Origin: a virus
Virus record (IMG/VR): IMGVR_UViG_3300033978_000457
Location: 1-64,000 of that record
Reading direction: 5' to 3' (one strand)
Length of the DNA stretch: 64,000 bases
Shown: positions 1-64,000 of the stretch, piece after piece
How the letters are laid out: each line of letters begins with the position of its first letter
How positions within the stretch are numbered: position 1 is the stretch's first letter
Made by a program: the position numbers and the translations under genes
Notes under the pieces: generated by a model
Seen by the model: only the letters and a program-made list of their open reading frames with translations
Databases searched by the model: none
Told to the model about the DNA's origin: nothing

Positions 1-2799
1 CCACAAGGTACTCAAGGTGTCCAAGGTGCTCAAGGTATTCAAGGCCGTCAAGGTACTCAGGGTACAACAGGTAACACTGGTACTCAAGGTATAACAGGTA
101 ACACTGGTGCTCAAGGTACTCAGGGTATTCAGGGTATTACAGGTATTGGTAGCCAAGGTATTCAAGGTATTACTGGTTCTCAGGGTACTCAAGGTACTCA
201 AGGTCGTCAAGGTACCACAGGTTCTCAGGGTGCTCAAGGTATTCAGGGTGTTACAGGTGCCGGTACTCAAGGTATTCAGGGTATTACAGGTGCCGGTACT
301 CAAGGTATTCAGGGTATTACTGGTTCTCAAGGCGCTCAAGGTACTCAAGGCCGTCAAGGCACTACAGGTTCTCAAGGCGCTACAGGTGCTCAAGGTCTAC
401 AAGGCATTCAAGGTCCACAAGGCACTACAGGCACTCAAGGCGCCACAGGTTCTCAAGGCGCTACTGGTTCTCAAGGCGCTCAAGGTACTCAAGGCCGTCA
501 AGGCACTACAGGTTCTCAGGGCGCTACAGGTTCTCAGGGCGCTATAGGCTCTCAAGGTACTACTGGTGCCCAAGGCACAAGCGGTGCAACAGAAACAGCA
601 TCATCTCTTTTAACCAAACTTATAACAGTCGATGGACCTGGTTCGGCACTAGATGCTGACACTCTTGATGGTATAAATTCTGATGCCTTTTTAACAACAA
701 ATGGTACTGCGACTTCAACAGCTACTTTCCCTGTGGGTATGTACGTTGGGTTCAATGCTTACTATGATGGAGTTGATGTTCGCTGGGAAGCAAAGTCAAC
801 CCAACAAGGTTGGTACGTATTCCGCAATGGTGGTAACGGTACCGGCTTAGAACTTTATGTAGAAGACGGCTCAGTTACTGCCAACGCAGTAGTAAATACT
901 TACGCTTCGTACATGTGGCGCGATGGAGATTTCTTCTCCGGAGCAAATAAATTCTGGCATGCTGGTAACGACGGTGCTGGTACAGGCCTTGATGCTGACA
1001 CGCTTGACGGTTATAGTTCTGCTTCGTTCGTGTTCCAAAACCAAAGTTACAATACTACATACCTTGGCTTTACCCATGTTGGTTCAAACTCTGGTATGTC
1101 TGCAGCTGACTACGCTCTTTACCAAGAAGCTGGTGCTTGGACTGGTCCTCTTTATCCTGATTTAATTTTCGCGTTCCACACCGGCATTAAAATTATGTCA
1201 CAAACCGGATACGGTGGTACAAAATTTTACGGCGCGACGCCAAGCTACATTGGCTCAACTGATCCTCTGTTCATTGTCGGTAACATCGACAATGCTACTT
1301 CGCATGTTTCACACGCTATTACGTCTACAACAACAGACGGATTCGGATTAGAGTTCCTTATTAATGGAACATACATCGATGGGCGTTACGCTCACCGCCT
1401 TGCCAAATATGATGTTGGTGGTGGTGTACCTCTGTATGTACAGAAAACTTCTGGTACAGCAGGGTCGTGGACAACTATCGCTCGTTTTGGTAGTTTTAGT
1501 GGAAACACGAATGAATTTGAGGTTTTTGGTCCCGGTGCTTTTTCTGATCGTATTGCTGCTACTGCCGCAACATTTACCGCTGGTAGCTTCAACGCCTCTA
1601 ATGGTATGCATCTATTTTTTAGTTCAAACGAAAGTAATATTTACTCTCTACAAAACGGTGTTTCTTGGCGGGCGCTCAACATTGACAGTAGTATACTTCG
1701 CTTAAATGGAAATACCGCTGGTCCAACATATATTTATAATGGGTTGTATGGATACACTACGATCGTTTGTACTGCCACCCCAACTGGGCAGACTGGTTTA
1801 GCGGTTATAACAAAGTCTGGCGGTGTTGATGGTACTAGCTATCTATATGTAAACGGACATAACCATTTTCAAATACAACCTATATCGGGTAGTGCTGGTA
1901 CTGTGTGGCATTCAGGTATTGACGGCGCTGGTTCAGGTCTCGATGCTGACACTGTTGATGGATTCCATTCATACCAGTTCCCTCACTCTACTGATAATTC
2001 AGGATACGGCTGGGGTTCTAGTATGAACGTCAGCAATATGAATGCTGTTCTTGGTACTACTTCTACTACACAGCGTTGTGGCTTTTCAACGTACAATAAC
2101 CCAACAAACTCTCCTAATGGTGATTGGGTGCACTGGATCTCTCATTTCGGAAGCCAGTGGGTTGATGTAGATAAGTATGGATTCCAGATTGCTCACGGTT
2201 TCTGGAACAACAATATGTGGGTTCGTAGAGTAAACGATGATACCTGGGGTTCCTGGGTTAAGATGTGGAATGCTGACAATGACGGCTCGGGCTCAGGCTT
2301 AGATGCTGATCTTCTAGATGGTATTGATAGTACTGGATTTATAAAAGGTACGACAAATACTTGGATTACAGATGCTGGTAGTGTACAACGTTTTTATTTC
2401 CAGGCTTCTAGTACTACTTATGTTAAAGGCCACGGCTCAACCCCCATCGAATTCCGAAACGGAAGCGATGCTAATATTACCAATATTGACTCTTCTGGTA
2501 ACTTAACAGCTGTAGCAAACGTAACCGCTTATTCTGATATACGACTGAAAGAAGATCTCTTAGTAATTAACAGCGCTCTTGACAAAGTTATGACTCTTAC
2601 AGGGTACACCTTTACTCGTAAAGACTCAAAACAAAGACAAACTGGTCTTATTGCTCAGGATGTAGAAAAGATCCTAGCAGAAGCTGTGATGACAGACGAA
2701 AAAACTGGTATCAAATCCCTTGCTTATGGAAATCTAATGGGTCTTATGGTTGAAGCTATTAAAGAGCTTAAGCGAGAAATAGAGGAACTTAAGAGATGA
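1..2799 (+). CDS. Collagen-like tail fibre with C-terminal peptidase S74-type intramolecular chaperone (5'-partial)
   Basis: Frame 1 is open from base 1 ([18 protein letters not shown]...) and runs in frame into ORF 733..2799; four DG.G..LDAD.(L/V)DG linker motifs; C-terminal YSDIRLKE...GLIAQDVE...AIKEL. Confidence 0.88.
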   Translation, partial: PQGTQGVQGAQGIQGRQGTQGTTGNTGTQGITGNTGAQGTQGIQGITGIGSQGIQGITGSQGTQGTQGRQGTTGSQGAQGIQGVTGAGTQGIQGITGAGTQGIQGITGSQGAQGTQGRQGTTGSQGATGAQGLQGIQGPQGTTGTQGATGSQGATGSQGAQGTQGRQGTTGSQGATGSQGAIGSQGTTGAQGTSGATETASSLLTKLITVDGPGSALDADTLDGINSDAFLTTNGTATSTATFPVGMYVGFNAYYDGVDVRWEAKSTQQGWYVFRNGGNGTGLELYVEDGSVTANAVVNTYASYMWRDGDFFSGANKFWHAGNDGAGTGLDADTLDGYSSASFVFQNQSYNTTYLGFTHVGSNSGMSAADYALYQEAGAWTGPLYPDLIFAFHTGIKIMSQTGYGGTKFYGATPSYIGSTDPLFIVGNIDNATSHVSHAITSTTTDGFGLEFLINGTYIDGRYAHRLAKYDVGGGVPLYVQKTSGTAGSWTTIARFGSFSGNTNEFEVFGPGAFSDRIAATAATFTAGSFNASNGMHLFFSSNESNIYSLQNGVSWRALNIDSSILRLNGNTAGPTYIYNGLYGYTTIVCTATPTGQTGLAVITKSGGVDGTSYLYVNGHNHFQIQPISGSAGTVWHSGIDGAGSGLDADTVDGFHSYQFPHSTDNSGYGWGSSMNVSNMNAVLGTTSTTQRCGFSTYNNPTNSPNGDWVHWISHFGSQWVDVDKYGFQIAHGFWNNNMWVRRVNDDTWGSWVKMWNADNDGSGSGLDADLLDGIDSTGFIKGTTNTWITDAGSVQRFYFQASSTTYVKGHGSTPIEFRNGSDANITNIDSSGNLTAVANVTAYSDIRLKEDLLVINSALDKVMTLTGYTFTRKDSKQRQTGLIAQDVEKILAEAVMTDEKTGIKSLAYGNLMGLMVEAIKELKREIEELKR

Positions 2800-3629
2800 C
2801 GCTAGCTGCTTCAGGCACAATGAGTATCGGAGGTTCAACTTCTACCCGCTCTATCAACTTAGAACTTGGTAGAGCGCAAAATGCTACTTCTAGCATGAAT
2901 GAAAGCGCACTTAGAACGCTTGCGGGAGTTCCATCTGGAGCTATTAGTATATCTAATTTCTATGGAAAATCTAACTTTACTCCAACTACTGTAACATACA
3001 ATACCGGATCTGGTACTGAAACAGCCCCAACTGGATGGTCTTCTTGCCGTATACGTATTTGGGGAGGCGGAGGAGGCGGCGGTAGAAGTAACGGACTTAG
3101 TGCTCCTGGCGGCGGTGGAGGCGGTGGTGGATTTTCTGAAAAAACTATTACTGGAAGCGGGTCTTCAACCATAAACTACGTTGTGGGTAATGGAGGAGCA
3201 GGTAGAACAGCTTCAAGTGTCGGAAGCGGCACAACAGCTGGACAAACTAGAGTTGGCGATGTAACTGCTACTGGTGGATTTGCTGGAACTAATATGTCTG
3301 CAAATGGAGGCGCAGGCGGTGCTGAAACTAGTGGAGGTTCAGGAGGTACAGCTACTGGCGGATCTACAAATACCACTGGTAACTCTGGTAATGCTGTTCT
3401 AGGTGATACCGATGGTGGGGGTGATGCTGCTGGAACTGGAGGAGGTGACGGTGGAACAAACTGGGATGGATATCTTGATGCCGGTATTTGGACAACATCT
3501 ACCTTTCCATCAGACGGATCCGCTCCAGGAGGAGGGGGAGGCGGTGGCGCTTGGAGTACCGCAGGTGATTTTCTTGACATAGCAGGTATGAATGGTAGCA
3601 TAGGTCGCGTAGAATTCTACTACACATAA
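2796..3629 (+). CDS. Gly-rich fibre-tip adhesin (gp38-like)
   Basis: N-terminal MTLAASG...RTLAGVPSGAISISNFYGKS followed by poly-Gly runs; ATGA overlap with the S74-bearing fibre. Confidence 0.65.
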   Translation: MTLAASGTMSIGGSTSTRSINLELGRAQNATSSMNESALRTLAGVPSGAISISNFYGKSNFTPTTVTYNTGSGTETAPTGWSSCRIRIWGGGGGGGRSNGLSAPGGGGGGGGFSEKTITGSGSSTINYVVGNGGAGRTASSVGSGTTAGQTRVGDVTATGGFAGTNMSANGGAGGAETSGGSGGTATGGSTNTTGNSGNAVLGDTDGGGDAAGTGGGDGGTNWDGYLDAGIWTTSTFPSDGSAPGGGGGGGAWSTAGDFLDIAGMNGSIGRVEFYYT

Positions 3630-3701
3630 ACAGGAACGGATTTGGTCGCAAAAGCTTTAGATATGACTGCTGAGGTAATCAATGAATAATAAAGGAGAAA
3701 A

Positions 3702-4157
3702 ATGATAGAATATACAATACATAAACAGACAGAAAAGACTGTCGAGATTATTATTATTGACCCAGAAACTGGCCTAACCCACAATCGGACAATTAATATA
3801 GGTGATTGCACCACAACAGATTTATTTAATGAACGTATTGAGAGCCACCTAAGAGCTTTCAAGCATAGAATTAATATAGGAGTTATTACGGAGTCTACGA
3901 TTCCAGCAACAGAAGGTCTGCCCACAGATATAGTAATAGACCCAGCATTGTCTAAACAAAGCAAGCTGGCACTAGCTACCGTAGTAGAGGTTAAGTCTCT
4001 AGAAAAGCAAGCACAGGTACAGGAACGACTGACAAAATTAAATAGCGAAAGTAAAAAAGATAATACTGCTATCGCGGAAGCAACTACTAAACTGCAGGAG
4101 CTTACTGCAGCTATTGATACCCTAGTAATTGATAAATCTAATATAGAGAAGGAATAA
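3702..4157 (+). CDS. Hypothetical protein, fibre-associated, C-terminal coiled coil
   Basis: 151-aa ORF with AAGGAG RBS. Confidence 0.6.
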   Translation: MIEYTIHKQTEKTVEIIIIDPETGLTHNRTINIGDCTTTDLFNERIESHLRAFKHRINIGVITESTIPATEGLPTDIVIDPALSKQSKLALATVVEVKSLEKQAQVQERLTKLNSESKKDNTAIAEATTKLQELTAAIDTLVIDKSNIEKE

Positions 4158-4161
4158 GAAT

Positions 4162-4320
4162 ATGGAAGAGAAAAAAGTAAACCTGGAAGTGACTGCCCAG
4201 GAGTTTAACATTATAATGGCAGGATTACGTGAGTTACCCCACAAAATTTCTGCGACAGTCATAGATGCGTTAGGTAAACAAGTGCAAAAACAAGTAAACC
4301 CAGATGGAACACCTAAGTAA
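4162..4320 (+). CDS. Small hypothetical protein (52 aa, MEEKKVNLEVTAQEFNIIMAGLRELPHK...)
   Basis: Read manually (below ORF-track cutoff); AAGGA RBS; TAATG overlap with terminase start. Confidence 0.65.
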   Translation: MEEKKVNLEVTAQEFNIIMAGLRELPHKISATVIDALGKQVQKQVNPDGTPK

Positions 4321-5624
4321 TGAAAGTCTCTAGGCTAGACGTAATCAGTAACAAAATAGTAGATTTAAGCTTCGAGCCCAACAGGTTTCTGAAGCTCAAT
4401 GTCGAACGCTATTTAGAGGAACTAGGAGTAATTCCCGTAGATCCTCAGATAGCGATTATAAACGCTATTAATAACCCAAAGTACCGCTTTATCTGCGCCG
4501 CGATTTCCAGACGTTTAGGTAAAACCTATATCGCCAATATCATCGGCCAACTTGTAACGCTAGTACCTGGGTCAAATGTTCTAATTATGTCGCCTAACTA
4601 CAGACTCTCACAAATTTCATTCGATTTGCAAAGACAGCTGATTAAACACTTCAACCTAGAAGTAACACGAGATAACGCTAAGGATAGCATCATCGAACTA
4701 TCTAACGGATCAACGATTCGTATGGGTTCGGTAAACCAAGTAGACTCAGTAGTTGGTCGATCCTACGACCTAATTATCTTCGACGAGGCCGCTCTAACTG
4801 ATGAAGGTGAAAACGCCTTTAATATTGCGCTTCGTCCTACACTAGACAAACCAAATTCAAAAGCTCTATTTATTTCCACACCTCGTGGTAAGAATAACTG
4901 GTTTGCTAAGTTCTATGAACGTGGGTCATCGAACGAATTCCCTGAGTGGTGTTCAATTCACGCCACATGGAAGGATAATCCTAGGATCGACACGCGCGAC
5001 ATTGAGGAAGCCATGAGAACAATGAGTCAAGCGGAGTTTAAACAAGAGTACGAAGCTGACTTTAGCACATACGAGGGCAGAATCTGGGACTTCAACTTCG
5101 ATACACAGGTGCAAGACCTTTCGGCGCTGGACCTTACTGGCATGGATATTTTTGCTGGCCTCGACGCAGGTTATCGAGACCCGACGGCCTTCGCCGTATT
5201 TGCATACGATTCGAAAAACGATATATACTATCTCATTGGCGAGTACTCTAATCAGGAGAAAACCACAGAGAAACACGCGAAAGCCATTCAGTATTATATT
5301 GACAAGTATGATATTGATATGATATTTGTTGACTCCGCTGCTCAGCAGTTCCGAGCCGACTTGGCTGGCGAGCACGGCATATCTACAATCGACGCTAAAA
5401 AATCAGTCTTAGACGGAATCGCTCATGTAGGTGCTATCGTTGATAATAATAAACTCGTCGTCGATCAAAGATGTATCGAGTGCCTAAAATCGCTGGAAGC
5501 TTACAGATGGGATCCAAATCCCGGCCTACTTAAAGAAAAGCCTCTTCACACATGGGCATCACACTTAGCCGACGCCATACGTTACGGTCTATATTCCTAT
5601 GTCAATAGCTTTACTGGGTTCTAG
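4320..5624 (+). CDS. terL: Terminase large subunit
   Basis: Walker A SRRLGKT, Walker B LIIFDEAA, ISTPRG coupling motif, RNase H-like GLDAGYRD...HLADAIRY. Confidence 0.95.
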   Translation: MKVSRLDVISNKIVDLSFEPNRFLKLNVERYLEELGVIPVDPQIAIINAINNPKYRFICAAISRRLGKTYIANIIGQLVTLVPGSNVLIMSPNYRLSQISFDLQRQLIKHFNLEVTRDNAKDSIIELSNGSTIRMGSVNQVDSVVGRSYDLIIFDEAALTDEGENAFNIALRPTLDKPNSKALFISTPRGKNNWFAKFYERGSSNEFPEWCSIHATWKDNPRIDTRDIEEAMRTMSQAEFKQEYEADFSTYEGRIWDFNFDTQVQDLSALDLTGMDIFAGLDAGYRDPTAFAVFAYDSKNDIYYLIGEYSNQEKTTEKHAKAIQYYIDKYDIDMIFVDSAAQQFRADLAGEHGISTIDAKKSVLDGIAHVGAIVDNNKLVVDQRCIECLKSLEAYRWDPNPGLLKEKPLHTWASHLADAIRYGLYSYVNSFTGF

Positions 5625-5640
5625 GGATATCTCACTTGTC

Positions 5641-5680
5641 AAAAATTTTACTTGACTATCAAAACGAGTCGCGATATTAT
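5641..5680 (+). promoter_or_regulatory. Sigma70-type promoter
   Basis: A-tract, TTGACT (5652-5657), 17 bp, TATTAT (5675-5680). Confidence 0.7.
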
Positions 5681-5702
5681 TATTGTAATATAGAAAGAGT
5701 GT

Positions 5703-6092
5703 ATGACGGTCGAAAATCTTAAACGTTATAGCGTTAAATATATTAGAGATGGCGCAAAAAGTGCCTACAAAAAAGACGATCACTGTCACATTTGTGATAC
5801 TGCTGAAGAGTTACAACTTCACCACTATACTGGCCTAGCAGATTTGTGGGCTATGTGGTGCAGAAAAAACCGAATTAAAATCAATACTGTTGACGATGTT
5901 ATGGAACACCGTGAACACTTTATCGCCCAGCATTATGATCAGCTATACCACGACGTGGTAACTCTGTGCAAACTCCATCATGCTGACTTACACCAAATGT
6001 TCGGGAAAGCACCCGCGATCGGGTCCTCTAAGGCACAAGCACGATGGATCGAAGTTAAAAGGAAGAAATGGCTAGAAAAGAATCAATCTTAA
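5703..6092 (+). CDS. HNH endonuclease (T5-like nicking/packaging nuclease)
   Basis: CHIC...LQLHH...TLCKLHH; lies between TerL and portal as in T5. Confidence 0.8.
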   Translation: MTVENLKRYSVKYIRDGAKSAYKKDDHCHICDTAEELQLHHYTGLADLWAMWCRKNRIKINTVDDVMEHREHFIAQHYDQLYHDVVTLCKLHHADLHQMFGKAPAIGSSKAQARWIEVKRKKWLEKNQS

Positions 6093-7300
6093 AATCTTTT
6101 ACTAGCAGGTTTCGTCCGCAAGTAGTAGAAAAATTAAATCCAGGCCAGCGTTATATAGCTATGCAAGAGGGTCCAACTATTGACCCCGCGCCAAACAGTT
6201 ATTTTTCATACTACGAACAATTAGGCGTAGTTAACCGCGCTGTAAATATGGTAATAGACGCGGCTTCGCAAATTGATATTATTGTAGGCGATGACAAGCT
6301 TAACCAAGATATGCCTCCTAGAGGCGGAACAAAGAAGGCACGGGTAGAGAAACTTTTAAACTCCGAGCCTAATCCATTTCAGGATATCTCTACATTTCGT
6401 AGACTTATTTATTCGGATCTGCTAGTAGACGGTAATGCTTTTATTTACTATGATGGAGTACATATCTATCATCTTCCAGCATACTTAGTCTCTATTGAAA
6501 CAGACTATAAGTTGTATATAAAAGAATTTACTATGGATGGCCCTGGCGGCACAATTAAGTACGAACCAGATGAAGTCATACATATTAAGGATAACTCTAT
6601 ACGAGGTGTCTACAGAGGTATATCTAGACTTAGCTCAGCTAAATCATCTATGACACTACTCTGGAGAATGATTAAGTACCAAGATAAGTTTTTTGAGAAT
6701 GGAGCCATTCCTGGTCTTGTTCTTAAATCGCCTAACTCTCTTAGTGAAAAGCTAAAAGAGAAGATGATTGAAAGTTGGTTAAAACAATACTCACCAAATG
6801 CTGGCGGCAGACGTCCGCTGATTTTAGATGGGGGTATGGAGCTTGATAGACTATCGAATACAAACTTTAAAGAACTCGATTTTGAAAATAGTATAGTAAA
6901 GCAAGAGCATGCAGTTCTTAAAACACTGGGCATTCCTCCTATTCTTCTTGATGGTGGTAATAATGCTAACATTAGACCTAATCAAAGACTATTTTACATA
7001 GAAACTGTAATTCCTCTTGTGCACAAAGTTATGAAAGGCTACGAAAGATTTTTTGGCTGGGAACTGATTCCAGACAACGATATTCCAGGCCTACAGCCAG
7101 AATTACAAGAGCAAGCAAACTACGCGGTAGCTCTTGTTAACGGTGGCGTAATTACTCCAAATGAAGCTAGAAAAACTTTAGCATTTGAAGATTCTGAAGA
7201 TAAACTTATGGATGAAATTAGAGTTCCAGTTAACGTTGCCGGCTCTGCCGCTGACCCTAGCCAAGGTGGAAGACCACCGAAGAAAGACCCTAATGAATAG
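6068..7300 (+). CDS. Portal protein (HK97 family)
   Basis: PNPFQ, DLLVDGNAF, EVIHIK, FFENGAIPGLVL, LGIPPILL, GVITPNEAR. Confidence 0.95.
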   Translation: MARKESILKSFTSRFRPQVVEKLNPGQRYIAMQEGPTIDPAPNSYFSYYEQLGVVNRAVNMVIDAASQIDIIVGDDKLNQDMPPRGGTKKARVEKLLNSEPNPFQDISTFRRLIYSDLLVDGNAFIYYDGVHIYHLPAYLVSIETDYKLYIKEFTMDGPGGTIKYEPDEVIHIKDNSIRGVYRGISRLSSAKSSMTLLWRMIKYQDKFFENGAIPGLVLKSPNSLSEKLKEKMIESWLKQYSPNAGGRRPLILDGGMELDRLSNTNFKELDFENSIVKQEHAVLKTLGIPPILLDGGNNANIRPNQRLFYIETVIPLVHKVMKGYERFFGWELIPDNDIPGLQPELQEQANYAVALVNGGVITPNEARKTLAFEDSEDKLMDEIRVPVNVAGSAADPSQGGRPPKKDPNE

Positions 7301-7553
7301 AACACCCGCAACAGCTATGGCGCGCGATGTTGCAAAGTTTTTAATAGATAAAAAAGTAAATCCTTTAGAAATTACAGCTGCTCAGTACGATGATTTAGCT
7401 CCGCCCTATAGGGCAGTTAGAATGAAATTGTATTTCCTAACGTTTGCTCGCGCCATGAAACATGTAGCTAGCCAAGTTGAAAGATTACAAAAACGTACTG
7501 TAATCAAGAAGCCTATTAAAGCTAGAGAAAAACAAACCAATGGTGAAGTATAG
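7293..7553 (+). CDS. Small basic hypothetical protein
   Basis: Likely start ATG 7293 overlapping the portal stop; fills the portal-protease gap. Confidence 0.55.
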   Translation: MNRTPATAMARDVAKFLIDKKVNPLEITAAQYDDLAPPYRAVRMKLYFLTFARAMKHVASQVERLQKRTVIKKPIKAREKQTNGEV

Positions 7554-10524
7554 AGGTCAAAATATCAGCCTAGTGCCATCCGATGGTATGAAGTCAGAAG
7601 CTGAAAGAGCACTAGCTTGGAAAGCTGATGGCAAACGTGGCGGTACAAGAGTTGGATTAGCTCGTGCAAATCAGCTAAAAAATAAAACCGAGCTTTCGCC
7701 TAGCACTGTGAGAAGAATGTTCAGCTTCTTTAGTCGCCACGAGGTGGATAAACAGGCTCAAGGGTTTAGCCCAGGAGAAGAAGGTTATCCTTCCCCCGGC
7801 CGCGTGGCCTGGGCTTTATGGGGCGGAGACGCTGGGTTTAGTTGGTCCCGTGCTAAAGTAGCAACTATGGATAGGCTAGACGAAAAAAAGAGTATGGACG
7901 AAGAATACGAAGAAGAAGAAGAACATGGCTCTTCATATATTTCTACCTACTTATTAGATATTGCCGACGTAGGCAAAAAATTACATGATATGCTTGGAGA
8001 CGAGGATAACTTACCTGGGCATATAATTTCAAAGGTTATACTAGCAACTGACTATATACGTGATGCACGTGATTATATTAAGTCAGAAGGATACGAAAAA
8101 CAACTAGACGAAGAGTACGACTATGAAGGAGAGATGGCTAAATCCGAGATTAGGATTATGCTAAATGCTGTAGAAGAAATTAACGGCATGCTCTCAGAAG
8201 AAATTAGTTTGCCTATGTACGTCGTATCCAAAGTCATGCTAGCTTGTACTTACGTAAAAGACTCATATGAATATATAAAACAAGAAATGCAAAAAGCAGC
8301 TCCTGAAGACTTAAAGACTGGAGATTTTGTTTCTTGGAACTCTAGTGGTGGAACTGCTCGTGGAAAAATTAAACGAGTAGTAAGAAACGGGGAAACAGGT
8401 ATACAAGGCATTAGTGGAACACCAGAAGATCCTGCGGCAGTAATTACTGTGTGGAGAAAATCCGGTGATAAGTATGAGGCATCAGATGTAGAAGTAGCCC
8501 ACAAATTTTCTACCCTAAGAAAAATAGAAAGTCTAATGAAACAAGATAGAATCTATACATTAATATCAAAGATGAAGTCTGTTTCCGAGGATTCATCTAC
8601 TATTACAATACGGGGAATGGCATCTACTACAGATACAGATAGAGTAGGAGATGTAATTATATCCGAAGCTTGGACTAAAGGGGGAACCGAAAGCTACTTA
8701 CGTAACCCTATCATACTATTTAACCATGACCACAACAGACCAATAGGGCGAGGTACTTCTTTACGGGTTACAGATAAAGGACTAGAAATTACAGCTAAAA
8801 TTAGCAAAGCTGATCCTTACATCTCTAAACTGATTTCTGACGGTATTTTAACTACTTTTTCTGTTGGGTTTAAAGTTAAAGACGCCGACTATATAAAAGA
8901 TACTGGAGGTTTACTAATTAAAGATGCAGAGCTATACGAAGTATCAGTAGTATCAATACCTGCTAATACAGCTGCAGAATTTAATGTAGTAAAAAATTAT
9001 CAATCAATGGACGAGTTTAAGAAAGGGCTTACTGTGCCCACCCTACCCGACTTGGGTAATCAAGAGGCACTGCCCTCTTCTAAGGAAAATGTAAAAATGA
9101 ATGAAGAAGAAATGAAGAAATTTCTAGCTGAAATTTCTAAAACAGCTACCGCAGCTGCAAAAATGGCTGTCGCTGAAGAAACTGCTGCTCGTAAAGCTGC
9201 AGAAGAGACTGAAAAGCTCCGCATCAAGGCAGAAGAAGAAGCACGTGAAATCGCTGTAAAAGCAGGCGCATCAGGTGCAGAAAAACTTCTAGCAGAAGTA
9301 GCAAAAACTTTTGCTGAAAAAAGCGCAGTAACAGACGCAAAAGTAGAAGCTCTAGAAGCCGACCTACGTGACCGTAGCAAGGACCTAGCTGCTCTACGTG
9401 AGTCCAAGCGTACCTTCGTTTCTAGCGAAAGCGGCACAGACTGGAAGAAAGCTTTCACTCCTGACCTAGTTAATGCATACGTTCTAAACGCTGTTCTAAC
9501 AGGAAAAGGTGGGTTCCAGGGTACGAAGTTTGGTAATTCAATCGTAGAAAAAGCAACGAACGCAATGTCCGGTGCTGCAGCTCCTACAGCTACTTCTATC
9601 GAAATCTACGAAAACACAGTTTCAACGGCTATCGAGCGCGATATTCAGAACCTACTTGTTCTAGCGCCTCTATTCCGTGAAATTAACATGCCAACAGCTA
9701 CGATGACTATGCCTATCCTACCTGACGCTGGTTACGCTGAATTCGTGTCTACAAAAACATACACGAACACAGGTAAAGATGCCCCACACGGCTCTCTATC
9801 TGAGCGCGGCGATACAGTTGGATCACCATACGGTGGCGTAGATCTAACAAACAAGACATTATCAGTTAAGAAATTACTTTCAATTTCTTACCTAGCTAAT
9901 GAAACAGAAGAAGATACGATCCTAGCGATCCTTCCTCTAATCAACGAGCAGATGGTTCGTTCACACGCACGCTCTGTTGAGCATGCAATGCTTCTAGGCG
10001 GCCACTCAACAGGTCTTCTAACGGGCGGCTTTGATGGTGTTTGTGAGCAAGCTCGCGACAACTCAAAAGAACTAACATCCGCAACTGCACTTGCATCAGA
10101 CAAGCTAACAGCTGCTAACCTACTAACTCTACGTAAGAACATGGGTAAGTGGGGAATTCGTCCTAGTGATATGGTGTTCATCGTATCTCAGACAGAATAC
10201 TTCAACCTACTAGAAGATCCTGAATTCCAAGACATGAACCTAGTTGGTACTAACGCTGTTAAGCTAACTGGTGAAATCGGAAACGTATACGGAACAAAGG
10301 TAATGATGTGCGACGAATTCAACGCCAAAGCTGCTAGCCAGCTAATGGCTGTAGCCGTAAATGCACGTAACTTTATCGTACCTCGCATGCGCGGAGTAAC
10401 TCTAGAGTCTGCATACTACCCCGGTCTACAACACCGCGAACTAGTTGCTACTCAGCGTCTAGGCATGGATTCCATCATCACTTCTGGAACTTCAGCCGTA
10501 AGCTACAGATACGCAGCTGCTTAA
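7540..10524 (+). CDS. Multi-domain prohead protease-scaffold-major capsid fusion ORF; MCP probably also initiates at 9097
   Basis: HK97 protease motifs (DRVGDVI, ILFNHD...PIG, FSVGF, LYEVSVVSIPAN), then a coiled coil and a T5-like HK97-fold capsid; no stop between them; internal TAAGGA-N10-ATG. Confidence 0.9.
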   Translation: MVKYRGQNISLVPSDGMKSEAERALAWKADGKRGGTRVGLARANQLKNKTELSPSTVRRMFSFFSRHEVDKQAQGFSPGEEGYPSPGRVAWALWGGDAGFSWSRAKVATMDRLDEKKSMDEEYEEEEEHGSSYISTYLLDIADVGKKLHDMLGDEDNLPGHIISKVILATDYIRDARDYIKSEGYEKQLDEEYDYEGEMAKSEIRIMLNAVEEINGMLSEEISLPMYVVSKVMLACTYVKDSYEYIKQEMQKAAPEDLKTGDFVSWNSSGGTARGKIKRVVRNGETGIQGISGTPEDPAAVITVWRKSGDKYEASDVEVAHKFSTLRKIESLMKQDRIYTLISKMKSVSEDSSTITIRGMASTTDTDRVGDVIISEAWTKGGTESYLRNPIILFNHDHNRPIGRGTSLRVTDKGLEITAKISKADPYISKLISDGILTTFSVGFKVKDADYIKDTGGLLIKDAELYEVSVVSIPANTAAEFNVVKNYQSMDEFKKGLTVPTLPDLGNQEALPSSKENVKMNEEEMKKFLAEISKTATAAAKMAVAEETAARKAAEETEKLRIKAEEEAREIAVKAGASGAEKLLAEVAKTFAEKSAVTDAKVEALEADLRDRSKDLAALRESKRTFVSSESGTDWKKAFTPDLVNAYVLNAVLTGKGGFQGTKFGNSIVEKATNAMSGAAAPTATSIEIYENTVSTAIERDIQNLLVLAPLFREINMPTATMTMPILPDAGYAEFVSTKTYTNTGKDAPHGSLSERGDTVGSPYGGVDLTNKTLSVKKLLSISYLANETEEDTILAILPLINEQMVRSHARSVEHAMLLGGHSTGLLTGGFDGVCEQARDNSKELTSATALASDKLTAANLLTLRKNMGKWGIRPSDMVFIVSQTEYFNLLEDPEFQDMNLVGTNAVKLTGEIGNVYGTKVMMCDEFNAKAASQLMAVAVNARNFIVPRMRGVTLESAYYPGLQHRELVATQRLGMDSIITSGTSAVSYRYAAA

Positions 10525-10528
10525 TGAT

Positions 10529-10556
10529 GTGGGCGCCGAGTAAAATCGGCGCCTAC
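10529..10556 (+). terminator. Stem-loop after capsid gene (terminator or mRNA stabiliser)
   Basis: GTGGGCGCCGA-GTAAAA-TCGGCGCCTAC; weak U tail. Confidence 0.6.
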
Positions 10557-10561
10557 TACTT

Positions 10562-10648
10562 GGAGAGCCCAATGAACGTGGATGATGGGGGCGTGGAGGT
10601 TGCCTGGCATACTTTCTGCCTTCATCACCACAGATCATTGGGTTTTTC
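10562..10648 (+). ncRNA. Long imperfect RNA hairpin (function unknown)
   Basis: Nested stems AGCCCAATGA/TCATTGGGTT, GTGG/CCAC, TGATGGGGGCG/TGCCTTCATCA, GGAGGT/ACTTTC with many G-U pairs. Confidence 0.55.
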
Positions 10649-10704
10649 TTATATGGCATTTAGATTAGCTATAAAAGCTTATCTTCAGTACGTCAAGGAT
10701 AAAA

Positions 10705-11274
10705 ATGACAGAACTAGTGACACTACAGCAGTATAAGGCATACAGAAACATCACAGGGGGCACTGATGATGGTAAACTCAATATGATTATACCTTCTGTG
10801 TCTAAACTAGTTAGGACGTATTGTGGAAGAGATTTTACGAGCTATTACGCTATAAACCTAACAGAGTATCATACTCTAAAGTGGGACGTAAGCGCTATCT
10901 TTTTGAGAGAATTACCTATCGTTCAAGTGGTTTCTGTTGAAGAGCTAGAAGAAAATAGCCAAACTGTTTATACAGCATTAACCGCATCAGAATATGTAGT
11001 AGATACTAATATGGATGCTATATACCGTATCGAAGACGGGAAGCCGAAGTACTTTCCAATTGGCATCAATGCCGTAAAAGTTGTATATAAGGCAGGGTAC
11101 GCTACAGTACCTGCTGATTTACAGTTAGCCGTTTGTGATTTAATCACATACTATTTGAAAGAGCAGTATCTTCCAGAGAAGAACCATGCTAGCTTTACGA
11201 TTAGACATAATAATGATAAGCCCGATTTTCCGGATCATATCAAGAGAGTACTGGACTTCTATAGGGATATGTAA
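10705..11274 (+). CDS. Head-tail connector / head completion protein
   Basis: LVTLQQYKAY...VRTYCGRDF...VKVVYKAGY..VPADLQLA; position after capsid. Confidence 0.85.
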   Translation: MTELVTLQQYKAYRNITGGTDDGKLNMIIPSVSKLVRTYCGRDFTSYYAINLTEYHTLKWDVSAIFLRELPIVQVVSVEELEENSQTVYTALTASEYVVDTNMDAIYRIEDGKPKYFPIGINAVKVVYKAGYATVPADLQLAVCDLITYYLKEQYLPEKNHASFTIRHNNDKPDFPDHIKRVLDFYRDM

Positions 11275-13430
11275 TGGTTGAAGATGCAAAAAGAAAAATT
11301 GCGATCAGTGTTACTGATGATAAATTTGCCCTAGAATTAAAAAAAGGCAACGACTCTATTTATGATTTTTCCGACGCGGCTAGAAGGAGAATAGGTAAAT
11401 CTATTAGCGGCACAGGACCGCTTCGAGGGTTTATTAATAGACTAGGCGGCGGAGTACTACAAAAAGTGCACTCTATAAAAGACGCTCTAAATATTTTTAA
11501 AACTATCAATAAGCAAAATACTACTGCTGTTAACAGCTTTCTTACGGACTTTTTAATTTCTCTTCAAAACGATATTTTTTACGTGCTAAACGAAACATCT
11601 GAGAGTACGGTATCGTCAATTGTACAAAACAATTTATCTCTTATAAAAGAATTTAATGCTTTTAATGGTTTGCACGCCGATCCTGCAAGAGCAGTATTAT
11701 TAAGATCTACTAAACCTTATTTACCCCCTAATATAAGAGACGCTTTAAAAGTAGACGATAGTTTTGAATCAGATAACTTTGAAGAAATTTTTATAACCAG
11801 CGACCAATCTGTAGAACAACTAAAAGCAGACTCTAGAAAACGTATTGAAGCTAGAGTTGCACAAATAATTGATGAACTTGAAAATGATAATGCTAAAGAA
11901 TCATATTTTGAACAAGATGCTGACGCTTTTATAAGTGCTACAAATAGCCAAATTGGAGACCCGGTTTTTGATAAAACAGGTAAGCCTATTAAGCCTGTTC
12001 CTAGGGAAGATGGCTCAACCTACGATAAAAAAATTAATCCTTTAATACAGCATCTATATTCTTTTAAGGATGGCGTTAACACTAAATATACATTGATAGA
12101 AACAAAAATATCTTTCAGCGTAGACCCTGCCAGCATTACAGGAGCACCTAGCGTAGGTCTTTACCCCTCTATAGAAAAAGTAGTGCCTACAGACGCTGCA
12201 CAATATGAAGCAGCTGTTAAAGTTATAGCAGGAAATATACAGCTTCCTATTGCTTTCTTAGAAAAAGCAAAACAATCTCAAGGTTCTGCAAGAATAAACT
12301 TAGAGTGGGAGCATATTGTGGGGTTAGCTACTTTTAATATATACGAAGCCGCTGTAATGGCTAAACGAATTTCTGAAATTGATGTTGATCACCCAGAAGT
12401 TCATAAAGCAGCAAAAATGGCCCCAGCTTTAGAAAGATTGTTCTTTATAGCTATGAAGGTAGATAGTTTATTTACTAGTTTTACTGATGAAAATGGAAAG
12501 CTAGTAGTGGCTAATGATGATCCCTTAACTAGGGCGGCAATTTTACATATCTTAAAAAACCAAGAGATAAATTACACAGAATATAATTGGGTTATAACAG
12601 ACAGTGAAACAGGTATGCCGCGCGCGTTCAAAAGAAATGAATTTATTAAAAGAACAACAGAAATAAGTATAACAGGCCTAGGTGTAGAATACAAGGATTT
12701 TCTAGTCGGGGGCCGAGTTGGATTGTGGGGTACTGATGTATCCAATGGTGCTAAAGGTACTCTTTCAAAGACGTTTATAAGTATAGCAAAAGGAATACTG
12801 GAAAATGGTATAGAAGAAGCTATGTCAAAAATGGATGCTTTAGAGGGCAAAGTTAAACTCCCAGGCTCCGATAGTTTTGTAAAGTCTTTAGCCATAGCTA
12901 GTGGGCTTCACAATTTTGACCTTAAATCGAAACCCGCTAAGGCTAAAACTGTAACTAAAAAAGTTCCCAAAACCAATATTTCTAAAGGCATGAGCAAAGA
13001 TGGCCCCGTTGTGCCTGTAGTGTTAAAAAAACCCAAAAACACAAAAAATCCCCCCGGTACTAAAAGTATAAGTACTTATCAAGGTACTGCCCCCGTATCG
13101 CAGAATGCACGTACTAGATCAGAAAGTTTGGTGGCTTTAATAAACTATAGTCTGTCTTCCGAAGTGAAAAAATTAATGATAGGGGGCCCGAGATTACAAA
13201 ATAGAACAGGCAGACTAGCAGATTCCGCTAAGGTTACTAGTGCAAACTCTAGAAGGATAGTGGTGCAGTACATGTCTAATCCTTATGATGTATTTTCAAA
13301 AGATAGAGGTGCTTCTCCTTGGAATAATCTTAATAGAGACCCAGTGGACCTGATAAGTTTAGCTGTTAGAAACATTCTAACGAATAATAATAAAAGATAC
13401 GCTAGGTCTGTAAGTATAGGACGGGTATAA
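11274..13430 (+). CDS. Enlarged neck/tail-completion protein (T5 p143-like C-terminus)
   Basis: C-terminal LQNRTGRLADS...YMSNPYDVF...RDPVDLI; synteny; long unassigned N-terminal region. Confidence 0.55.
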   Translation: MVEDAKRKIAISVTDDKFALELKKGNDSIYDFSDAARRRIGKSISGTGPLRGFINRLGGGVLQKVHSIKDALNIFKTINKQNTTAVNSFLTDFLISLQNDIFYVLNETSESTVSSIVQNNLSLIKEFNAFNGLHADPARAVLLRSTKPYLPPNIRDALKVDDSFESDNFEEIFITSDQSVEQLKADSRKRIEARVAQIIDELENDNAKESYFEQDADAFISATNSQIGDPVFDKTGKPIKPVPREDGSTYDKKINPLIQHLYSFKDGVNTKYTLIETKISFSVDPASITGAPSVGLYPSIEKVVPTDAAQYEAAVKVIAGNIQLPIAFLEKAKQSQGSARINLEWEHIVGLATFNIYEAAVMAKRISEIDVDHPEVHKAAKMAPALERLFFIAMKVDSLFTSFTDENGKLVVANDDPLTRAAILHILKNQEINYTEYNWVITDSETGMPRAFKRNEFIKRTTEISITGLGVEYKDFLVGGRVGLWGTDVSNGAKGTLSKTFISIAKGILENGIEEAMSKMDALEGKVKLPGSDSFVKSLAIASGLHNFDLKSKPAKAKTVTKKVPKTNISKGMSKDGPVVPVVLKKPKNTKNPPGTKSISTYQGTAPVSQNARTRSESLVALINYSLSSEVKKLMIGGPRLQNRTGRLADSAKVTSANSRRIVVQYMSNPYDVFSKDRGASPWNNLNRDPVDLISLAVRNILTNNNKRYARSVSIGRV

Positions 13431-13431
13431 T

Positions 13432-13893
13432 ATGGCTTTAGATAGAAGTAGATTATTTAGCAGCAGACGTACGGCTATAACAGATTCTCTTGTGGCGCTA
13501 TTTAAAAGTATAGATGGTACAGGAGAGTTTGTTTCTAATATATCTGGGCAAGTTTTTAATAAGTTAAAATATATGGAAGATCTAAATGATTTTCCAGCTA
13601 TATCTGTAATAGCGGGGTCAGAAAATAGAACCTATCAAACTGCTCAGTATAGGGATAGATTTTTAAATTGTAGAATAGTCGTATTCGTAAATGAAGAAAC
13701 TCCCCTCACTAAATTAGATAGTGTGTTAGAGGACTTAGAGACTTTAATAGAGGCTAACGGAAGATTAGCATATATTGATAAACAAGGCGCTACCCAGTAT
13801 ACCCACGATATAAAGATTCTCAATATATCAACGGACGAAGGAGCCCTAGAACCCATTGCAATAGGCGAAATGTCTATTCTGGTTCATTACTAA
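13432..13893 (+). CDS. Tail terminator protein
   Basis: T5-like: RTAITDSLV...DFPAISV..G.E.R.Y...TDEGALEPIAIGEM; upstream of tail tube. Confidence 0.75.
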   Translation: MALDRSRLFSSRRTAITDSLVALFKSIDGTGEFVSNISGQVFNKLKYMEDLNDFPAISVIAGSENRTYQTAQYRDRFLNCRIVVFVNEETPLTKLDSVLEDLETLIEANGRLAYIDKQGATQYTHDIKILNISTDEGALEPIAIGEMSILVHY

Positions 13894-13923
13894 GCGAAAG
13901 CTTGGTCAGAAGGAAAATAAATA

Positions 13924-15258
13924 ATGTCAATTTATCTAAAAAGAGATACTAAGGTATTCCTTAAGAAAGGCACAGCCATCTGGGAAATCCCAGTTATGTC
14001 TGGGTTCAATTTCTCACAAGGGAACACGACTTCAGAAGTTGTTCTAAAAGAAATGGCTACAGCGGCCGGAGTTTCACGCAGAGGACGTCGAGTATTCAAT
14101 GATGCTCTAGCCCCAGCCGAATGGAGCTTCTCAACGTATATTAGACCATTTAGACCAACTGTACAAACTTCTATAGCTGCTACTGCTATGGTAGCTAACA
14201 CAGGGTATAAAATTCTATCTGCGGGGGATACTGTATGGGCAACTTACGGCGCGCCGCTTGGAACTGCCGGTACTTACTTTGTAGCTAACGGACCTGGAAC
14301 AGGTACAGGCACAGTACTTCCCGCATCTATTGCGGATGCTGCTGCAAACCACCACGCTGTAGAAGAAGTTCTATGGGCTCAATTCGTAGGTTTAGGTACA
14401 TACACACCAACTACGTTCACATTCCTAAATTTCGAAGCACCAAACAGCACCGACCTAGATATTCAATTTACTGGCGGTAACAATATTAGTTTAGGCGAAT
14501 TTGACCTATTTTTCATTCTAGGCGCCACATACGACAATGATAGAGACTATGACGATGTTGCATCAGATGACGTTGTTGTTTACAAGATTGCTAACTGCAT
14601 CATCAACCAAGCTAATGTTAACTTTGACGTTGACGGTATTGCAATGATTGAATGGTCAGGCATGGGCACAGTAATTTCTAGAGAAGCAGACTTCGATGCT
14701 CGTACAGCTATTACGCAAGGTGTTACAGCTACAAATAATTTCATTCGTAATAAATTAACGTCTTTAACAGTACTAGCTGCTAATACTACGGCATACCCAG
14801 GTGCCGCAAATAACACAGCTCCAGGCACCGCAGGCTCATATACAATTACTTTAACAGGCGGCTCTATGTCGTTCTCAAACAATGCTATGTTCTTAACACC
14901 AGAAACTTTAGGTGTTGTGAATCGTCCTATTGGTCACATTGCAGGCAATAAAGCAATTACAGGTAACTTTACAGCTTACATTGAGGAAGACGCGGCATTA
15001 AAAGATACTTCTGGGCAGTTACTGGCAGACGCTTTAGCTGATCTTACAACAGTAACAAATTCCTTTGCATTAACATTTATTCTTGGTGGTACAGGTAATC
15101 TACCAAGATTTCACATTAACCTACCAACGGCACACTTGGAAATTCCCAAAGTGCAGTCTGATGATATTATTTCAGTAGACATTGCATTCCATGGCCTACC
15201 ATCTACAATCGCAGGAACAAACGAAGCGACTCTGAAGTATGTCGGAGCGTCACTATAA
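13924..15258 (+). CDS. Major tail tube protein (T5 pb6-like)
   Basis: LKRDTKVF, GFNFSQ, FNDALAPAEWSFSTYIRP, FDVDGIAMIEWSG, LTPETLGVVN, PTAHLEIP. Confidence 0.88.
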   Translation: MSIYLKRDTKVFLKKGTAIWEIPVMSGFNFSQGNTTSEVVLKEMATAAGVSRRGRRVFNDALAPAEWSFSTYIRPFRPTVQTSIAATAMVANTGYKILSAGDTVWATYGAPLGTAGTYFVANGPGTGTGTVLPASIADAAANHHAVEEVLWAQFVGLGTYTPTTFTFLNFEAPNSTDLDIQFTGGNNISLGEFDLFFILGATYDNDRDYDDVASDDVVVYKIANCIINQANVNFDVDGIAMIEWSGMGTVISREADFDARTAITQGVTATNNFIRNKLTSLTVLAANTTAYPGAANNTAPGTAGSYTITLTGGSMSFSNNAMFLTPETLGVVNRPIGHIAGNKAITGNFTAYIEEDAALKDTSGQLLADALADLTTVTNSFALTFILGGTGNLPRFHINLPTAHLEIPKVQSDDIISVDIAFHGLPSTIAGTNEATLKYVGASL

Positions 15259-15296
15259 AAATTTTTCTTGACAATGGTCAAGAGGTAGCATATAAT
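15257..15296 (+). promoter_or_regulatory. Consensus sigma70 promoter with a palindrome over the -35 box
   Basis: TTGACA (15268-15273), 17 bp, TATAAT (15291-15296); TCTTGAC-AATG-GTCAAGA inverted repeat. Confidence 0.8.
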
Positions 15297-15330
15297 AGGT
15301 GGATGGGTAAAACTGTCCACCTATATTTTT
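15295..15330 (+). terminator. Intrinsic terminator after tail tube gene
   Basis: ATAGGTGGATGG-GTAAAA-CTGTCCACCTAT then ATTTTT. Confidence 0.7.
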
Positions 15331-15345
15331 ATAAGAAGGAGAATT

Positions 15346-15756
15346 ATGAGTAAACTACAATCAATGTTAAAAGATACACTAGAGGCCTGGGTACCATTTG
15401 ATGGGCTACCGGGGTTTGAGGTTAAGCTAGCTTACCTAGCTAGGCCAGAGTTAGAAAGAATTAGAAAAGCTTCTACACGTCCAGTGTTTAAGAAGCATCA
15501 AAAAGAAGATGAACTAGATGGCGATATGTTTATGAAGCATTATGTTAAAGCTTCTATTCTTGATTGGAAAGGTTTAACATTAGAATACGCTTCGCAACTT
15601 CTTCCAATTGAAGTACCAAAAGATATACCATTAAATGAGACAATCGACTTCTCCCCCGAAGAAGCATTAAGTCTAGTTAAAAATTCTCCAGAATTTGACA
15701 AATGGTTAAATGAGATTGTGTTCAGCTTAGATTCTTTTCGTAGCCAACCTACGTGA
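15346..15756 (+). CDS. Tail assembly chaperone (G-like)
   Basis: Between tail tube and tape measure; AAGGAG RBS; acidic 136 aa. Confidence 0.8.
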   Translation: MSKLQSMLKDTLEAWVPFDGLPGFEVKLAYLARPELERIRKASTRPVFKKHQKEDELDGDMFMKHYVKASILDWKGLTLEYASQLLPIEVPKDIPLNETIDFSPEEALSLVKNSPEFDKWLNEIVFSLDSFRSQPT

Positions 15757-16126
15757 AGATACAGTTACTGACTTAGAAAAATACCTAAAAAGCAGCGAGA
15801 GCAAAATAGATAAAAAACGTTACTTAATGTTGATGGAAGAACGAGGTTTAGATCCTGATCCAGACAAGATTCCTGTAGGTTATGAAGATCTATCTTATGA
15901 TGCTCAGTTGTGTTTAAACATATACGGCAGGTTGGGAAATAGAGTTTACGGAGACGTAGGTTTTGTGGGCAAGGACTATACCAACTTGCCAATACTTATC
16001 AAATTTCATGAAATAGTTAATACTGATTTTTTACTAGAAATGCTCAATATAATAGATGAGTACAATGTAGATAAGTCACAGAAAGCTATGAAAAAGGAAA
16101 TGGATAAGATAAAGAATAGCAAATGA
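15740..16126 (+). CDS. Tail assembly chaperone T-like segment, probably expressed by +1 frameshift
   Basis: Frame open from 15731; no RBS before ATG 15827; overlaps TCT TTT CGT at the end of the G-like ORF. Confidence 0.65.
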   Translation, partial: VANLREDTVTDLEKYLKSSESKIDKKRYLMLMEERGLDPDPDKIPVGYEDLSYDAQLCLNIYGRLGNRVYGDVGFVGKDYTNLPILIKFHEIVNTDFLLEMLNIIDEYNVDKSQKAMKKEMDKIKNSK

Positions 16127-19100
16127 TTAGCATAAAAGCGCTACTTACTATGGAAGGTAAAGGCTCTGATAAATTAGCAAGAGAAACAGAGCGTACTAGA
16201 GATAATCTAGACGAAGCAGCTCGCTTAGCGGGGGTATTGGACGCTAGACTAGGCAAAAGCGGTTCAAGTGCTGCTCGAAGATCTGGTGCTTTTAATGATA
16301 GAGATGGCATTAGCACTAAAGAAAATAGAGGTGCCAAAGGAGTAGCGGGTCAAAGAGGCGCTGCGGGCAGAGACATGGCTGGTCTTCGGGATGCCTCAGA
16401 TAGCACAAGTGGCATAGTTGCTGCTTATGCTACCGCGGCGGCTAACATGTTTGCTATTACGGCTGCGTTTAAAGCTTTAGCCGATGCGGCAAAGGTAGAA
16501 CAGCTTAGAAAAGGTTTAGAGCTTGTAGGCGCTCAATCAGGCGTTTCTCTTGGCTTAGTATCTAAAAATATAGAAAAAGTTACCGGGTATGCTATTAGTT
16601 CAGCGGAAGCAATGAAGTCAGTTGCCTCCGCAACAGCGGCAGGGTTTAGCTCTAAAGAAATAGAAAGACTGGCTGTAGTTGCAAAAGGTGCATCTACTGC
16701 TCTTGGCAGAGATATGTCTGATGCTATGGATCGTCTTACAAGAGGTACCATAAAATTAGAACCAGAACTCTTAGATGAACTTGGTATCATGACTCGTATT
16801 GATGACGCTGTTAGTAGCTATGCAGACGCGCATGATAAAGCTAAATCTTCTCTTACACAGACAGAGCGTAGACAAGCATTTCTTAATGCAGTTTTAAAAG
16901 AAGGAGAAGATAAATTCGGCTCTATTGCTGCAGCCGTAGATGTAAGTCCTTTCGATAAATTGACAGCTTCTCTAAAAAATATGTCAACAACAGGCATAGG
17001 TGGGTTAGTAAAAGTTCTAGAGCCACTAATAAACCTTTTAGCCGATATGCCACAACTTATTTTATTGCCTTTAACAGGAATATTTCAATCTGTATTCTCT
17101 AAACTTGCTCCAACAGCACAGGCAGAATTTAAAAAGCTTGAAAATGTCACAAAACAAGCTGCAAATAAATTTGGCGATATGCGTGCCGCAGAATTTGTTA
17201 GAAGTCAAGATATAGGTTTAAAAATAGGAGACGCTCAATTTGTAGGAAGAACTAAATTAGACCTTAATCTAGAAGAAGGCACCCATTTATCTCTGCTTGA
17301 AAAACAAAAAAAGATACTACAAGATAATTTAATAATAGAACAACAAGCTTTAGCTGTTGCTAAGAAACAAAATCTTGAAAACTCTATAGAAGTAAAATTA
17401 GCAGAGCAAAGAGTAGATAATAATCGAGCTGCTTTAAATAACATGAATAGGGCTATATCAGAAACTAAAAGAGACCAACGCTATATAAACCCTATGAGTG
17501 CAGCGGCTGGAAAATTGGCGTATACCGATGCATCTACAAAAGCTTATGACTTAACTCAAACTTTATTTGATGAGAGGCAAGGAAATATTGCCGGACAAGC
17601 GGGAGCTTTATGGAAAGGTGCTGGAGCTCAGCTTGCTGCGGTAAACATAGGCATGAAATCCTACAAAGCTAATTTAGACTTAGCAAATCAAGCAGCAGGA
17701 ACACAAGCAACTCTTGTATCAAGTTTATCAGGTTTATGGCTTAGAGCAGGTTTAACTGTAAAAGCTTTTGGAACTATTGGTAAACTTGCTTTGCAAGGGT
17801 TTACAGCTGCTCTTCCTTTTATAGGTTGGATAATTACAGGATTTACATTACTTACATCTCTTTTTGAAGCTATGAAAAGCGACAAAGATAGAGCAATTGA
17901 GGCAAGCAAACAGCAGCTTAAAGAGTTACTTGAGTCCAGTAAAAAAGTCAATGAAGAAGTTAAAAAATTTAGAGAAACAGGAAGATATGGTAATGCTTTT
18001 GAAGCAGAACTTACAAATATAAATGAAATTTATAGTAAATTAAAAGATGTTGAAAAACTAAAAAATAAATCATTTAATAATAGTGATAAAAAAACTCAAG
18101 AACAAGGTTATCTTGGCACAAGAAGTGAGTACCTTGCCGGAAAAGATATATTTGGAGGAGCGGAAGAAGCTCAAGCTTTAGAAAGTATTTTTAGAGGACT
18201 AGAATCTACTAAAGGAGTTGAATACGTCAAAAAATTAAGTATAAGTATGGTAGACGCTAAAGAGGCGGGAAAAGATTGGTTTAGTATATTGGAACCTGCT
18301 ATGAAAGGTTCTGAGGCTATAGCAAAATCTTGGTCAGATATTGGAGAAGCTGTAAAAACTGGCGGGCAGGCTGTTCGTAAATTTTGGGGAGATGACTTTT
18401 TCAAAACAGACTACTCAGAAATAGCTAATACTTTTAGAACTATAACTGCAGAAATGAAAGCTCAAGAACAATACATAACAGATCCTAAAGCAAAATTACA
18501 AGCAGATTCTGATATTATATCAAAATTTGTTGCTGGAGGAAAGGATATGTTTCTTGAGTTAGATAGAGTTATGGGGGAAAATACTACTACTTTTGCAGAT
18601 ATATATAAAGAATTAAGTAAAAAGCAAAATGAAATAAATACACTTACTGCAGCTGGAGATAAAGCAAGTCTTGATAGAGCAAAACAATTAACAACAGAAT
18701 TAAATAAACGCCAACAAGAAGTAAAAAAATTAATATCATCTTCCGGTGTATTAGCAAAAATAGCGCTAGAAGAATATAAAATGAAACTAGCTACTATAAA
18801 TCTTGAAAACGTTAAAAGTTCTCTTACTTTACAAGAAATTAGAAACTCAGCAAATCTTGCTAAAAATGCTATTACAGCCTCTAAGCAAGCACTAGAAAGA
18901 ATGAGAAATTTTCAGGGTTTTGACAATTTATCAGAGGGCTACGATAAAGCTGACGCTGTTAAACAAGCAGAAATAGAATTGCAAAATGCTAAAGACAGTG
19001 CTAAATTAAAAAATGATGTATTGGATAGAGAGTTTGAGTTAGCCGGCTTACAAAAAGAATTGATGCTACAAAAAGCTAGATTGGAATTAAGTGATGCACA

Positions 19101-20649
19101 AGCAGAATTTGATAAAAAATATGTAATTACTAATCTTGTAAATACACTAAGTATGGGCATGTTATCTTTACAAGGGGCAGAATATGCCGTTGATAAACAA
19201 CGATTAGAAACTATGACTAAAATAGTAGGGTTACTGGGCGACACAGAAACTATTGGAGCTAGAACAAACGCTGCAAATAAAGCAGCTAATACTCTAGAGG
19301 TAAAAACAAAAGAACAAGCCCTTGAAACTACAAAAGAAGCTTACAGACAAAGTCTTACAAACTTGAAAAAAGAATTAGATATAGTTACAGCTAGATTAAA
19401 AGTAGAGCAAGAAATTATTGCTTTAAAAAGAGAAGCATTTAACAATGAACGAGAGTTACAAAGAGTAAAACAAAGTAATGCTGCTGCTAGAAGCGCTTCT
19501 GGAGAACTAGATATTGTTAGTCAACTAAGACAAGATGCAGACAGGGCTCTTGGAAGTCTTTTTGATAAGATAGTAAGCGAGACCAAAAGAGCAAGCGAGG
19601 AAGAAGATAAAATTAAGGGGCTTAAAACTCAACAAAACCTAGCAGCAGAACAACTAGCAAAGACTTATACGTCTGGACAGGGAGACTTACCAACCGCACA
19701 GAAAAATCTCAATGACGCTACTAGAGAGTTAACTACGGTTCAAGATCTCCACACACAAAAAACACTTACGGCAGCAACTGCTATAGCTCTTTTAGTAGAA
19801 GCATTTAATAACCTTACAGGTAAATTAGAAGACGCAGGAAATCTACCTATGCAACTAGAGCGGGGAGTAGGTGCGTCAAAACAACGTCTAGCTAAAGCAC
19901 AAGCTTCAGTGGGAATGAATATGATGGGTGCTGGTGACGAATTTAGCGCGGCATTAGATGCTCGTTGGCTTGCAACAAAGGATGACGTATATAAAGGAGA
20001 CTACGATAAATTTCTAAAAAGCGATGATGTTAAGTTAATTAAAGAAGCCTCATTACGTATGGCAGAATTTAATCTTATAGCAGACAAAACTGCCGAAATA
20101 TCTGTAGCATTTGGCGAGCAGTTAGCAGGAGCTTTCACTTCTATTATTGACGGCTCTAAAGATGCTGGGGAAGCTTTTGCAGATATGGCTCTTTCTATGC
20201 TTAAAATGATAGCGGAACTTATAGCTCAGCTAATAGCTATGGCAGCTATTAAAGCAACAGCAGCAGCATTTGGCATTCCTCTAGCAGACGGGGGTATAAT
20301 GCCAGGAGCCCAAGCAATGGCTAGCGGCGGTATTATGAATAGAGCGACTGGCTCTGGCCATCAAGGTGTCATAAACAAGCCTACTTTCTTAGTTGGTGAA
20401 GGTAAAATGAACGAAGCTGTGGTTCCTCTGCCTAATGGCAGGGCAATACCAGTTCAGATGCATGGTAATAACACGTCTAGCAACAATGTGCAAGTTAACG
20501 TAAATTTAAGCCAAAATGGCGACGCAAGAACAAGCACACAGGGTCCAGACATGAATAGTCTAGGAGCAGCTATTGCAGCCGTAGTTCAAAAAGAACTACT
20601 TGCTCAAAAGGCTCCAGGGGGTATCTTAAGTAGATACGGAGCTGCTTAA
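16123..20649 (+). CDS. Tape measure protein
   Basis: 1508 aa, helical and Ala-rich; T5 pb2-like N-terminus (LGRDMSDAMDRLTRGTIKLEPELLDELGI); lambda H-like C-terminus (GEGKMNEAVVPLPNGR...PGGILS). Confidence 0.92.
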   Translation: MISIKALLTMEGKGSDKLARETERTRDNLDEAARLAGVLDARLGKSGSSAARRSGAFNDRDGISTKENRGAKGVAGQRGAAGRDMAGLRDASDSTSGIVAAYATAAANMFAITAAFKALADAAKVEQLRKGLELVGAQSGVSLGLVSKNIEKVTGYAISSAEAMKSVASATAAGFSSKEIERLAVVAKGASTALGRDMSDAMDRLTRGTIKLEPELLDELGIMTRIDDAVSSYADAHDKAKSSLTQTERRQAFLNAVLKEGEDKFGSIAAAVDVSPFDKLTASLKNMSTTGIGGLVKVLEPLINLLADMPQLILLPLTGIFQSVFSKLAPTAQAEFKKLENVTKQAANKFGDMRAAEFVRSQDIGLKIGDAQFVGRTKLDLNLEEGTHLSLLEKQKKILQDNLIIEQQALAVAKKQNLENSIEVKLAEQRVDNNRAALNNMNRAISETKRDQRYINPMSAAAGKLAYTDASTKAYDLTQTLFDERQGNIAGQAGALWKGAGAQLAAVNIGMKSYKANLDLANQAAGTQATLVSSLSGLWLRAGLTVKAFGTIGKLALQGFTAALPFIGWIITGFTLLTSLFEAMKSDKDRAIEASKQQLKELLESSKKVNEEVKKFRETGRYGNAFEAELTNINEIYSKLKDVEKLKNKSFNNSDKKTQEQGYLGTRSEYLAGKDIFGGAEEAQALESIFRGLESTKGVEYVKKLSISMVDAKEAGKDWFSILEPAMKGSEAIAKSWSDIGEAVKTGGQAVRKFWGDDFFKTDYSEIANTFRTITAEMKAQEQYITDPKAKLQADSDIISKFVAGGKDMFLELDRVMGENTTTFADIYKELSKKQNEINTLTAAGDKASLDRAKQLTTELNKRQQEVKKLISSSGVLAKIALEEYKMKLATINLENVKSSLTLQEIRNSANLAKNAITASKQALERMRNFQGFDNLSEGYDKADAVKQAEIELQNAKDSAKLKNDVLDREFELAGLQKELMLQKARLELSDAQAEFDKKYVITNLVNTLSMGMLSLQGAEYAVDKQRLETMTKIVGLLGDTETIGARTNAANKAANTLEVKTKEQALETTKEAYRQSLTNLKKELDIVTARLKVEQEIIALKREAFNNERELQRVKQSNAAARSASGELDIVSQLRQDADRALGSLFDKIVSETKRASEEEDKIKGLKTQQNLAAEQLAKTYTSGQGDLPTAQKNLNDATRELTTVQDLHTQKTLTAATAIALLVEAFNNLTGKLEDAGNLPMQLERGVGASKQRLAKAQASVGMNMMGAGDEFSAALDARWLATKDDVYKGDYDKFLKSDDVKLIKEASLRMAEFNLIADKTAEISVAFGEQLAGAFTSIIDGSKDAGEAFADMALSMLKMIAELIAQLIAMAAIKATAAAFGIPLADGGIMPGAQAMASGGIMNRATGSGHQGVINKPTFLVGEGKMNEAVVPLPNGRAIPVQMHGNNTSSNNVQVNVNLSQNGDARTSTQGPDMNSLGAAIAAVVQKELLAQKAPGGILSRYGAA

Positions 20650-21020
20650 TGATATACTTCACAATACCAATAAACGTTTTAGGCACTGGCAACCCTGTTG
20701 CCGATACCGACGTTTATTTAGATAACGGAGTTCAAATTCAAAATGCGCCTTCCATAAGGCAAGTTGCTTTTGGAGAAGACTATAGTCTGACTATTCCACT
20801 AGGTAGTCGTAAAAGAACTTTTTCCGCATCTATGTCAAATCGGTCTCAAGCTGAGGCCGATTTGATAGATAATTATTTTTCTTACCTAGAGGGTCAACTT
20901 ATTAATAATTTTCGTATACTCGGAGTAGCTGCTGACGTAGTAGTTCTTGAGTGGAGCAAAACTTTTAGAGAAGCCGATACTTACAGTATACAGGCTAGCT
21001 TCAAAGAGGTTATAAGATGA
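20649..21020 (+). CDS. Distal tail protein (gpM-like) 1
   Basis: PSIRQVAFGEDYS...ADLIDNYF...YSIQASFKEV; follows TMP. Confidence 0.65.
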   Translation: MIYFTIPINVLGTGNPVADTDVYLDNGVQIQNAPSIRQVAFGEDYSLTIPLGSRKRTFSASMSNRSQAEADLIDNYFSYLEGQLINNFRILGVAADVVVLEWSKTFREADTYSIQASFKEVIR

Positions 21021-21565
21021 TAACATTTATAGCTCCCGCAGGATCTTTCTTTGCTACGGCTACTGAGTTTACTGTAGATATAAACCCGCAAGTCAGTAAA
21101 CGAGTTACTATGCTAGAACAAACAGCAGGCGACTTTCCACTAGAGCAGGCTAGAGCAAATGGATTAAATGCTGTAACAGAGACAATATCTTTTAATATGA
21201 TAAATCTTACTATAGCAAATGCTATAGCCCTAGACGGCTATTTTGACTCTCTCAGAAGCACAGTACCTATAGATTTAATTTTTCCTGGTACAGGAACAGT
21301 TACTGCTGCTGTAGCAGGTACAAATGGACTTACTATAGGTAAAAGGTATAGAATATCAACTCTTGGGGGCATTAACTGGACAAGTATAGGGGCATCTTCA
21401 GCAGCTTTAAATACGTCTTTTTATTATAATGGAGTAACTACTACTGGCGCTTCTGGTACTGTAAGAACTGTAGTAAAAAGAGTATTAATTACAGGCTGGT
21501 CTACTAATGTAGATAGCAGCAAGTTTGGCGCCATCAGCGCAAGCGGAAAATTGGTACGCATATGA
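21017..21565 (+). CDS. Distal tail protein (gpM-like) 2 with inserted module
   Basis: EQARANGLN...AIALDGYFDS; inserted GKRYRISTLG module. Confidence 0.55.
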   Translation: MITFIAPAGSFFATATEFTVDINPQVSKRVTMLEQTAGDFPLEQARANGLNAVTETISFNMINLTIANAIALDGYFDSLRSTVPIDLIFPGTGTVTAAVAGTNGLTIGKRYRISTLGGINWTSIGASSAALNTSFYYNGVTTTGASGTVRTVVKRVLITGWSTNVDSSKFGAISASGKLVRI

Positions 21566-22692
21566 TTTTAGAGCTTAATAAGCAAAGAGTTACTTCGGAT
21601 TTTATTGAGTTGTATCAATTACAAATACCAGGTAGCTACTTATACTTTACAACACATGAAAATAGTGTGTATATGAGAGATAAAGAAATAGGTTCCGATC
21701 CTATTGGGAACCCGTACCCTAATAGACTTTATACTTCTATACCTATTTCATTTACCGGATGGGAACAAAAATCAGAAGGTACATATGCTAGACCTGCGAT
21801 TAGTTTTGCTAATATTCTCACAACATTTTCTGATGCATTAGGTAACTTTGAAAATGATGATCTAGTAGGACTAAAAATAGTTAGAAGAAAAACTTTAGCG
21901 ATACATTTAGATAACGCAACCGGAGACGCTAACGGAGCTCCTGCAGCTCCAACCGAATTTCCAACCCAATCTTACATTATAGATAGAGTGGCATCTTTTG
22001 ATGCTATGTCAGTATCCTTTGAGCTTTCTAGTCCTTTTGATGTATCAGGAGTCATGATACCTGCTAGAAATGTGCTTCCTAATAGCTGTCCTTGGGCTTA
22101 CCAAGGGGCTGCTACTGATACTCCATACGCTACGTCTACAGGTGCATGCACTTGGAAACTTGCTGCAAATAATAATGGATTTACTGCATTTTTTGATAAT
22201 AGAAATAATTTATTTGCTACTGGGCATACAATTACTGCGTCATCCGCAGCAGCAGCTAATGATTTTTTTAGAACTTCAAAATCTTTAACTCGCGTCAATG
22301 TAGATGGGTCAACCTTTGCAGTTTCTAGCTATGATTATTGGCAAGCTGCTGCTGCTGGTTCTACTCCATATAGAAGAGTAAGATTATATACTACTTATAG
22401 TGGAGCAACTACATACTATACCTATACACAAGGAGACCTGTATAATGACGTAGTGCTCTCTGGAAACACTTTATGGGTTTGTATAAAAAGTCACGCAGGA
22501 GGTCAAACTCCTGCAATAAACTCTAAATATTGGAAACGTGCCGATGTTTGTGGAAAAAAACTTAGTAGCTGCGCAAGTAGGTATAAGTCAATGTCAGTAT
22601 CTAATGCTACAGGTACAACAGTAAGTGTAACAGAGGACTCAACAAAGGTATTACAATATGGTGGATTTCCAGCTTCCCGAAGATATATTTAG
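21562..22692 (+). CDS. Minor tail protein L-like
   Basis: FIELYQL, ARPAISFAN, FELSSPFD, CPWAYQG..C, DVCGKKLSSC, YGGFP (Fe-S cysteines). Confidence 0.88.
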   Translation: MILELNKQRVTSDFIELYQLQIPGSYLYFTTHENSVYMRDKEIGSDPIGNPYPNRLYTSIPISFTGWEQKSEGTYARPAISFANILTTFSDALGNFENDDLVGLKIVRRKTLAIHLDNATGDANGAPAAPTEFPTQSYIIDRVASFDAMSVSFELSSPFDVSGVMIPARNVLPNSCPWAYQGAATDTPYATSTGACTWKLAANNNGFTAFFDNRNNLFATGHTITASSAAAANDFFRTSKSLTRVNVDGSTFAVSSYDYWQAAAAGSTPYRRVRLYTTYSGATTYYTYTQGDLYNDVVLSGNTLWVCIKSHAGGQTPAINSKYWKRADVCGKKLSSCASRYKSMSVSNATGTTVSVTEDSTKVLQYGGFPASRRYI

Positions 22693-23386
22693 TCAAATTA
22701 AAGAGCATGCTATAAATATGGCCCCGCAAGAATGTTGCGGGGTCATTCTTATAAAGAAGGGTAGGCGAAAATATTATCCTTGTGATAATGTAAGTAAAGA
22801 GCCAGACTCTTTTATAATAAACTCTATTCAGTATACTAGACTATCTCTGCAAGGGGATATTGAATTTATCGTACACTCGCACACAACGGGCAATGATCCT
22901 AGTGAGCATGATATTCAAGCATGTGAATCTTTAAAAATACCTTATCTTATTTACTATATTGAAACAGATACCTATAGCATACATTGTCATAAAAATTATA
23001 ATAAGTTAATTGGTAGAGATTATATATTTGGAAAACAGGATTGTTTTGAGGCGGCTAGAGATTGGTTTTTAACCCATAATATAATTATGCCACCAAGAAA
23101 AAATTGGCTTGACAATGATCAAGATACAAACTATAATTATATGGAAAATGAAGTTATGGAATGGCCGGTAGAGCAAGTTCAAGATCTTAAGTATGGGGAT
23201 ATACTTCTTCTATCAGTATTCAGTAAAAAACCCAATCATATAGCTATATATTTAGATAATGATATTATCTTTCATCACGCAGTAAACCGACTTTCCTGCC
23301 GTGAAAACATGTACCCTTATTGGGCGGAGAATATTTATGGAATCTACAGATTTAAAAGAAGTGATCTTAGAAGGATTTCTTGGTGA
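22658..23386 (+). CDS. Tail tip protein K-like (JAB/MPN + NlpC/P60)
   Basis: PQECCG, VHSH...PSEHD; GRDYIFGKQDCF...NHIAIYL...HH. Confidence 0.9.
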   Translation: MVDFQLPEDIFSQIKEHAINMAPQECCGVILIKKGRRKYYPCDNVSKEPDSFIINSIQYTRLSLQGDIEFIVHSHTTGNDPSEHDIQACESLKIPYLIYYIETDTYSIHCHKNYNKLIGRDYIFGKQDCFEAARDWFLTHNIIMPPRKNWLDNDQDTNYNYMENEVMEWPVEQVQDLKYGDILLLSVFSKKPNHIAIYLDNDIIFHHAVNRLSCRENMYPYWAENIYGIYRFKRSDLRRISW

Positions 23387-24266
23387 AAAATACGGACGTA
23401 AATGGAGTATTGCCGCTACAGAATATAGAGATATTTTTGCTTGTATAGAGGCTAATTACCCTGAAAGTAAAAAAGATATTATAGACTTATACCTAGCTGG
23501 TGGAGACGTATCTATTCAAACGGGCGAAAGTATAATGGAAGAAGCAGAAGAGTATTTCTTCCCTATCAAAAAAGGCACTATAATTATAACTCCGCTTCCT
23601 ACTGGTAGCAAGTCAGGTAGTGCAAAAATTCTTGGGGCTGTTGCCTTAGCCGCTCTTTTCTTTATTCCTGGAGTTAACGTTTTAGCTGGTGCCTTAGCTA
23701 GTGCAAGCTTTGGAGCTGGTGCTACTGCTGCTGGCGCTGTTCTTGCTGCTGGGGGCACAACAGCAGCAGCTTCTGTTGTTGGGGCTGCTGTTGCTTCAAT
23801 TCCTGGGCTACTTGTTGCGGGGTTAGCTCTTAACCTAGCTATTGTTGGATTACAGCAATTATTAGCCCCAGACCCTTCCGTCGATGACCCTGATAGTAAT
23901 AATTATCTTTTTAATGGCCCAGAAAATACAGCAGTGTCCGGCAACCCTGTGCCAGTTCTTTGTGGTGAAATGATGATAGGGGGTATAGTTATTTCCTCTG
24001 GGTCTATTGGAGGATTTTGGGCAAATGAATCTACTTATGTAGAAGATGTTATGCCAGATTCCGGAGTAGAAGGAGGAAATAGATATAATCCTCCTCCTGT
24101 TTATATACCGCCCGGAGGCGGAAATAGATACAATCCTGCCGTGCGAGGAATTAGTGTATTTACGCCCCCTACTGCTACTACTACATCAATAGCAAAAGCT
24201 GTAGATGATCAATCTTTGGGCATAAAAACGTTAGGCACCGATGAATTTACTATGAGTGCACCTTAA
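23337..24266 (+). CDS. Tail assembly protein I-like
   Basis: EVILEGFLGEKYG, hydrophobic Ala/Gly core, YLFNGPENT...GNPVPVLCGEMMIG; GGAG RBS before ATG 23337. Confidence 0.85.
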   Translation: MESTDLKEVILEGFLGEKYGRKWSIAATEYRDIFACIEANYPESKKDIIDLYLAGGDVSIQTGESIMEEAEEYFFPIKKGTIIITPLPTGSKSGSAKILGAVALAALFFIPGVNVLAGALASASFGAGATAAGAVLAAGGTTAAASVVGAAVASIPGLLVAGLALNLAIVGLQQLLAPDPSVDDPDSNNYLFNGPENTAVSGNPVPVLCGEMMIGGIVISSGSIGGFWANESTYVEDVMPDSGVEGGNRYNPPPVYIPPGGGNRYNPAVRGISVFTPPTATTTSIAKAVDDQSLGIKTLGTDEFTMSAP

Positions 24267-24277
24267 GGAAAACATAA

Positions 24278-27200
24278 ATGACCTTTAAAAGAAATACTTT
24301 AATAGTTTATGATCTCCTATCAGAAGGAGAGATAGAACTTGTAGATGGTTTATCTTCTATTTATTTAAATAAAACTCCTATAGTTAATTCAAACAAGCAA
24401 CATATAGTAATGAATAAAGTATATTCAGCTACTACTACTGCTGGGTCCTCAAACGTAGTTTTTGATGACGATGGCCTATATCCGATAGATAACGTAAGAC
24501 CTGTAAGAATTCAAAAAGCATATAAAGCTGCTGGTAGTGCTTCTGCATCAGCAGGGAGTACTACTGTAACTACATCTGCGGCTTTTTTTGAGAGTGCTAT
24601 GATAGCAACTAATACAATAGCTAGCGGTGGGCTCTATCAAAAAGTTCGTATTCCAGGAGCGGGTCCAGCAGGCAGTGAGTACGTTGGTGAAATAACAGCA
24701 GTAGCAAGCAGTACTAGCGCAACTGTAGAGCCTGCTATATCTACTACAATATCTGGGGCCCCTATAACTTTTGATTTTTTCTCTTGGGCAATTATTACTG
24801 CTCCAGGGCTTACATTAGTTGGTCCTCCCCCTACTCCTCCCGTAGTTCCTGTTACTGGTACTTTTTATATGGACGTAGGAGCTGCCGGAATAGAATCAAA
24901 TCAAACTGATTCTTCTGTTTTAAATTATAAATTTGTAAAAGCTAACTTTCGCCCAGGAACTATGCACCAAGAACCTATAGTTAATATAGGCGGGTTCTCT
25001 AATGCTAGTTTTGGTAGGGCTATAGGAACAGAACTTAAACAATATACAGAGTTTTATGGGCAAAAGTTAGTTTGGGGTAAAGATAAAACTGCTGCAGAAT
25101 ATGAAGAGGCAGGAGGAGAAATAACTATATCATCTGGTACTGATTTACCAGAGACGTGCGATAGGCTTTTACTGACTATCACAACGCAAAGACTAGACTC
25201 TATTAAACCTAGCAACCAAGAAAAAGGGGATGCTGGGCTGACTGTACTAGTGTTTTTTGATTATAGAATCGGAGCTGGAGATTGGTCTACAGAGCAAGTA
25301 TTTGGACCTAAACCAAATGAGTTAGCCTCTCAATACGCGTGGGTTTGGAATGGAAAACAATCTCCAAATGCAGGAAATACTAGTGGGGATATATCTGGTA
25401 GAGATCCTGAAACTTCAGACCATGAGTTTTCCTTTAATATAGATCAATATAAACCTTTTACTAGTTTTCGAGTTAGAGTACGTAGAGTAACTCCTGTTAA
25501 CTATAAAATGGGAAATTTTGAATATAGTAATTCAACTACCGTTAAATTAATACAAGGATTTATTGAAGATAGATTATCTTATCCTTATTCTGCATACGCA
25601 GCTGTTATGCTTGATAGCCAAGAATTTGCTGGCAATGTTCCAGAGCGTATGTATCATTGTTATGGTATACGTTGTGAAGTACCGACAAATTATATGACTA
25701 GAAGAGAGTCTAGTGATGGTGTAGCAAACTATAAAAGAAATGTTTCCAGTGGAGCTCAAGAAACAACTTATCAGCCTTGGAATGGTTTATTTAGAACAGT
25801 CTACTGCGATAACCCCGTATGGGTACTTAGAACTTTATTATTACAAAATAGATTTGGATTAGGTAACTGGTTGTCCGCAGATCAAATAAATAAATACTCT
25901 TTCTACTCATTAGCTAGAAGGTGTGATGAGCTTGTACCTGACGGGGAAGGCGGCTTTGAGCCTCGGTTTACTTGTGGCATATATCTAACTCAAGCCACAG
26001 AAGCTTATAAAGTAATAAAAGATTTTTGCTCAATAATGTTTTCTATACCGTACTGGATGGATGGGCAACTAGTTATTGAAGCTGATAAACCAGGAGAACC
26101 TATTTATACTTTTACAAAAGGTAATATTATAGGTGGAATATTTAATTACGAAGGTACAGGCAATAAAACAAGACCCAATCAAATAGCTGTAACTTATAAT
26201 GATAGAAAAAATTTATACACACAAGCTGTTGAGCTTGTAGATGATGTGGATGACATGATTAATAAAAATCGTGTCTATACAGAAGAAGCTGTAGCATTTG
26301 GTGCTACTTCACGTGGCCAAGCTATTAGGTATGCTAAATGGAAATTATTAACAAGTAAATTAAATAAAGAAATAATATCATTTAAAACTGGTGAAAATGC
26401 TGGGTTTTTACGCCCTGGCAGTATAATTAGAGTACAAGATGCAGATAGATATAGAATAAGAAACTCTGGAAGAGTAATTTCATCTACTATAAACTCAATA
26501 GTATTAGATAAAGCAGTTAATCTAGGTAGTGGAACTTATACACTGCACGTTTTAGTAGCAGGATCTGCAGCATATCTTGCCCAACCTTCAGCTACAATTT
26601 CTAGTATTCCTTATGTTCGTGGAGATATCATTGCAGGTATTGATACGGAACAAGAAGCAGCTGATCTAGTAGATGACTCTGGCAATCAAGTAGTTGTTAT
26701 CTGGTCCCCAGACACGCACCTAGAAAATAAAGTTGTTACTACTACTGCTGGAAACGGTATTAATACTCTTTCAATACATCCTGCTGAATTTTCTGCTGCT
26801 CCACAAGTAGAGTTTATATGGGCTCTAACGAATACATTAAATAACTCAACAGTAGAAGGCAGTTCTAAACTTTATAGAATACTTGGTATAGCAGAAGATG
26901 CTCCAGGTAGCTATGCTATTAGTGCTGCAGAACATTTTAATCAAAAATTTGACGAGTTAGATGAAACTTACTTATCAGAAGCTTCTGATGTTATACCATT
27001 TGACGCAGTAATTCCTTTAATTACAAATTTCACAGCGTCATTAAAAACAAAAAATTCTAATAATTCTGCAGAAGACAGTGTTAATACTATAACAGCTTTA
27101 GATATAGTACTTCGTTGGACTGCACCTACAAATATTGCAGTATCTGGTACTACCTCTCTTTATAATGATTTAAAAGAATATAAATTAAATATAACTGGCC

Positions 27201-27508
27201 CTTCTGGGGTAACGACTATTAAACTTCCAAAAACTGCTACTCAATATGTTATGGAGAATGTAGAAGAGGGTAGATATGAGTTTGATATTCAAGCTATAGG
27301 TTTAACTGGAGCTGCGAGTACTCCTATATATACAAGTATTTTAGCTACTACTACTACTGTGCCTGGGTCTGTTAGCCAGCTTGGTGTGCCCAGAGGTGGT
27401 CAGTTTAGTACTTCGCCTACTTTAAACGGTAGAACAATTATAGCGCCTAATGATTATATTTTCAATGGCGCATCTGGGGCTAAAAAAGTTGTCTCAGGAG
27501 GAATTTAA
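24278..27508 (+). CDS. Tail tip / central fibre protein J-like (N-terminal hub and FN3 part)
   Basis: DLLSEGEIE, LSYPYSAY, DNPVW, CDELVPDGEGGFEPRFTC, AFGATSRGQAIRYAKW, LRPGSIIRVQD. Confidence 0.9.
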   Translation: MTFKRNTLIVYDLLSEGEIELVDGLSSIYLNKTPIVNSNKQHIVMNKVYSATTTAGSSNVVFDDDGLYPIDNVRPVRIQKAYKAAGSASASAGSTTVTTSAAFFESAMIATNTIASGGLYQKVRIPGAGPAGSEYVGEITAVASSTSATVEPAISTTISGAPITFDFFSWAIITAPGLTLVGPPPTPPVVPVTGTFYMDVGAAGIESNQTDSSVLNYKFVKANFRPGTMHQEPIVNIGGFSNASFGRAIGTELKQYTEFYGQKLVWGKDKTAAEYEEAGGEITISSGTDLPETCDRLLLTITTQRLDSIKPSNQEKGDAGLTVLVFFDYRIGAGDWSTEQVFGPKPNELASQYAWVWNGKQSPNAGNTSGDISGRDPETSDHEFSFNIDQYKPFTSFRVRVRRVTPVNYKMGNFEYSNSTTVKLIQGFIEDRLSYPYSAYAAVMLDSQEFAGNVPERMYHCYGIRCEVPTNYMTRRESSDGVANYKRNVSSGAQETTYQPWNGLFRTVYCDNPVWVLRTLLLQNRFGLGNWLSADQINKYSFYSLARRCDELVPDGEGGFEPRFTCGIYLTQATEAYKVIKDFCSIMFSIPYWMDGQLVIEADKPGEPIYTFTKGNIIGGIFNYEGTGNKTRPNQIAVTYNDRKNLYTQAVELVDDVDDMINKNRVYTEEAVAFGATSRGQAIRYAKWKLLTSKLNKEIISFKTGENAGFLRPGSIIRVQDADRYRIRNSGRVISSTINSIVLDKAVNLGSGTYTLHVLVAGSAAYLAQPSATISSIPYVRGDIIAGIDTEQEAADLVDDSGNQVVVIWSPDTHLENKVVTTTAGNGINTLSIHPAEFSAAPQVEFIWALTNTLNNSTVEGSSKLYRILGIAEDAPGSYAISAAEHFNQKFDELDETYLSEASDVIPFDAVIPLITNFTASLKTKNSNNSAEDSVNTITALDIVLRWTAPTNIAVSGTTSLYNDLKEYKLNITGPSGVTTIKLPKTATQYVMENVEEGRYEFDIQAIGLTGAASTPIYTSILATTTTVPGSVSQLGVPRGGQFSTSPTLNGRTIIAPNDYIFNGASGAKKVVSGGI

Positions 27509-30500
27509 TGCCAACTCCTTTTACCGAGTTAACTATATCAAATATTACAGCTGGATCATCAGCTTACCTAGCTTACGACGTAAGCTCTGGGTTTAGGCTA
27601 TTTCAAACTGTAGTAGATGGCTCAGTAGAATATCTAAGAGATATTACTTCTGCTAGTCCACCTTCAGCCACAAGAACTTTAGCTGATAATGCTACTGTAC
27701 GTGGTAATATTATAAGTATTCCTGGTACTACTGTTGCACCTGCTTCAGTTACTGTAGGCAGGCGCTATAAAATATTAACTTTAGGAGATACTCCGGCAAC
27801 CTATGCTACTATGGGCGCCACTACTACAACTGCAGGCGCTTTTGAAATTGGTAGACAGTACATTATTAGAGCTTTAGGAGATACAGACTATACATTAATA
27901 GGAGCTTCAACTAATACTGTAGGTATAATATTTACAGCTACTGGACCAGGTGTAGGTACAGGTACTGCATATGAACAATATTTTACTCCTACTGTAGCGG
28001 GTAGCGGTAGTGGTACGTTAGTATCTGATTTTTCTGAAGTGGGGGCTCAAGTAGGTCAACCTATAAAAATTAATACTACTTGGTGTACTATAACTAGTTA
28101 TATATCTGATAGAGCTATATCTGTAGATAGAATTGTTACTGCCGGTCCAATTGTTTATCCCTCTTATTATCCGAATGTTGTAGAAGATACAATCATAGGC
28201 CTTATATCAGTTTTTAGTATTAATGCCACGACTATAGAGCTTAACAAAACTTACCAAATTCTAACGGTAGGTACTACAAACTTTATGACCTCTTTTGGCG
28301 CTGTAGACAATAATATTGGAACAGAATTTACAGCTAATGCTGCTGGTACCGGAGGCTCTGGCACAGGCACAGTAACTTACTATACTATCGAACGTTACTT
28401 TACAGCCTACAACACTATACCAACAGGATCTTTAGCAGTATCTGGTACATTCCCTGGAGAGTCTCGAATCGATAGCGGTTCTGGAGATTTATACATATGG
28501 AGTGGTACAACTTGGGTAGCTTCAGGTGGTAGTGCTAGTGAGGTTATCGTAAGTGCTACAGCACCAGGTGCTCCAACTGTAGGTATGCAGTGGTTTAGAA
28601 CTACAGATAGCCGCATGTTTTTGTGGAATGGCACTAGTTGGGTACAAACAATCCCAGGAGTTAGCGGAACTCGTTTAATTGATACTTCTACAGTAAATGG
28701 TCTATATGAAGGTGAAACTGTTATTGACTCCACAGATGGTAATCTGTATATTTGGGAGTTGGGTGTATGGACATTAGTTTTAGAGAGTGTATCTTTTGAT
28801 CTAAGTAATCAAGTACACGGGTTACCTTCTGCTTTTGATGGTACTGCAGTAGATTATACGGGTGCTAATACTCAGATCAGTGTTTTTTCTGGATCTACAG
28901 ATGTTACATCTTCATGGACTATTGTTAAAAGTGAGAGCGCTGGTATAACTGGAACTATAACTACCCCGGGTCCCCATAAACTGTACACAGTTACATCTCT
29001 AACAGCAGACGTTGCCACAGTAGAATTTACGGCTTCTAAAGTAGGATATGCTGATCGCATAGCCACGTTTACTGCTATTCGTGTTCGCGCAGGCGAGGGT
29101 GGAGTCGGTACTGTATACCAAGTTATACCAAGTGTAGGGGCTCTTAAGTACAATTTAACAGATTATACTCCTTCGTCTGTTGTGTTTGATAGTTTTGTTA
29201 CAACTGGGGCAAGCGTGCCGGCGGCTTATGCTGGCCGCTTTAAAATTTATTATAGTACTAACGGTATTGATTATACCTTAAACTATACTAGCGCGTCGGA
29301 TGAGTCTACAAAATCATACACCCTACCTGTGGCAAATATAAAGTTTGTCAAGGCGGAACTATTTCTTGCAGGGGGTACTACAACTCTGCTAGATTACGAG
29401 AATATTCCTGTCATTATTGACGGTGCTCCAGGCTCGCAAGGCTTGCAGGGTACTTTTGGCAACCAAGGATTACAAGGTAATATTGGCAACCAAGGATTAC
29501 AAGGTACTCTTGGTACTCAAGGAATACAAGGTACTTTAGGTACTACAGGAGCCCAAGGTACTCAAGGCGGTCAAGGTGGGCAAGGTAGACAAGGTACTTT
29601 AGGTACTACAGGAGCTCAAGGTACCCAAGGAGGTCAAGGTGGGCAAGGTAGACAAGGTACTTTAGGTACTACAGGAGCTCAAGGAGCACAAGGTACTTTT
29701 GGTCCGCAAGGTCAGCAAGGTATAGTAGGAACTATAGGTGCCCAAGGTGCGCAGGGCGTACTTGGCTCTCAAGGTCAACAAGGTGTAACAGGACCATTAG
29801 GTGCGCAAGGTAACTCAGGCGGCCAAGGCCCTACAGGCCAACAGGGCATTACTGGTCCTTTAGGAGCTCAAGGTATTGGTGGTACGCCAGGACCTCAAGG
29901 AGCACAAGGTAACCCAGGCACCACAGGTCCTCAGGGTTTACAAGGTACATTTGGTCCTACAGGCCAGCAAGGCATTACAGGTAGTGTAGGTGGCCAAGGT
30001 CTGCAGGGGGGGCTTGGACCTGTAGGTCAACAAGGTATTACAGGTACTACAGGAGCTCAAGGAGCTCAAGGAAACCTAGGGCCTGCAGGTCAGCAAGGTA
30101 TTACAGGCACTACAGGAGCTCAAGGAGCACAAGGTACTGGCGGTTCTCAAGGTAGACAAGGCACAATAGGTATAGACGGGGCTCAAGGTACCCAAGGCGG
30201 TCAAGGTGGACAAGGTAGACAAGGTACTTTAGGTAGTACAGGAGCCCAAGGAGCTCAAGGTACTTTTGGTGCACAAGGACAGCAAGGTATAGTAGGAGCT
30301 ACAGGTACTCAAGGTGCTGCAGGTACTCAAGGACCAACAGGACAACAAGGTATTACAGGTACTCCAGGAGCTCAAGGAGCCCAGGGTACTGGCGGTTCTC
30401 AAGGTAGGCAAGGTACTACCGGCCCTGTAGGAGCGCAAGGTACTGAAGGAACTCCCGGACCGCAAGGGCAACAAGGCTTGTCTGGACCGAACGGACCTGC

Positions 30501-32670
30501 CGGGGCTCAAGGTACGGCTGGTCCAAGCGGTCCAGGTGGAGCGGTAGGAGCTGCAGGAGCGACTGGTCCTACTGGTGCTAGCTTATACGTATATTACTCT
30601 TCTTCCGCTATAACTACACTAGATACGTTCCCTACTCCGGCTGATTGGTTGTCGGGGGCAACTTATGCATTTAACGCTATAGTTTATTATAGCAATGCTA
30701 TATACGCTATGAGAAATATTAGCGGTATAACTGGGCTAACTACTAATCCTTTCTCAGATACTGCTAACTGGTTGCAGGTTTTTGCTAATGGAGTAGCTAT
30801 AGGAGAAACAGTAACTGCTCCTAATTTTGTAATTGGTAAAACTTATAGAATTACTGCAACAAATGGTACAAACTTTGGAAACTTTGGATCGAGTAGCTCT
30901 GCTCCAGGTACATATTTTACGTGTACTGCTGGAACTCAAAATGGAGCAGGTACTGCTCAATTAATTATACACACAAAACTTACGCCAACCATATACGTTG
31001 GCGGCGAAAGCAGATTTAGGTGCGTAGATAATAATCACTACTGGTACGCCAATGCCACACAGGTTTCTGGAGGTGCGCAAGCTGTAAAATGGACTATATT
31101 TGCTACAGAAACTAACTCATCAAACATTGGAACTGAAGACTTTGGAAACCCAATACTATCTATTGGTGAAACTGGGGCTCCCGGAGCTGCCGGACCTCCA
31201 GGGGCTTCTGGGGCACAAGGGCCTCCTGGTGTACAAGGTAATCCAGGACCACCTGGTGCCCAAGGTACAGCAGGTACTCAAGGTGCTCAAGGTAGACAAG
31301 GTACTGGAGGTGCTACAGGCTCTCAGGGTACTACGGGTACTCAAGGTTCTCAAGGTGGTCAAGGTACTGGAGGTGCTACAGGAGCTCAAGGTACAGCGGG
31401 TACTCAAGGTGCTCAAGGTAGACAAGGTACTTTAGGTACTACAGGAGCTCAAGGTACAGCGGGTACTCAAGGTGCTCAAGGTAGACAAGGTACTTTAGGC
31501 GCTACAGGCTCTCAGGGTATCACTGGTACTCAGGGCTCCCAAGGTGGCCAAGGTACTGGAGGTGCTACAGGCTCTCAGGGTACCACTGGTACTCAGGGCT
31601 CCCAAGGTGGTCAAGGTACTGGAGGCGCTACAGGCTCTCAAGGTACAGCTGGTACTCAAGGTGCTCAAGGTAGACAAGGTACTGGAGGTGCTACAGGCTC
31701 TCAAGGTACGACTGGTACTCAAGGTTCTCAAGGTGGTCAAGGTACTGGAGGTGCCACAGGCTCTCAAGGTACAGCTGGTACACAGGGCTCTCAAGGTGGC
31801 CAAGGCATTGGAGGTGCTACAGGCTCTCAAGGTACAGCTGGTACTCAGGGCTCTCAAGGTGGCCAAGGTACTGGAGGTGCCACAGGCTCTCAAGGTACAG
31901 CTGGTACACAGGGCTCTCAAGGTGGCCAAGGTACTGGAGGTGCCACAGGCTCTCAAGGTACAGCTGGTACACAGGGCTCTCAAGGTGGCCAAGGTACTGG
32001 AGGTGCCACAGGCTCTCAAGGTAGCGTAGGTGTTACTGGTTCTCAAGGTGGGCAAGGTGTCTCAGGCCCAACAGGTAACCCAGGACCTCCAGGTACACCA
32101 GGCCCTGAAGGTGCTCAAGGTGGTGCTGGGCCAAATGGAGGTCCAGGCCCTCCAGGTGCCAATGGACCCCCTGGTGGGGTTGGCCCGCCTGGGGGTACAG
32201 GAGGCGCAGGCCCTCCAGGTCCCAATGGACCTCCTGGTGGGGTTGGCCCGCCTGGAGGTACAGGAGCTTCAGGGCCGCCCGGCCCAGCCGGTTCAGCCGG
32301 AAATGCTGTAGCTTTTGATGTGACTGGTGCGTATAACAATGCATCTGGAACAGCATCAAGATCTGACTATATAAGAACATATAGAGGCACTAACCTAGTT
32401 AAACAAGGAGACGTTTACTGGAATGTTACAAATGGAGAAGTATGGCAGTGGCAATTAGCCGATGATAGCACTGGCAACGATCTAAACCTTACAAAATTAG
32501 TGGACTGGATTGATGCCGATAGCGTGAAAGTTACCTCACTATCCGCTTTAACAGCTACAATAGGTCTGCTAAGAACAGCATCAAGTGGTGCAAGAACTGA
32601 AATCGAGGATAACGTGATAAGAGTGTACGATTCTAGTAACGTATTAAGAGTAAGAATGGGAATTTGGTAA
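27508..32670 (+). CDS. Collagen-containing fibre carrying a J-type C-terminus
   Basis: Two Gly-X-Y tracts; ends LSALTATIGLLRTASSGARTEIEDNVIRVYDSSNVLRVRMGIW; AGGAGG RBS. Confidence 0.85.
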   Translation: MPTPFTELTISNITAGSSAYLAYDVSSGFRLFQTVVDGSVEYLRDITSASPPSATRTLADNATVRGNIISIPGTTVAPASVTVGRRYKILTLGDTPATYATMGATTTTAGAFEIGRQYIIRALGDTDYTLIGASTNTVGIIFTATGPGVGTGTAYEQYFTPTVAGSGSGTLVSDFSEVGAQVGQPIKINTTWCTITSYISDRAISVDRIVTAGPIVYPSYYPNVVEDTIIGLISVFSINATTIELNKTYQILTVGTTNFMTSFGAVDNNIGTEFTANAAGTGGSGTGTVTYYTIERYFTAYNTIPTGSLAVSGTFPGESRIDSGSGDLYIWSGTTWVASGGSASEVIVSATAPGAPTVGMQWFRTTDSRMFLWNGTSWVQTIPGVSGTRLIDTSTVNGLYEGETVIDSTDGNLYIWELGVWTLVLESVSFDLSNQVHGLPSAFDGTAVDYTGANTQISVFSGSTDVTSSWTIVKSESAGITGTITTPGPHKLYTVTSLTADVATVEFTASKVGYADRIATFTAIRVRAGEGGVGTVYQVIPSVGALKYNLTDYTPSSVVFDSFVTTGASVPAAYAGRFKIYYSTNGIDYTLNYTSASDESTKSYTLPVANIKFVKAELFLAGGTTTLLDYENIPVIIDGAPGSQGLQGTFGNQGLQGNIGNQGLQGTLGTQGIQGTLGTTGAQGTQGGQGGQGRQGTLGTTGAQGTQGGQGGQGRQGTLGTTGAQGAQGTFGPQGQQGIVGTIGAQGAQGVLGSQGQQGVTGPLGAQGNSGGQGPTGQQGITGPLGAQGIGGTPGPQGAQGNPGTTGPQGLQGTFGPTGQQGITGSVGGQGLQGGLGPVGQQGITGTTGAQGAQGNLGPAGQQGITGTTGAQGAQGTGGSQGRQGTIGIDGAQGTQGGQGGQGRQGTLGSTGAQGAQGTFGAQGQQGIVGATGTQGAAGTQGPTGQQGITGTPGAQGAQGTGGSQGRQGTTGPVGAQGTEGTPGPQGQQGLSGPNGPAGAQGTAGPSGPGGAVGAAGATGPTGASLYVYYSSSAITTLDTFPTPADWLSGATYAFNAIVYYSNAIYAMRNISGITGLTTNPFSDTANWLQVFANGVAIGETVTAPNFVIGKTYRITATNGTNFGNFGSSSSAPGTYFTCTAGTQNGAGTAQLIIHTKLTPTIYVGGESRFRCVDNNHYWYANATQVSGGAQAVKWTIFATETNSSNIGTEDFGNPILSIGETGAPGAAGPPGASGAQGPPGVQGNPGPPGAQGTAGTQGAQGRQGTGGATGSQGTTGTQGSQGGQGTGGATGAQGTAGTQGAQGRQGTLGTTGAQGTAGTQGAQGRQGTLGATGSQGITGTQGSQGGQGTGGATGSQGTTGTQGSQGGQGTGGATGSQGTAGTQGAQGRQGTGGATGSQGTTGTQGSQGGQGTGGATGSQGTAGTQGSQGGQGIGGATGSQGTAGTQGSQGGQGTGGATGSQGTAGTQGSQGGQGTGGATGSQGTAGTQGSQGGQGTGGATGSQGSVGVTGSQGGQGVSGPTGNPGPPGTPGPEGAQGGAGPNGGPGPPGANGPPGGVGPPGGTGGAGPPGPNGPPGGVGPPGGTGASGPPGPAGSAGNAVAFDVTGAYNNASGTASRSDYIRTYRGTNLVKQGDVYWNVTNGEVWQWQLADDSTGNDLNLTKLVDWIDADSVKVTSLSALTATIGLLRTASSGARTEIEDNVIRVYDSSNVLRVRMGIW
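29422..30582 (+). repeat. Collagen Gly-X-Y tract 1 (~129 triplets)
   Basis: G-X-Q/G-X-T rich; 63-nt period visible at 29539/29602/29665. Confidence 0.9.
31165..32307 (+). repeat. Collagen Gly-X-Y tract 2 (~127 triplets) with 63-nt tandem repeat core
   Basis: GATGSQGTAGTQGSQGGQGTG units starting 31561, 31624, 31687, 31750, 31813, 31876, 31939; GPP-rich ends. Confidence 0.9.
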
Positions 32671-32671
32671 T

Positions 32672-32971
32672 ATGCCGCAAGGATTACAAGTGTGGGATGC
32701 ATCTGGCAATCTCATATTAGATACAAGCACTAGGCTTGGGCGTGTTTTAGGCTATCAAGATGTTGGAGGATATCCATACTCTGGAACTATACCTGTACCA
32801 GGCATAGAAACTTACGGAACTCCATTTATTACAGTGTATAACCCTAATAGTATTGTAACTCCTTACTGGGCTAATGTTGCTGTTTTTTATTATCTTGAGA
32901 CTATATACTGGTCTACAGATGTTAGTACTGTTGGAGAAAATCAATTTAGGGCTATTTGGGGAGTTTACTAG
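32672..32971 (+). CDS. Small J-associated tail protein
   Basis: MPQGLQVWDASGNLILD motif, typical of genes following J in proteobacterial siphophages. Confidence 0.7.
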   Translation: MPQGLQVWDASGNLILDTSTRLGRVLGYQDVGGYPYSGTIPVPGIETYGTPFITVYNPNSIVTPYWANVAVFYYLETIYWSTDVSTVGENQFRAIWGVY

Positions 32972-33648
32972 TGCCTACAGGTATTCAAGTTAAAAATGAT
33001 TCATCTATTTTTCAAATAGATGAAAATTATAAAAACTTTCAATTAACTAACGCAAGTAGTGGTACTACTTCAAATAATTACAATGATGGTAGTTATAATT
33101 ACTACTATTATGATTATACTATTACTAACGCAGTAAATCCTATTATAGCTCTTTACTGTGCTAATAGATACGTAGTAGTTATTGCTATAACTAAAAGCGG
33201 GGCTACCTGGACGTTTAGAATAGCTTCTGGATTTAATGATGCATCGATAAATATTTATATATTTGATGTAACCACCACTAGCCCGCACAATTATGGATTA
33301 CAAATATTTAATTCAGCTGCAGAACTAGTATATCATAGCGGAAATAAACCATTTAGAATAGTAGATTATATTCAAGTAGACGTTTCTAATCCTCATACTT
33401 ATACATCTGGCAGAACCTACGCTACGGCATTTTTATATCCCGGGTTTCAGCAAGACGGATACGTAGTAGAAAAAGGTCACAAAGTTGAATTTACTTATTA
33501 TGGGGGAGCAAAAAATAACTCTCCACATGTTATAGATTTTACTAATGCAGCTATTCAATTATCTACTATACATACATATGGTTTTGATCCAGTTTTTACT
33601 TACTATCAGCCGGGTTTAGCTTTAGTTATTGATATTACTAACTTTTAA
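32971..33648 (+). CDS. J-associated tail protein
   Basis: GTG start overlapping TAG, GGGGAG RBS; PTGIQVKND...QIDENY, YGLQIFNSAAELVY. Confidence 0.7.
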   Translation: MPTGIQVKNDSSIFQIDENYKNFQLTNASSGTTSNNYNDGSYNYYYYDYTITNAVNPIIALYCANRYVVVIAITKSGATWTFRIASGFNDASINIYIFDVTTTSPHNYGLQIFNSAAELVYHSGNKPFRIVDYIQVDVSNPHTYTSGRTYATAFLYPGFQQDGYVVEKGHKVEFTYYGGAKNNSPHVIDFTNAAIQLSTIHTYGFDPVFTYYQPGLALVIDITNF

Positions 33649-33657
33649 GGAGATACT

Positions 33658-34149
33658 ATGTTTATACAAGATAAACTACAGGCTTGGAGAACTGCAACAA
33701 ATCTTACGGGTCCTTGCCCTATGTCTGATTGGCTAACTTTAGAGCAAAATAAACTAAATGGCCTAGATATTAATAGCAAAGAATATGCGAATAAAGAGGA
33801 CGTTATTAGGCAGCAGCTTTTACTGCACCCGGATTGGAGTACTCAACTTTCTTGGCAAGGTTTTAAAATGGTAGAAGGATATACAGAGCCTAGAAGAGGA
33901 ATAGCTCAATTTACTTTTTTAACTCATGTCCTTACAGCTCCTTTCCCGACATTGGGTAGAAGTTTAAAAGCACAGATTCAAAAAGATATAGAAAAAGATA
34001 TAGTAACAGATCCTAAAGTACTTAAATTAATGGAAGATTATTTAGCCATTGAAGAATTATTGCCAGGAGATATTCGCTGGGATCCTGCTAATAAAAGAAA
34101 ATCAGGCGTACCATTGCACATAATAACAATGATAAAGGAGACTAACTAA
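33658..34149 (+). CDS. Hypothetical protein
   Basis: 163-aa ORF with AAGGAG RBS. Confidence 0.6.
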   Translation: MFIQDKLQAWRTATNLTGPCPMSDWLTLEQNKLNGLDINSKEYANKEDVIRQQLLLHPDWSTQLSWQGFKMVEGYTEPRRGIAQFTFLTHVLTAPFPTLGRSLKAQIQKDIEKDIVTDPKVLKLMEDYLAIEELLPGDIRWDPANKRKSGVPLHIITMIKETN

Positions 34150-34698
34150 ATGGTAAGGCAAAATTGGAGACTATTTTCAGGGATGGTATCTCCGCAGGAG
34201 TGTGAAGAAATAATAAATCTTTGCTATAATACTTGTAGATTAGCAGATGGCACTGTTTTTAATGGTACAGACCCTAATTCTCCATACTCAGGAAGAAAAA
34301 GTAAAGTAGGCTGGACTGAAGATCCTAAATTGATGAATATGGCTGTTCGTTATTTAAGGTTATCTAATAGAGATGCGTTTAATGTAGATATAGATTATAT
34401 GCCACCATTGCAATTTGGAGAATATTCCCAGGACGGATTTTATGATTGGCATTATGATGTAAACTGGGAAGGGAACGGCCCCTACGATAGAAAGTTATCT
34501 TTTGTTTTACAACTTAGTGACCCTAATACTTATGAGGGTGGAGTCTTTGAATTCAAAGATATTGAGCAACCCCATAGATTTAAGGAGCAGGGGTCTATAC
34601 TAATTTTTCCTAGTTATCTAACACATAGAGTTACTCCAGTAACGAGTGGCATTAGAAACTCACTAGTTGGGTGGATGGAAGGCCCTCGTTGGAGATAG
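34150..34698 (+). CDS. 2OG-Fe(II) oxygenase (PKHD/prolyl-4-hydroxylase-like)
   Basis: WHYD...RKLSFVLQL...YEGG...IFPSYLTHRVTPVTSGIRNSLVGW (HxD...H...RxS). Confidence 0.9.
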   Translation: MVRQNWRLFSGMVSPQECEEIINLCYNTCRLADGTVFNGTDPNSPYSGRKSKVGWTEDPKLMNMAVRYLRLSNRDAFNVDIDYMPPLQFGEYSQDGFYDWHYDVNWEGNGPYDRKLSFVLQLSDPNTYEGGVFEFKDIEQPHRFKEQGSILIFPSYLTHRVTPVTSGIRNSLVGWMEGPRWR

Positions 34699-34735
34699 AA
34701 AAAACCCCCGCAGCTCTGGCTGCGGGGGTTTCTTT
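34699..34735. terminator. Bidirectional intrinsic terminator between convergent arms
   Basis: AAAAAACCCCCGCAGC-TCTG-GCTGCGGGGGTTTCTTT. Confidence 0.9.
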
Positions 34736-35357
34736 ATGTGAATATTGTATCGAACCTTAAGACTTCTGCTGGTGTATAATCAAAACTTCGCAAAAACTCC
34801 TCAACTAAAGGGTATTTAGGATAAGTATGCTCAACTACTATCGTGGGCTTATAATGCTCAATAATACCTTGCGCACCCTCTAAGACCTCTAGCTCATGTC
34901 CTTCTACATCTAAGTGTATTAAATCCACTTCCATAGGTACGATATGGTCTAACTCTACAGATATACAGTCTTCGCCAGAAACTATAAAGTATCCGCCACT
35001 GTTTGTATTATCTGCAGATTTTAAACTGTGCTGACTATTTCTATTAGATAAAGATACTTGTAATTTTATTACATTAGGCTCTTCTACGTTATCAATTAAA
35101 CAAGCAAAATTTCTAGCTTCTGGCTCAAATGCCATTACCTTATAAAAAGCATACGCATATTGCTTAGTGTAGAATCCAGCATGTGCTCCGGCAATGATAC
35201 ATGTACGCCTTTGCTTTACATGTTTTGTGACTATAGAAGGTAGATGCGGCTCCATACACATCCACTCCCACGCCCCTTTGTCATCTTTAGGCCAGAGCCA
35301 AGTATTTTTATCTCTAGTGTAGAAACCACCACTTCTGTACTCTACATCTTTTCTCAT
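34734..35357 (-). CDS. FkbM-family methyltransferase
   Basis: IIAGAHAG, VMAFEP, VDLIHLDVEGHELEVLEGA...PTIVVE. Confidence 0.85.
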   Translation of the reverse strand: MRKDVEYRSGGFYTRDKNTWLWPKDDKGAWEWMCMEPHLPSIVTKHVKQRRTCIIAGAHAGFYTKQYAYAFYKVMAFEPEARNFACLIDNVEEPNVIKLQVSLSNRNSQHSLKSADNTNSGGYFIVSGEDCISVELDHIVPMEVDLIHLDVEGHELEVLEGAQGIIEHYKPTIVVEHTYPKYPLVEEFLRSFDYTPAEVLRFDTIFT

Positions 35358-36307
35358 AAAATATCTGCCCAGTTTCCAGTTGTTGCTGATTTAGAATAAG
35401 CTGTAGACCTGTTCTCAAAGAAATTTGTATGCTCTACAGCGTTAATCATAGAGTCTACCCAAGGTAGTGGGTTTTTCTCAATACCAAAAATATTGTTTAG
35501 CCCTAGCTGATTAAGTCTTCTGCCAGCAATGAATCTAATATATTGTTTTACTTCTTCTGACTCTAGGTCTTCTAATTTAGCTCCCTCGAAACAAGTATCT
35601 ATGAAAGCGTCCTCTAGTTCTACAATCTTTTTGCATATGTTGTAGAGAGAAGCCTTAAGCTCGTCTGTCCACAGATGTGGGTTTTCTTCGATATAAGTTC
35701 TGAATAGGCGAGTCATGCCCTCAACATGGAGGTTCTCATCCCTGATGGACCAGCTAATAATCTGGCCCATATTCTTCATTAGATTATGCCTCGGGAAATT
35801 AAGTAGGATGGCAAAGCTGGAGAATAATTGTACGCCTTCAGTGAAGCCAGAATAAACTGCCAAGCTCTTGGCGATATTTTCGGGGGATTGCATGTTAAAT
35901 TCATTGAGGTATTCATGCTTGTCACGCATAGATTTATAGTTCGAGAACATTTTGTATTCTGCATCAGGCAACCCCAGTGTTTCAATTAAGAGTGAGTATG
36001 CGTCGATATGAGTAGCTTCCATACCTGCAAAAGCGCTCATCATCATTCTAATTTCAGGCGGTTTAAATGTGGGCAAGTAATGCTGAGCATACCCGCCCGC
36101 CACGTCTACGTCAGCCTGAGTAAAGAACCTAAAAATTTGAGTGATTAGTTTCTTACTACCTGGGTTTAGCTTCTGGTTATAGTCTTTGATATCGTCAGCC
36201 AGAGGGACTTCCTCTGGCTGCCAATGCATTCTATTTTGAGCCTTATAATAATCATATGCCCATGGGTAGGAAAAAGGGCGGTAGTATTCTCTGGTTTCTG
36301 TTAACAT
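35354..36307 (-). CDS. nrdB: Ribonucleotide reductase class I beta subunit
   Basis: FFTQADVDV, EATHIDAY, FTEGVQLFSSF, RDENLH, NFFE. Confidence 0.95.
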   Translation of the reverse strand: MLTETREYYRPFSYPWAYDYYKAQNRMHWQPEEVPLADDIKDYNQKLNPGSKKLITQIFRFFTQADVDVAGGYAQHYLPTFKPPEIRMMMSAFAGMEATHIDAYSLLIETLGLPDAEYKMFSNYKSMRDKHEYLNEFNMQSPENIAKSLAVYSGFTEGVQLFSSFAILLNFPRHNLMKNMGQIISWSIRDENLHVEGMTRLFRTYIEENPHLWTDELKASLYNICKKIVELEDAFIDTCFEGAKLEDLESEEVKQYIRFIAGRRLNQLGLNNIFGIEKNPLPWVDSMINAVEHTNFFENRSTAYSKSATTGNWADIL

Positions 36308-36310
36308 GTG

Positions 36311-38098
36311 TCAGCCTTCGCACGCTAGACACTCTTGCGTGTCTACTGGTTTACTAAAGTCAAAAGTATGTTTGACTGTAGATTTTGATAGTTTATCTGA
36401 TTGTCTTTCGGCTTCGGAACGAAGATAGTAAAGACTCTTAAGCCCTTTTTTCCATGCCAGCAAATGAACATAGTGTAGCTCTTGCTTGCTTACATTCGCT
36501 GGGAAGAATAGGTTTATAGACTGAGCCTGGCAGATAAATTCTTGTCTATCCGCAGCTAGTTCAACAAGCCATCTCTGGTCAATTTCCGAAGCTGTTTTAA
36601 ACACATCTTTTTCCCAATCAGATAGAAACTCAAGATGTTGAACAGAGCCTTTATTTTCTACGATAGAAGCCCATGTCTCATCTGTATTTTTGCCGTGGGC
36701 TTCCAGTACTTTTTCTAGATGTTTATTTTTGTGGGTATTTGTCCCACTCATTGTTTTTTGGTTGTAGGCGTTAGCAGCATACGGTTCCACGCCTGGAGAA
36801 GTGTTTCCACATATAATGCTGCTACTTGCATTGGGAGCAATGGCGAGAAGATGGGCATTACGTACGTTTTCGTAACCTTTTGCGTCTGGGCAGGGGCCTC
36901 TTTCGTCTGCGAGTTTTCTTGTTTCTGCATTTGCTTTTTCCTTTATATTAGAAAATATTTTCATATTTATAGATTTAGCCATTGGAGTTTCAATAGGAAT
37001 GTTCTTACTTTGTAGGTAAGAGTGAAAGCCCATTGCCCCTAGACCCAGTGATCTTTCTCGCATAGCGCTGTAAATCGCTTTGTAGAGTTGCTCAGGAGCG
37101 TTATCAATAAAGTGCTGTATAACATTGTCCAGCATACGAATAAGATCGCCAATAAAGTATTCATCATTCTTCCATTCGTCAAACTTTTCTACGTTGACGG
37201 AAGAAAGACAGCAAACGGCAGTTCTATTTGCGTCAGTTGCTAGAGTAATCTCTGTACACAGATTTGATTGACGAACTTTTAAACCTAGCTTACGCTGGTA
37301 GTCTGGTAGCGAGTCATTCATTGTATCGCCCCATACCATGTAGGGCTCGCCTGTTTCGGCGCGGTTTTGCAAGATTTTAATCCAAAGAGATTTGGCAGAT
37401 ACTGTTTTTGTTACTCTCTTGGATTTAGGGTCGATAAGCGCCCAAGAATCGTCAAACTCTTCACCTAAAGCTTTAGCTTGTGTGGCGCGTTCAATAATTC
37501 TCATAAACTTATCGGAAATTACTACGCCATGATGTAGGTTAAGACACGCACGGTTAATGTCACCAGTAGGTCTACGAATGTCTAGGAACTCTTCGATTTC
37601 AGGGTGTGAAATATCAAGATAGGCAGCGTTTGAGCCCCTACGTGTAACGCCCTGTGAGAACGCTAGCATTAGAGAGTCTGTAACTTTCATGAATGGCACT
37701 AGTCCGGTTGACTCCGACCCGCTGGAGGTTTTCTCTCCTGTCGATCTAATATCTCCCCAGTAAGTACCGATTCCTCCTCCCACTGATGAGAGGAAGGCGT
37801 CTTCCGTGAAAATTTCTGTAATACCCTTCCTATTGTCGTCAACATAATTAAGAAAACAAGAAATAGGGAGCCCACGAGAACTGCCACCGTTGCTAAGAAG
37901 AGGAGTAGCAAACATAAACCAATGTAAGCTAGCGTAGTCATAAAGTCTTTGAGCATGTTCCTCATTGTCGGCAAATGTCATCGCTGCTCGCGCAAATGCC
38001 TCTTGTGGCGATGTTTCGCCGGGCAGTAAGTATCTATCTCCTAGTGTTTTGATGCTGAACTCATCCAGCAAATCGTCTCTTTCGTAATTAATTCGCAC
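36311..38098 (-). CDS. nrdA: Ribonucleotide reductase class I alpha subunit (no ATP cone)
   Basis: ATPLLSN, PISCF, SNLCTEI, AVCCLSS, AIAPNASS, LYYLRS, C-terminal CLACEG. Confidence 0.95.
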   Translation of the reverse strand: MRINYERDDLLDEFSIKTLGDRYLLPGETSPQEAFARAAMTFADNEEHAQRLYDYASLHWFMFATPLLSNGGSSRGLPISCFLNYVDDNRKGITEIFTEDAFLSSVGGGIGTYWGDIRSTGEKTSSGSESTGLVPFMKVTDSLMLAFSQGVTRRGSNAAYLDISHPEIEEFLDIRRPTGDINRACLNLHHGVVISDKFMRIIERATQAKALGEEFDDSWALIDPKSKRVTKTVSAKSLWIKILQNRAETGEPYMVWGDTMNDSLPDYQRKLGLKVRQSNLCTEITLATDANRTAVCCLSSVNVEKFDEWKNDEYFIGDLIRMLDNVIQHFIDNAPEQLYKAIYSAMRERSLGLGAMGFHSYLQSKNIPIETPMAKSINMKIFSNIKEKANAETRKLADERGPCPDAKGYENVRNAHLLAIAPNASSSIICGNTSPGVEPYAANAYNQKTMSGTNTHKNKHLEKVLEAHGKNTDETWASIVENKGSVQHLEFLSDWEKDVFKTASEIDQRWLVELAADRQEFICQAQSINLFFPANVSKQELHYVHLLAWKKGLKSLYYLRSEAERQSDKLSKSTVKHTFDFSKPVDTQECLACEG

Positions 38099-38525
38099 TA
38101 TAATCCTTTATTAGCTTGCCACGAATGTGGTCTACTTCGTGAAGAAAACACCTGGCGTACAAGCCATCTAACTTAGTTTTTATCGTCTTGCCCTTAAGAT
38201 TTACGTAACTTGCATCAACTGTCTTAGGCCTAGACAATTTTATACGCTCCCCTGTGCAGGAGAGGCAGCCTTCTAACATAGCCTCTAACTCAAAAGATAG
38301 GTGCTCTACTTTAGGGTTTATCATATGAACATCCCCTACTATACATAAGGGCATATGAATACCAATTTGTACGGCCGCAATACCCAGCCCCTTTTCTTCT
38401 TTCATAACTTTTTCCATTATAGAAAAGGCTATGTCTATGCTATCTCGATAATCGTGAAACCGTATAGGTTTACTATGATCTACTTTAAGCCTAGGGTCAG
38501 GGTAGGTTACTAGAGAATATGCCAT
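38088..38525 (-). CDS. def: Peptide deformylase (short, phage type)
   Basis: GLGIAAVQIG, EGCLS, HEVDH. Confidence 0.92.
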   Translation of the reverse strand: MAYSLVTYPDPRLKVDHSKPIRFHDYRDSIDIAFSIMEKVMKEEKGLGIAAVQIGIHMPLCIVGDVHMINPKVEHLSFELEAMLEGCLSCTGERIKLSRPKTVDASYVNLKGKTIKTKLDGLYARCFLHEVDHIRGKLIKDYSAN

Positions 38526-39342
38526 TTAATTGTGCTTTCAGCGCGGGGAGTTGCTCCCCAATAGCGTCTACGTGAAAAGACCTGAGATCCATAAGTTCAT
38601 AAGATAGAAGCATAGAATCTTTTGACTTATTTAGATTTTGAATATACGCTGCTTTACCGGGCAGGGGCAGAGCTTCGATAAGATCAAATACCGTACCGTA
38701 TTCTGCAATAAGTTTAGCAGCACGAACTGGTCCTACTCCATCCACTCCTGGAACGTCATCACCCTTGTCTCCAACAAGTGTCTTGAGATGTATATAGTCG
38801 TCGGGGCCTACGGGATGTTCCCATGTATCCACGGTAATTTCTTTGCGCGTAACCGTGGAAAAACGGGATACGTCTTCTTCGATGAGAAGGTCCCAGTCTG
38901 CGTCGGAGGAAATAAGCCAGATGGAATTGATGTCGAGATTATATTTGTTTTCTACGATGAACGCAGCAATATCATCAGCTTCAACTCCTGGGTATCGAAC
39001 AAGTGGGATATTACCAAGCTCAGAAAGTGTTCGCTCATAATAGCCGAAAAATTCTTGAGCAGCTTTTTTCTCTGCTTCAGTTTCTTTCTCGTATTTAAGC
39101 TTTCTAGAGCCTTTGTAGCCGGGGTGCTTTTCTTTACGCCACTTAGAACCCCCTGGACCGTCAGCAACCACCAATATTCGACCGCACTCGTAAGATTTAG
39201 CTAGCGAGCGGACTGTGTCAAGGAACCCGTCTGGCATATCGGAAGGACGTGAGGCATGTTTCCACCTAAAAGCTAAGTTAAGAGCGTCTACGATTAGTAC
39301 GTTCTTGGGGTCGCGAGGCTCTGACTCGAAGTTTTTAGCCAT
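38497..39342 (-). CDS. 5'-3' flap endonuclease (T5 D15-like)
   Basis: IVDALNLAFR, YKGSR, GVEADD, SSDADW, LVGDKGDDVPGVDGVG. Confidence 0.92.
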   Translation of the reverse strand: MAKNFESEPRDPKNVLIVDALNLAFRWKHASRPSDMPDGFLDTVRSLAKSYECGRILVVADGPGGSKWRKEKHPGYKGSRKLKYEKETEAEKKAAQEFFGYYERTLSELGNIPLVRYPGVEADDIAAFIVENKYNLDINSIWLISSDADWDLLIEEDVSRFSTVTRKEITVDTWEHPVGPDDYIHLKTLVGDKGDDVPGVDGVGPVRAAKLIAEYGTVFDLIEALPLPGKAAYIQNLNKSKDSMLLSYELMDLRSFHVDAIGEQLPALKAQLNGIFSSNLP

Positions 39343-39769
39343 AGTGTTTCCATTCTTTTTGTAACCATTCTTCACCAAGCATAGTATAGCACCCTTTTGC
39401 CTTCCAATGCAAGTAGTTTATTACGGTTCTCGGTTCGCGATCTACAGTAACAAACCATTTAGACCTGTCGTACTTGAAAAACAGTATAGGGGTAGCTGGC
39501 ACTTGGCTAGCTTGATGAACCAACTTAGTCCACCACTGGTTTAAATTGTTAGTTGTGTTGGTTAGTATTTTGTCCGATAAAGGACTTTCTTTATAGTTCT
39601 TAACCTCAATAATATACCTAGGTTTTTCATTAGGTATATACAGATCGCCTTTTTGGTACTCAAGAGCCCCAGAAGCAGGGGTTCGTTCCCACTGCATTCC
39701 GGTGTGCTCTCTCATCATATCTCTTACCGCGTACTCTCCTCTAGCGCCTTTAGCGCGTGCATCAACCAT
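39335..39769 (-). CDS. T5 D14-like PD-(D/E)xK nuclease/resolvase
   Basis: RAKGARGE, RTPASGA, KGDL...IEVK. Confidence 0.8.
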   Translation of the reverse strand: MVDARAKGARGEYAVRDMMREHTGMQWERTPASGALEYQKGDLYIPNEKPRYIIEVKNYKESPLSDKILTNTTNNLNQWWTKLVHQASQVPATPILFFKYDRSKWFVTVDREPRTVINYLHWKAKGCYTMLGEEWLQKEWKHYG

Positions 39770-41549
39770 TGTTCAACCTTGACTCTCCGTCTTCTTTCGT
39801 AACGGTAATCTTTTGGAGCAAGGGGTGAGACCAACCATGCGATACTAAGAATGTATTCAAGCCCTCTTCCTGTAGTAATACCTCTACTAATCGATCTTTC
39901 CCATACTCATCAAGTACGTTCATTACCTCGTCTAGAAATAATATGTTTACTTGAGTTTTAGATATGGAATTCATTAATTTTCTAATTGCTAATAGCGTAG
40001 CTGTATTAACGCGGGCAAGTTCTCCACTAGATAAGGCTGCTACTTCGATCTCTGCTCCGTCATCGGTTAAACTTACGTTTAACTTGTCCGAAGTTATTGA
40101 GAATTGTAGGGTAAATCTTCCATCAGAAAGCTCACCTAAGTAATTGTTCGTGACATTCTCTAAGTCCTTCACGAGGTTTTCTAATTTGTAGGCTACCAAC
40201 CCATTGGTCGAAAACGCTTTTTTCAAAATTTCTAATAAACCGAGTTCGGTGTTTGCTGTTTTTAAGCGCTGTTGTACCTTGGCCAGCTCTTCTCTATGCT
40301 CGTTTAATTGTTCAAGAATGACCGAAATTCGTGCATTGTGCTTCTCGGCTTCCATATTATTTTGGATCGCTGCATCGTAAATTTTCTTGTTTCGACCAAG
40401 TTCCGCTTCCATTAATATAATGCGCTGGTTAATCTCGTCAACATCTTCTAGCGTCTTGGTAAGAGTCCTGTCCACTTTTGTGTATAGAGACTCCCATTCA
40501 TTCTGCTTATTCTTGGCGTCGGCTATGAGATTATTCATATTAGTAACTTCTGCTAGCTTAGCAGTTAGTTGCTCTTTTTTAACCCTAGCAGTCTCTAGGC
40601 CGTCTAAAGTTATTGACCTGATCTCTGCTACTTCGATTTTGTTTATATGCTGTAAACACGTAGGACATTTATCATCTAGAGAATCTAGTTTTGCGATTAA
40701 AGCTTTGCGACTTTTAATTTCAAACTCTAACCCACCTAGCTCGGTGTTGATACTAGAAGTATCCTCTTTTATTTGTCCTACTAAAGTTTTGTCGAAAGAT
40801 ATGCTTTTTAGTATCTCTGTTAGCTTGTTATTGGACTCTATCTTTTTATTGGTTTCCTTGGCTCTATTGATTCTGTCTTTTAGACTCCAAAGTTCCTCAT
40901 TTGCTGGAACTTCAGGTACTAGCATCATATCTTTTTTGTCTGGTAGATTTTCATTCTTCTTTATCCAGCTAGATAGGGAATTAATTTGACCCTCTATACG
41001 TGCTACAGCTGTTACTGTTTCGGATACAATTTCCTTAAACATAGCATGATAAGAATCATATTCATTTAACCCAAATAGATCAATAAGAAACTTTTTTCTA
41101 TTGGTATCTGTTGCAGTTAAAAATGATAGCCCCTCTGTAGTGCTTTGGTATATAAGGGGTACGAATGTTTTAAAATCCATACCTATTAAAGATTCAATAG
41201 TTTTAAAAGTTTCTGTAGCTGTGTGGGAGCTTATGTCTTCTCCATTCTCAGTCAGTTTAACTTTCAGTGTACCTTTACGTGTTATCTGAATTACATAGTG
41301 CTTACCGTTTAAGGTAAAAGGTAGCTTAATCCAATACGAACCATCTCCTAGCCTATTAGGTATGTCTGCTTTCTTAATACCTTTTGAGTTTTTATTAAAG
41401 AAAGCTTCCTGAATGATTAAGGCAATAGAAGACTTGCCTGCTCCATTCTCGCCCAATAGTTGGGTAATATTGCTTCCGTTTAGTTTAATAGAGTTGTTGT
41501 CCCCGTAGCTGAAAGCGCCACCCCAACTAACTTCTTCCATGATAAGCAT
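39762..41549 (-). CDS. SbcC/Rad50-like ATPase (T5 D13)
   Basis: GENGAGKSS, CPTC hook, LSSGE, LFLDE. Confidence 0.92.
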   Translation of the reverse strand: MLIMEEVSWGGAFSYGDNNSIKLNGSNITQLLGENGAGKSSIALIIQEAFFNKNSKGIKKADIPNRLGDGSYWIKLPFTLNGKHYVIQITRKGTLKVKLTENGEDISSHTATETFKTIESLIGMDFKTFVPLIYQSTTEGLSFLTATDTNRKKFLIDLFGLNEYDSYHAMFKEIVSETVTAVARIEGQINSLSSWIKKNENLPDKKDMMLVPEVPANEELWSLKDRINRAKETNKKIESNNKLTEILKSISFDKTLVGQIKEDTSSINTELGGLEFEIKSRKALIAKLDSLDDKCPTCLQHINKIEVAEIRSITLDGLETARVKKEQLTAKLAEVTNMNNLIADAKNKQNEWESLYTKVDRTLTKTLEDVDEINQRIILMEAELGRNKKIYDAAIQNNMEAEKHNARISVILEQLNEHREELAKVQQRLKTANTELGLLEILKKAFSTNGLVAYKLENLVKDLENVTNNYLGELSDGRFTLQFSITSDKLNVSLTDDGAEIEVAALSSGELARVNTATLLAIRKLMNSISKTQVNILFLDEVMNVLDEYGKDRLVEVLLQEEGLNTFLVSHGWSHPLLQKITVTKEDGESRLNNG

Positions 41550-42468
41550 TGAAAATCTCCAAAACAGCGCTTCTTGTATCAGCAGGTAGTTTTAAGACTT
41601 CTTCCAGATATATGTCTAATTCTTCTGGTATAGTCTTATCCATTAGATTGATAGTTACTTCTGTATTTCTCTTAACTATCTTTTTGTCTAATAGGTCTGA
41701 ATGTTCTACTGTACTTAATTGCTGGAGGTCGCCCTCTATTTCATAAATTGTGTGGTCATACTTAGTTGGAATCATCTCTTCCGAACTAGATACTGTTTTT
41801 CTTATTAACTGTGGCAGATCAAATTTATGCCAAGTCCATTTTGTTAGATCATCTTCATCTATAAGTATGTACCCTGTTTCCACGTTATTTCTATGGAAAC
41901 TTGTAGTCATTGGGCTGCCGGGGTAAACAATATTACGCTGACTATTGCTATGACTATGCAAATCCCCCGCGTATACAATAGGAAATCTTGCGAATTTTTC
42001 AAGGTCCACCTCTGGTTTGACATGGGGAGGAATCTCACCTCTTACGTGGGTAAAAATAGCGTGTTCTGGCAAAGCTTCAATCGCACCTTTTTTATGTAAA
42101 TCTTCATAAGGTAAAATACTAAATCGATTGTACGGATCAGTATATGTACCTATTAGTACCTTTACTTTAGGATTTAAAGCGCTAACTACATCTACTAAAG
42201 AAGAAAAGAAAGTCTCATTCTTCTTAGTGGCTTCATGGTTGCCAGAATAACATATAGTTTCTTCGGTACATTGTTGAACAAATTTAAAGAATATACCAAG
42301 TTCTGCTAATGAAGGTAATTTATCGAAAATATCTCCACCTACAATATGCAGGGAGTGTGGTATTTTTGTGAGCTGTTCTAGAAATAAATTATACCTATTG
42401 ACTGCCCAGTCAACAGGTACATTTTTTTGCCCTAATTTTATGTGTATATCGGCAGTAAATAATATCAT
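41527..42468 (-). CDS. SbcD/Mre11-like nuclease (T5 D12)
   Basis: ADIH, GGDIFD, GNHE, GDLH, YPGSP. Confidence 0.92.
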   Translation of the reverse strand: MILFTADIHIKLGQKNVPVDWAVNRYNLFLEQLTKIPHSLHIVGGDIFDKLPSLAELGIFFKFVQQCTEETICYSGNHEATKKNETFFSSLVDVVSALNPKVKVLIGTYTDPYNRFSILPYEDLHKKGAIEALPEHAIFTHVRGEIPPHVKPEVDLEKFARFPIVYAGDLHSHSNSQRNIVYPGSPMTTSFHRNNVETGYILIDEDDLTKWTWHKFDLPQLIRKTVSSSEEMIPTKYDHTIYEIEGDLQQLSTVEHSDLLDKKIVKRNTEVTINLMDKTIPEELDIYLEEVLKLPADTRSAVLEIFNAYHGRS

Positions 42469-42483
42469 GGTACCCTTAGGTTA

Positions 42484-42513
42484 GAAAAGGCGGGCCCGAA
42501 AGCCCGCCTCTCT
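42484..42513 (-). terminator. Intrinsic terminator after D11
   Basis: Minus strand AGGCGGGC-TTTCGG-GCCCGCCT-TTTCT. Confidence 0.75.
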
Positions 42514-42515
42514 GT

Positions 42516-43166
42516 TTAGCTAAAATCAGCCGGGATCTCGTCATCCACAGCTTCGCCGGCTTTACCAGTCGGAGCGCCTGCACGAAGATTATCAAGGTAC
42601 TTCTTGATATCTTCCGGAGGGGCACGCTTGAGAACTTCATCAATAGTAGGATGAGTTTCAAACATAGCTGCAATCTCAGCAGCTAGCGGGCCTTTGCTCT
42701 TGCTGCACTTCATTTGCTGAAGTGTGTATTCTACGTTGAACACCTTGGGGCCTGTTTTCGCTTTTGTGAAAACAATTTCCCAGCCGTCTTTGATGCTGCC
42801 GGGGTCGCCTAGGTCTTCTACAAGACTTACGATAGTATTGAAAAGTTTCTTCTTGTGGTTGAAAATCAAGACCTTAGTTGGGTCTTTCATATCTACACAA
42901 AGGCTTGCGTAAGCCCAGTCAGCCTTAATATCGGGGTAGTATTCTTTAACATGGTCTTTCTCCTTATTATCGAACTTCTCCGTGTCACGATTGAACGCCA
43001 GACACTCTACAGGCGATTTCGCCCCGTCCGCGTTAGGAATCCAATAGATATAACGGCCTAGAACGCCTCCAACAATACGGATACGGTTTTCACCGTCTCT
43101 CATTTTGTAGCTTGGTACTTTCTCGCGCTCTGCTTCGCCTTTTACTGTATTAAATGATAGTGCCAT
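42516..43166 (-). CDS. ssDNA-binding protein (T5 D11-like)
   Basis: GENRIRIVG...YIYW, KTGPKVFNVEY, acidic tail; synteny. Confidence 0.8.
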   Translation of the reverse strand: MALSFNTVKGEAEREKVPSYKMRDGENRIRIVGGVLGRYIYWIPNADGAKSPVECLAFNRDTEKFDNKEKDHVKEYYPDIKADWAYASLCVDMKDPTKVLIFNHKKKLFNTIVSLVEDLGDPGSIKDGWEIVFTKAKTGPKVFNVEYTLQQMKCSKSKGPLAAEIAAMFETHPTIDEVLKRAPPEDIKKYLDNLRAGAPTGKAGEAVDDEIPADFS

Positions 43167-43170
43167 TGTT

Positions 43171-43548
43171 TTATCCTTGTTCGTACATAAAGTGTACTGC
43201 TGTATTGGTTATTGTTAATAGTTGGTTTTTTTCGGGTATAAAAGGTGCTAACCTAATATCCAGGGTAGTTTCTTTAGTCAATAGATATTCAGCTAATGAT
43301 CGTCTACTAGCTAGCGCGATGTACTCTACTATTTCTTTTATAGGTATTTCATATTTTTTTACTAGCAGCTTTTCAGGTTCTAATAAAAAAGATAGTCCGT
43401 CAAAATCTTTCCAATAATATGGATTTAATCTTTTCTGTTGTCGTGTGGGCATACCCGTAGGCCAAGTAATAGCAGACATAATCTTAATGATTTCAGTGCT
43501 ATTGCCTTCGGAAAGCTTTTTTACTCTTGACCAGTCGAATTGAATCAT
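43171..43548 (-). CDS. T5-like conserved hypothetical protein
   Basis: MIQFDW...EYIALASRR; between D10 and D11. Confidence 0.6.
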   Translation of the reverse strand: MIQFDWSRVKKLSEGNSTEIIKIMSAITWPTGMPTRQQKRLNPYYWKDFDGLSFLLEPEKLLVKKYEIPIKEIVEYIALASRRSLAEYLLTKETTLDIRLAPFIPEKNQLLTITNTAVHFMYEQG

Positions 43549-43549
43549 A

Positions 43550-43590
43550 AGTATAGCACAGCCTCTCGACAAAGTCAAGGTTAATTTTTT
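43550..43590 (-). promoter_or_regulatory. Sigma70-type promoter
   Basis: A-tract, TTGACT (43578-43573), 17 bp, TG-C-TATACT (43555-43550). Confidence 0.8.
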
Positions 43591-44866
43591 AGAGGTCTAT
43601 AACCTCATAACCAGCTCTCATAAAATAGCCTTTCATGAGTTGTTGCTGCTTCTCTACAGTTTTTCCTATTAAAAGCGGCATCACTACAACTGGGTTTATC
43701 TTACCTTCTTGCTTTCGAATCACGCGCCCTATTAACTGATCCAGTAATGGTTCGTTATTAATAGGGGTGGCAATTATCAGGCAACTTAAGTAATTTTCTG
43801 ACACACCCTCCGCAAAAATACTCAAGCTACCATATAGGACGCTATGTGAGCCGTCTCGCATTTTCTCAAGTTGTTTGCCCCTATCTTTTGTAGTGCCGGT
43901 AATAAGCACACTTTTAGGGGTTATATCGTGGGCTCTTTCTACCAACTTAGTTCTGTTTGAAAGAACTAATACTTTGTGCCCTTTAGCAACGTAACTTGCC
44001 GCCATCAGAGCTATTGTTCGTTGGTAGACTTCGTTATCGGCTAGATCATTTATCTTTACAGCCCAAGGCTGTTCTCCGTCTGCTACTCGTATAGGAAGTT
44101 TTACTCGATGAATAGTTGGCACCATTCTATTCTCTTCTTCAGGTTTGAATACTTTCTTACTGAAGTAGTCTGGGAATAGTACGTGCAGACCATCTTTACG
44201 CTTTGCCGAAGCAGACAACCCTATCTTGTAAAAGGCATGACTTGCATCAATAAGAGCAGAAAAAGTCCTAGAAGGAATATGGTGGCACTCGTCCACAATA
44301 ATAGTGCCGAATGACTTATTAATCTTATCCCCAGCAACTCTATAAAGAGTTTGTATGTTACCAATACTAATAGGCATATTGATATTAAAACGACCACTAC
44401 CAATAATGCTAGGAGTAAATCCATATACTTTTTCGCATTCAGCTATCCACTGATCTCGCAGAGCAAGAGTATGCACTATAACTAGTGTTCTCTGCTCTAG
44501 CTTGCCCGCAATTTTTAGTCCTGTAAAAGTTTTCCCCCAACTTGTATTAGCGTTAATAAAACAGTCAGAAGCTACGTGATCGTGTACAGCGGCTTGATTT
44601 GGTCTCAGATCCCATAGAAAAGGCGGGAAGTCAACAAAATCTAGATAGCGTCTATTAACAATCTCGTAGTCTTCTGGTATTAGGTCCATTCTACCGCTAG
44701 GTATGGACATTAGTCCATCTTTTATTATCCTAGCATTAGTTAGTATTTTAGGGGGTAGATCATCTCTGTACTGGGGTATCTTATAAGTAAGGGAACGCAG
44801 TAAGTGGCTTTGAAGCTCTGGATTAACTTCTAGGAATATTCTATTTGTTAAAACTGCTTTTGCCAT
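43589..44866 (-). CDS. SF2 helicase (T5 D10/UvsW-like)
   Basis: TSWGKT, VDECHH, GLSAS, QLIGRVIR. Confidence 0.9.
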   Translation of the reverse strand: MAKAVLTNRIFLEVNPELQSHLLRSLTYKIPQYRDDLPPKILTNARIIKDGLMSIPSGRMDLIPEDYEIVNRRYLDFVDFPPFLWDLRPNQAAVHDHVASDCFINANTSWGKTFTGLKIAGKLEQRTLVIVHTLALRDQWIAECEKVYGFTPSIIGSGRFNINMPISIGNIQTLYRVAGDKINKSFGTIIVDECHHIPSRTFSALIDASHAFYKIGLSASAKRKDGLHVLFPDYFSKKVFKPEEENRMVPTIHRVKLPIRVADGEQPWAVKINDLADNEVYQRTIALMAASYVAKGHKVLVLSNRTKLVERAHDITPKSVLITGTTKDRGKQLEKMRDGSHSVLYGSLSIFAEGVSENYLSCLIIATPINNEPLLDQLIGRVIRKQEGKINPVVVMPLLIGKTVEKQQQLMKGYFMRAGYEVIDL

Positions 44867-44870
44867 GATG

Positions 44871-45356
44871 TTACGTATAAAATACGTGGTCTCCTATAAC
44901 GACTGTTTTTTCTTTTCCCCACTTGGGAGAGACGTAGTCAGCGTGGTAATATTTAGCACCGAGGGTAACATCAGTAGGATTTTCTAAAATTGCAATTGCA
45001 ACGTAGGTTGCAAGCTGGATTGCTTTTTCTTCCTTCATAATGTCTTTTTTACCGTCGCAGAACCAAGAGAACTGACAACCATTTTTATTTTTTTGCTTTA
45101 TTACTTGGCATATATCATCAGGAAATTGAGGGTCCTTTGTACGATTTAGAACAACTTCCGCTACCGCAAATTGACCCTCAATAGGTTGATTTCTAGCCTC
45201 GAAGTATATGTTTTGTGTTAGACACTCTATATCTTCTTCTTTATACTGTGGCTCCGTTACTGTAGGAGGAGCTATCTGCTCTTTTACAAACGCATAGTTT
45301 GGCGTCCCCGAGCATGCCGCTAACAGTAATAGGAGTATCAGGCTTAATGTTTTCAT
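44871..45356 (-). CDS. SleB-like cell wall hydrolase with lipoprotein signal
   Basis: CLTQNIYFEARNQ...AVAEVVLNR...CQFSW...GAKYYHA...IGDHVFY; N-terminal MKTLSLILLLLLAAC. Confidence 0.88.
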   Translation of the reverse strand: MKTLSLILLLLLAACSGTPNYAFVKEQIAPPTVTEPQYKEEDIECLTQNIYFEARNQPIEGQFAVAEVVLNRTKDPQFPDDICQVIKQKNKNGCQFSWFCDGKKDIMKEEKAIQLATYVAIAILENPTDVTLGAKYYHADYVSPKWGKEKTVVIGDHVFYT

Positions 45357-45996
45357 TGATTTTATGTTTTTCCGTTAGGTAGCGCTTTACAAGCTCACTT
45401 CTAACTATATCTTCAACTCCAAACTCTACTACATCGAACAGGTCTGGCATTTTTTGAAGAATATTCATAAAAGGCTTTAAACCATTAGTTACTAAGTCGG
45501 CCTGCCCGGCGTCTCCGCTAAAAGCAATATTACAATTCTTACCAAGTCTAGTAATAATGGAGTCTAACTCGTGGAAGCTCATGTTTTGAAACTCGTCCAC
45601 TATCAGAAAAGAATTTTCTGTGTTAATTCCTCTTATGAATGAGGTTGATACGAACTCTACTTTTTTCTGTCTTTTAAGCATAGCATACGCGTCGTCTCTT
45701 TGGTATAGTTGCGATGCTAAATCCATATAAGGTGCTTCATATACTTTAGTTTTATCTGAAGCCGATCCTGGTAGGAACCCTATATTTCTCGTAGGCACAG
45801 CGCTACGCATAATAATAACTTTTTCTTTCCGCTGGGCTTGTACTTCTACTAAGGCTCTATATAGAACTAGTAGAGTTTTTCCAGTGCCGGCAGCCCCATG
45901 GACTACTAAGTTTTTATTTGAGGCTAAAACCTCTTTTTGCCTTGGATTCAAGGCTTTAATGCGAGATAACTGTAAGTTACCATTTGGTGAACTCAT
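45241..45996 (-). CDS. phoH: PhoH-like ATPase
   Basis: GAAGTGKT, RSAVPTRNIGFLPG, VDEFQN, SGDAGQAD, DIVRS. Confidence 0.92.
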   Translation of the reverse strand: MSSPNGNLQLSRIKALNPRQKEVLASNKNLVVHGAAGTGKTLLVLYRALVEVQAQRKEKVIIMRSAVPTRNIGFLPGSASDKTKVYEAPYMDLASQLYQRDDAYAMLKRQKKVEFVSTSFIRGINTENSFLIVDEFQNMSFHELDSIITRLGKNCNIAFSGDAGQADLVTNGLKPFMNILQKMPDLFDVVEFGVEDIVRSELVKRYLTEKHKINENIKPDTPITVSGMLGDAKLCVCKRADSSSYSNGATV

Positions 45997-46487
45997 TATA
46001 CTTTCTTCCGGGTTGGTTTTTCCCATTCGTACATTATATTATATAACTTCCAAGGAAGGCCTTTATAATACAACATCTGGGCAAATGACCCGACTGGGGG
46101 TCTACTAACTAATACTGGAAAGTTTATTCCTTCCAAAATTATCAACGAGTAGAAGTCTTTGTAGATAATATTGTCTATCTTGTGACAGACAAGTTCCTGC
46201 ATCGACGTTCGTCTATAGTTAAATACAGACCCTAGGTTATCTATGTACCAGGACTTGGTACTAGCGGTGTCTTTAATAAGCTCTATAACATCTCCGCGGT
46301 GTTTTGAGAGCCTATACATTGGGTGAGGGCTAAGTAGTCTTCTAGCCCCCAGGGTAGCTACGGAGATGTTTCTATCGTCTACTATATTCCCGCCTACAAA
46401 GGTTAAACCATCAACCGTTAGGGGTTCTTGGTCTACTTTCCAGACGGGATAGTTGACTTTATGCAGCGATCTTATCGTCCTCTCCAA
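45996..46487 (-). CDS. T5-like hypothetical protein downstream of polymerase
   Basis: Probable TTG start at 46487 after GAGGAG; IVDDRN...LGARRL. Confidence 0.6.
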   Translation of the reverse strand: MERTIRSLHKVNYPVWKVDQEPLTVDGLTFVGGNIVDDRNISVATLGARRLLSPHPMYRLSKHRGDVIELIKDTASTKSWYIDNLGSVFNYRRTSMQELVCHKIDNIIYKDFYSLIILEGINFPVLVSRPPVGSFAQMLYYKGLPWKLYNIMYEWEKPTRKKV

Positions 46488-48759
46488 AGAACTTCTCCTC
46501 AAATCCGCCTTCAGAATAGTCATCTGAAATACTGAATTCACATCCAATAGGCATACCTGGGATATTTAGTCCTCTGTCCATTTCGATCAATGCTTTTAGT
46601 TTTTTACAGTACTGATCAATGTGTTCGTCTTTAACTTCCGCAAGCACAGAGTCATGTACTAGAGCAAAGATGCTGGCGTCCAGTTTCTTTACTTCTATAT
46701 ATTCTTGCATTTCAATAGCTGCAAGAAGGTTAATGTCCGAAGAAGGAGACTGAATTAAGAAGTTAATACCAGAACGAACTTCGTGGGCAATAATGCCTTT
46801 GTTATCGCTGTTGATGTTTCTAAGACGACGCTTACGGCCAAAGTGGCTGTAAATGAACCCGTCTGCTAGAATTCTTTCTTCTGACGTTTTTAGCCACTTC
46901 TTAAGTCGCTTAAACGTCTTGAAGTAATCGTCAATAGCTTCTTGGGCTTCTGACTTAGTGTAAATAGCTCCAGGGTCAGACTCTTGCATACCTTTAGTAA
47001 CTGTAGCAGAAATCTTATTAGCGCCGGCACCATATAGAATACCGAACGAGATAGCCTTAGCAGCCTGACGTTCGCCGGGGAATAGTTTTTTTACATCTTC
47101 AACTTTACAAGGAAGATTAAACACTTTCTTAGCGATAGTAGAGTGGAAGTCCCCACCGCTGCGGAAGACGTCCATAAGCTCAGGGTCGCCGGATAGAACA
47201 GCCGCGATATACATCTCGGCTGTGGTCAAGTCCATTGATACAATCTTGTACCCTGGGCGAGCTTTGATACAGCCTTTAACCGCTGGATTATCCCGCGGCA
47301 ACTGCTGCATGTTTAATTTTCCGGAGGAAGACAATCGTCCGCTTGTGGTGGAGTGTAGGTTGAAGCTTGTTCTAAGCTTGCTGTCTCTATCAAGTTCGGG
47401 GATGATTTTGTCAAGATAAGTGTTTTTAATCTTTCCCTGTTTTCGTATGGTGAGTATAAGAGCTGGTATCGGATGAGCTTCTGCGAGTTGTTCAAGGACT
47501 TCCGCATTTGTGGAATCCGCTCCAGTTCCCGTAAGAATTCCAGTTGGTTCAAGTCCGAGATAGTCAAAGAGTAATTTCCTTAATTGTTGAACAGAATTTG
47601 GGTTAAATTCGGCCGCTTGATCTCTCTCAAATTTCGCCACCTCAGGGTATGCCTTGAGCTTCTGTACCGCTTCATCAATTTCCTTTGTCATGGTCTTTTG
47701 GGCAAGCTTCAATCGCTCTATATCAAAAGGAACACCATTGTCTTGAATTTTAGTTAGGAACCTAGAGCCAGGAATGAGGATATTCTCATACATCTTCAGG
47801 AGTCTAGGATTGCGCTCAACAGCTCGACGGAACTTGTCATAGAGAAGAAACGTGACGCAAGCGTCGATGGATGCATAAGGCCACATGATATCGAAGGGGA
47901 TTAGTCCGTAGTTGAAATCGCCCTTAAGGATGCCATGAGTTTTGCAGTAATCTGAAATAAACTGCCCTAGGGGTTCTTCGTAGTCCCCATAGTCTGTATA
48001 TTTAAGCGCTAGCGATTTAAGGCCGTGGTTGCCAGGCTGCTCGTCTAGCGTATAATGCAGTAGCATGGTATCTTCGAAATTAGGGAAGAACCATCTAAAA
48101 TGATAAGCAAACCAGCCCATATCGAACTTGGCGTTATGAAACACAACAATCTTTGTGTTGAATATTTCGCGCAGTAGCGCATCTACTCGCTCGCTGATAC
48201 AGTCTACATGAATATACGCGCCCGTGTTTGGCGCTGCCGAGATCGAAATACCGAGCACTTCCCCGTTTCGTGGGTACAGATCGCTGGTTTCAGAGTCAAG
48301 ACCTATGTATTTGTAGGGCTGTTCTTTGCACCATAAAAGGTATTTGAAAGCTTCTGTCTCGTCTTGAATACCTTTAAAGTTCTCCATATTATACTTAGGA
48401 GCGGATTTACTACCGGTCACAAAAGCATTAATAGACTTTACAGAGTCTTCCCAAAGAGGTTTAGCCTCTGGCTTGAAAGCAAGCATAGAAGGGTTGATAG
48501 TAGGAATGAATTTATCATTCACTACTTTACCAGAGTATTCTGTAACAGAACTTTTACCAGTGAAGAACTTGAATGGTTCTGACCCGATTAGGATCACCCA
48601 ATCGTAGCCATCAGCGATAGAAGTTTCAATTACTACGTCCTTCTTAAGAACTTTCTTAAGGGTTGGGTCGTCAGTAAGAGATACCTTATCATAATCAAAA
48701 CTAAACTGTCTATAGACAGTACTTGTAGGCTTTGTTTCTACTATTAGTACTCTGGCCAT
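46459..48759 (-). CDS. Family A DNA polymerase (T5-like) with 3'-5' exonuclease
   Basis: GLDSET, FHNAKFD, TTSGRLSS...NMQQLP, DLTTAE, RQAAKAISFGILYG, VHDS. Confidence 0.95.
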   Translation of the reverse strand: MARVLIVETKPTSTVYRQFSFDYDKVSLTDDPTLKKVLKKDVVIETSIADGYDWVILIGSEPFKFFTGKSSVTEYSGKVVNDKFIPTINPSMLAFKPEAKPLWEDSVKSINAFVTGSKSAPKYNMENFKGIQDETEAFKYLLWCKEQPYKYIGLDSETSDLYPRNGEVLGISISAAPNTGAYIHVDCISERVDALLREIFNTKIVVFHNAKFDMGWFAYHFRWFFPNFEDTMLLHYTLDEQPGNHGLKSLALKYTDYGDYEEPLGQFISDYCKTHGILKGDFNYGLIPFDIMWPYASIDACVTFLLYDKFRRAVERNPRLLKMYENILIPGSRFLTKIQDNGVPFDIERLKLAQKTMTKEIDEAVQKLKAYPEVAKFERDQAAEFNPNSVQQLRKLLFDYLGLEPTGILTGTGADSTNAEVLEQLAEAHPIPALILTIRKQGKIKNTYLDKIIPELDRDSKLRTSFNLHSTTSGRLSSSGKLNMQQLPRDNPAVKGCIKARPGYKIVSMDLTTAEMYIAAVLSGDPELMDVFRSGGDFHSTIAKKVFNLPCKVEDVKKLFPGERQAAKAISFGILYGAGANKISATVTKGMQESDPGAIYTKSEAQEAIDDYFKTFKRLKKWLKTSEERILADGFIYSHFGRKRRLRNINSDNKGIIAHEVRSGINFLIQSPSSDINLLAAIEMQEYIEVKKLDASIFALVHDSVLAEVKDEHIDQYCKKLKALIEMDRGLNIPGMPIGCEFSISDDYSEGGFEEKFFGEDDKIAA

Positions 48760-49595
48760 TCTCTTGTTTTTAACTTTCTGATTTGTTCTTTTGTTAAGCT
48801 GCCGGGATCTGCACCCTCGTCGAAATAGTTGGTTAACACTATGTTTTTAGTATTAAAACCCATTCCATCGGCTAGTGGTATTATTTTTTCTGCTGCGGCC
48901 TGCCCGGCCTCATCTCCGTCAAAAAGTACATGCAACTCATGTACTCCTAGCATTCTAAGCAGCCCAAGCTTATCCTCATTCATTGTCTGTGTACCAAATG
49001 CAGTCATAACAAAAGTTATACCGTTGTCGTACAATTTAAGCATATCAAATATGCCTTCTACTAGAACTATTGTACTAAACTTTGGTTTGTTAGTCATTGG
49101 GTACAAAGGAGCTTGTGCTCCTGGAGGATGTAGCTTATATTTTGGCTTAGCGAAAGCATCAAACGATCTTGCGGAGAAGTTTATGATTTTACCCGTAATA
49201 TCGTAGATAGGGAACACTAGTCTATTAGGGAAGTCTTCCTCGTATGTAAATGCTTTGAATCTTTTATATGTTGCAGCGGATATACCCCTATAATCATCCT
49301 CCCAGAATATTGCATCCTCTGGTATCTGCAACCCAACTCTCTCTAGAGTTACCTGCTCGATTTTCTTTTTTAGGGTACTTCGTAGCATATCTAACTTGGA
49401 TCTGTCTATTCCAAACTTAGCAAATATGTTGCCCCTATGTCCACAAGAAAAGCAATGAAAAATACCAGTAACCCGATCCATTCTCATGGACGGGTTACTG
49501 TCATCGTGTTCTGGGTTTAAACATTTAATAAGAAAATCCTTACCGCTAGGTATGAACGCTATCTTATGCTTTGTGAGTACGTCTTCTACATTCAT
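48744..49595 (-). CDS. DNA primase (Zn finger + TOPRIM)
   Basis: CLNPEH...CFSCG, LVEGIFD, FDGDEAG, DPG. Confidence 0.9.
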   Translation of the reverse strand: MNVEDVLTKHKIAFIPSGKDFLIKCLNPEHDDSNPSMRMDRVTGIFHCFSCGHRGNIFAKFGIDRSKLDMLRSTLKKKIEQVTLERVGLQIPEDAIFWEDDYRGISAATYKRFKAFTYEEDFPNRLVFPIYDITGKIINFSARSFDAFAKPKYKLHPPGAQAPLYPMTNKPKFSTIVLVEGIFDMLKLYDNGITFVMTAFGTQTMNEDKLGLLRMLGVHELHVLFDGDEAGQAAAEKIIPLADGMGFNTKNIVLTNYFDEGADPGSLTKEQIRKLKTREWPEY

Positions 49596-49615
49596 AAGGA
49601 ATTTCCATTTTTAGT

Positions 49616-49655
49616 AGTATAGCATAAAGATTTACTGGTGTCAAGAACTATTTTT
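49616..49655 (-). promoter_or_regulatory. Sigma70-type promoter
   Basis: AAAAATAGTTC-TTGACA, 17 bp, TG-C-TATACT. Confidence 0.8.
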
Positions 49656-51000
49656 GCCACTTTCTATCTTCTGCTTCTTCTTTCTCTTCATCTTCCTCTT
49701 TAGCGGATACGGTGGCAGAGTCTGGGCCGATCTTAAGAGTATCCCAGTCCATGCTGGAAGTGAAGTTTGTCTCTGCATTTCTTCTGTCCTTAACACAAGT
49801 AAACGTCATAGCACAATCATCTTTCTGATGCGGGTCTAGCGTGAAGGCTGCGTCGGCCGGATCAAGAATACCCTTAGCAAATCTAGCTTCCCCAGTAGCA
49901 TCTACCTGATAGGGGCAGACTACGGGTATACCAAACTTTTGAGCAATATCAGCCTTTAGAAAGTTAGCCACCTCAATCTGTTCGCCCCAATCAAAAGAAC
50001 CTTTCTTAGATGGTATCTTTGAAAGCTTGATCTTATTGATGTAGTCGATAATAATTACAGCGGGTTTGATAAGAGGAACTTTACGCTCACATTCAGACCT
50101 AATTTTAGCTACAGTCATTTGAGGGTCATAAACGACTTCAAACCTTGCCTCTTTAAGAGGAAGGGTTATTAGTTTTTTATGAAATTCATCAAAAGAGATA
50201 TTTAAACTGTAATGTTCTTTATAAAAATCTTCGCCCCCTTCATACCTAGAGGACCACCACTTAGCTACCCGTACAAGCTCATCTGAGGATAGAGTTCTAT
50301 TACGAAGCCTATACGCGGACACATTTGCCCCGATAGAAGCAACACGTTGAATAATATCGCGCTGTTTCATCTCTATCGTAAAGTACATAGAAGATTTTTT
50401 CTCTGCCTGCATATTTGCCATGACATTAGCGCAAACGAGAGACTTACCCGACCCTCTTCTACCGCCGATCATGATAAGATCCTCTGGCGTGTATTGGATT
50501 ACGGAGTCAAATTCAGTATTTAACCCTAAAGGTATGTAACGAGATATAGTCTCTTGGGGCTCGAAAAGTTCTATCCTCTGCATAGTTTCTTGTTCTTCAT
50601 CAAGATCGATCTTCTTCTCGATGCCTACAATGATATCTTGTAGTGCTTCAATAGTCTCGGTCGCACTTTCAAACGCTACGGAATTGTCTATAAGTTTCGT
50701 TACTCCCTCCAGCACTAGTCGCTGCGAGTAGTCATTTTTTAGAAACTCTAGTAGAATTGCGGCGTCGGTGTCAACTTCGACCTGCTCAACAATAGCTACT
50801 CTCTGAAGTAGCTGTTTGCTTTTTGCGTCGAACTTAAGCTCTTCGAAGGTAGGTAGTTTGTTAAACCTATCTACGAAAGAGGAAACTTTGTCATATAATG
50901 AAGAATATTCTGGAGTAAGATAGTTTTTTCTGAGAGAAGACCAAGTAGAAATATCTTGCTGGGTTAGTAGCTGCTTAAATAGAGCACTAGCAAGATCCAA
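49648..51000 (-). CDS. DnaB-like replicative helicase
   Basis: GGRRGSGKS, FTIEM, IIDYIN, ARFAKGILD. Confidence 0.9.
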   Translation of the reverse strand: MDLASALFKQLLTQQDISTWSSLRKNYLTPEYSSLYDKVSSFVDRFNKLPTFEELKFDAKSKQLLQRVAIVEQVEVDTDAAILLEFLKNDYSQRLVLEGVTKLIDNSVAFESATETIEALQDIIVGIEKKIDLDEEQETMQRIELFEPQETISRYIPLGLNTEFDSVIQYTPEDLIMIGGRRGSGKSLVCANVMANMQAEKKSSMYFTIEMKQRDIIQRVASIGANVSAYRLRNRTLSSDELVRVAKWWSSRYEGGEDFYKEHYSLNISFDEFHKKLITLPLKEARFEVVYDPQMTVAKIRSECERKVPLIKPAVIIIDYINKIKLSKIPSKKGSFDWGEQIEVANFLKADIAQKFGIPVVCPYQVDATGEARFAKGILDPADAAFTLDPHQKDDCAMTFTCVKDRRNAETNFTSSMDWDTLKIGPDSATVSAKEEDEEKEEAEDRKWQK

Positions 51001-51014
51001 AGTATTTCTCCAAC

Positions 51015-51045
51015 AAAAACGGGGTGGAAGTCGCCCTCCACCCCG
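51015..51045 (-). terminator. Intrinsic terminator after D5
   Basis: Minus strand CGGGGTGGA-loop-TCCACCCCG-TTTTT. Confidence 0.8.
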
Positions 51046-51069
51046 CTGTTGCTCATTAGACTAAGTTAA

Positions 51070-51792
51070 TTAGGCTTTTGCAGCAGCTTTTGCAGCTTTT
51101 GCGGCGCCCGAATAGTCCTTGGCGTCAACTCCACGACGAGTCAACATTGTCTTTACTCCACGCTCGGAACGATCAACTTTAGCAGCGATTTCCGCTACAG
51201 TCATCGAAGCGAGGTCGAGACCTTCGAAGGCATCTTCTGTTTTCGCAACGTGCTTAGACGCTGGGATTGCAGAGATTTCCTTTGTGCGAAGGAGCGAGAG
51301 CGCTTTACCGCGTACCGAAGGTACAGTACGGTTTAGCTTGGCAGCGATGTCTTCTAGGAAGGCATCAGCATTTGCCATCTTGATGAAAGTAGCTTGTTCG
51401 CTGTCGTTGAAGGTACGCTCGTAAACCTTCTTCTCAGTTGGCTTAACAGCAGCAGTGAGTTCCATTGAAAGAACTTTACCCTGAATCTGCTTCGCGCTGA
51501 ATGTGCCGTTGTCAAAAGCGGCTGCGATTTCTGCAAAGGTGTAGTCGCCGGAGTTTGCAACAAGGAACTCACGTAGAGCGTCTTCCTGTGCTTCCGAGAA
51601 CGTTTTGCTAGCTACAGTTGCGGACTTTTCGACTTCATAACCTTCTTTGCGAAGCTTTGATGCGATCGAACGTGCGCTTGTTTCCAGTTCTACAGCGGCT
51701 GCATTTACAGTTTGAATAGATACTGGTTCTTCGTTTCCTACGTAAGCTACAAGCTTCGCGAGACGGGGTTCATCCCATTTTGGTAGTGCCAT
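51070..51792 (-). CDS. T5 D5-like DNA-binding protein
   Basis: Repeated HTH-like units (RSIASKLRK, KQIQGKVLS, SVRGKALS, GVKTMLTRRG); synteny after ligase B. Confidence 0.8.
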   Translation of the reverse strand: MALPKWDEPRLAKLVAYVGNEEPVSIQTVNAAAVELETSARSIASKLRKEGYEVEKSATVASKTFSEAQEDALREFLVANSGDYTFAEIAAAFDNGTFSAKQIQGKVLSMELTAAVKPTEKKVYERTFNDSEQATFIKMANADAFLEDIAAKLNRTVPSVRGKALSLLRTKEISAIPASKHVAKTEDAFEGLDLASMTVAEIAAKVDRSERGVKTMLTRRGVDAKDYSGAAKAAKAAAKA

Positions 51793-52514
51793 TATATTAG
51801 TTCCTTTATATTGTTAACAATGATTGTGCCATTAGCACGTGCTTTTTCAGTTTTTGCGCTTTCAATCCCAGACTCGTTAACCAGATACTTGGTTGTTTTA
51901 GTCACGCTATCTACTGGTGTATATCCTTTTTCTAAAAGATAAACATGAGCTTCAGCTTTAGTTTTGAAAGACTTTAGTTTTCCAGTGATACATACTGTAT
52001 CTCCTGTAATACTTTTCTTCTCAGCTACGAAGGAGAAAGGCAATTCTACCCATTCTTCTGTATCTAGCCAATTGAGAAGATTAGCTGCGGCTTTTGGGCC
52101 AAGGATAGAGTTTGCTAATTCTTCTGTGATTTCATTGATATGATTTATATTAGCACATATCTTATCCGAGGCTGTTTTGCCTATTAGTGGAATACCCATA
52201 GCCGGGAGAACTTGGTTTAGGCTCGCATTTTTACTTTTTTCAATATTTGCATAGAGCTTATTACCTAAGGTTTCTCCGAGAGCCAAAGTAATATCATCTA
52301 TACTGAGATCATAAAGCTCAGGAATAGAAGTGACATCTAACTTACGAATTGCTGCGGGTCCTAGCCCGATAATTTTGAGGACCTTTCCAAAGTTTTCAAT
52401 TAATTTGAGTCCTTGTGCGGGGCAGGCAGCACTTCTACAATAAAGAATGAAGTTGACTGCTACAAGCTCACTACTACAAGATGGACAATGTGTTGGGGCT
52501 TCGATCTGTGTCAT
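51792..52514 (-). CDS. NAD-dependent DNA ligase subunit B (Zn finger, HhH, BRCT)
   Basis: PTHCPSC...C....C, IIGLGP, GIPLIG, VCITG...SVTKTT.YLV. Confidence 0.9.
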   Translation of the reverse strand: MTQIEAPTHCPSCSSELVAVNFILYCRSAACPAQGLKLIENFGKVLKIIGLGPAAIRKLDVTSIPELYDLSIDDITLALGETLGNKLYANIEKSKNASLNQVLPAMGIPLIGKTASDKICANINHINEITEELANSILGPKAAANLLNWLDTEEWVELPFSFVAEKKSITGDTVCITGKLKSFKTKAEAHVYLLEKGYTPVDSVTKTTKYLVNESGIESAKTEKARANGTIIVNNIKELI

Positions 52515-52537
52515 ACTTATCTCTTTACTGTCCTTAT

Positions 52538-52578
52538 AGTATAATCCCGTTGAGCGTCAAAGTCAAGGAATTTTTTTC
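52538..52578 (-). promoter_or_regulatory. Sigma70-type promoter
   Basis: A-tract, TTGACT (52566-52561), 17 bp, TATACT (52543-52538). Confidence 0.8.
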
Positions 52579-53247
52579 TTAACTGTGCAAAGAAGAAATA
52601 TCGATACCATACAAATCTTTGATAATTTCACCAGCCTTGATCGCGATTTCTTGATGCTCTTTTTGAGTACCGTTTGCTGAGCGAAGTTGAACAAAGTGAA
52701 TCCAGCTACGAAGCGTACCGTTCATATAGAGCCTGCTCTTAGTATTTCCTTCTGGAAGTACAGCGCGTGCTTGCTCTTTAGCAATACCGGCTTCAATAGC
52801 CCAATTATATGCTTTTTCAGCTTCATCATATACCCTATTTTGAGCATACTGCCATGCTGCTTGCAACGCAACGTCATCTGTTTCAATAGAGTTTTGCCTA
52901 TTTTTTGTATCTTGAAGACGAGCTTCTCTAACAACATATTGCTCACCAAGTGCTGCGGGGTCAGCGTATCGCTGACTAAACTCCTGAAAGCTGAAAGACC
53001 TGTGACGTAGAATCTGACGTGCAATGTCCCTAGTAGTTGTGATCTCCATACATACGGAAACCATCTCAAAGGGAGACCAGTGATTATTATCAATAAGATA
53101 TTTAATCAGCTTAGGAGCTGTATCCATTTTATCCTGGTTTGCAGGGTTAGATACTTTAGCACAATAGGCTACTAGATCGAGAGGTTCACTTAGTAGTAGA
53201 TCCTCAGTGTCTACTGGCTGAGAATACGAAACTAGCTTGACCGACAA
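52579..53247 (-). CDS. thyX: Flavin-dependent thymidylate synthase
   Basis: HWSPFE, RQILRHRSFSFQEFSQRY, EQARAVLP, GTLRSW. Confidence 0.95.
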   Translation of the reverse strand: MSVKLVSYSQPVDTEDLLLSEPLDLVAYCAKVSNPANQDKMDTAPKLIKYLIDNNHWSPFEMVSVCMEITTTRDIARQILRHRSFSFQEFSQRYADPAALGEQYVVREARLQDTKNRQNSIETDDVALQAAWQYAQNRVYDEAEKAYNWAIEAGIAKEQARAVLPEGNTKSRLYMNGTLRSWIHFVQLRSANGTQKEHQEIAIKAGEIIKDLYGIDISSLHS

Positions 53248-53248
53248 A

Positions 53249-53338
53249 TCAGCCTCCTGTGAACATAATATAAATTTGGTAGATTAGAGCGGCCACGGCA
53301 AGTGATACGCCCATCGCTAGTATGAATCTATTTCTCAT
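53249..53338 (-). CDS. Small membrane peptide (29 aa)
   Basis: MRNRFILAMGVSLAVAALIYQIYIMFTGG; fills gap exactly. Confidence 0.5.
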   Translation of the reverse strand: MRNRFILAMGVSLAVAALIYQIYIMFTGG

Positions 53339-53531
53339 TTAGCTTTTCTCTGAGTTTGCGGTTTAGTCTTTTTAACCGCTTAACTTCTTGCTCTAGCTGA
53401 CCAATTTTATCAGAGTCTATAGCTTTCCAAAGACCTGAGAAAATCCCAGCCTTAATAAGGGCATCTTGTGCCTCGTCATCATACTCTACGGTAAATGAAC
53501 CATTTTTTTCTAGTTTAGCTTCTAACAACAT
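53328..53531 (-). CDS. Hypothetical protein
   Basis: 67-aa ORF with AAGGA RBS; overlaps neighbours. Confidence 0.55.
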   Translation of the reverse strand: MLLEAKLEKNGSFTVEYDDEAQDALIKAGIFSGLWKAIDSDKIGQLEQEVKRLKRLNRKLREKLNEK

Positions 53532-53871
53532 CTAAAACATCCTTAAGTATTGAAATATGAAAACACTCAGTGTGACCGCCGAAACGCTCAGGAGGATAAT
53601 ATCGCTCATGTGCAAATTCTCTATGAAGTGTTTGCTCCAGGTTGTAAACTTCTTCGAGAGTTCCTTTAATGATTTTTTGGACTCGATGCTCATAGGTACC
53701 AAAGCCCCCTGCGCGGGAAGAAACAGCTTTGTAGCTTTTTCCTTTGGTGATTCCGATTTTGATACACTCACGTTTTTCGTTCCTCTTATTTACGAGCACT
53801 AGAATATATAGTACTCCGGGAGATTTGGCTACATCTGGGTTATTTTTAAAGTATGTAGTACTATAAGACAT
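53515..53871 (-). CDS. GIY-YIG-like (T5orf172-type) nuclease/DNA-binding protein
   Basis: GVLYIL...IKIGIT...R...LEQTLH...GHTECF. Confidence 0.75.
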   Translation of the reverse strand: MSYSTTYFKNNPDVAKSPGVLYILVLVNKRNEKRECIKIGITKGKSYKAVSSRAGGFGTYEHRVQKIIKGTLEEVYNLEQTLHREFAHERYYPPERFGGHTECFHISILKDVLDVVRS

Positions 53872-53985
53872 TTATTTTTTCTTTATACAGATACCACACT
53901 TAATATCTTTTTCTCTCAGACGCTTCTTTAGCTCTTCTAGCGTATAAGTCCTATCGCTGATATTTCTACAGCTACACACTATCAA
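53872..53985 (-). CDS. Bfd-like CxC...CxxC mini-protein (37 aa)
   Basis: MIVCSCRNISDRTYTLEELKKRLREKDIKCGICIKKK; TTG start overlapping the ligase A end; stop abuts next ATG. Confidence 0.6.
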   Translation of the reverse strand: MIVCSCRNISDRTYTLEELKKRLREKDIKCGICIKKK

Positions 53986-54934
53986 CTCGACCTACAATTC
54001 TTGGGATGATTTCCCCGGATCGAATAAGTTCAACTGTGCATCCGATTTCGAGTCCGAGCCCGCGTATATACTCGATGTTGTGAAGGGTTGCGCGGGATAC
54101 TGTGGCGTCCCCCACCAGTACGGGTTCAAGGATGGCAACTGGGGATACCACCCCGGTTCGGCCGACCTGCCATTCAACGTCAATAAGTTTTGTTGTAACC
54201 GCAGTAGGTTTTGGTTTAAGAGCATAAGCTGCTCGTGGATGTTTTGAAGTGTGTCCGGCAGCTGCGAATTTATCATTACTATTCTCCCTTACAACAAATC
54301 CATCTAGTGGGAATTTTTGCTCTAACTCTGGAGCTTTTACCGTCTTAAACCCAGCAGTCCAAAGAATACCTAGTGAGTCGTAATAAGTATCTGCTAGATA
54401 AGGTTGACAATCATATGCTACTACAGTTAAGTCTCTGGTCTTAACTTCCTCTACGCTTTTAAGATTCATAGCGCCTGCAGCGTAATTACGTGCATTTTCT
54501 ATGGTTTTAGGGGCCACCAACTCTGCGTTAATTTGCACAACTACTGCGGTTGTCGGGAGTTGGATAATAGCTGGCACGAGGTGCCGCAGCTTGGCTGTTA
54601 CGTCCAAACCTTTAATACCATCGCCTCTGGTGAGAATTTGGTTGAGGTGGAAAGTATCTTCTCCTGGGTTGCAGTAATAACTCATACTTATGGCGGCGCC
54701 ATCGAGTTTGGGGGTTTGATACGGATCATCTAATACAGGAGCAAGAAGCTCTTCACCGTAATGAACTTTCTGTAGCGAGTACATGCGAAAAAAGTGCGGG
54801 ACGCCTTTTACAGCGTCCGCACCTACTTTATTATAGCCTGATTTCTCAGCAAGGCTGTCAAACTCCTCATCAGATATGATGGGAGTGCCAGCATAGTATG
54901 CTGCGCTTGCTTTATCGAGAAGTTCTTTAATCAT
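53972..54934 (-). CDS. ligA: NAD-dependent DNA ligase subunit A (adenylation + OB)
   Basis: AYYAGTPIISDEEFD, PKLDG, LTRGDG, DGFVVR, WQVGRTG, RATLHN, RSGEIIP. Confidence 0.92.
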   Translation of the reverse strand: MIKELLDKASAAYYAGTPIISDEEFDSLAEKSGYNKVGADAVKGVPHFFRMYSLQKVHYGEELLAPVLDDPYQTPKLDGAAISMSYYCNPGEDTFHLNQILTRGDGIKGLDVTAKLRHLVPAIIQLPTTAVVVQINAELVAPKTIENARNYAAGAMNLKSVEEVKTRDLTVVAYDCQPYLADTYYDSLGILWTAGFKTVKAPELEQKFPLDGFVVRENSNDKFAAAGHTSKHPRAAYALKPKPTAVTTKLIDVEWQVGRTGVVSPVAILEPVLVGDATVSRATLHNIEYIRGLGLEIGCTVELIRSGEIIPRIVGRVDSV

Positions 54935-54940
54935 TTAAGT

Positions 54941-54980
54941 ATTATGCCATAGCTGGGGTTAAAAGTCAAGAACTATTTTG
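54941..54980 (-). promoter_or_regulatory. Sigma70-type promoter, predicted leaderless start
   Basis: AAAATAGTTC-TTGACT, 17 bp, TG-G-CATAAT, 6 nt, ATG. Confidence 0.75.
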
Positions 54981-55508
54981 CGGAATCCAGTCAGGGACGG
55001 GTCGACTTTTCCAAGAGAACATACTTGATTTTTCGCCTATATAATAGGCTTTGTACGCCGCAATAGAGTCGTCTTGTTTATATTGATCAGGCATAGCTGG
55101 AGTAGGCTGTGTAAAAGGTATATTAGGAATATTATCTGGAGGATAAGATAAGTAATCTACAAGTTCCCCAGATTTATGATGTTTACCATATCTATAGGTA
55201 TACTCGTCCAGCAGCGCAATAAACAGCTTAGATAGCCAAATATAGTTTTCTTTGCTGGCTCTAGCCCATACTGCTGATGGGTGATTAACGTGGGTAGCCT
55301 TATAGAGAATATCTTCTCTATCGTCAGGTAGTTCCCAGTTTTTAAGTCGCCTGCCCCCTTCAGACAGTCGTATCCCCTGTACACCATCTATAACTCTATG
55401 AGCTGTAGAAAGTAGCTGAGCATACTCTAAAATCATTTTTACACAATGTTTGTCGACATGCTCACGAGCACATTTTTCAACATCGTGACTTAGATAGAAA
55501 ATGTTCAA
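54966..55508 (-). CDS. Pyrimidine-dimer glycosylase-like (DenV-related) protein
   Basis: MNIFYL...DKHCVKMILEYAQLLSTAH...LYKATHVNHPSAVW...EYTYRYGKHH. Confidence 0.75.
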   Translation of the reverse strand: MNIFYLSHDVEKCAREHVDKHCVKMILEYAQLLSTAHRVIDGVQGIRLSEGGRRLKNWELPDDREDILYKATHVNHPSAVWARASKENYIWLSKLFIALLDEYTYRYGKHHKSGELVDYLSYPPDNIPNIPFTQPTPAMPDQYKQDDSIAAYKAYYIGEKSSMFSWKSRPVPDWIPQNSS

Positions 55509-55774
55509 ACGTATAAATCCTCTAGTAATTCGCTGAAATGTTCTTTGATTGCTTGCTTACTCTCGCCTAATGATAAAATCTCTAGACAAGCTATAAATAG
55601 TTGTTTGATATTATCTAAATCTAATGGCATAACAACACCATCTTTTCCATGGCACCAGTTTTCATCAAAATCTAAATAATATTTACGTATATGAAGGTAC
55701 TCTACCCCATTAAATACATTTACTGTGACTCTCCATTGACAATCATCAGTTTGATAAATTATGCGATCATACAT
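55505..55774 (-). CDS. PC4/p15-like ssDNA-binding protein
   Basis: RVTVNVFNGVEYLHIRKYY...W..GKDGV. Confidence 0.75.
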   Translation of the reverse strand: MYDRIIYQTDDCQWRVTVNVFNGVEYLHIRKYYLDFDENWCHGKDGVVMPLDLDNIKQLFIACLEILSLGESKQAIKEHFSELLEDLYV

Positions 55775-56033
55775 TGTTTTTCAATACGCTTGCTAGTGGC
55801 GCTACTGATGTTACTAAATCAGCTCGCACTAGTCTATAAGAATCCGTATCCCACGCCCAGGTTAAAACAGTATTATCTGTTTCTTGGGCATGGGTACGTT
55901 TTTCTTTTATATATGGGGTACTGAAGTCTACTGTAACAACATTATATTTTAACTTATTAGACTCTTGGCCTTTATAAGTAACTATTGCGTCACCTGCTTC
56001 TTCAATTTTTCTTCTTAGTTCTTCCTTATTCAT
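55767..56033 (-). CDS. T5-like conserved hypothetical protein
   Basis: Start ATG 56033 after GGAG; GDAIVTY...KLKYNV.T.DFSTPYI...WDTDSYRL. Confidence 0.7.
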   Translation of the reverse strand: MNKEELRRKIEEAGDAIVTYKGQESNKLKYNVVTVDFSTPYIKEKRTHAQETDNTVLTWAWDTDSYRLVRADLVTSVAPLASVLKNNV

Positions 56034-56062
56034 TATATCTCCAAGCAGTTGTGTAAGTTCTC

Positions 56063-56188
56063 TTACGTTACCGCCTGATACACGAAAATCCAGAAAGCTA
56101 TTGTAAACAGGAGAGTAAAAATTGCTCCCCAGTTTACCCGTTTGATTGCCTTTACAATTTGAATACAAATTTCTAGTAAAAGTATCAT
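56063..56188 (-). CDS. Small membrane peptide (41 aa)
   Basis: MILLLEICIQIVKAIKRVNWGAIFTLLFTIAFWIFVYQAVT; weak RBS. Confidence 0.4.
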   Translation of the reverse strand: MILLLEICIQIVKAIKRVNWGAIFTLLFTIAFWIFVYQAVT

Positions 56189-56204
56189 TTTTATGCCTAT
56201 TGTT

Positions 56205-56297
56205 TGGTACTTCCGGCGGGAGTCGAACCCGCATTTTGCGGCTATCTACCGCTAAACACTTTATAAGGGTGGTAGTTTACCATTAACCTACGGAAGC
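56205..56297 (-). tRNA. tRNA with UAU anticodon (Ile by anticodon) and long variable arm
   Basis: Acceptor GCTTCCG/CGGAAGT-A-CCA; D arm GGTT/AACT; loop CT-TAT-AA; V arm GCGG-TAGATAG-CCGC; T arm GCGGG-TTCGACT-CCCGC. Confidence 0.8.
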
Positions 56298-56316
56298 ATA
56301 GTATTACTATCTCAAA

Positions 56317-56357
56317 AGTATATTATAATTTGAGACTTATGTCAAGAACTATTTTTA
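56317..56357 (-). promoter_or_regulatory. Sigma70-type promoter for the tRNA operon
   Basis: AAAAATAGTTC-TTGACA, 17 bp, TATACT, 19 nt upstream of the tRNA. Confidence 0.8.
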
Positions 56358-56369
56358 AGAACTACTTTA

Positions 56370-57611
56370 TTAAAAAGAGTGCCAATTTTCAAACCCTTTA
56401 ATATAGAGCTTTTTAAATTTATCTATATCATAGAAGTATTCTTTACCAGTTTTTGGCTCACTAGACAAGTCCATATTATTAATTGAGAATGGAACGCTAG
56501 CATGAACATACCAATCCTCATAGCTTTTATCTTCATAGAATGATATATCAGAGACGACTAGTTTATAGTTCTTAGATTTTAAATATTCTCTAGACTTCTC
56601 ACGTATTTCTTGATTTTCATAATGATTGTGCTCAAAAGTAATAGCTTTAAATTTATATTGATCAAATGGAATTTTTAATAGAACATCCATAGAGAGACTC
56701 TGCGGAGGGTCTATATCTATTTGTAGGTAATCTATCACTTTTGGCGCATTTTGCTCAGAAAGTAATTGAACATAGTCTATTTTAAGAGCATCTGTTTGTA
56801 GACACAAATTATCTCTTAAAGCTCTAAATCTTTGTGTTGGACTAAATGCTAAATCTATAGAGATGCCCTTCCAATCAAACTCTCTCTCTAATAAACAAGT
56901 ATTGCTGTGCAGCTCTGGGTCACCACTACCTATTTCTAAATAAAACCCATCTTTTTTTCCTTTAGCTACTAGAAGTGCAAATAAATCTTGGTGAGATTGA
57001 GCATAGCTTTTTTGTATATTTTCCGCGCCCTCAAAAGTTCTTTTTAGTGCAGAAGCTACTAAAGGGCTGTGCCTTGTATAAGCATTAGGGTTACCTACCT
57101 GAAGAACATTATATTTTATGAGGTTTTTGTAGAAAGGAGAAAATTTATCACTATGTACATCCAAACAATGAATTATTTCTCTAGACTCGTCTGTATTGCC
57201 TATCCACCAAGCAGATACTGCTTTTTCAAAAAATAGTCTATAATCTTTCTGCTCACATTTATCAAAACCTACAGAAGCAACCATGTAACAGTCGTGCCAT
57301 CTTTGCTTTTGTTCGTAAAATTGAGATAGAATAAAATAAGGTTCTGGGTTGTTGGGGTCTAGAGCTACTGCTCGTTTTAATAGGCCTTCTACTGTGCCCT
57401 CTCTACCGCCCGCTGCCATAAAGTTTCTAGCTGCCCCGCTTATAGCTGTATATACTTTTTTACGGTCATTGCCCGCAATATCTGCTGCTTTTAGATAGTG
57501 CGTTACTGCAGAGGCTAGCTGCCCTATTTTTTCATAATAGTTGGCTAAATTTATGTTTGCCTCAAAACTGTATGGGCTACGTATGTATGTATTAATTAAA
57601 TCTTGGGTCAT
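56370..57611 (-). CDS. TPR + FkbM-like methyltransferase domain protein
   Basis: N-terminal TPR-like helices (AVALDPNNPEPYFILSQFY); YAQSHQD...GFYLEIGSG...SNT..LE...WKGISID...IDYLQIDID...ITFEH. Confidence 0.75.
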   Translation of the reverse strand: MTQDLINTYIRSPYSFEANINLANYYEKIGQLASAVTHYLKAADIAGNDRKKVYTAISGAARNFMAAGGREGTVEGLLKRAVALDPNNPEPYFILSQFYEQKQRWHDCYMVASVGFDKCEQKDYRLFFEKAVSAWWIGNTDESREIIHCLDVHSDKFSPFYKNLIKYNVLQVGNPNAYTRHSPLVASALKRTFEGAENIQKSYAQSHQDLFALLVAKGKKDGFYLEIGSGDPELHSNTCLLEREFDWKGISIDLAFSPTQRFRALRDNLCLQTDALKIDYVQLLSEQNAPKVIDYLQIDIDPPQSLSMDVLLKIPFDQYKFKAITFEHNHYENQEIREKSREYLKSKNYKLVVSDISFYEDKSYEDWYVHASVPFSINNMDLSSEPKTGKEYFYDIDKFKKLYIKGFENWHSF

Positions 57612-58566
57612 ATAAACATTCCTCAGGCATTTTTAAAATGAAGGCACTATTGTCTTGGAATCCGAAACTTATTAGAACATTCCCGTTTTTAAAAGCTAAT
57701 CCACAGCAAAATTCTATTTCACAATCCATAAAAGAAAAGCATTTCTTTGATACGCTAACTACTTTTAAATCTTTGTCGTAAAAAACTATTCTATGTCTAT
57801 ACTTAGCGTTTTTGCTGCCAAGCTCACTATTAAATAGGTATACTTCGTGAGTTATACTTACATATCCGTCTCTAAACGGTACTACATGGGAGCTTCCTCT
57901 TAAATCAGCACATGTTTCTATATTGCTATGGTGTATAGCTACTTGTTTAGTTATGCCATCTTTATACTCTACTATTTCAGTAGGACTATGCCATTTTACA
58001 TAAGTTATTTCTGGCTTACCTAAAACTACTGCCCAGTTCTTTTCACAGTAAGATTCTACTAGCCCAGGTGTAGGTATTCTTTGTCTAGATACTTCCTTAC
58101 ATACTCCATCGATATACTCTAACTCTGAGAGTTCCATACGACCTTCACCGTTAGTTGTAGTATCCCTTCTAACGCCAGTTATATAAAATTTACCCTCGTG
58201 TTTAAACAACCTACCATCCTCTAGGCCAACGAACTCCCATATAGGGTCCTTGTCAAGGGCGCTAGTATCTATTTTAGAATAATTTAAAATATTTAGATCA
58301 TCGTCTAACTCTGCAAAATAATTGAAGGTTCTTAAGTACGGGTCTGCTTCTGGGTGTAAATACTGTAACGGGCCATATAAATGGTAAAATTTTTGACTTT
58401 CGCTATGATATAGAATATAATTCAATACTCTAATGTTGACGTAAGTTTTATCCCCATCAACGAACACAGAGGGGTTCATAATACCCATCCCATTAGTTTC
58501 TTGGCTGGGCAGAATTAATTGCTTTACCGTTCCCCCATTGTCTAGGGCTAACTGTGCTAAGTTCAT
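57592..58566 (-). CDS. Beta-propeller glycoside hydrolase/phosphorylase-like protein (GH130/GH43-like)
   Basis: NPSV, GLEDGRLF, EKNW, LRGSS, YRHR, IEFCCGL, ISFGFQD. Confidence 0.65.
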   Translation of the reverse strand: MNLAQLALDNGGTVKQLILPSQETNGMGIMNPSVFVDGDKTYVNIRVLNYILYHSESQKFYHLYGPLQYLHPEADPYLRTFNYFAELDDDLNILNYSKIDTSALDKDPIWEFVGLEDGRLFKHEGKFYITGVRRDTTTNGEGRMELSELEYIDGVCKEVSRQRIPTPGLVESYCEKNWAVVLGKPEITYVKWHSPTEIVEYKDGITKQVAIHHSNIETCADLRGSSHVVPFRDGYVSITHEVYLFNSELGSKNAKYRHRIVFYDKDLKVVSVSKKCFSFMDCEIEFCCGLAFKNGNVLISFGFQDNSAFILKMPEECLYDPRFN

Positions 58567-59300
58567 ATTGAAATCCTTTGTAAATCTATATTATTATTTT
58601 TCCACCAATTTAGTATAAACTCATGTGAGTCATGGTGTAGTGGGCCTTGTCCGTCATACATTACTAATTCTGTGCCTTTATATGTAGACTTGCAATTAAC
58701 TGTGTCTTCAACAAATAGTGGAAATATGTAAACATTACTATTACTTGGGTCAAGTATAACATTTTCTACTATAGGCAGAAATGATGTTTTTAAGTCTACA
58801 CAGAAATTATTAGGGGCTATTACATGCTGATCTATTACTTTCTTTGCGTAAGAACGCTTTACTATAAAAGCTGCAATACACCAATCATTCCAATTTCTAC
58901 TTCTTATCTTTGTAGGAGTTTCTAGCCCCTCTCCGACATTTACTAATTGTATTGCTTCCCAGTTCGTTGGTAATATACTAATAAACTCTTTTAAAGTAAA
59001 TTTCCAATAATCTAAAGTTTCAAAAGAAACATCGTCCTCCATTATTATACAGAAGTCGTCTTGGCAAGTATTATACCAATCGTATAAATTATAAAGGTGA
59101 GACGCTATAGGCCCATAGCTATTGCTATGTAGCGCCTGTAACGTCTCACCCTTTAAGCTAAAATCACTTGTCTCAAATCTTTCACAAATAATGAATTTAT
59201 AGTTATTAGTATATTTATTAATTTGTCTTACAAAATTATCGCGTCTGTCAGCAGACTCTCTTAGAGTTATAACTCTTATTGTAGGCAGATTATCTAACAA
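58563..59300 (-). CDS. Glycosyltransferase family 25-like
   Basis: VITLRESADRR, GPIASHL, IIMEDD, LPTNWEAIQL, AAFIVKRSYAKK; TTG start after AAGGA. Confidence 0.8.
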   Translation of the reverse strand: MLDNLPTIRVITLRESADRRDNFVRQINKYTNNYKFIICERFETSDFSLKGETLQALHSNSYGPIASHLYNLYDWYNTCQDDFCIIMEDDVSFETLDYWKFTLKEFISILPTNWEAIQLVNVGEGLETPTKIRSRNWNDWCIAAFIVKRSYAKKVIDQHVIAPNNFCVDLKTSFLPIVENVILDPSNSNVYIFPLFVEDTVNCKSTYKGTELVMYDGQGPLHHDSHEFILNWWKNNNIDLQRISI

Positions 59301-59314
59301 GTTATCCTTTGATT

Positions 59315-61471
59315 TTATGGTTTTTCTACTGCTTTTGCTGCTTCGGCTGCTGCAACTGCTGCTGCTTCTGCAGCTACTCTTGCTGCTTCTTCGGCTGCTG
59401 CAACTGCTGCTGCTTCTGCTTCTGCAGCTACTCGTGCTGCTTCTTCAGCTGCTGCAACTGCTGCTGCTTCTTCTGCCGCTTTTGCTGCTAAAGCTGCTTC
59501 TGCAGCTGCTACTTGTTCAGCTAGTGCTACTTCTGCGGCTATTCTAGCTGCTTCGGCCGCTTCTACTGCTGCTGCTTGTTCTGCTGCAATTCTTGCTTCT
59601 TCAGCTGCTCGTGCTGCTTCTTCGGCTGCTATTCTTGCTGCCTCGGCGGCTGCTACCTCTTCAGCGGCTACTCGTGCGGCTTCAGCTTCTGCTGCTAATC
59701 GTGCTGCTTCTTCGGCTGCTGTTGCCTCTTCAGCGGCTACTCGTGCTGCTTCAGCTTCTACCGCTAATCGTGCTGCTTCTTCGGCTGCTGTTGCCTCTTC
59801 AGCGGCTACTCGTGCTGCTTCAGCTTCTGCCGCTAATCGTGCTGCTTCTTCAGCTGCTATTCGTGCTGCCTCGGCTGCTGCTGCCTCTTCGGCGACTACT
59901 CGCGCTGCTTCGGCTTCTGCTGCTAATCGTGCTGCTTCTGCTAATGCTGCTTCTTCGGCTGCTATTCTTGCTGCCTCGGCGGCTGCTACCTCTTCAGCGG
60001 CTACTCGTGCGGCTTCAGCTTCTGCTGCTAATCGTGCTGCTTCGGCTTCTGCTGCTAATCGTGCTACCTCTTCAGCGGCTACTCGTGCGGCTTCAGCTTC
60101 TGCTGCTAATCGTGCTGCTTCGGCTTCTGCTGCTAATCGTGCTACTTCTTCGGCTGCTGCTTCTTCGGCTGTTATTCTTGCTGCCTCGGCGGCTGCTACC
60201 TCTTCAGCGGCTACTCGTGCGGCTTCAGCTTCTGCTGCTAATCGTGCTGCTTCGGCTTCTGCTGCTAATCGTGCTACTTCTTCGGCTGCTGCTGCTGCCT
60301 CTTCAGCGGCTACTCGTGCTGCTTCAGCTTCTGCTGCTAATCGTGCTGCTTCTGCTAATGCTGCTTCTTCGGCTGCTATTCTTGCTGCCTCGGCGGCTGC
60401 TACCTCTTCAGCGGCTACTCGTGCGGCTTCAGCTTCTGCTGCTAATCGTGCTGCTTCTTCGGCTGCTGCTGCCTCTTCGGCGGCTACTCGCGCTGCTTCG
60501 GCTTCTGCTGCTAATCGTGCTGCTTCTTCGGCTGCTATTCGTGCTGCCTCAACTGCTGCTGCTTCTTCGGCGGCTACTCGCGCTGCTTCTATAGCTACTC
60601 TTGCTGCCTCAACTGCTGCTGCTTCTTCAGCTGCTACACGAGCTGCTTCAACCGCCTCTAGTCGTGCTGCTTCTTCTGCTGCTATACGAGTTACTTCAGC
60701 AGCTGCTGCTTCTTCTGCTGCTACACGAGCTGCTTCAATTGCTGCTGCTACACGAGCTGCTTCAGCTGCTGCTGCTTCAGCTGCTGCACGTTCTTCAGCT
60801 TCTTTAGCAGCTTTCTTTTGTTGTTTTCGAGTTTCTGATTCTTCTACGTTTGCAGACTCAGCAACTTTTTTAGCTTCTTGAATAAGTTTTGTAGCAAAAG
60901 TTGATGCTTTTAAATCTGCCTCTTTTTTAAGAAAATCAGCTGCTTTTGCAACTAAATCAGCAGCTTCTTGTTTCCGCTCATTTATCTTAGCTAATAGGCC
61001 GCTAACCATCTTTTCTAGGTCGCGTACTTCTTCTAGTACTTCATTTGCTTTTAGAGTAGCTTTAGCTGCTTTATGAGTAACTTCTTCAATTTGTTTTTCC
61101 TTTTTATTTTCTTTGCTAAAATCTTCTTCTTCCATTTTTTTAGTTGGAGTATTGATGAACATATCTAATAAATTAAAAGGTTTTAAAATACCTTTACCGT
61201 CTAAGTATTGAACTGGCACAGTTAAAAATCCATTTGAATTTTGTACAGGAGCAGTTACTATGAACGCGGCATAAGCTTTTTTATTATCTGACTGAAATAA
61301 AATTGTATCTCCAACAAAAATATCTTCTTCGCTTAAAGAATTAAAGTCCTCATCTTTATGGTCTAAAAAAATAAAATTAGCTTCTTTTATTTCTGTTGCA
61401 TTTAGTCTAAAGGACCCAAGTCCTGGGTCTCCTGGGTTTATGTAGTCACTATATCTAAATAATCTTTTCAT
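59315..61471 (-). CDS. Protein with globular N-terminal domain and ~500-aa Ala/Glu/Arg helical repeat stalk
   Basis: N-terminal DPGLGSFRLN; AEAEAARLA/AEEAARVA repeats to the C-terminus. Confidence 0.8.
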   Translation of the reverse strand: MKRLFRYSDYINPGDPGLGSFRLNATEIKEANFIFLDHKDEDFNSLSEEDIFVGDTILFQSDNKKAYAAFIVTAPVQNSNGFLTVPVQYLDGKGILKPFNLLDMFINTPTKKMEEEDFSKENKKEKQIEEVTHKAAKATLKANEVLEEVRDLEKMVSGLLAKINERKQEAADLVAKAADFLKKEADLKASTFATKLIQEAKKVAESANVEESETRKQQKKAAKEAEERAAAEAAAAEAARVAAAIEAARVAAEEAAAAEVTRIAAEEAARLEAVEAARVAAEEAAAVEAARVAIEAARVAAEEAAAVEAARIAAEEAARLAAEAEAARVAAEEAAAAEEAARLAAEAEAARVAAEEVAAAEAARIAAEEAALAEAARLAAEAEAARVAAEEAAAAAEEVARLAAEAEAARLAAEAEAARVAAEEVAAAEAARITAEEAAAEEVARLAAEAEAARLAAEAEAARVAAEEVARLAAEAEAARLAAEAEAARVAAEEVAAAEAARIAAEEAALAEAARLAAEAEAARVVAEEAAAAEAARIAAEEAARLAAEAEAARVAAEEATAAEEAARLAVEAEAARVAAEEATAAEEAARLAAEAEAARVAAEEVAAAEAARIAAEEAARAAEEARIAAEQAAAVEAAEAARIAAEVALAEQVAAAEAALAAKAAEEAAAVAAAEEAARVAAEAEAAAVAAAEEAARVAAEAAAVAAAEAAKAVEKP
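59330..60800 (-). repeat. Degenerate tandem repeats encoding AEAARLAAE-type units
   Basis: Recurring GCTGCTAATCGTGCT and TCAGCGGCTACTCGTGC blocks on the plus strand. Confidence 0.85.
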
Positions 61472-61503
61472 GTTTTTCCTATAGATAATAAATTATCTCT
61501 TTG

Positions 61504-61659
61504 TCATACTATTCTTGAAAAATAAGTTCCGTTTTGTCCTATTAGCATAAACGGTGGAGAAGTGCCGCCACCACTTACAGGTAACTTACTAAATGGTAGT
61601 AAACCAGAAGGTAGTCTAGGAGGTAAGAAAAATCTAGGACGAAATACTCCGTTGCTCAT
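61504..61659 (-). CDS. Small Pro-rich hypothetical protein (51 aa)
   Basis: MSNGVFRPRFFLPPRLPSGLLP...; fills gap; read manually. Confidence 0.5.
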   Translation of the reverse strand: MSNGVFRPRFFLPPRLPSGLLPFSKLPVSGGGTSPPFMLIGQNGTYFSRIV

Positions 61660-61679
61660 CGTATTCTACCCTTCTTTAT

Positions 61680-62150
61680 TTACGAAACTTCTTCGAACCA
61701 AATAGTTCCGCTTACGGTAATACTGTCTGCTGGTGTAGTTTCAAGTTCCAGTGTCCAGCGATCTCCAGCTTTTATATATGGGCGCGTTTCGGGCGTATAT
61801 ATCATCATATACGGAACACGAACGTTCCAAACATGGTCTTCTAATTCTGTAATAGTACCAGCCGTCATTTTAGTTGTGTTATTTACTTCGATAGTAGCAC
61901 CACATGCTGTGTCGTCTACACCTAGAGGGGCAGCAGTAGGCACAGTGCCACCGCTACCTGTAGTGGATCCAACACCTCGGTTACAGGTAAGGACAAGGCC
62001 TTCTTCCTGTGCATCCCCTACTTCCGTTGATTGGGAAATAGACCAAGCATGTACTTTTATTGGTTTATTTGTTCCCGCTAAGACTTCAAAGAAATCTTGC
62101 TGAGCGGTAACTGCTATTGATTTAAAAACTGCAGTATACATTCTTCCCAT
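61680..62150 (-). CDS. Putative virion beta-sandwich protein
   Basis: Thr/Gly/Val-rich beta pattern ending GTIWFEE; in operon with collagen gene. Confidence 0.5.
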   Translation of the reverse strand: MGRMYTAVFKSIAVTAQQDFFEVLAGTNKPIKVHAWSISQSTEVGDAQEEGLVLTCNRGVGSTTGSGGTVPTAAPLGVDDTACGATIEVNNTTKMTAGTITELEDHVWNVRVPYMMIYTPETRPYIKAGDRWTLELETTPADSITVSGTIWFEEVS

Positions 62151-62154
62151 ATTT

Positions 62155-62910
62155 TTACCTCATTAGTAAATGTTGAAATACATTATTAATTCTTGCCTCA
62201 ATTGGCAGCCCAAATTTTTCTTGCCCAGTGTCTCTCAGGACACAGACTACAGATGCCCAACTCTCATTACCCGCATTTTGCCCAGTGGTTGACGCAGCTA
62301 TATCAACAGCTCCAGAAGTCCAATTTACGCTCATTAAACCTACACGAGAATCAGCCGTCTCTACAATACTTGACTGAATAAAATTATTTACAGATGCAAT
62401 GGTCCAAGCAGTTGTCAAACTATTTCCTGCGGCGCCTCCAGCAGCAACAACAACAGCTCCAGTTGTTGTTGGTGTTATACTAGGAGGATTTACTCTAGAA
62501 GAGCCTGCCCCTGCAGAACCTGCAGTAGCCGTTCCATTAAATGGTTGAGTTAAACTAATTCCTCGCCAAACATGAATAGCATAGGCTCCCCCATCTTCAA
62601 TATTTCCAGTTGGTCCTATTAATACTTGTGTATCAGGCGTTGCAGGCATAAATTTGTAATATAAACTTAACCTTGTATTATTATTATCAGTGCCATTTGC
62701 GGTACCAATTAATATATATCCTGAAGTTGCAATGCTAGGCGTTGCAGGCGTACCTCCAGATGCATAGTTAATAGCAACAATAACTAAATCATTTGCAGAA
62801 ACTCCAGCATCGCTGCCCCCAGTTAGACCGGAGTTGAGGGCAACTGTTGTGTCTCCAGTAGTTGCCCCTAAGAACCCTGCGGTTTTGCCTCCTACGTATG
62901 AAATGGCCAT
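62155..62910 (-). CDS. Putative virion/fibre accessory protein
   Basis: MAISYVG...NDLVIVA...LSLYYKF...VWRGI; small-residue-rich. Confidence 0.55.
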   Translation of the reverse strand: MAISYVGGKTAGFLGATTGDTTVALNSGLTGGSDAGVSANDLVIVAINYASGGTPATPSIATSGYILIGTANGTDNNNTRLSLYYKFMPATPDTQVLIGPTGNIEDGGAYAIHVWRGISLTQPFNGTATAGSAGAGSSRVNPPSITPTTTGAVVVAAGGAAGNSLTTAWTIASVNNFIQSSIVETADSRVGLMSVNWTSGAVDIAASTTGQNAGNESWASVVCVLRDTGQEKFGLPIEARINNVFQHLLMR

Positions 62911-62913
62911 TTA

Positions 62914-63999
62914 TTACGTTCCAATCAGAGTTACTTTTAGCCCTTTTGCCGTGCCGTCACCAATTTGATCAACATCTATAGTAATTTCAGCATCGTCTGC
63001 TAATGATGTATCTGATATTACTGCTGCGGTAGCAGCAGTAGTTGAGGTTTTTTCTGTATTATCAATAGTTAGTTTAGTTGATAATATACTAGTGGCTTCT
63101 TCGTTGACATCTACTGTAAAAATATTACCAGATGTTTGGGCTACGTTTAAATTTCCTCTAATACTTGTAAGTGTCATTGCAAAAGGCATACGGAAAGTAA
63201 CTTTACTTGTACCTGCTGTAATTGCTGTAGTTTCATCACTAGCTGCAATTATGAGTATTTTAGAGTTTACAGGTCCTTGGGTGCCTTGCGCACCTGTAGT
63301 ACCTTGAATGCTTGCTCCTGTAGTACCTTGAATACCTTGAGTACCAATTATGCCTTGAATACCTTGACTACCAGCACCTGTAATGCCTTGAGTACCTTGC
63401 GCACCTGTAATACCCTGAATACCAGCACCTGCAGTGCCTTGAGTACCTTGAGTACCAGCACCTGCAATACCCTGAATACCTTGAGCACCTGCAGTGCCTT
63501 GAGTACCTTGACTACCAGCACCTGCAATACCCTGAATACCTTGAGTACCGGCACCTGTAATACCTTGAGTACCTTGAGTACCTTGAGTACCCGTGTTACC
63601 TGTTATACCTTGAGTACCTGTATTGCCTGTTGTACCCTGAGTACCTTGAGCACCAGTGTTACCTGTTGTACCCTGAGTACCAGTGTTACCAGTGTTACCT
63701 GTTGTACCCTGAGTACCTTGACGGCCTTGAATACCTTGAGCACCTTGGACACCTTGAGTACCCTGTGGACCTTGAGTGCCTTGTATACCTTGAGAACCAG
63801 TTATACCCTGAGTACCGGCACCTGTAATACCTTGAATACCTTGAGCACCCTGAGAACCAGTTATACCTTGAATACCTTGAGTACCAGCGCCTGTAGTGCC
63901 TTGAATACCTTGAGTACCTTGAATACCTGTAATACCTTGACTACCAGCACCTGTAATACCTTGGGTGCCTTGAGTACCAGCGCCCATAGTACCTTGCAT
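62914..63999 (-). CDS. Collagen-like fibre protein with C-terminal globular domain (probably 5'-partial)
   Basis: G-X-Q/G-X-T tract with GAG interruptions running to the window edge; C-terminal AASDETT...VTFRMPFA...ITIDVDQIG...GLKVTL. Confidence 0.85.
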
Positions 64000-64000
64000 A

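Follow-up and report, generated by a model that had tools for sequence, protein, structure and literature searches.

The window analyzed here, a 64,000-nt stretch of viral DNA (IMG/VR record IMGVR_UViG_3300033978_000457, positions 1 to 64,000), is part of a 100,125-bp genome with 21 tRNA genes. Its tail genes follow one another in the order tail terminator (PF23818), major tail protein, ORF1, ORF2, tape measure protein and minor tail proteins, which is the arrangement of T5. The proteins encoded by ORF1 and ORF2 are ∼37% identical to their T5 counterparts; a nucleotide search of the region against phage records returned no match, and relatives are detectable at the protein level only. The features of the locus are:

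13924..15258, + strand: gene for the major tail (tube) protein, the upstream neighbor of the chaperone pair (phrog_3575 major tail protein, E = 3.4e-46).
15336..15341, + strand: Shine-Dalgarno (SD) sequence AAGGAG of ORF1, read from the sequence (duplex energy −8.8 kcal/mol).
15346..15756, + strand: ORF1, a G-like tail assembly chaperone of 136 aa, the product of standard decoding (phrog_313 tail assembly chaperone, E = 2e-16).
15728..15730, + strand: TAG in the +1 frame, the 5′ limit of the possible shift window.
15736..15742, + strand: proposed shift site TTT CGT A, the sole in-frame TTT_C in the overlap, with TTT_C invariant in relatives.
15740..15826, + strand: +1-frame coding stretch without ATG, GTG or TTG, reachable only from ORF1.
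15741..15743, + strand: TAG closing the −1 frame.
15754..15756, + strand: TGA stop of ORF1, the 3′ limit of the shift window.
15827..16126, + strand: the extent of ORF2 that a gene caller would give, 99 aa counted from the first ATG and covering most of the T-like domain toward its C terminus (match to phrog_3914, a tail assembly chaperone family, E = 2.2e-13).
16123..20649, + strand: gene for the tape measure protein, 1508 aa (phrog_3779, E = 2.9e-43), with a weak SD (−1.5 kcal/mol).

From position 15721, the 0-frame codons at the end of ORF1 read TTC AGC TTA GAT TCT TTT CGT AGC CAA CCT ACG TGA, and those from GAT onward are as given in a preliminary description of this DNA. That description had also placed the downstream ORF in the +1 frame, open from 15731 with 32 codons before an ATG that lacks a ribosome binding site, and had predicted a fusion of ∼259 aa, all of which a rereading of the locus bears out. 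After the TAG at 15728 to 15730, the +1 frame is open from 15731 to a TGA at 16124 to 16126 (the ORF1/ORF2 overlap is 23 nt), and it contains no ATG, GTG or TTG ahead of the ATG at 15827 (codon 33), which is followed by a second ATG at 15833. The duplex energies with the anti-SD are +0.4 kcal/mol at 15827 and +1.2 kcal/mol at 15833, worse than at ∼95 to 100% of 42 gene starts in the window (median −5.05 kcal/mol). Computed translation through the shift site gives a product of 259 aa with the junction ...LDSF-VANLR.... A −1 frameshift of the lambda type was also considered and is excluded, since the TAG at 15741 to 15743 closes the −1 frame.

Pfam Phage_TAC_5 matched ORF1 only weakly (E = 0.025, below the family cut-off). 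Exhaustive comparison of an AlphaFold model of ORF1 (pLDDT 83.7) with 48,161 PDB chains identified solved tail assembly chaperones (TACs) as the two best structural matches, namely B. subtilis YqbN (PDB ID: 3klu, Z 5.3) and the HK97 TAC (PDB ID: 2ob9, Z 4.2), with unrelated chains at Z 2.5 or lower; for this predicted fold the Z values are modest but appear specific to TACs. The TAC folds were recovered only by this exhaustive VIA search: Foldseek against the PDB gave no match at an E of 0.001 or better for the models of ORF1 and the T part, and a PDB sequence search with profiles of both parts gave no significant match. By gene order, protein family and the predicted fold of ORF1, ORF1 and ORF2 very probably represent the G/GT-type TAC pair of a T5-like siphovirus.

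Junction loci were examined in T5, Eos, ten other demerecviruses from GenBank (covering Sugarlandvirus, Thalassavirus, Vipunavirus, Vibrio phages D386 and D260, and Serratia phage Slocum), and 24 plus 80 IMG/VR loci, the 24 found via ORF2 and the 80 via an ORF1 profile. ORF2 lies in the +1 frame relative to ORF1 in 36/36 of the first loci, including T5, Eos, Sugarlandvirus, Thalassavirus, Vipunavirus and Slocum, and in 79/79 loci found with the ORF1 profile. The length of the overlap ranges from 11 to 119 nt among relatives, and every overlap read contains exactly one in-frame TTT_C. In Vibrio phage D386, which has the 11-nt overlap, the whole shift window is AAC AAC TTT CGT TAA, four codons.

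The preliminary description had made its proposal depend on conservation of the TTT CGN site in T5-like phages, and the site proved to be conserved: TTT_C is invariant in 79 distinct 105-nt contexts, in most of which the next codon is CGN. The 0-frame A-site codon in these contexts is CGT (59), CGC (11), CGA (3), CAA (5) or CAT (1), and the +1-frame A-site codon is GTA in 48, GCA in 10, GTG in 6 and GTT in 5, with a few others. The codon before TTT_C is variable, most often AAC (34) or AAT (21), then ACT (5), CAC (5), TCT (3) and TCC (3), with the rarer ACC (2), TAC (2) and single occurrences of TCA, TTG, CGC and CAT. TTT_C comprises the most conserved nucleotides of the region, and no other codon of the overlap is conserved among relatives. 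TTT CAA or TTT CAT stands in place of TTT CGN in L008, L010 and five further IMG/VR loci. Since CAA or CAT occurs in this minority of relatives, the Arg codon would not be essential to the site and UUU_C would be.

Codon choice at the site was compared with that of the surrounding sequence. The Phe at the site is always encoded by TTT, while an equally conserved Phe located five codons before it is TTT in some sequences and TTC in others; AGA and AGG never encode the Arg at the site, even though these genomes use AGA for Arg more often than any other codon. From codon usage, the chance of finding TTT plus CGN for an F-R pair is 0.23 to 0.36 per lineage. With ∼10 to 17 lineages in which synonymous sites are saturated, the probability that TTT plus CGN has been retained by chance is therefore about 1e-5 or lower, and on this measure of codon usage the conservation of the shift site is in excess of what the protein sequence requires. 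The window taken by itself is less informative: TTT followed by C occurs in frame 68 times in its ∼19,900 codons, which corresponds to a chance of ∼2.7% for an in-frame TTT_C within an 8-codon overlap, so a single genome alone is weak evidence.

Judged by its pattern of substitution, the sequence running from the ORF1 stop up to the first ATG is evolving as a +1-frame coding stretch. Using tblastn, the +1-frame translation aligns from residue 1 to 3 in 880/885 phage records, and in an alignment of 29 sequences the product can be aligned from the first post-shift residue onward. An alignment of 13 sequences identifies L13, K26 and Y29 as invariant, all upstream of Met31, which corresponds to the ATG at 15827. 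Substitutions at +1-frame codon positions 1/2/3 in this stretch number 85/60/155 (chi-square p = 3e-11, from 20 pairwise comparisons in which the pairs are not fully independent), and in close pairs the changes are mostly synonymous (e.g. 8 to 1, 5 to 0). The first canonical start varies by lineage, falling at alignment columns 27, 34 to 37, or 47 to 48, mostly without an SD; in the window there is none before column 34. In Eos, L008, L010 and Thalassavirus the conserved K..YL block comes before this first start. A fold model of the post-shift part (pLDDT 87.2) predicts helices at residues 2 to 19 and 26 to 36, and Met31 and Met33 fall inside the second of these, so initiation at either would cut the predicted helix. 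Taken together, the coding-type evolution, the invariant residues, the shifting start positions and the helix model suggest that translation must enter this stretch from ORF1.

Two separate CDS are annotated by gene callers and in all of the GenBank and RefSeq records examined. This is the arrangement expected if no recoding occurs, ORF2 is a gene in its own right that starts at ATG 15827, ATG 15833 or another internal start, and the open frame upstream is fortuitous. Such a gene would begin downstream of a stretch that carries coding-type substitutions and invariant residues, at a position that is not conserved and that lies beyond the K..YL block in four of the lineages named above, and in the window its start would be without an SD and within a predicted helix. 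The region upstream of 15827 is A-rich, and A-rich upstream regions can support SD-independent initiation; SD-like sequences also precede the internal ATG in a few lineages. Neither of these accounts for the invariant TTT_C or for the invariant +1 relation of the two ORFs, both of which an independent ORF2 leaves unexplained, and we regard this reading as unlikely.

The SD-like sequences in question, AAGGAG or GGGAG located ∼9 nt before the internal ATG, occur in L034 (Serratia phage Slocum), L011, L015 and L027 (alignment columns 34 to 35), with duplex energies of −5.8 to −8.3 kcal/mol. They are formed by K-E/R-E codons upstream of the conserved YL-M and are absent from the window. Since an SD-like sequence is combined with an ATG in these lineages, a separately initiated T-only product may be made there in addition.

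We consider it highly probable, on comparative grounds, that a programmed +1 ribosomal frameshift joins ORF1 and ORF2 in T5-like phages, T5 included. Most ribosomes would terminate at the TGA of ORF1, yielding the G-like chaperone of 136 aa. In a minority, peptidyl-tRNA-Phe positioned on UUU (15736 to 15738) in the P site would slip one base forward to UUC (15737 to 15739), after which GUA (15740 to 15742) would be read instead of CGU and translation would continue in the +1 frame to 16126; the resulting fusion would be 259 aa long and joined at ...LDSF|VANLR.... If lambda gpG and gpGT are a guide, the G part common to both products would serve as a coat on the tape measure protein, with the T part bringing in the tail tube protein. 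The slip of tRNA-Phe from UUU to UUC had been put forward in the preliminary description, and it gains support from the conserved frame relation, the conserved TTT_C, the coding-type evolution ahead of the ATG and the missing SD. The layout of the two ORFs, the family-wide frame relation and site, the coding-type constraint ahead of the ATG and the TAC family and fold of ORF1 are direct observations, and from there we infer that the recoding is ribosomal and in the +1 direction, how efficient it is, and what the T part does.

A −2 shift (...DSF-F-VANL...) reaches the same frame as a +1 shift and is indistinguishable from it in sequence, and there is precedent for the ambiguity, as in some systems shifts originally taken for +1 have later proved to be −2 (PMC10885494). 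Following a −2 slip, however, tRNA-Phe would land on a triplet N-Y-U that is variable in relatives (CUU, CCU, AUU, ACU, GCU, CAU), whereas a +1 slip gives a perfect UUC in every sequence, and this re-pairing of tRNA-Phe from UUU to UUC is the sole one that is conserved. A shift at the same place but on a neighboring codon meets the difficulty that no other codon in the overlap is conserved and that the window available in D386 is only four codons long. We assign these other routes through the same site a very slight probability.

The frames could also be joined before translation, if RNA polymerase dropped one U in a T run and thereby placed ORF1 and ORF2 in one frame. There is a short T run at the site (4 T in the window, 3 in relatives with AAC TTT C), but productive slippage, where known, depends on stretches of ∼7 or more A or T (PMC5009743), and most relatives have only 3 T (AAC TTT C in 34/79 contexts). 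Transcriptional slippage would, moreover, leave the conserved C after the run unexplained, and we find it scarcely credible as the origin of the fusion.

For the +1 ribosomal shift, the signal appears to be minimal, consisting of UUU then C and usually of UUU_CGY_A. We looked for the stimulatory elements associated with other recoding sites. The 99 nt downstream show no excess of folding stability over shuffled sequences (z = +0.8), and RNAalifold on 17 relatives returned 0 consensus pairs, giving no indication of a downstream RNA structure. Upstream of the site there is no SD-like element, the energies being mostly ∼+0.5 kcal/mol and never below −3.1 kcal/mol. Nor is there a stop codon at a fixed nearby position that might act as stimulator, with the 0-frame stop located 1 to 19 codons from the site. 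At a PA-X-type site the A-site CGU would be rare or slowly decoded in the host; CGT is used in the phage at 7.7 per 1000 codons and makes up 18% of its Arg codons, and E. coli, in which T5 grows, counts CGU among its major codons. The phage tRNA genes include tRNA-Arg(ACG), which reads CGU, and tRNA-Val(UAC), which reads GUA, and there is no tRNA-Phe gene among the 21 tRNA genes of the 100-kb genome. The coordinates of the tRNA genes concerned are 92365 to 92439 and 95900 to 95974 in the genome (C1), beyond the window, and 56205 to 56297 in the window.

Seven other in-frame TTT_CGN sites occur in genes of the window, with no obvious avoidance. From their presence, the bare TTT_CGN motif cannot be very efficient, or else further context exists that has gone unrecognized, and the efficiency of frameshifting is probably low. 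A low efficiency is what would be needed for a G:GT ratio like that of lambda, which is ∼30:1 (PMC5009743). We advance, tentatively and as something short of an even bet, the hypothesis that UUU_CGY(A) is a self-sufficient +1 signal that requires no RNA structure and acts on bacterial ribosomes just as, in influenza PA-X, it acts on eukaryotic ones, that it has been fixed throughout the history of T5-like phages in place of the −1 G/GT heptamer, and that it sets the G:GT ratio and here possibly also the amount of tape measure protein.

The last of these suggestions arises from the junction with the next gene. In the window the ATG of the tape measure gene overlaps the stop of ORF2 (ATGA, 16123 to 16126). 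Given this overlap and the weak SD of the tape measure gene, translation of the tape measure protein may be partly coupled to GT synthesis, if only frameshifted ribosomes reach ORF2. The ATGA overlap is not conserved: in T5 an HNH endonuclease gene and a terminator intervene, and in Eos and Sugarlandvirus gaps of ∼84 nt occupy the corresponding position.

The lambda gpG/gpGT frameshift is conserved in the TAC genes of long-tailed dsDNA phages (Levin 1993; Xu, Hendrix and Duda 2004; via PMC5009743). As in lambda, two overlapping ORFs lie between the tail tube and tape measure genes, the first has the TAC family assignment and fold and the second is without a start signal of its own, only a few codons separate the site from the stop that ends the first ORF, and a short and a long product that share an N-terminal domain are expected. 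Unlike lambda, the proposed shift is +1 rather than −1, there is no X_XXY_YYZ heptamer, the site instead being UUU_C(GN), and the T part of the window has no Pfam family and no structural match in the PDB. With the −1 frame closed and ORF2 in the +1 frame in all relatives, the locus is thus a variant of G/GT in direction and not a canonical member.

The preliminary description had likened the site to the +1 signal of influenza PA-X, of which UCC_UUU_CGU is the minimal cassette (Jagger 2012; Firth 2012; cited in PMC5009743). The two share the UUU_CGU core, the capacity of P-site tRNA-Phe to re-pair on UUC, the +1 direction and the lack of a downstream RNA structure. They differ in that the phage site would operate on a bacterial ribosome in a bacterial host, in that some phage lineages have CGC, CGA or even CAA or CAT at the position of CGU, and in the E-site codon, which is UCU here and AAC or AAU in most relatives. 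Since this preceding codon is not conserved, only UUU_CGN resembles PA-X: the core of the comparison stands, and the UCU that had been counted in the signal is not part of it.

Bacterial UUU_Y sites are at least as close a model as PA-X. UUU_Y is prone to +1 shifts in bacteria, as seen in an error frameshift in E. coli argI and in the Yersinia YopN-TyeA fusion (PMC5009743), and these sites have in common with the phage site a UUU followed by a pyrimidine, a +1 shift and a bacterial ribosome, with neither a stop codon nor an RNA structure needed. The argI case is an error event and YopN-TyeA is a single fusion of cellular genes, whereas the phage signal is family-wide and fixed in a morphogenesis module. 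Programmed +1 shifting by re-pairing of the P-site tRNA would also be shared with CUU_UGA of prfB (RF2) and CCC_UGA of Listeria phages PSA and A118. In prfB and PSA/A118, however, a stop codon occupies the A site, where the T5-type site has a sense codon and its 0-frame stop further on, and prfB has an upstream SD-like element and PSA cps a pseudoknot, in contrast to the T5-type site with no upstream SD-like element.

A search of the literature, including the PRFect paper and a recoding review (PMC5009743), found no description of a frameshift in the chaperone genes of T5-like phages. According to a genome note, no frameshift signal is predicted in T5 (PMC6256483), which was probably said with −1 heptamers in mind. 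The chaperone pair of this classic model phage has so far counted as exceptional, standing outside the near-universal G/GT frameshift (PMC6256483, citing Zivanovic 2014). The comparative evidence suggests instead that T5 and the whole family conform to the G/GT rule, with an unusual direction and a very small signal. E. coli and T5 would accordingly make it practicable to study in bacteria the UUU_CGN +1 signal familiar from influenza PA-X. Sites of the UUU_C type would escape predictors that insist on a rarer 0-frame codon in the A site or on RNA structure.

A joined ORF1/ORF2 CDS was found in 0/12 annotated records examined. Using the +1-frame products of the window and of T5 as queries, we detected no fused or joined G-T protein among 5.8 billion protein clusters, a blank that is weak evidence. 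The frameshift reading bears on hundreds of deposited demerecvirus genomes that lack a joined chaperone CDS, some of them with a probably artefactual GTG start of ORF2. Sugarlandvirus records start ORF2 at a GTG immediately after TTT_C, probably an artefact of choosing the longest ORF, and one that conceals the arrangement for frameshifting; in L027 (1583, Klebsiella phage vB_Kpn_K7PH164C4), the GTG start of ORF2 is without an SD, at +0.5 kcal/mol.

Follow-up and report, generated by a model that had tools for sequence, protein, structure and literature searches.

What do the products of a cluster of sugar-enzyme and methyltransferase genes act on when the cluster closes a run of phage fibre genes? 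The question arises from a stretch of 64,000 nucleotides (hereafter the window) that begins a viral record of 100,125 bp. The source phage is a freshwater T5-like siphovirus, and positions 56370-64000 are the downstream end of its fibre-gene island. A preliminary description had read this run as a self-contained system that glycosylates and O-methylates the phage's own collagen fibres. The proposed enzyme families broadly withstood the analysis, as did the co-occurrence of the propeller and the TPR-enzyme with collagen genes, whereas the parts assigned to the stalk and beta-rich proteins, to a second FkbM gene and to a literal animal GT25 analogy did not. A propeller and a TPR-enzyme travel together beside proline-free collagen in hundreds of aquatic phages, and this phage therefore probably decorates its own fibres. 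The best reading, which we favour with modest confidence, is cytoplasmic O-glycosylation and methylation of these fibres.

All seven ORFs of the run lie on the minus strand where they were first placed (Table 1), in the 5' to 3' order collagen, two small proteins, 718-aa protein, glycosyltransferase, propeller and TPR-methyltransferase. As originally noticed, the three enzyme ORFs overlap one another (by 4 and 20 nt), and the remaining intergenic gaps measure 3-14 nt, except for 208 nt between 61471 and 61680. The collagen gene at 62914 is truncated by the window end, and the earlier reader saw an incomplete gene. In the full record, the fibre run upstream of the 591-aa collagen comprises a 950-aa protein, a 105-aa protein, a 583-aa collagen (67906-69657) and a gene similar to those for assembly of L-shaped tail fibres. 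The island is surrounded by minus-strand replication genes (ligase, DNA-binding protein, helicase) and lies outside the main virion operon, which spans 1-33 kb, a placement that tells against fibre decoration. The claim of a self-contained system is not supported; a separate FkbM, nucleotidyltransferase and HAD cluster lies at 82.3-85.4 kb of the record, outside the window. The FkbM gene at 34734-35357, put forward as a possible participant, adjoins ribonucleotide reductase, and no equivalent was found in the related loci.

Table 1. Genes at the downstream end of the fibre island, in order of position
Feature	Position	Strand	Product
TPR + FkbM-type SAM methyltransferase	56370-57611	-	413 aa
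GH130/GT108-type five-bladed beta-propeller	57592-58566	-	324 aa
Divergent GT25-like GT-A glycosyltransferase	58563-59300	-	245 aa, TTG start
Fibre-type Ala/Glu/Arg-rich protein (ALA718)	59315-61471	-	718 aa
156-aa protein, phage-only family	61680-62150	-	no Pfam or PHROG match
251-aa beta-rich protein, phage-only family	62155-62910	-	no Pfam or PHROG match
Collagen-like fibre protein	62914-64689 in full record	-	591 aa; C-terminal 361 aa inside window

Pfam scores were not enough to classify the three enzymes, which were assigned through homologues and predicted folds; their families are roughly those first guessed, with the window proteins themselves under the Pfam cut-offs. The propeller scores 16.7 bits against Pfam GH130 (PF04041; cut-off 26), and a profile of the phage propeller clade had no match among PDB sequences. 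It has more than 4175 homologues, some of which carry PF04041 in precomputed annotation (a few at 51-76% identity). Its AlphaFold model (pLDDT 83, pTM 0.86) predicts a five-bladed propeller fold nearest to GH130/GT108 structures: the best 43 Foldseek matches listed are GH130, GH130-like or GT108 chains (E 1.4e-9 to 1e-6), and GH43 enters only at E 7.6e-6. The best match is a beta-1,2-oligomannan phosphorylase (E 1.4e-9, TM 0.62/0.67), and the model also matches the Uhgb_MS mannoside synthase and Leishmania GT108 mannosyltransferases. Six residues (E116, D117, R119, R133, R134 and D135) do not vary among 23 sequences, and the weak match to Pfam covers residues 104-133. Judged by its modelled fold, the propeller is a candidate beta-mannosyl transferase or phosphorylase; beta-1,2-specific members of GH130 combine phosphorylase activity with that of a GDP-mannose transferase (PMC12814180).

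The GT25-like enzyme scores 18.0 bits against Pfam GT25 (PF01755; cut-off 24), while domains 29-37% identical to it reach 27.1, 38.6 and 49.7 bits. It also matches phrog_2835, 'glucosyltransferase' (9.4e-30), and a GT-A DxD-like motif (E88-D89-D90), R19 and H68 are invariant in 12 aligned sequences. In the third enzyme, the N-terminal part (residues 1-180) is made up of five to six TPR hairpins (Pfam TPR_17, 33.8 bits; cut-off 24.4), followed at about 200-400 by a class I methyltransferase domain. This C-terminal half has no Pfam methyltransferase match, PF05050 included; full-length homologues (36-41% identity) and distant matches to the C-terminal half carry PF05050. In the model (pLDDT 90), the methyltransferase domain (residues 203-372) superimposes on the SAM methyltransferase 1wg8 (Z 15.1, rmsd 2.7, 152 residues) and on TrmK with bound SAH (Z 13.6). 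The glycine-rich SAM motif LEIGSGDP is conserved, with E226, G228 and P232 invariant. FkbM-family members are O-methyltransferases of small molecules and sugars. No membrane-spanning segment was found in any of the three enzymes.

The propeller and the TPR-fused enzyme are a conserved gene pair, which is new; our literature search found no paper describing such a module. Among 80 IMG/VR loci with a propeller homologue, 78 have a TPR homologue, usually overlapping the 3' end of the propeller gene. In a second, metagenomic set, 66 loci extend far enough downstream, and 58 of these have a TPR homologue. GT25 is present in a minority only (14/80 and 12/80). The co-occurrence with G-X-Q/T collagens proposed for all three enzymes held for the propeller and the TPR-enzyme, GT25 being the exception. 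The TPR end is constant and the fused enzyme varies from locus to locus: 72 scanned TPR partners carry FkbM (19), DUF6445 (14), Methyltransf_24 (9), GT25 (6) and GT2 (3) domains and, more rarely, GT17 (2), radical SAM/SPASM (2) and WavE (1). In some phages GT25, TPR and methyltransferase form a single polypeptide. The propeller ORF is itself extended in 14 loci, and the seven extensions scanned encode FkbM plus radical SAM, radical SAM/SPASM, GT17 plus methyltransferase, or DUF6445. Members of the propeller clade come almost exclusively from viral sequence, with at least 586 confirmed IMG/VR stretches as against 13 prokaryotic loci in 185,579 species (one genome each); of these 13, at least 12 lie on contigs assembled from metagenomes.

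The partners are also predicted to bind each other. Modelled together with TPR residues 1-190, the propeller reached an ipSAE of 0.91 (best control, 0.00), and the runs share at least 83% of contacts with a partner pLDDT of at least 85. The ipSAE mark used was reached by 58/80 solved complexes and 2/110 mismatched pairs, counts that are only rough because our own alignments were used. Further, across 72 diverged proteins, conservation is higher at the predicted TPR contact positions than elsewhere in the domain (0.64 vs 0.49, p = 0.0025). These data point to docking of the TPR domain on the propeller.

The link of this pair to collagen is statistical and partial. In 54 non-redundant loci, collagen repeats occur in 26/101 genes flanking the pair and in 29/494 other genes (Fisher p = 3e-8); in the second set the figures are 13/83 and 23/311 (p = 0.03). 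A collagen ORF is present in 46 of 59 non-redundant loci of at least 12 kb (78%). Collagen density is highest just upstream of the propeller gene, where collagen genes occupy 36% of the first 2 kb, compared with 16% at -10 kb and 0.5-10% downstream. In the Synechococcus phage DSL-LC02, the pair lies between genes annotated 'collagen-like protein' and 'tail fiber protein'. The pair is also present in S-SCSM2R, a Synechococcus phage in culture. The collagens of these loci are of one kind, with a median Pro content of 0.9% in the first set and 0.8% in the second; in the first set X is Thr in 34% of triplets and Y is Gln in 60% or Thr in 22% (G-T-Q type). A collagen gene lies directly beside the pair in only about a third of non-redundant loci, and the other upstream neighbours are mixed, including some tail-fibre/spike families, ferrochelatase and portal. 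In the window, the collagen gene nearest to the propeller gene is 4.3 kb away, with four genes between.

The two island collagens of this phage, near proline-free with G-[T/A/I/S]-[Q/T] triplets, belong to the same type. The 591-aa collagen exceeds the Pfam Collagen cut-off (PF01391, 27.2) with 85.7 bits for its window part and 137.3 bits as a whole. It has 113 triplets (X = T/I/A, Y = Q/T, Pro 0.4%, Lys 0), a C-terminal globular domain of tail-protein type, and matches to phrog_819, 5073 and 6320, which are tail or tail-fibre families. The claim that all three collagens of the window are proline-poor applies to the gene at 62914 (Pro 0.4% of X+Y) and to that at 1-2799 (0.8%), but not to the main tail-fibre collagen at 27508-32670 (10.5%). 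None of the phage's four collagens has Lys in its triplets, no island protein scanned matched a Pfam oxygenase family, and no hydroxylase is encoded in the window. Something other than hydroxylysine must therefore serve as acceptor, and with Lys missing from the triplets of 4/4 collagens the suggested analogy with animal GT25 enzymes, which place galactose on hydroxylysine, does not apply literally.

The 718-aa protein between collagen and enzymes consists of an N-terminal fibre module of about 100 aa followed by about 600 aa of Ala/Glu/Arg-rich repeats, which we read from their composition as a probable helical stalk. It contains 281 A, 130 E and 45 R, and beyond residue 120 is mostly A, E, R and V; its gene holds tandem DNA repeats of 27-105 nt. 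The N-domain is found in 74 proteins, in up to eight copies each, and its profile picks up an internal domain of the 583-aa collagen (E 5e-10). The nearest ESM Atlas clusters of the 156-aa and 251-aa proteins are unnamed and 80-96% and 93-96% viral, respectively. The stalk and the two small proteins had been counted as parts of the system; they fall outside the conserved module because none has a homologue in the first 80 related loci, with a single match to the 718-aa protein in the second set.

On this basis, a route can be proposed in which the three enzyme genes would act as a translationally coupled operon ending the fibre island, and their soluble products would work in the cytoplasm of the infected cell. 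The propeller would be the constant core; its closest solved relatives transfer beta-mannose, with mannose-1-phosphate or GDP-mannose as donor. By docking on the propeller through its first two TPR repeats, the methyltransferase would reach the growing glycan as a tailoring enzyme; in other phages this adaptor bears different methyltransferases, or else glycosyltransferases, DUF6445 or radical-SAM domains. The GT25-like enzyme may add a further sugar, possibly the first. It is the only candidate first enzyme here and is missing from most related loci; to our knowledge, the solved GH130 and GT108 enzymes use sugar acceptors, not proteins. The acceptor would most likely be a Thr/Ser hydroxyl within the triplets of the phage's own collagen fibres, and the product a short O-glycan that contains mannose and is methylated. 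We infer the donor sugars, the acceptor residue and the order of steps, and the glycan might stabilise the triple helix, shield the virion or otherwise alter its surface.

Could the enzymes instead serve, in the course of infection, to remodel a glycan of the host surface (LPS core, capsule, S-layer or EPS)? Such remodelling could block superinfection or keep progeny off cell debris, and adjacency to fibre genes would then reflect a shared, variable host-range island. The best-known role of GT25, and the one given in Pfam's family description, is LPS/LOS biosynthesis; the TPR adaptor can also bear WavE or GT2 domains, which are typical of the synthesis of envelope glycans, and the non-collagen neighbours of the pair are heterogeneous. 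We nevertheless consider a host target rather unlikely, as it leaves the collagen gradient towards the propeller gene and the single collagen type unexplained, and the propeller clade is nearly missing from cellular genomes, the home of envelope pathways. The missing membrane segments also speak against it, though LOS GT25 enzymes are soluble too. A virion target other than collagen, such as capsid, tail-tube or other fibre proteins, as with mycobacteriophage glycosyltransferases, would make collagens frequent neighbours only because all these genes sit in fibre islands. This possibility, which we judge decidedly unlikely, must contend with the 78% of longer loci that have a collagen gene, all of the proline-free Thr/Gln-rich type. 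It draws on the two-thirds of non-redundant loci in which a non-collagen gene, sometimes of a tail-fibre/spike family, directly adjoins the pair, and on the window itself, where the Ala/Glu-rich stalk protein and two small proteins, and no collagen, immediately precede the enzyme genes; these three are not conserved with the pair.

The remaining alternatives dispense with glycan synthesis. The pair might be a chaperone for fibre assembly or trimerisation, or might methylate protein directly, for example at Gln/Thr of the G-x-Q triplets. TPR domains often serve as adaptors for chaperones, Y is Gln in about 60% of triplets, the TPR adaptor bears methyltransferases of many unrelated families, and in most loci the pair itself lacks a recognisable initiating glycosyltransferase. 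Against this very improbable role stand the invariant E-D-x-R motif that the propeller retains where the GH130 profile aligns, its fusion or pairing with true GT25, GT2 and GT17 domains, and the activity of FkbM members on small molecules and sugars. Lastly, tight coupling, gene fusions and the predicted complex all tie the propeller to biosynthetic tailoring enzymes, and its linkage to fibre genes argues against a purely catabolic role. We accordingly find it hardly credible that the propeller is a phosphorylase or hydrolase of host mannosides that feeds sugar phosphates to the phage or clears a glycan barrier, with unrelated auxiliary metabolic genes as neighbours, even though most characterised GH130 enzymes are phosphorylases or hydrolases (PMC12814180).

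Decoration of the phage's own fibres, the favoured reading, has several partial parallels. The Thr-rich collagen-like exosporium proteins BclA of Bacillus anthracis/cereus and BclA3 of Clostridioides difficile are glycosylated, the latter by SgtA, and the BclA glycan ends in anthrose, an O-methylated sugar. The phage system resembles these in its proposed pairing of a Thr-rich, bacterial-type collagen devoid of hydroxyproline with dedicated cytoplasmic glycosyltransferases encoded nearby, and its set of glycosyltransferase and methyltransferase genes recalls the methylated BclA glycan. It differs in that BclA and BclA3 belong to the Firmicutes spore surface and have G-P-T triplets, whereas the phage proteins are fibres with near Pro-free G-T-Q triplets, and in its GH130/GT108-type propeller and (predicted) TPR-docked tailoring enzymes. 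Mycobacteriophage glycosyltransferases, which are classical GTs, reportedly decorate the phages' own virion proteins in the cytoplasm, their targets being capsid and tail-tube proteins that carry Ser/Thr-rich tracts at the C terminus. That system is not known to involve a collagen, propeller, TPR adaptor or methyltransferase module, all four of which occur here.

The animal collagen galactosyltransferases COLGALT1/2 (GT25) glycosylate hydroxylysine, and Mimivirus L230 is a collagen lysyl hydroxylase and glucosyltransferase, so that a virus modifies its own collagen-like proteins. A GT25-type enzyme associated with collagen triplets is common to these and the present phage, but the phage collagens lack Lys in the triplets and the window lacks a hydroxylase. 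With GH130/GT108 enzymes, the phage propeller shares the predicted five-bladed fold and, in the blade that aligns, an acidic motif that is conserved, and these relatives can make beta-mannosides from Man-1-P or GDP-Man (PMC12814180). In contrast, it is only 10-17% identical in sequence to the solved enzymes, and its clade is almost virus-only and nearly always accompanied by a TPR-enzyme partner. Finally, the TPR-methyltransferase resembles OGT and SPINDLY in joining an N-terminal TPR superhelix to a Rossmann-type transferase domain, although its catalytic domain is a methyltransferase and not GT-B, and its TPR is predicted to hold a partner enzyme instead of, or besides, the substrate. OGT and SPINDLY are also the top Foldseek matches of the whole model, with the TPR part carrying the match (TM 0.19-0.33).

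The record, an IMG/VR virus genome of 100,125 bp with a completeness rating of 96%, contributes its bases 1-64000 to the window and opens with a siphovirus-type virion operon; T5-like phages have large terminases 52% identical to the one it encodes. Contigs of several lake-water metagenomes contain the window stretch letter for letter, and contigs from four lake-water sequencing runs show identical low-depth copies, with assemblies breaking in repeats; megablast with the window as query gave no match among 50,697 phage records. Public short-read assemblies break within the Ala/Glu repeat of the 718-aa protein and within a collagen repeat (63270-64000), where many unrelated contigs stack up; repeat lengths in the record are to be taken with caution.

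The gene island under study lies on the minus strand and is surrounded by replication genes: upstream lies a helicase-like gene, and the downstream genes encode an NAD-ligase, a DNA-binding protein and a PC4-like protein. Intergenic gaps within the run are -1 to 41 nt, except for 208 nt ahead of the 718-aa gene, and the overlaps among the three enzyme genes reported in the preliminary description are indeed present, measuring 4 and 20 nt. Directly after the last enzyme gene is a tRNA-Ile gene (anticodon UAU, 93 nt), beside which stands a near-consensus promoter-like site, TTGACA-17-TATACT. The 950-aa protein is without Pfam or PHROG match, and its translation has a recurring N-T-A-T-x-L-T-type motif.

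Features of the record, in its own coordinates; L002 and L003 denote further segments of the record
Feature	Position	Strand	Place or content
Virion operon	1-33 kb	+	Portal, prohead protease/major head, major tail protein, tape measure, J-like protein, 1720-aa collagen-bearing tail fibre
Fourth collagen-bearing gene	1-2799	+	Open at window start
tRNA-Ile (UAU)	56205-56297	-	After last enzyme gene
Promoter-like site	56345-56317		Beside tRNA-Ile
Gene resembling L-shaped tail-fibre assembly genes	69657-70010	-	First of run in transcription order
583-aa collagen	67906-69657	-	Second of run
Internal module copy of 583-aa collagen	L002:8278-8640		Profile E 5e-10
105-aa protein		-	Third of run, between 583-aa collagen and 950-aa protein
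950-aa protein, no family	64731-67583 (L002:4731-7583)	-	Between the two island collagens
591-aa collagen	62914-64689	-	Gene cut by window end
251-aa, then 156-aa protein		-	Next in run after 591-aa collagen
718-aa Ala/Glu/Arg repeat protein	59315-61471	-	After 156-aa protein
Three enzyme genes	56370-59300	-	Last in run
Second sugar-related cluster	82319-85351 (L003:2319-5351), 82.3-85.4 kb	-	FkbM methyltransferase (54.7 bits), NTP_transferase-type sugar-phosphate nucleotidyltransferase gene, HAD_2 hydrolase, two unknown genes

The enzyme families proposed from the sequence alone agree broadly with homologues, folds and motifs, although Pfam by itself is weak for all three. A propeller model built from 23 homologues (pLDDT 83) matches the folds of beta-1,2-mannoside phosphorylases, the mannoside synthase Uhgb_MS and Leishmania GT108 mannosyltransferases, with best matches at E 1e-9 and TM 0.62-0.67, and E116-D117-x-R119 is invariant in the propeller alignment. 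Enzymes of GH130 with beta-1,2 specificity can also use GDP-mannose as mannose donor (PMC12814180). Against PDB sequences, single-sequence phmmer searches with the three enzymes returned matches to TPR only, and the propeller profile returned none. The propeller has more than 4175 homologues, counted as metagenome sequence clusters, a few of which are annotated as GH130, and a metagenome scan for close relatives returned homologues only 43-53% identical. The clade is nearly restricted to viral sequence. A cellular survey of one genome per prokaryote species (185,579) yielded 13 propeller-clade loci, of which metagenome-assembled contigs account for at least 12, and the propeller occurs in only 3 of 50,697 phage records, so that it is almost missing from cultured phages.

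The GT25-like glycosyltransferase matches phrog_2835, is 29-37% identical to domains exceeding the Pfam GT25 cut-off and has an invariant EDD motif. The TPR protein was modelled at pLDDT 90; because TPR proteins, OGT and SPY among them, dominate the whole-model Foldseek matches, VIA-align was needed for the methyltransferase domain, and the C-terminal half aligns to class I SAM methyltransferases (Z 15.1). An FkbM domain is present in homologues of this protein. No membrane segments were found in any of the three enzymes. The nearest relative is 96% identical to the window in the propeller, 93% in the TPR-methyltransferase and only 67% in the glycosyltransferase, a hint that a recombination boundary separates the glycosyltransferase and propeller genes.

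The propeller and the TPR protein form a conserved pair. Of the 80 viral loci in the first set, all with a homologue of the propeller, 78 also encode a TPR-protein homologue, usually overlapping the propeller stop codon. The second set comprises 80 metagenome loci, and of the 66 among these having enough downstream sequence, 58 have the partner. Across 72 partners scanned, the N-terminal TPR part is conserved and the fused enzyme varies, being most often FkbM (19), DUF6445 (14), Methyltransf_24 (9) or GT25 (6), and more rarely GT2 (3), GT17 (2), radical SAM/SPASM (2) or WavE (1). Some phages encode GT25, TPR and methyltransferase as a single polypeptide. The propeller ORF itself is extended in 14 loci, and the seven extensions scanned carry FkbM with radical SAM, radical SAM/SPASM, GT17 with methyltransferase, or DUF6445. 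This last domain (PF20043), the second commonest on the TPR adaptor, also occurs as a fusion with GT25 and with the propeller.

A complex between the propeller and TPR residues 1-190 is predicted with an ipSAE score of 0.91; the best of three controls scored 0.00. Among solved complexes 58 of 80 reach the mark for this score, as do 2 of 110 mismatched pairs, counts that apply only roughly here because our own alignments were used. The runs share at least 83% of contacts at a partner pLDDT of at least 85. Over the 72 diverged partners, conservation is higher at TPR contact residues than elsewhere in the domain (0.64 vs 0.49, p = 0.0025); propeller-side contact residues are not more conserved (0.69 vs 0.67). 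Conserved residues of the predicted interface include G30, Q31, K41 and R70 in the TPR domain and H54, E56 and Q304-N306 in the propeller. The modelling supports binding between propeller and TPR domain, and we read the latter as a docking adaptor that would bring exchangeable tailoring enzymes together with an unchanging propeller. The predicted complex suggests a general plug-in mode of assembling glycan-tailoring enzymes and would extend the range of uses known for the GH130/GT108 fold.

Collagen genes are enriched beside the pair, an association that the preliminary description had proposed to test for its enzymes. Among the genes of 54 non-redundant loci, collagen repeats occur in 26 of 101 that directly flank the pair and in 29 of 494 that do not (p = 3e-8); for a second, non-overlapping set of 51 loci the counts are 13 of 83 and 23 of 311 (p = 0.03). 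A collagen ORF is present in 46 of the 59 pooled loci of at least 12 kb. Upstream of the propeller gene, collagen genes take up 36% of the bases in the first 2 kb and 16% at -10 kb; downstream the share is 0.5-10%. These collagens are of one type, with median proline contents of 0.9% and 0.8% in the two sets; in first-set triplets, Thr predominates at position X, with Gln (60%) or Thr (22%) at position Y. The proline poverty attributed earlier to all collagens of the window applies to the two island collagens, which match this type (0.4-0.5% Pro), but not to the main tail-fibre collagen (10.5% Pro). Lys is absent from the triplets of this phage's collagens. The open collagen-bearing gene at the window start has 61 proline-free triplets, and the C-terminus of its product matches phrog_11011 (long tail fibre distal subunit, 3.3e-35). 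In Synechococcus phage DSL-LC02, the pair is flanked by an annotated collagen-like protein and tail-fibre proteins. A cultured phage, Synechococcus phage S-SCSM2R on WH7803, carries the pair as well. The genomic link is partial: a collagen gene lies immediately beside the pair in only about a third of loci, the remaining neighbours are mixed, and a PHROG scan of 41 collagen-free upstream neighbours revealed no single family.

On the reading with most support, the three enzymes glycosylate and methylate the phage's own fibres in the cytoplasm. They would assemble, then methylate, a short mannose-containing O-glycan, the acceptor being most likely Thr or Ser of the proline-free collagens. The data show how the genes are arranged, the enzyme folds, the conserved pair and its genomic link to collagen; the complex is a prediction, and donor, acceptor, order of steps and benefit of glycosylation are what we infer. 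A broader proposal, which we hold only tentatively, is a mobile 'glycosylation hub' common to several unrelated aquatic phage lineages, in which a virus-specific GH130-like propeller and interchangeable tailoring enzymes, recruited by way of the conserved TPR adaptor, decorate proline-free G-T-Q collagen fibres, and methylated O-mannosyl-Thr replaces hydroxyproline in helix stabilisation, much like galactosyl-Thr in the cuticle collagen of Riftia; the methylated glycans would also determine fibre surface chemistry.

Several other roles were weighed. The enzymes might remodel a host surface glycan, which we regard as unlikely, and glycosylation of virion targets other than the collagens, considered alongside the mixed neighbours of many pairs, seems somewhat less likely still. 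A chaperone role or direct protein methylation, considered for a TPR protein with a methyltransferase half, is improbable, and a catabolic propeller, considered alongside the phosphorylase matches, very improbable. DNA glucosylation was rejected as the function of the enzymes, since neither a GH130-type propeller nor an FkbM methyltransferase nor the link to fibre genes fits it.

If the fibres are indeed glycosylated, this matters for host recognition, for losses by grazing and adsorption, and for recognition of phage particles. Virion glycosylation by phage enzymes is already known, as are glycosylated collagens of bacteria; we found no description in the literature of the propeller/TPR module or its collagen link, and a 2026 preprint notes GH130-like propellers in giant viruses only. 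The hub, if true, would be a post-translational modification system not described before, in which the GH130/GT108 fold would for the first time serve to modify protein. Aquatic phages commonly have collagen-like fibres that lack both proline and hydroxyproline, and an enzyme set travelling with exactly this collagen type offers a concrete, testable answer to how such fibres stay folded. With over 4000 propeller sequence clusters in metagenomes and so few phage records that contain one, a large part of phage biology is therefore unannotated.

The stalk and the two beta-rich proteins, which the preliminary description had listed in the same gene run, are not part of the conserved system: homologues of the 718-, 251-, 156- and 950-aa proteins are absent from the first 80 loci, and the 718-aa protein has one match in the second locus set. 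The 251- and 156-aa proteins fall in unnamed clusters that are 80-96% viral. The 718-aa protein is nevertheless fibre-like. Its N-terminal ~100 residues (61115-61471) are a recurrent module, present in up to eight copies per protein and in long proteins of up to 3793 aa; 19 of 74 proteins bearing it also have collagen tracts. With a profile of 265 domain copies, the module is also recovered inside the 583-aa collagen, a match that pairwise BLASTP missed. A further FkbM gene (34734-35357), once thought a possible participant, adjoins ribonucleotide reductase and has no counterpart in related loci. Outside the window, a second sugar-related cluster could, at a guess, provide activated sugars for the fibre enzymes.
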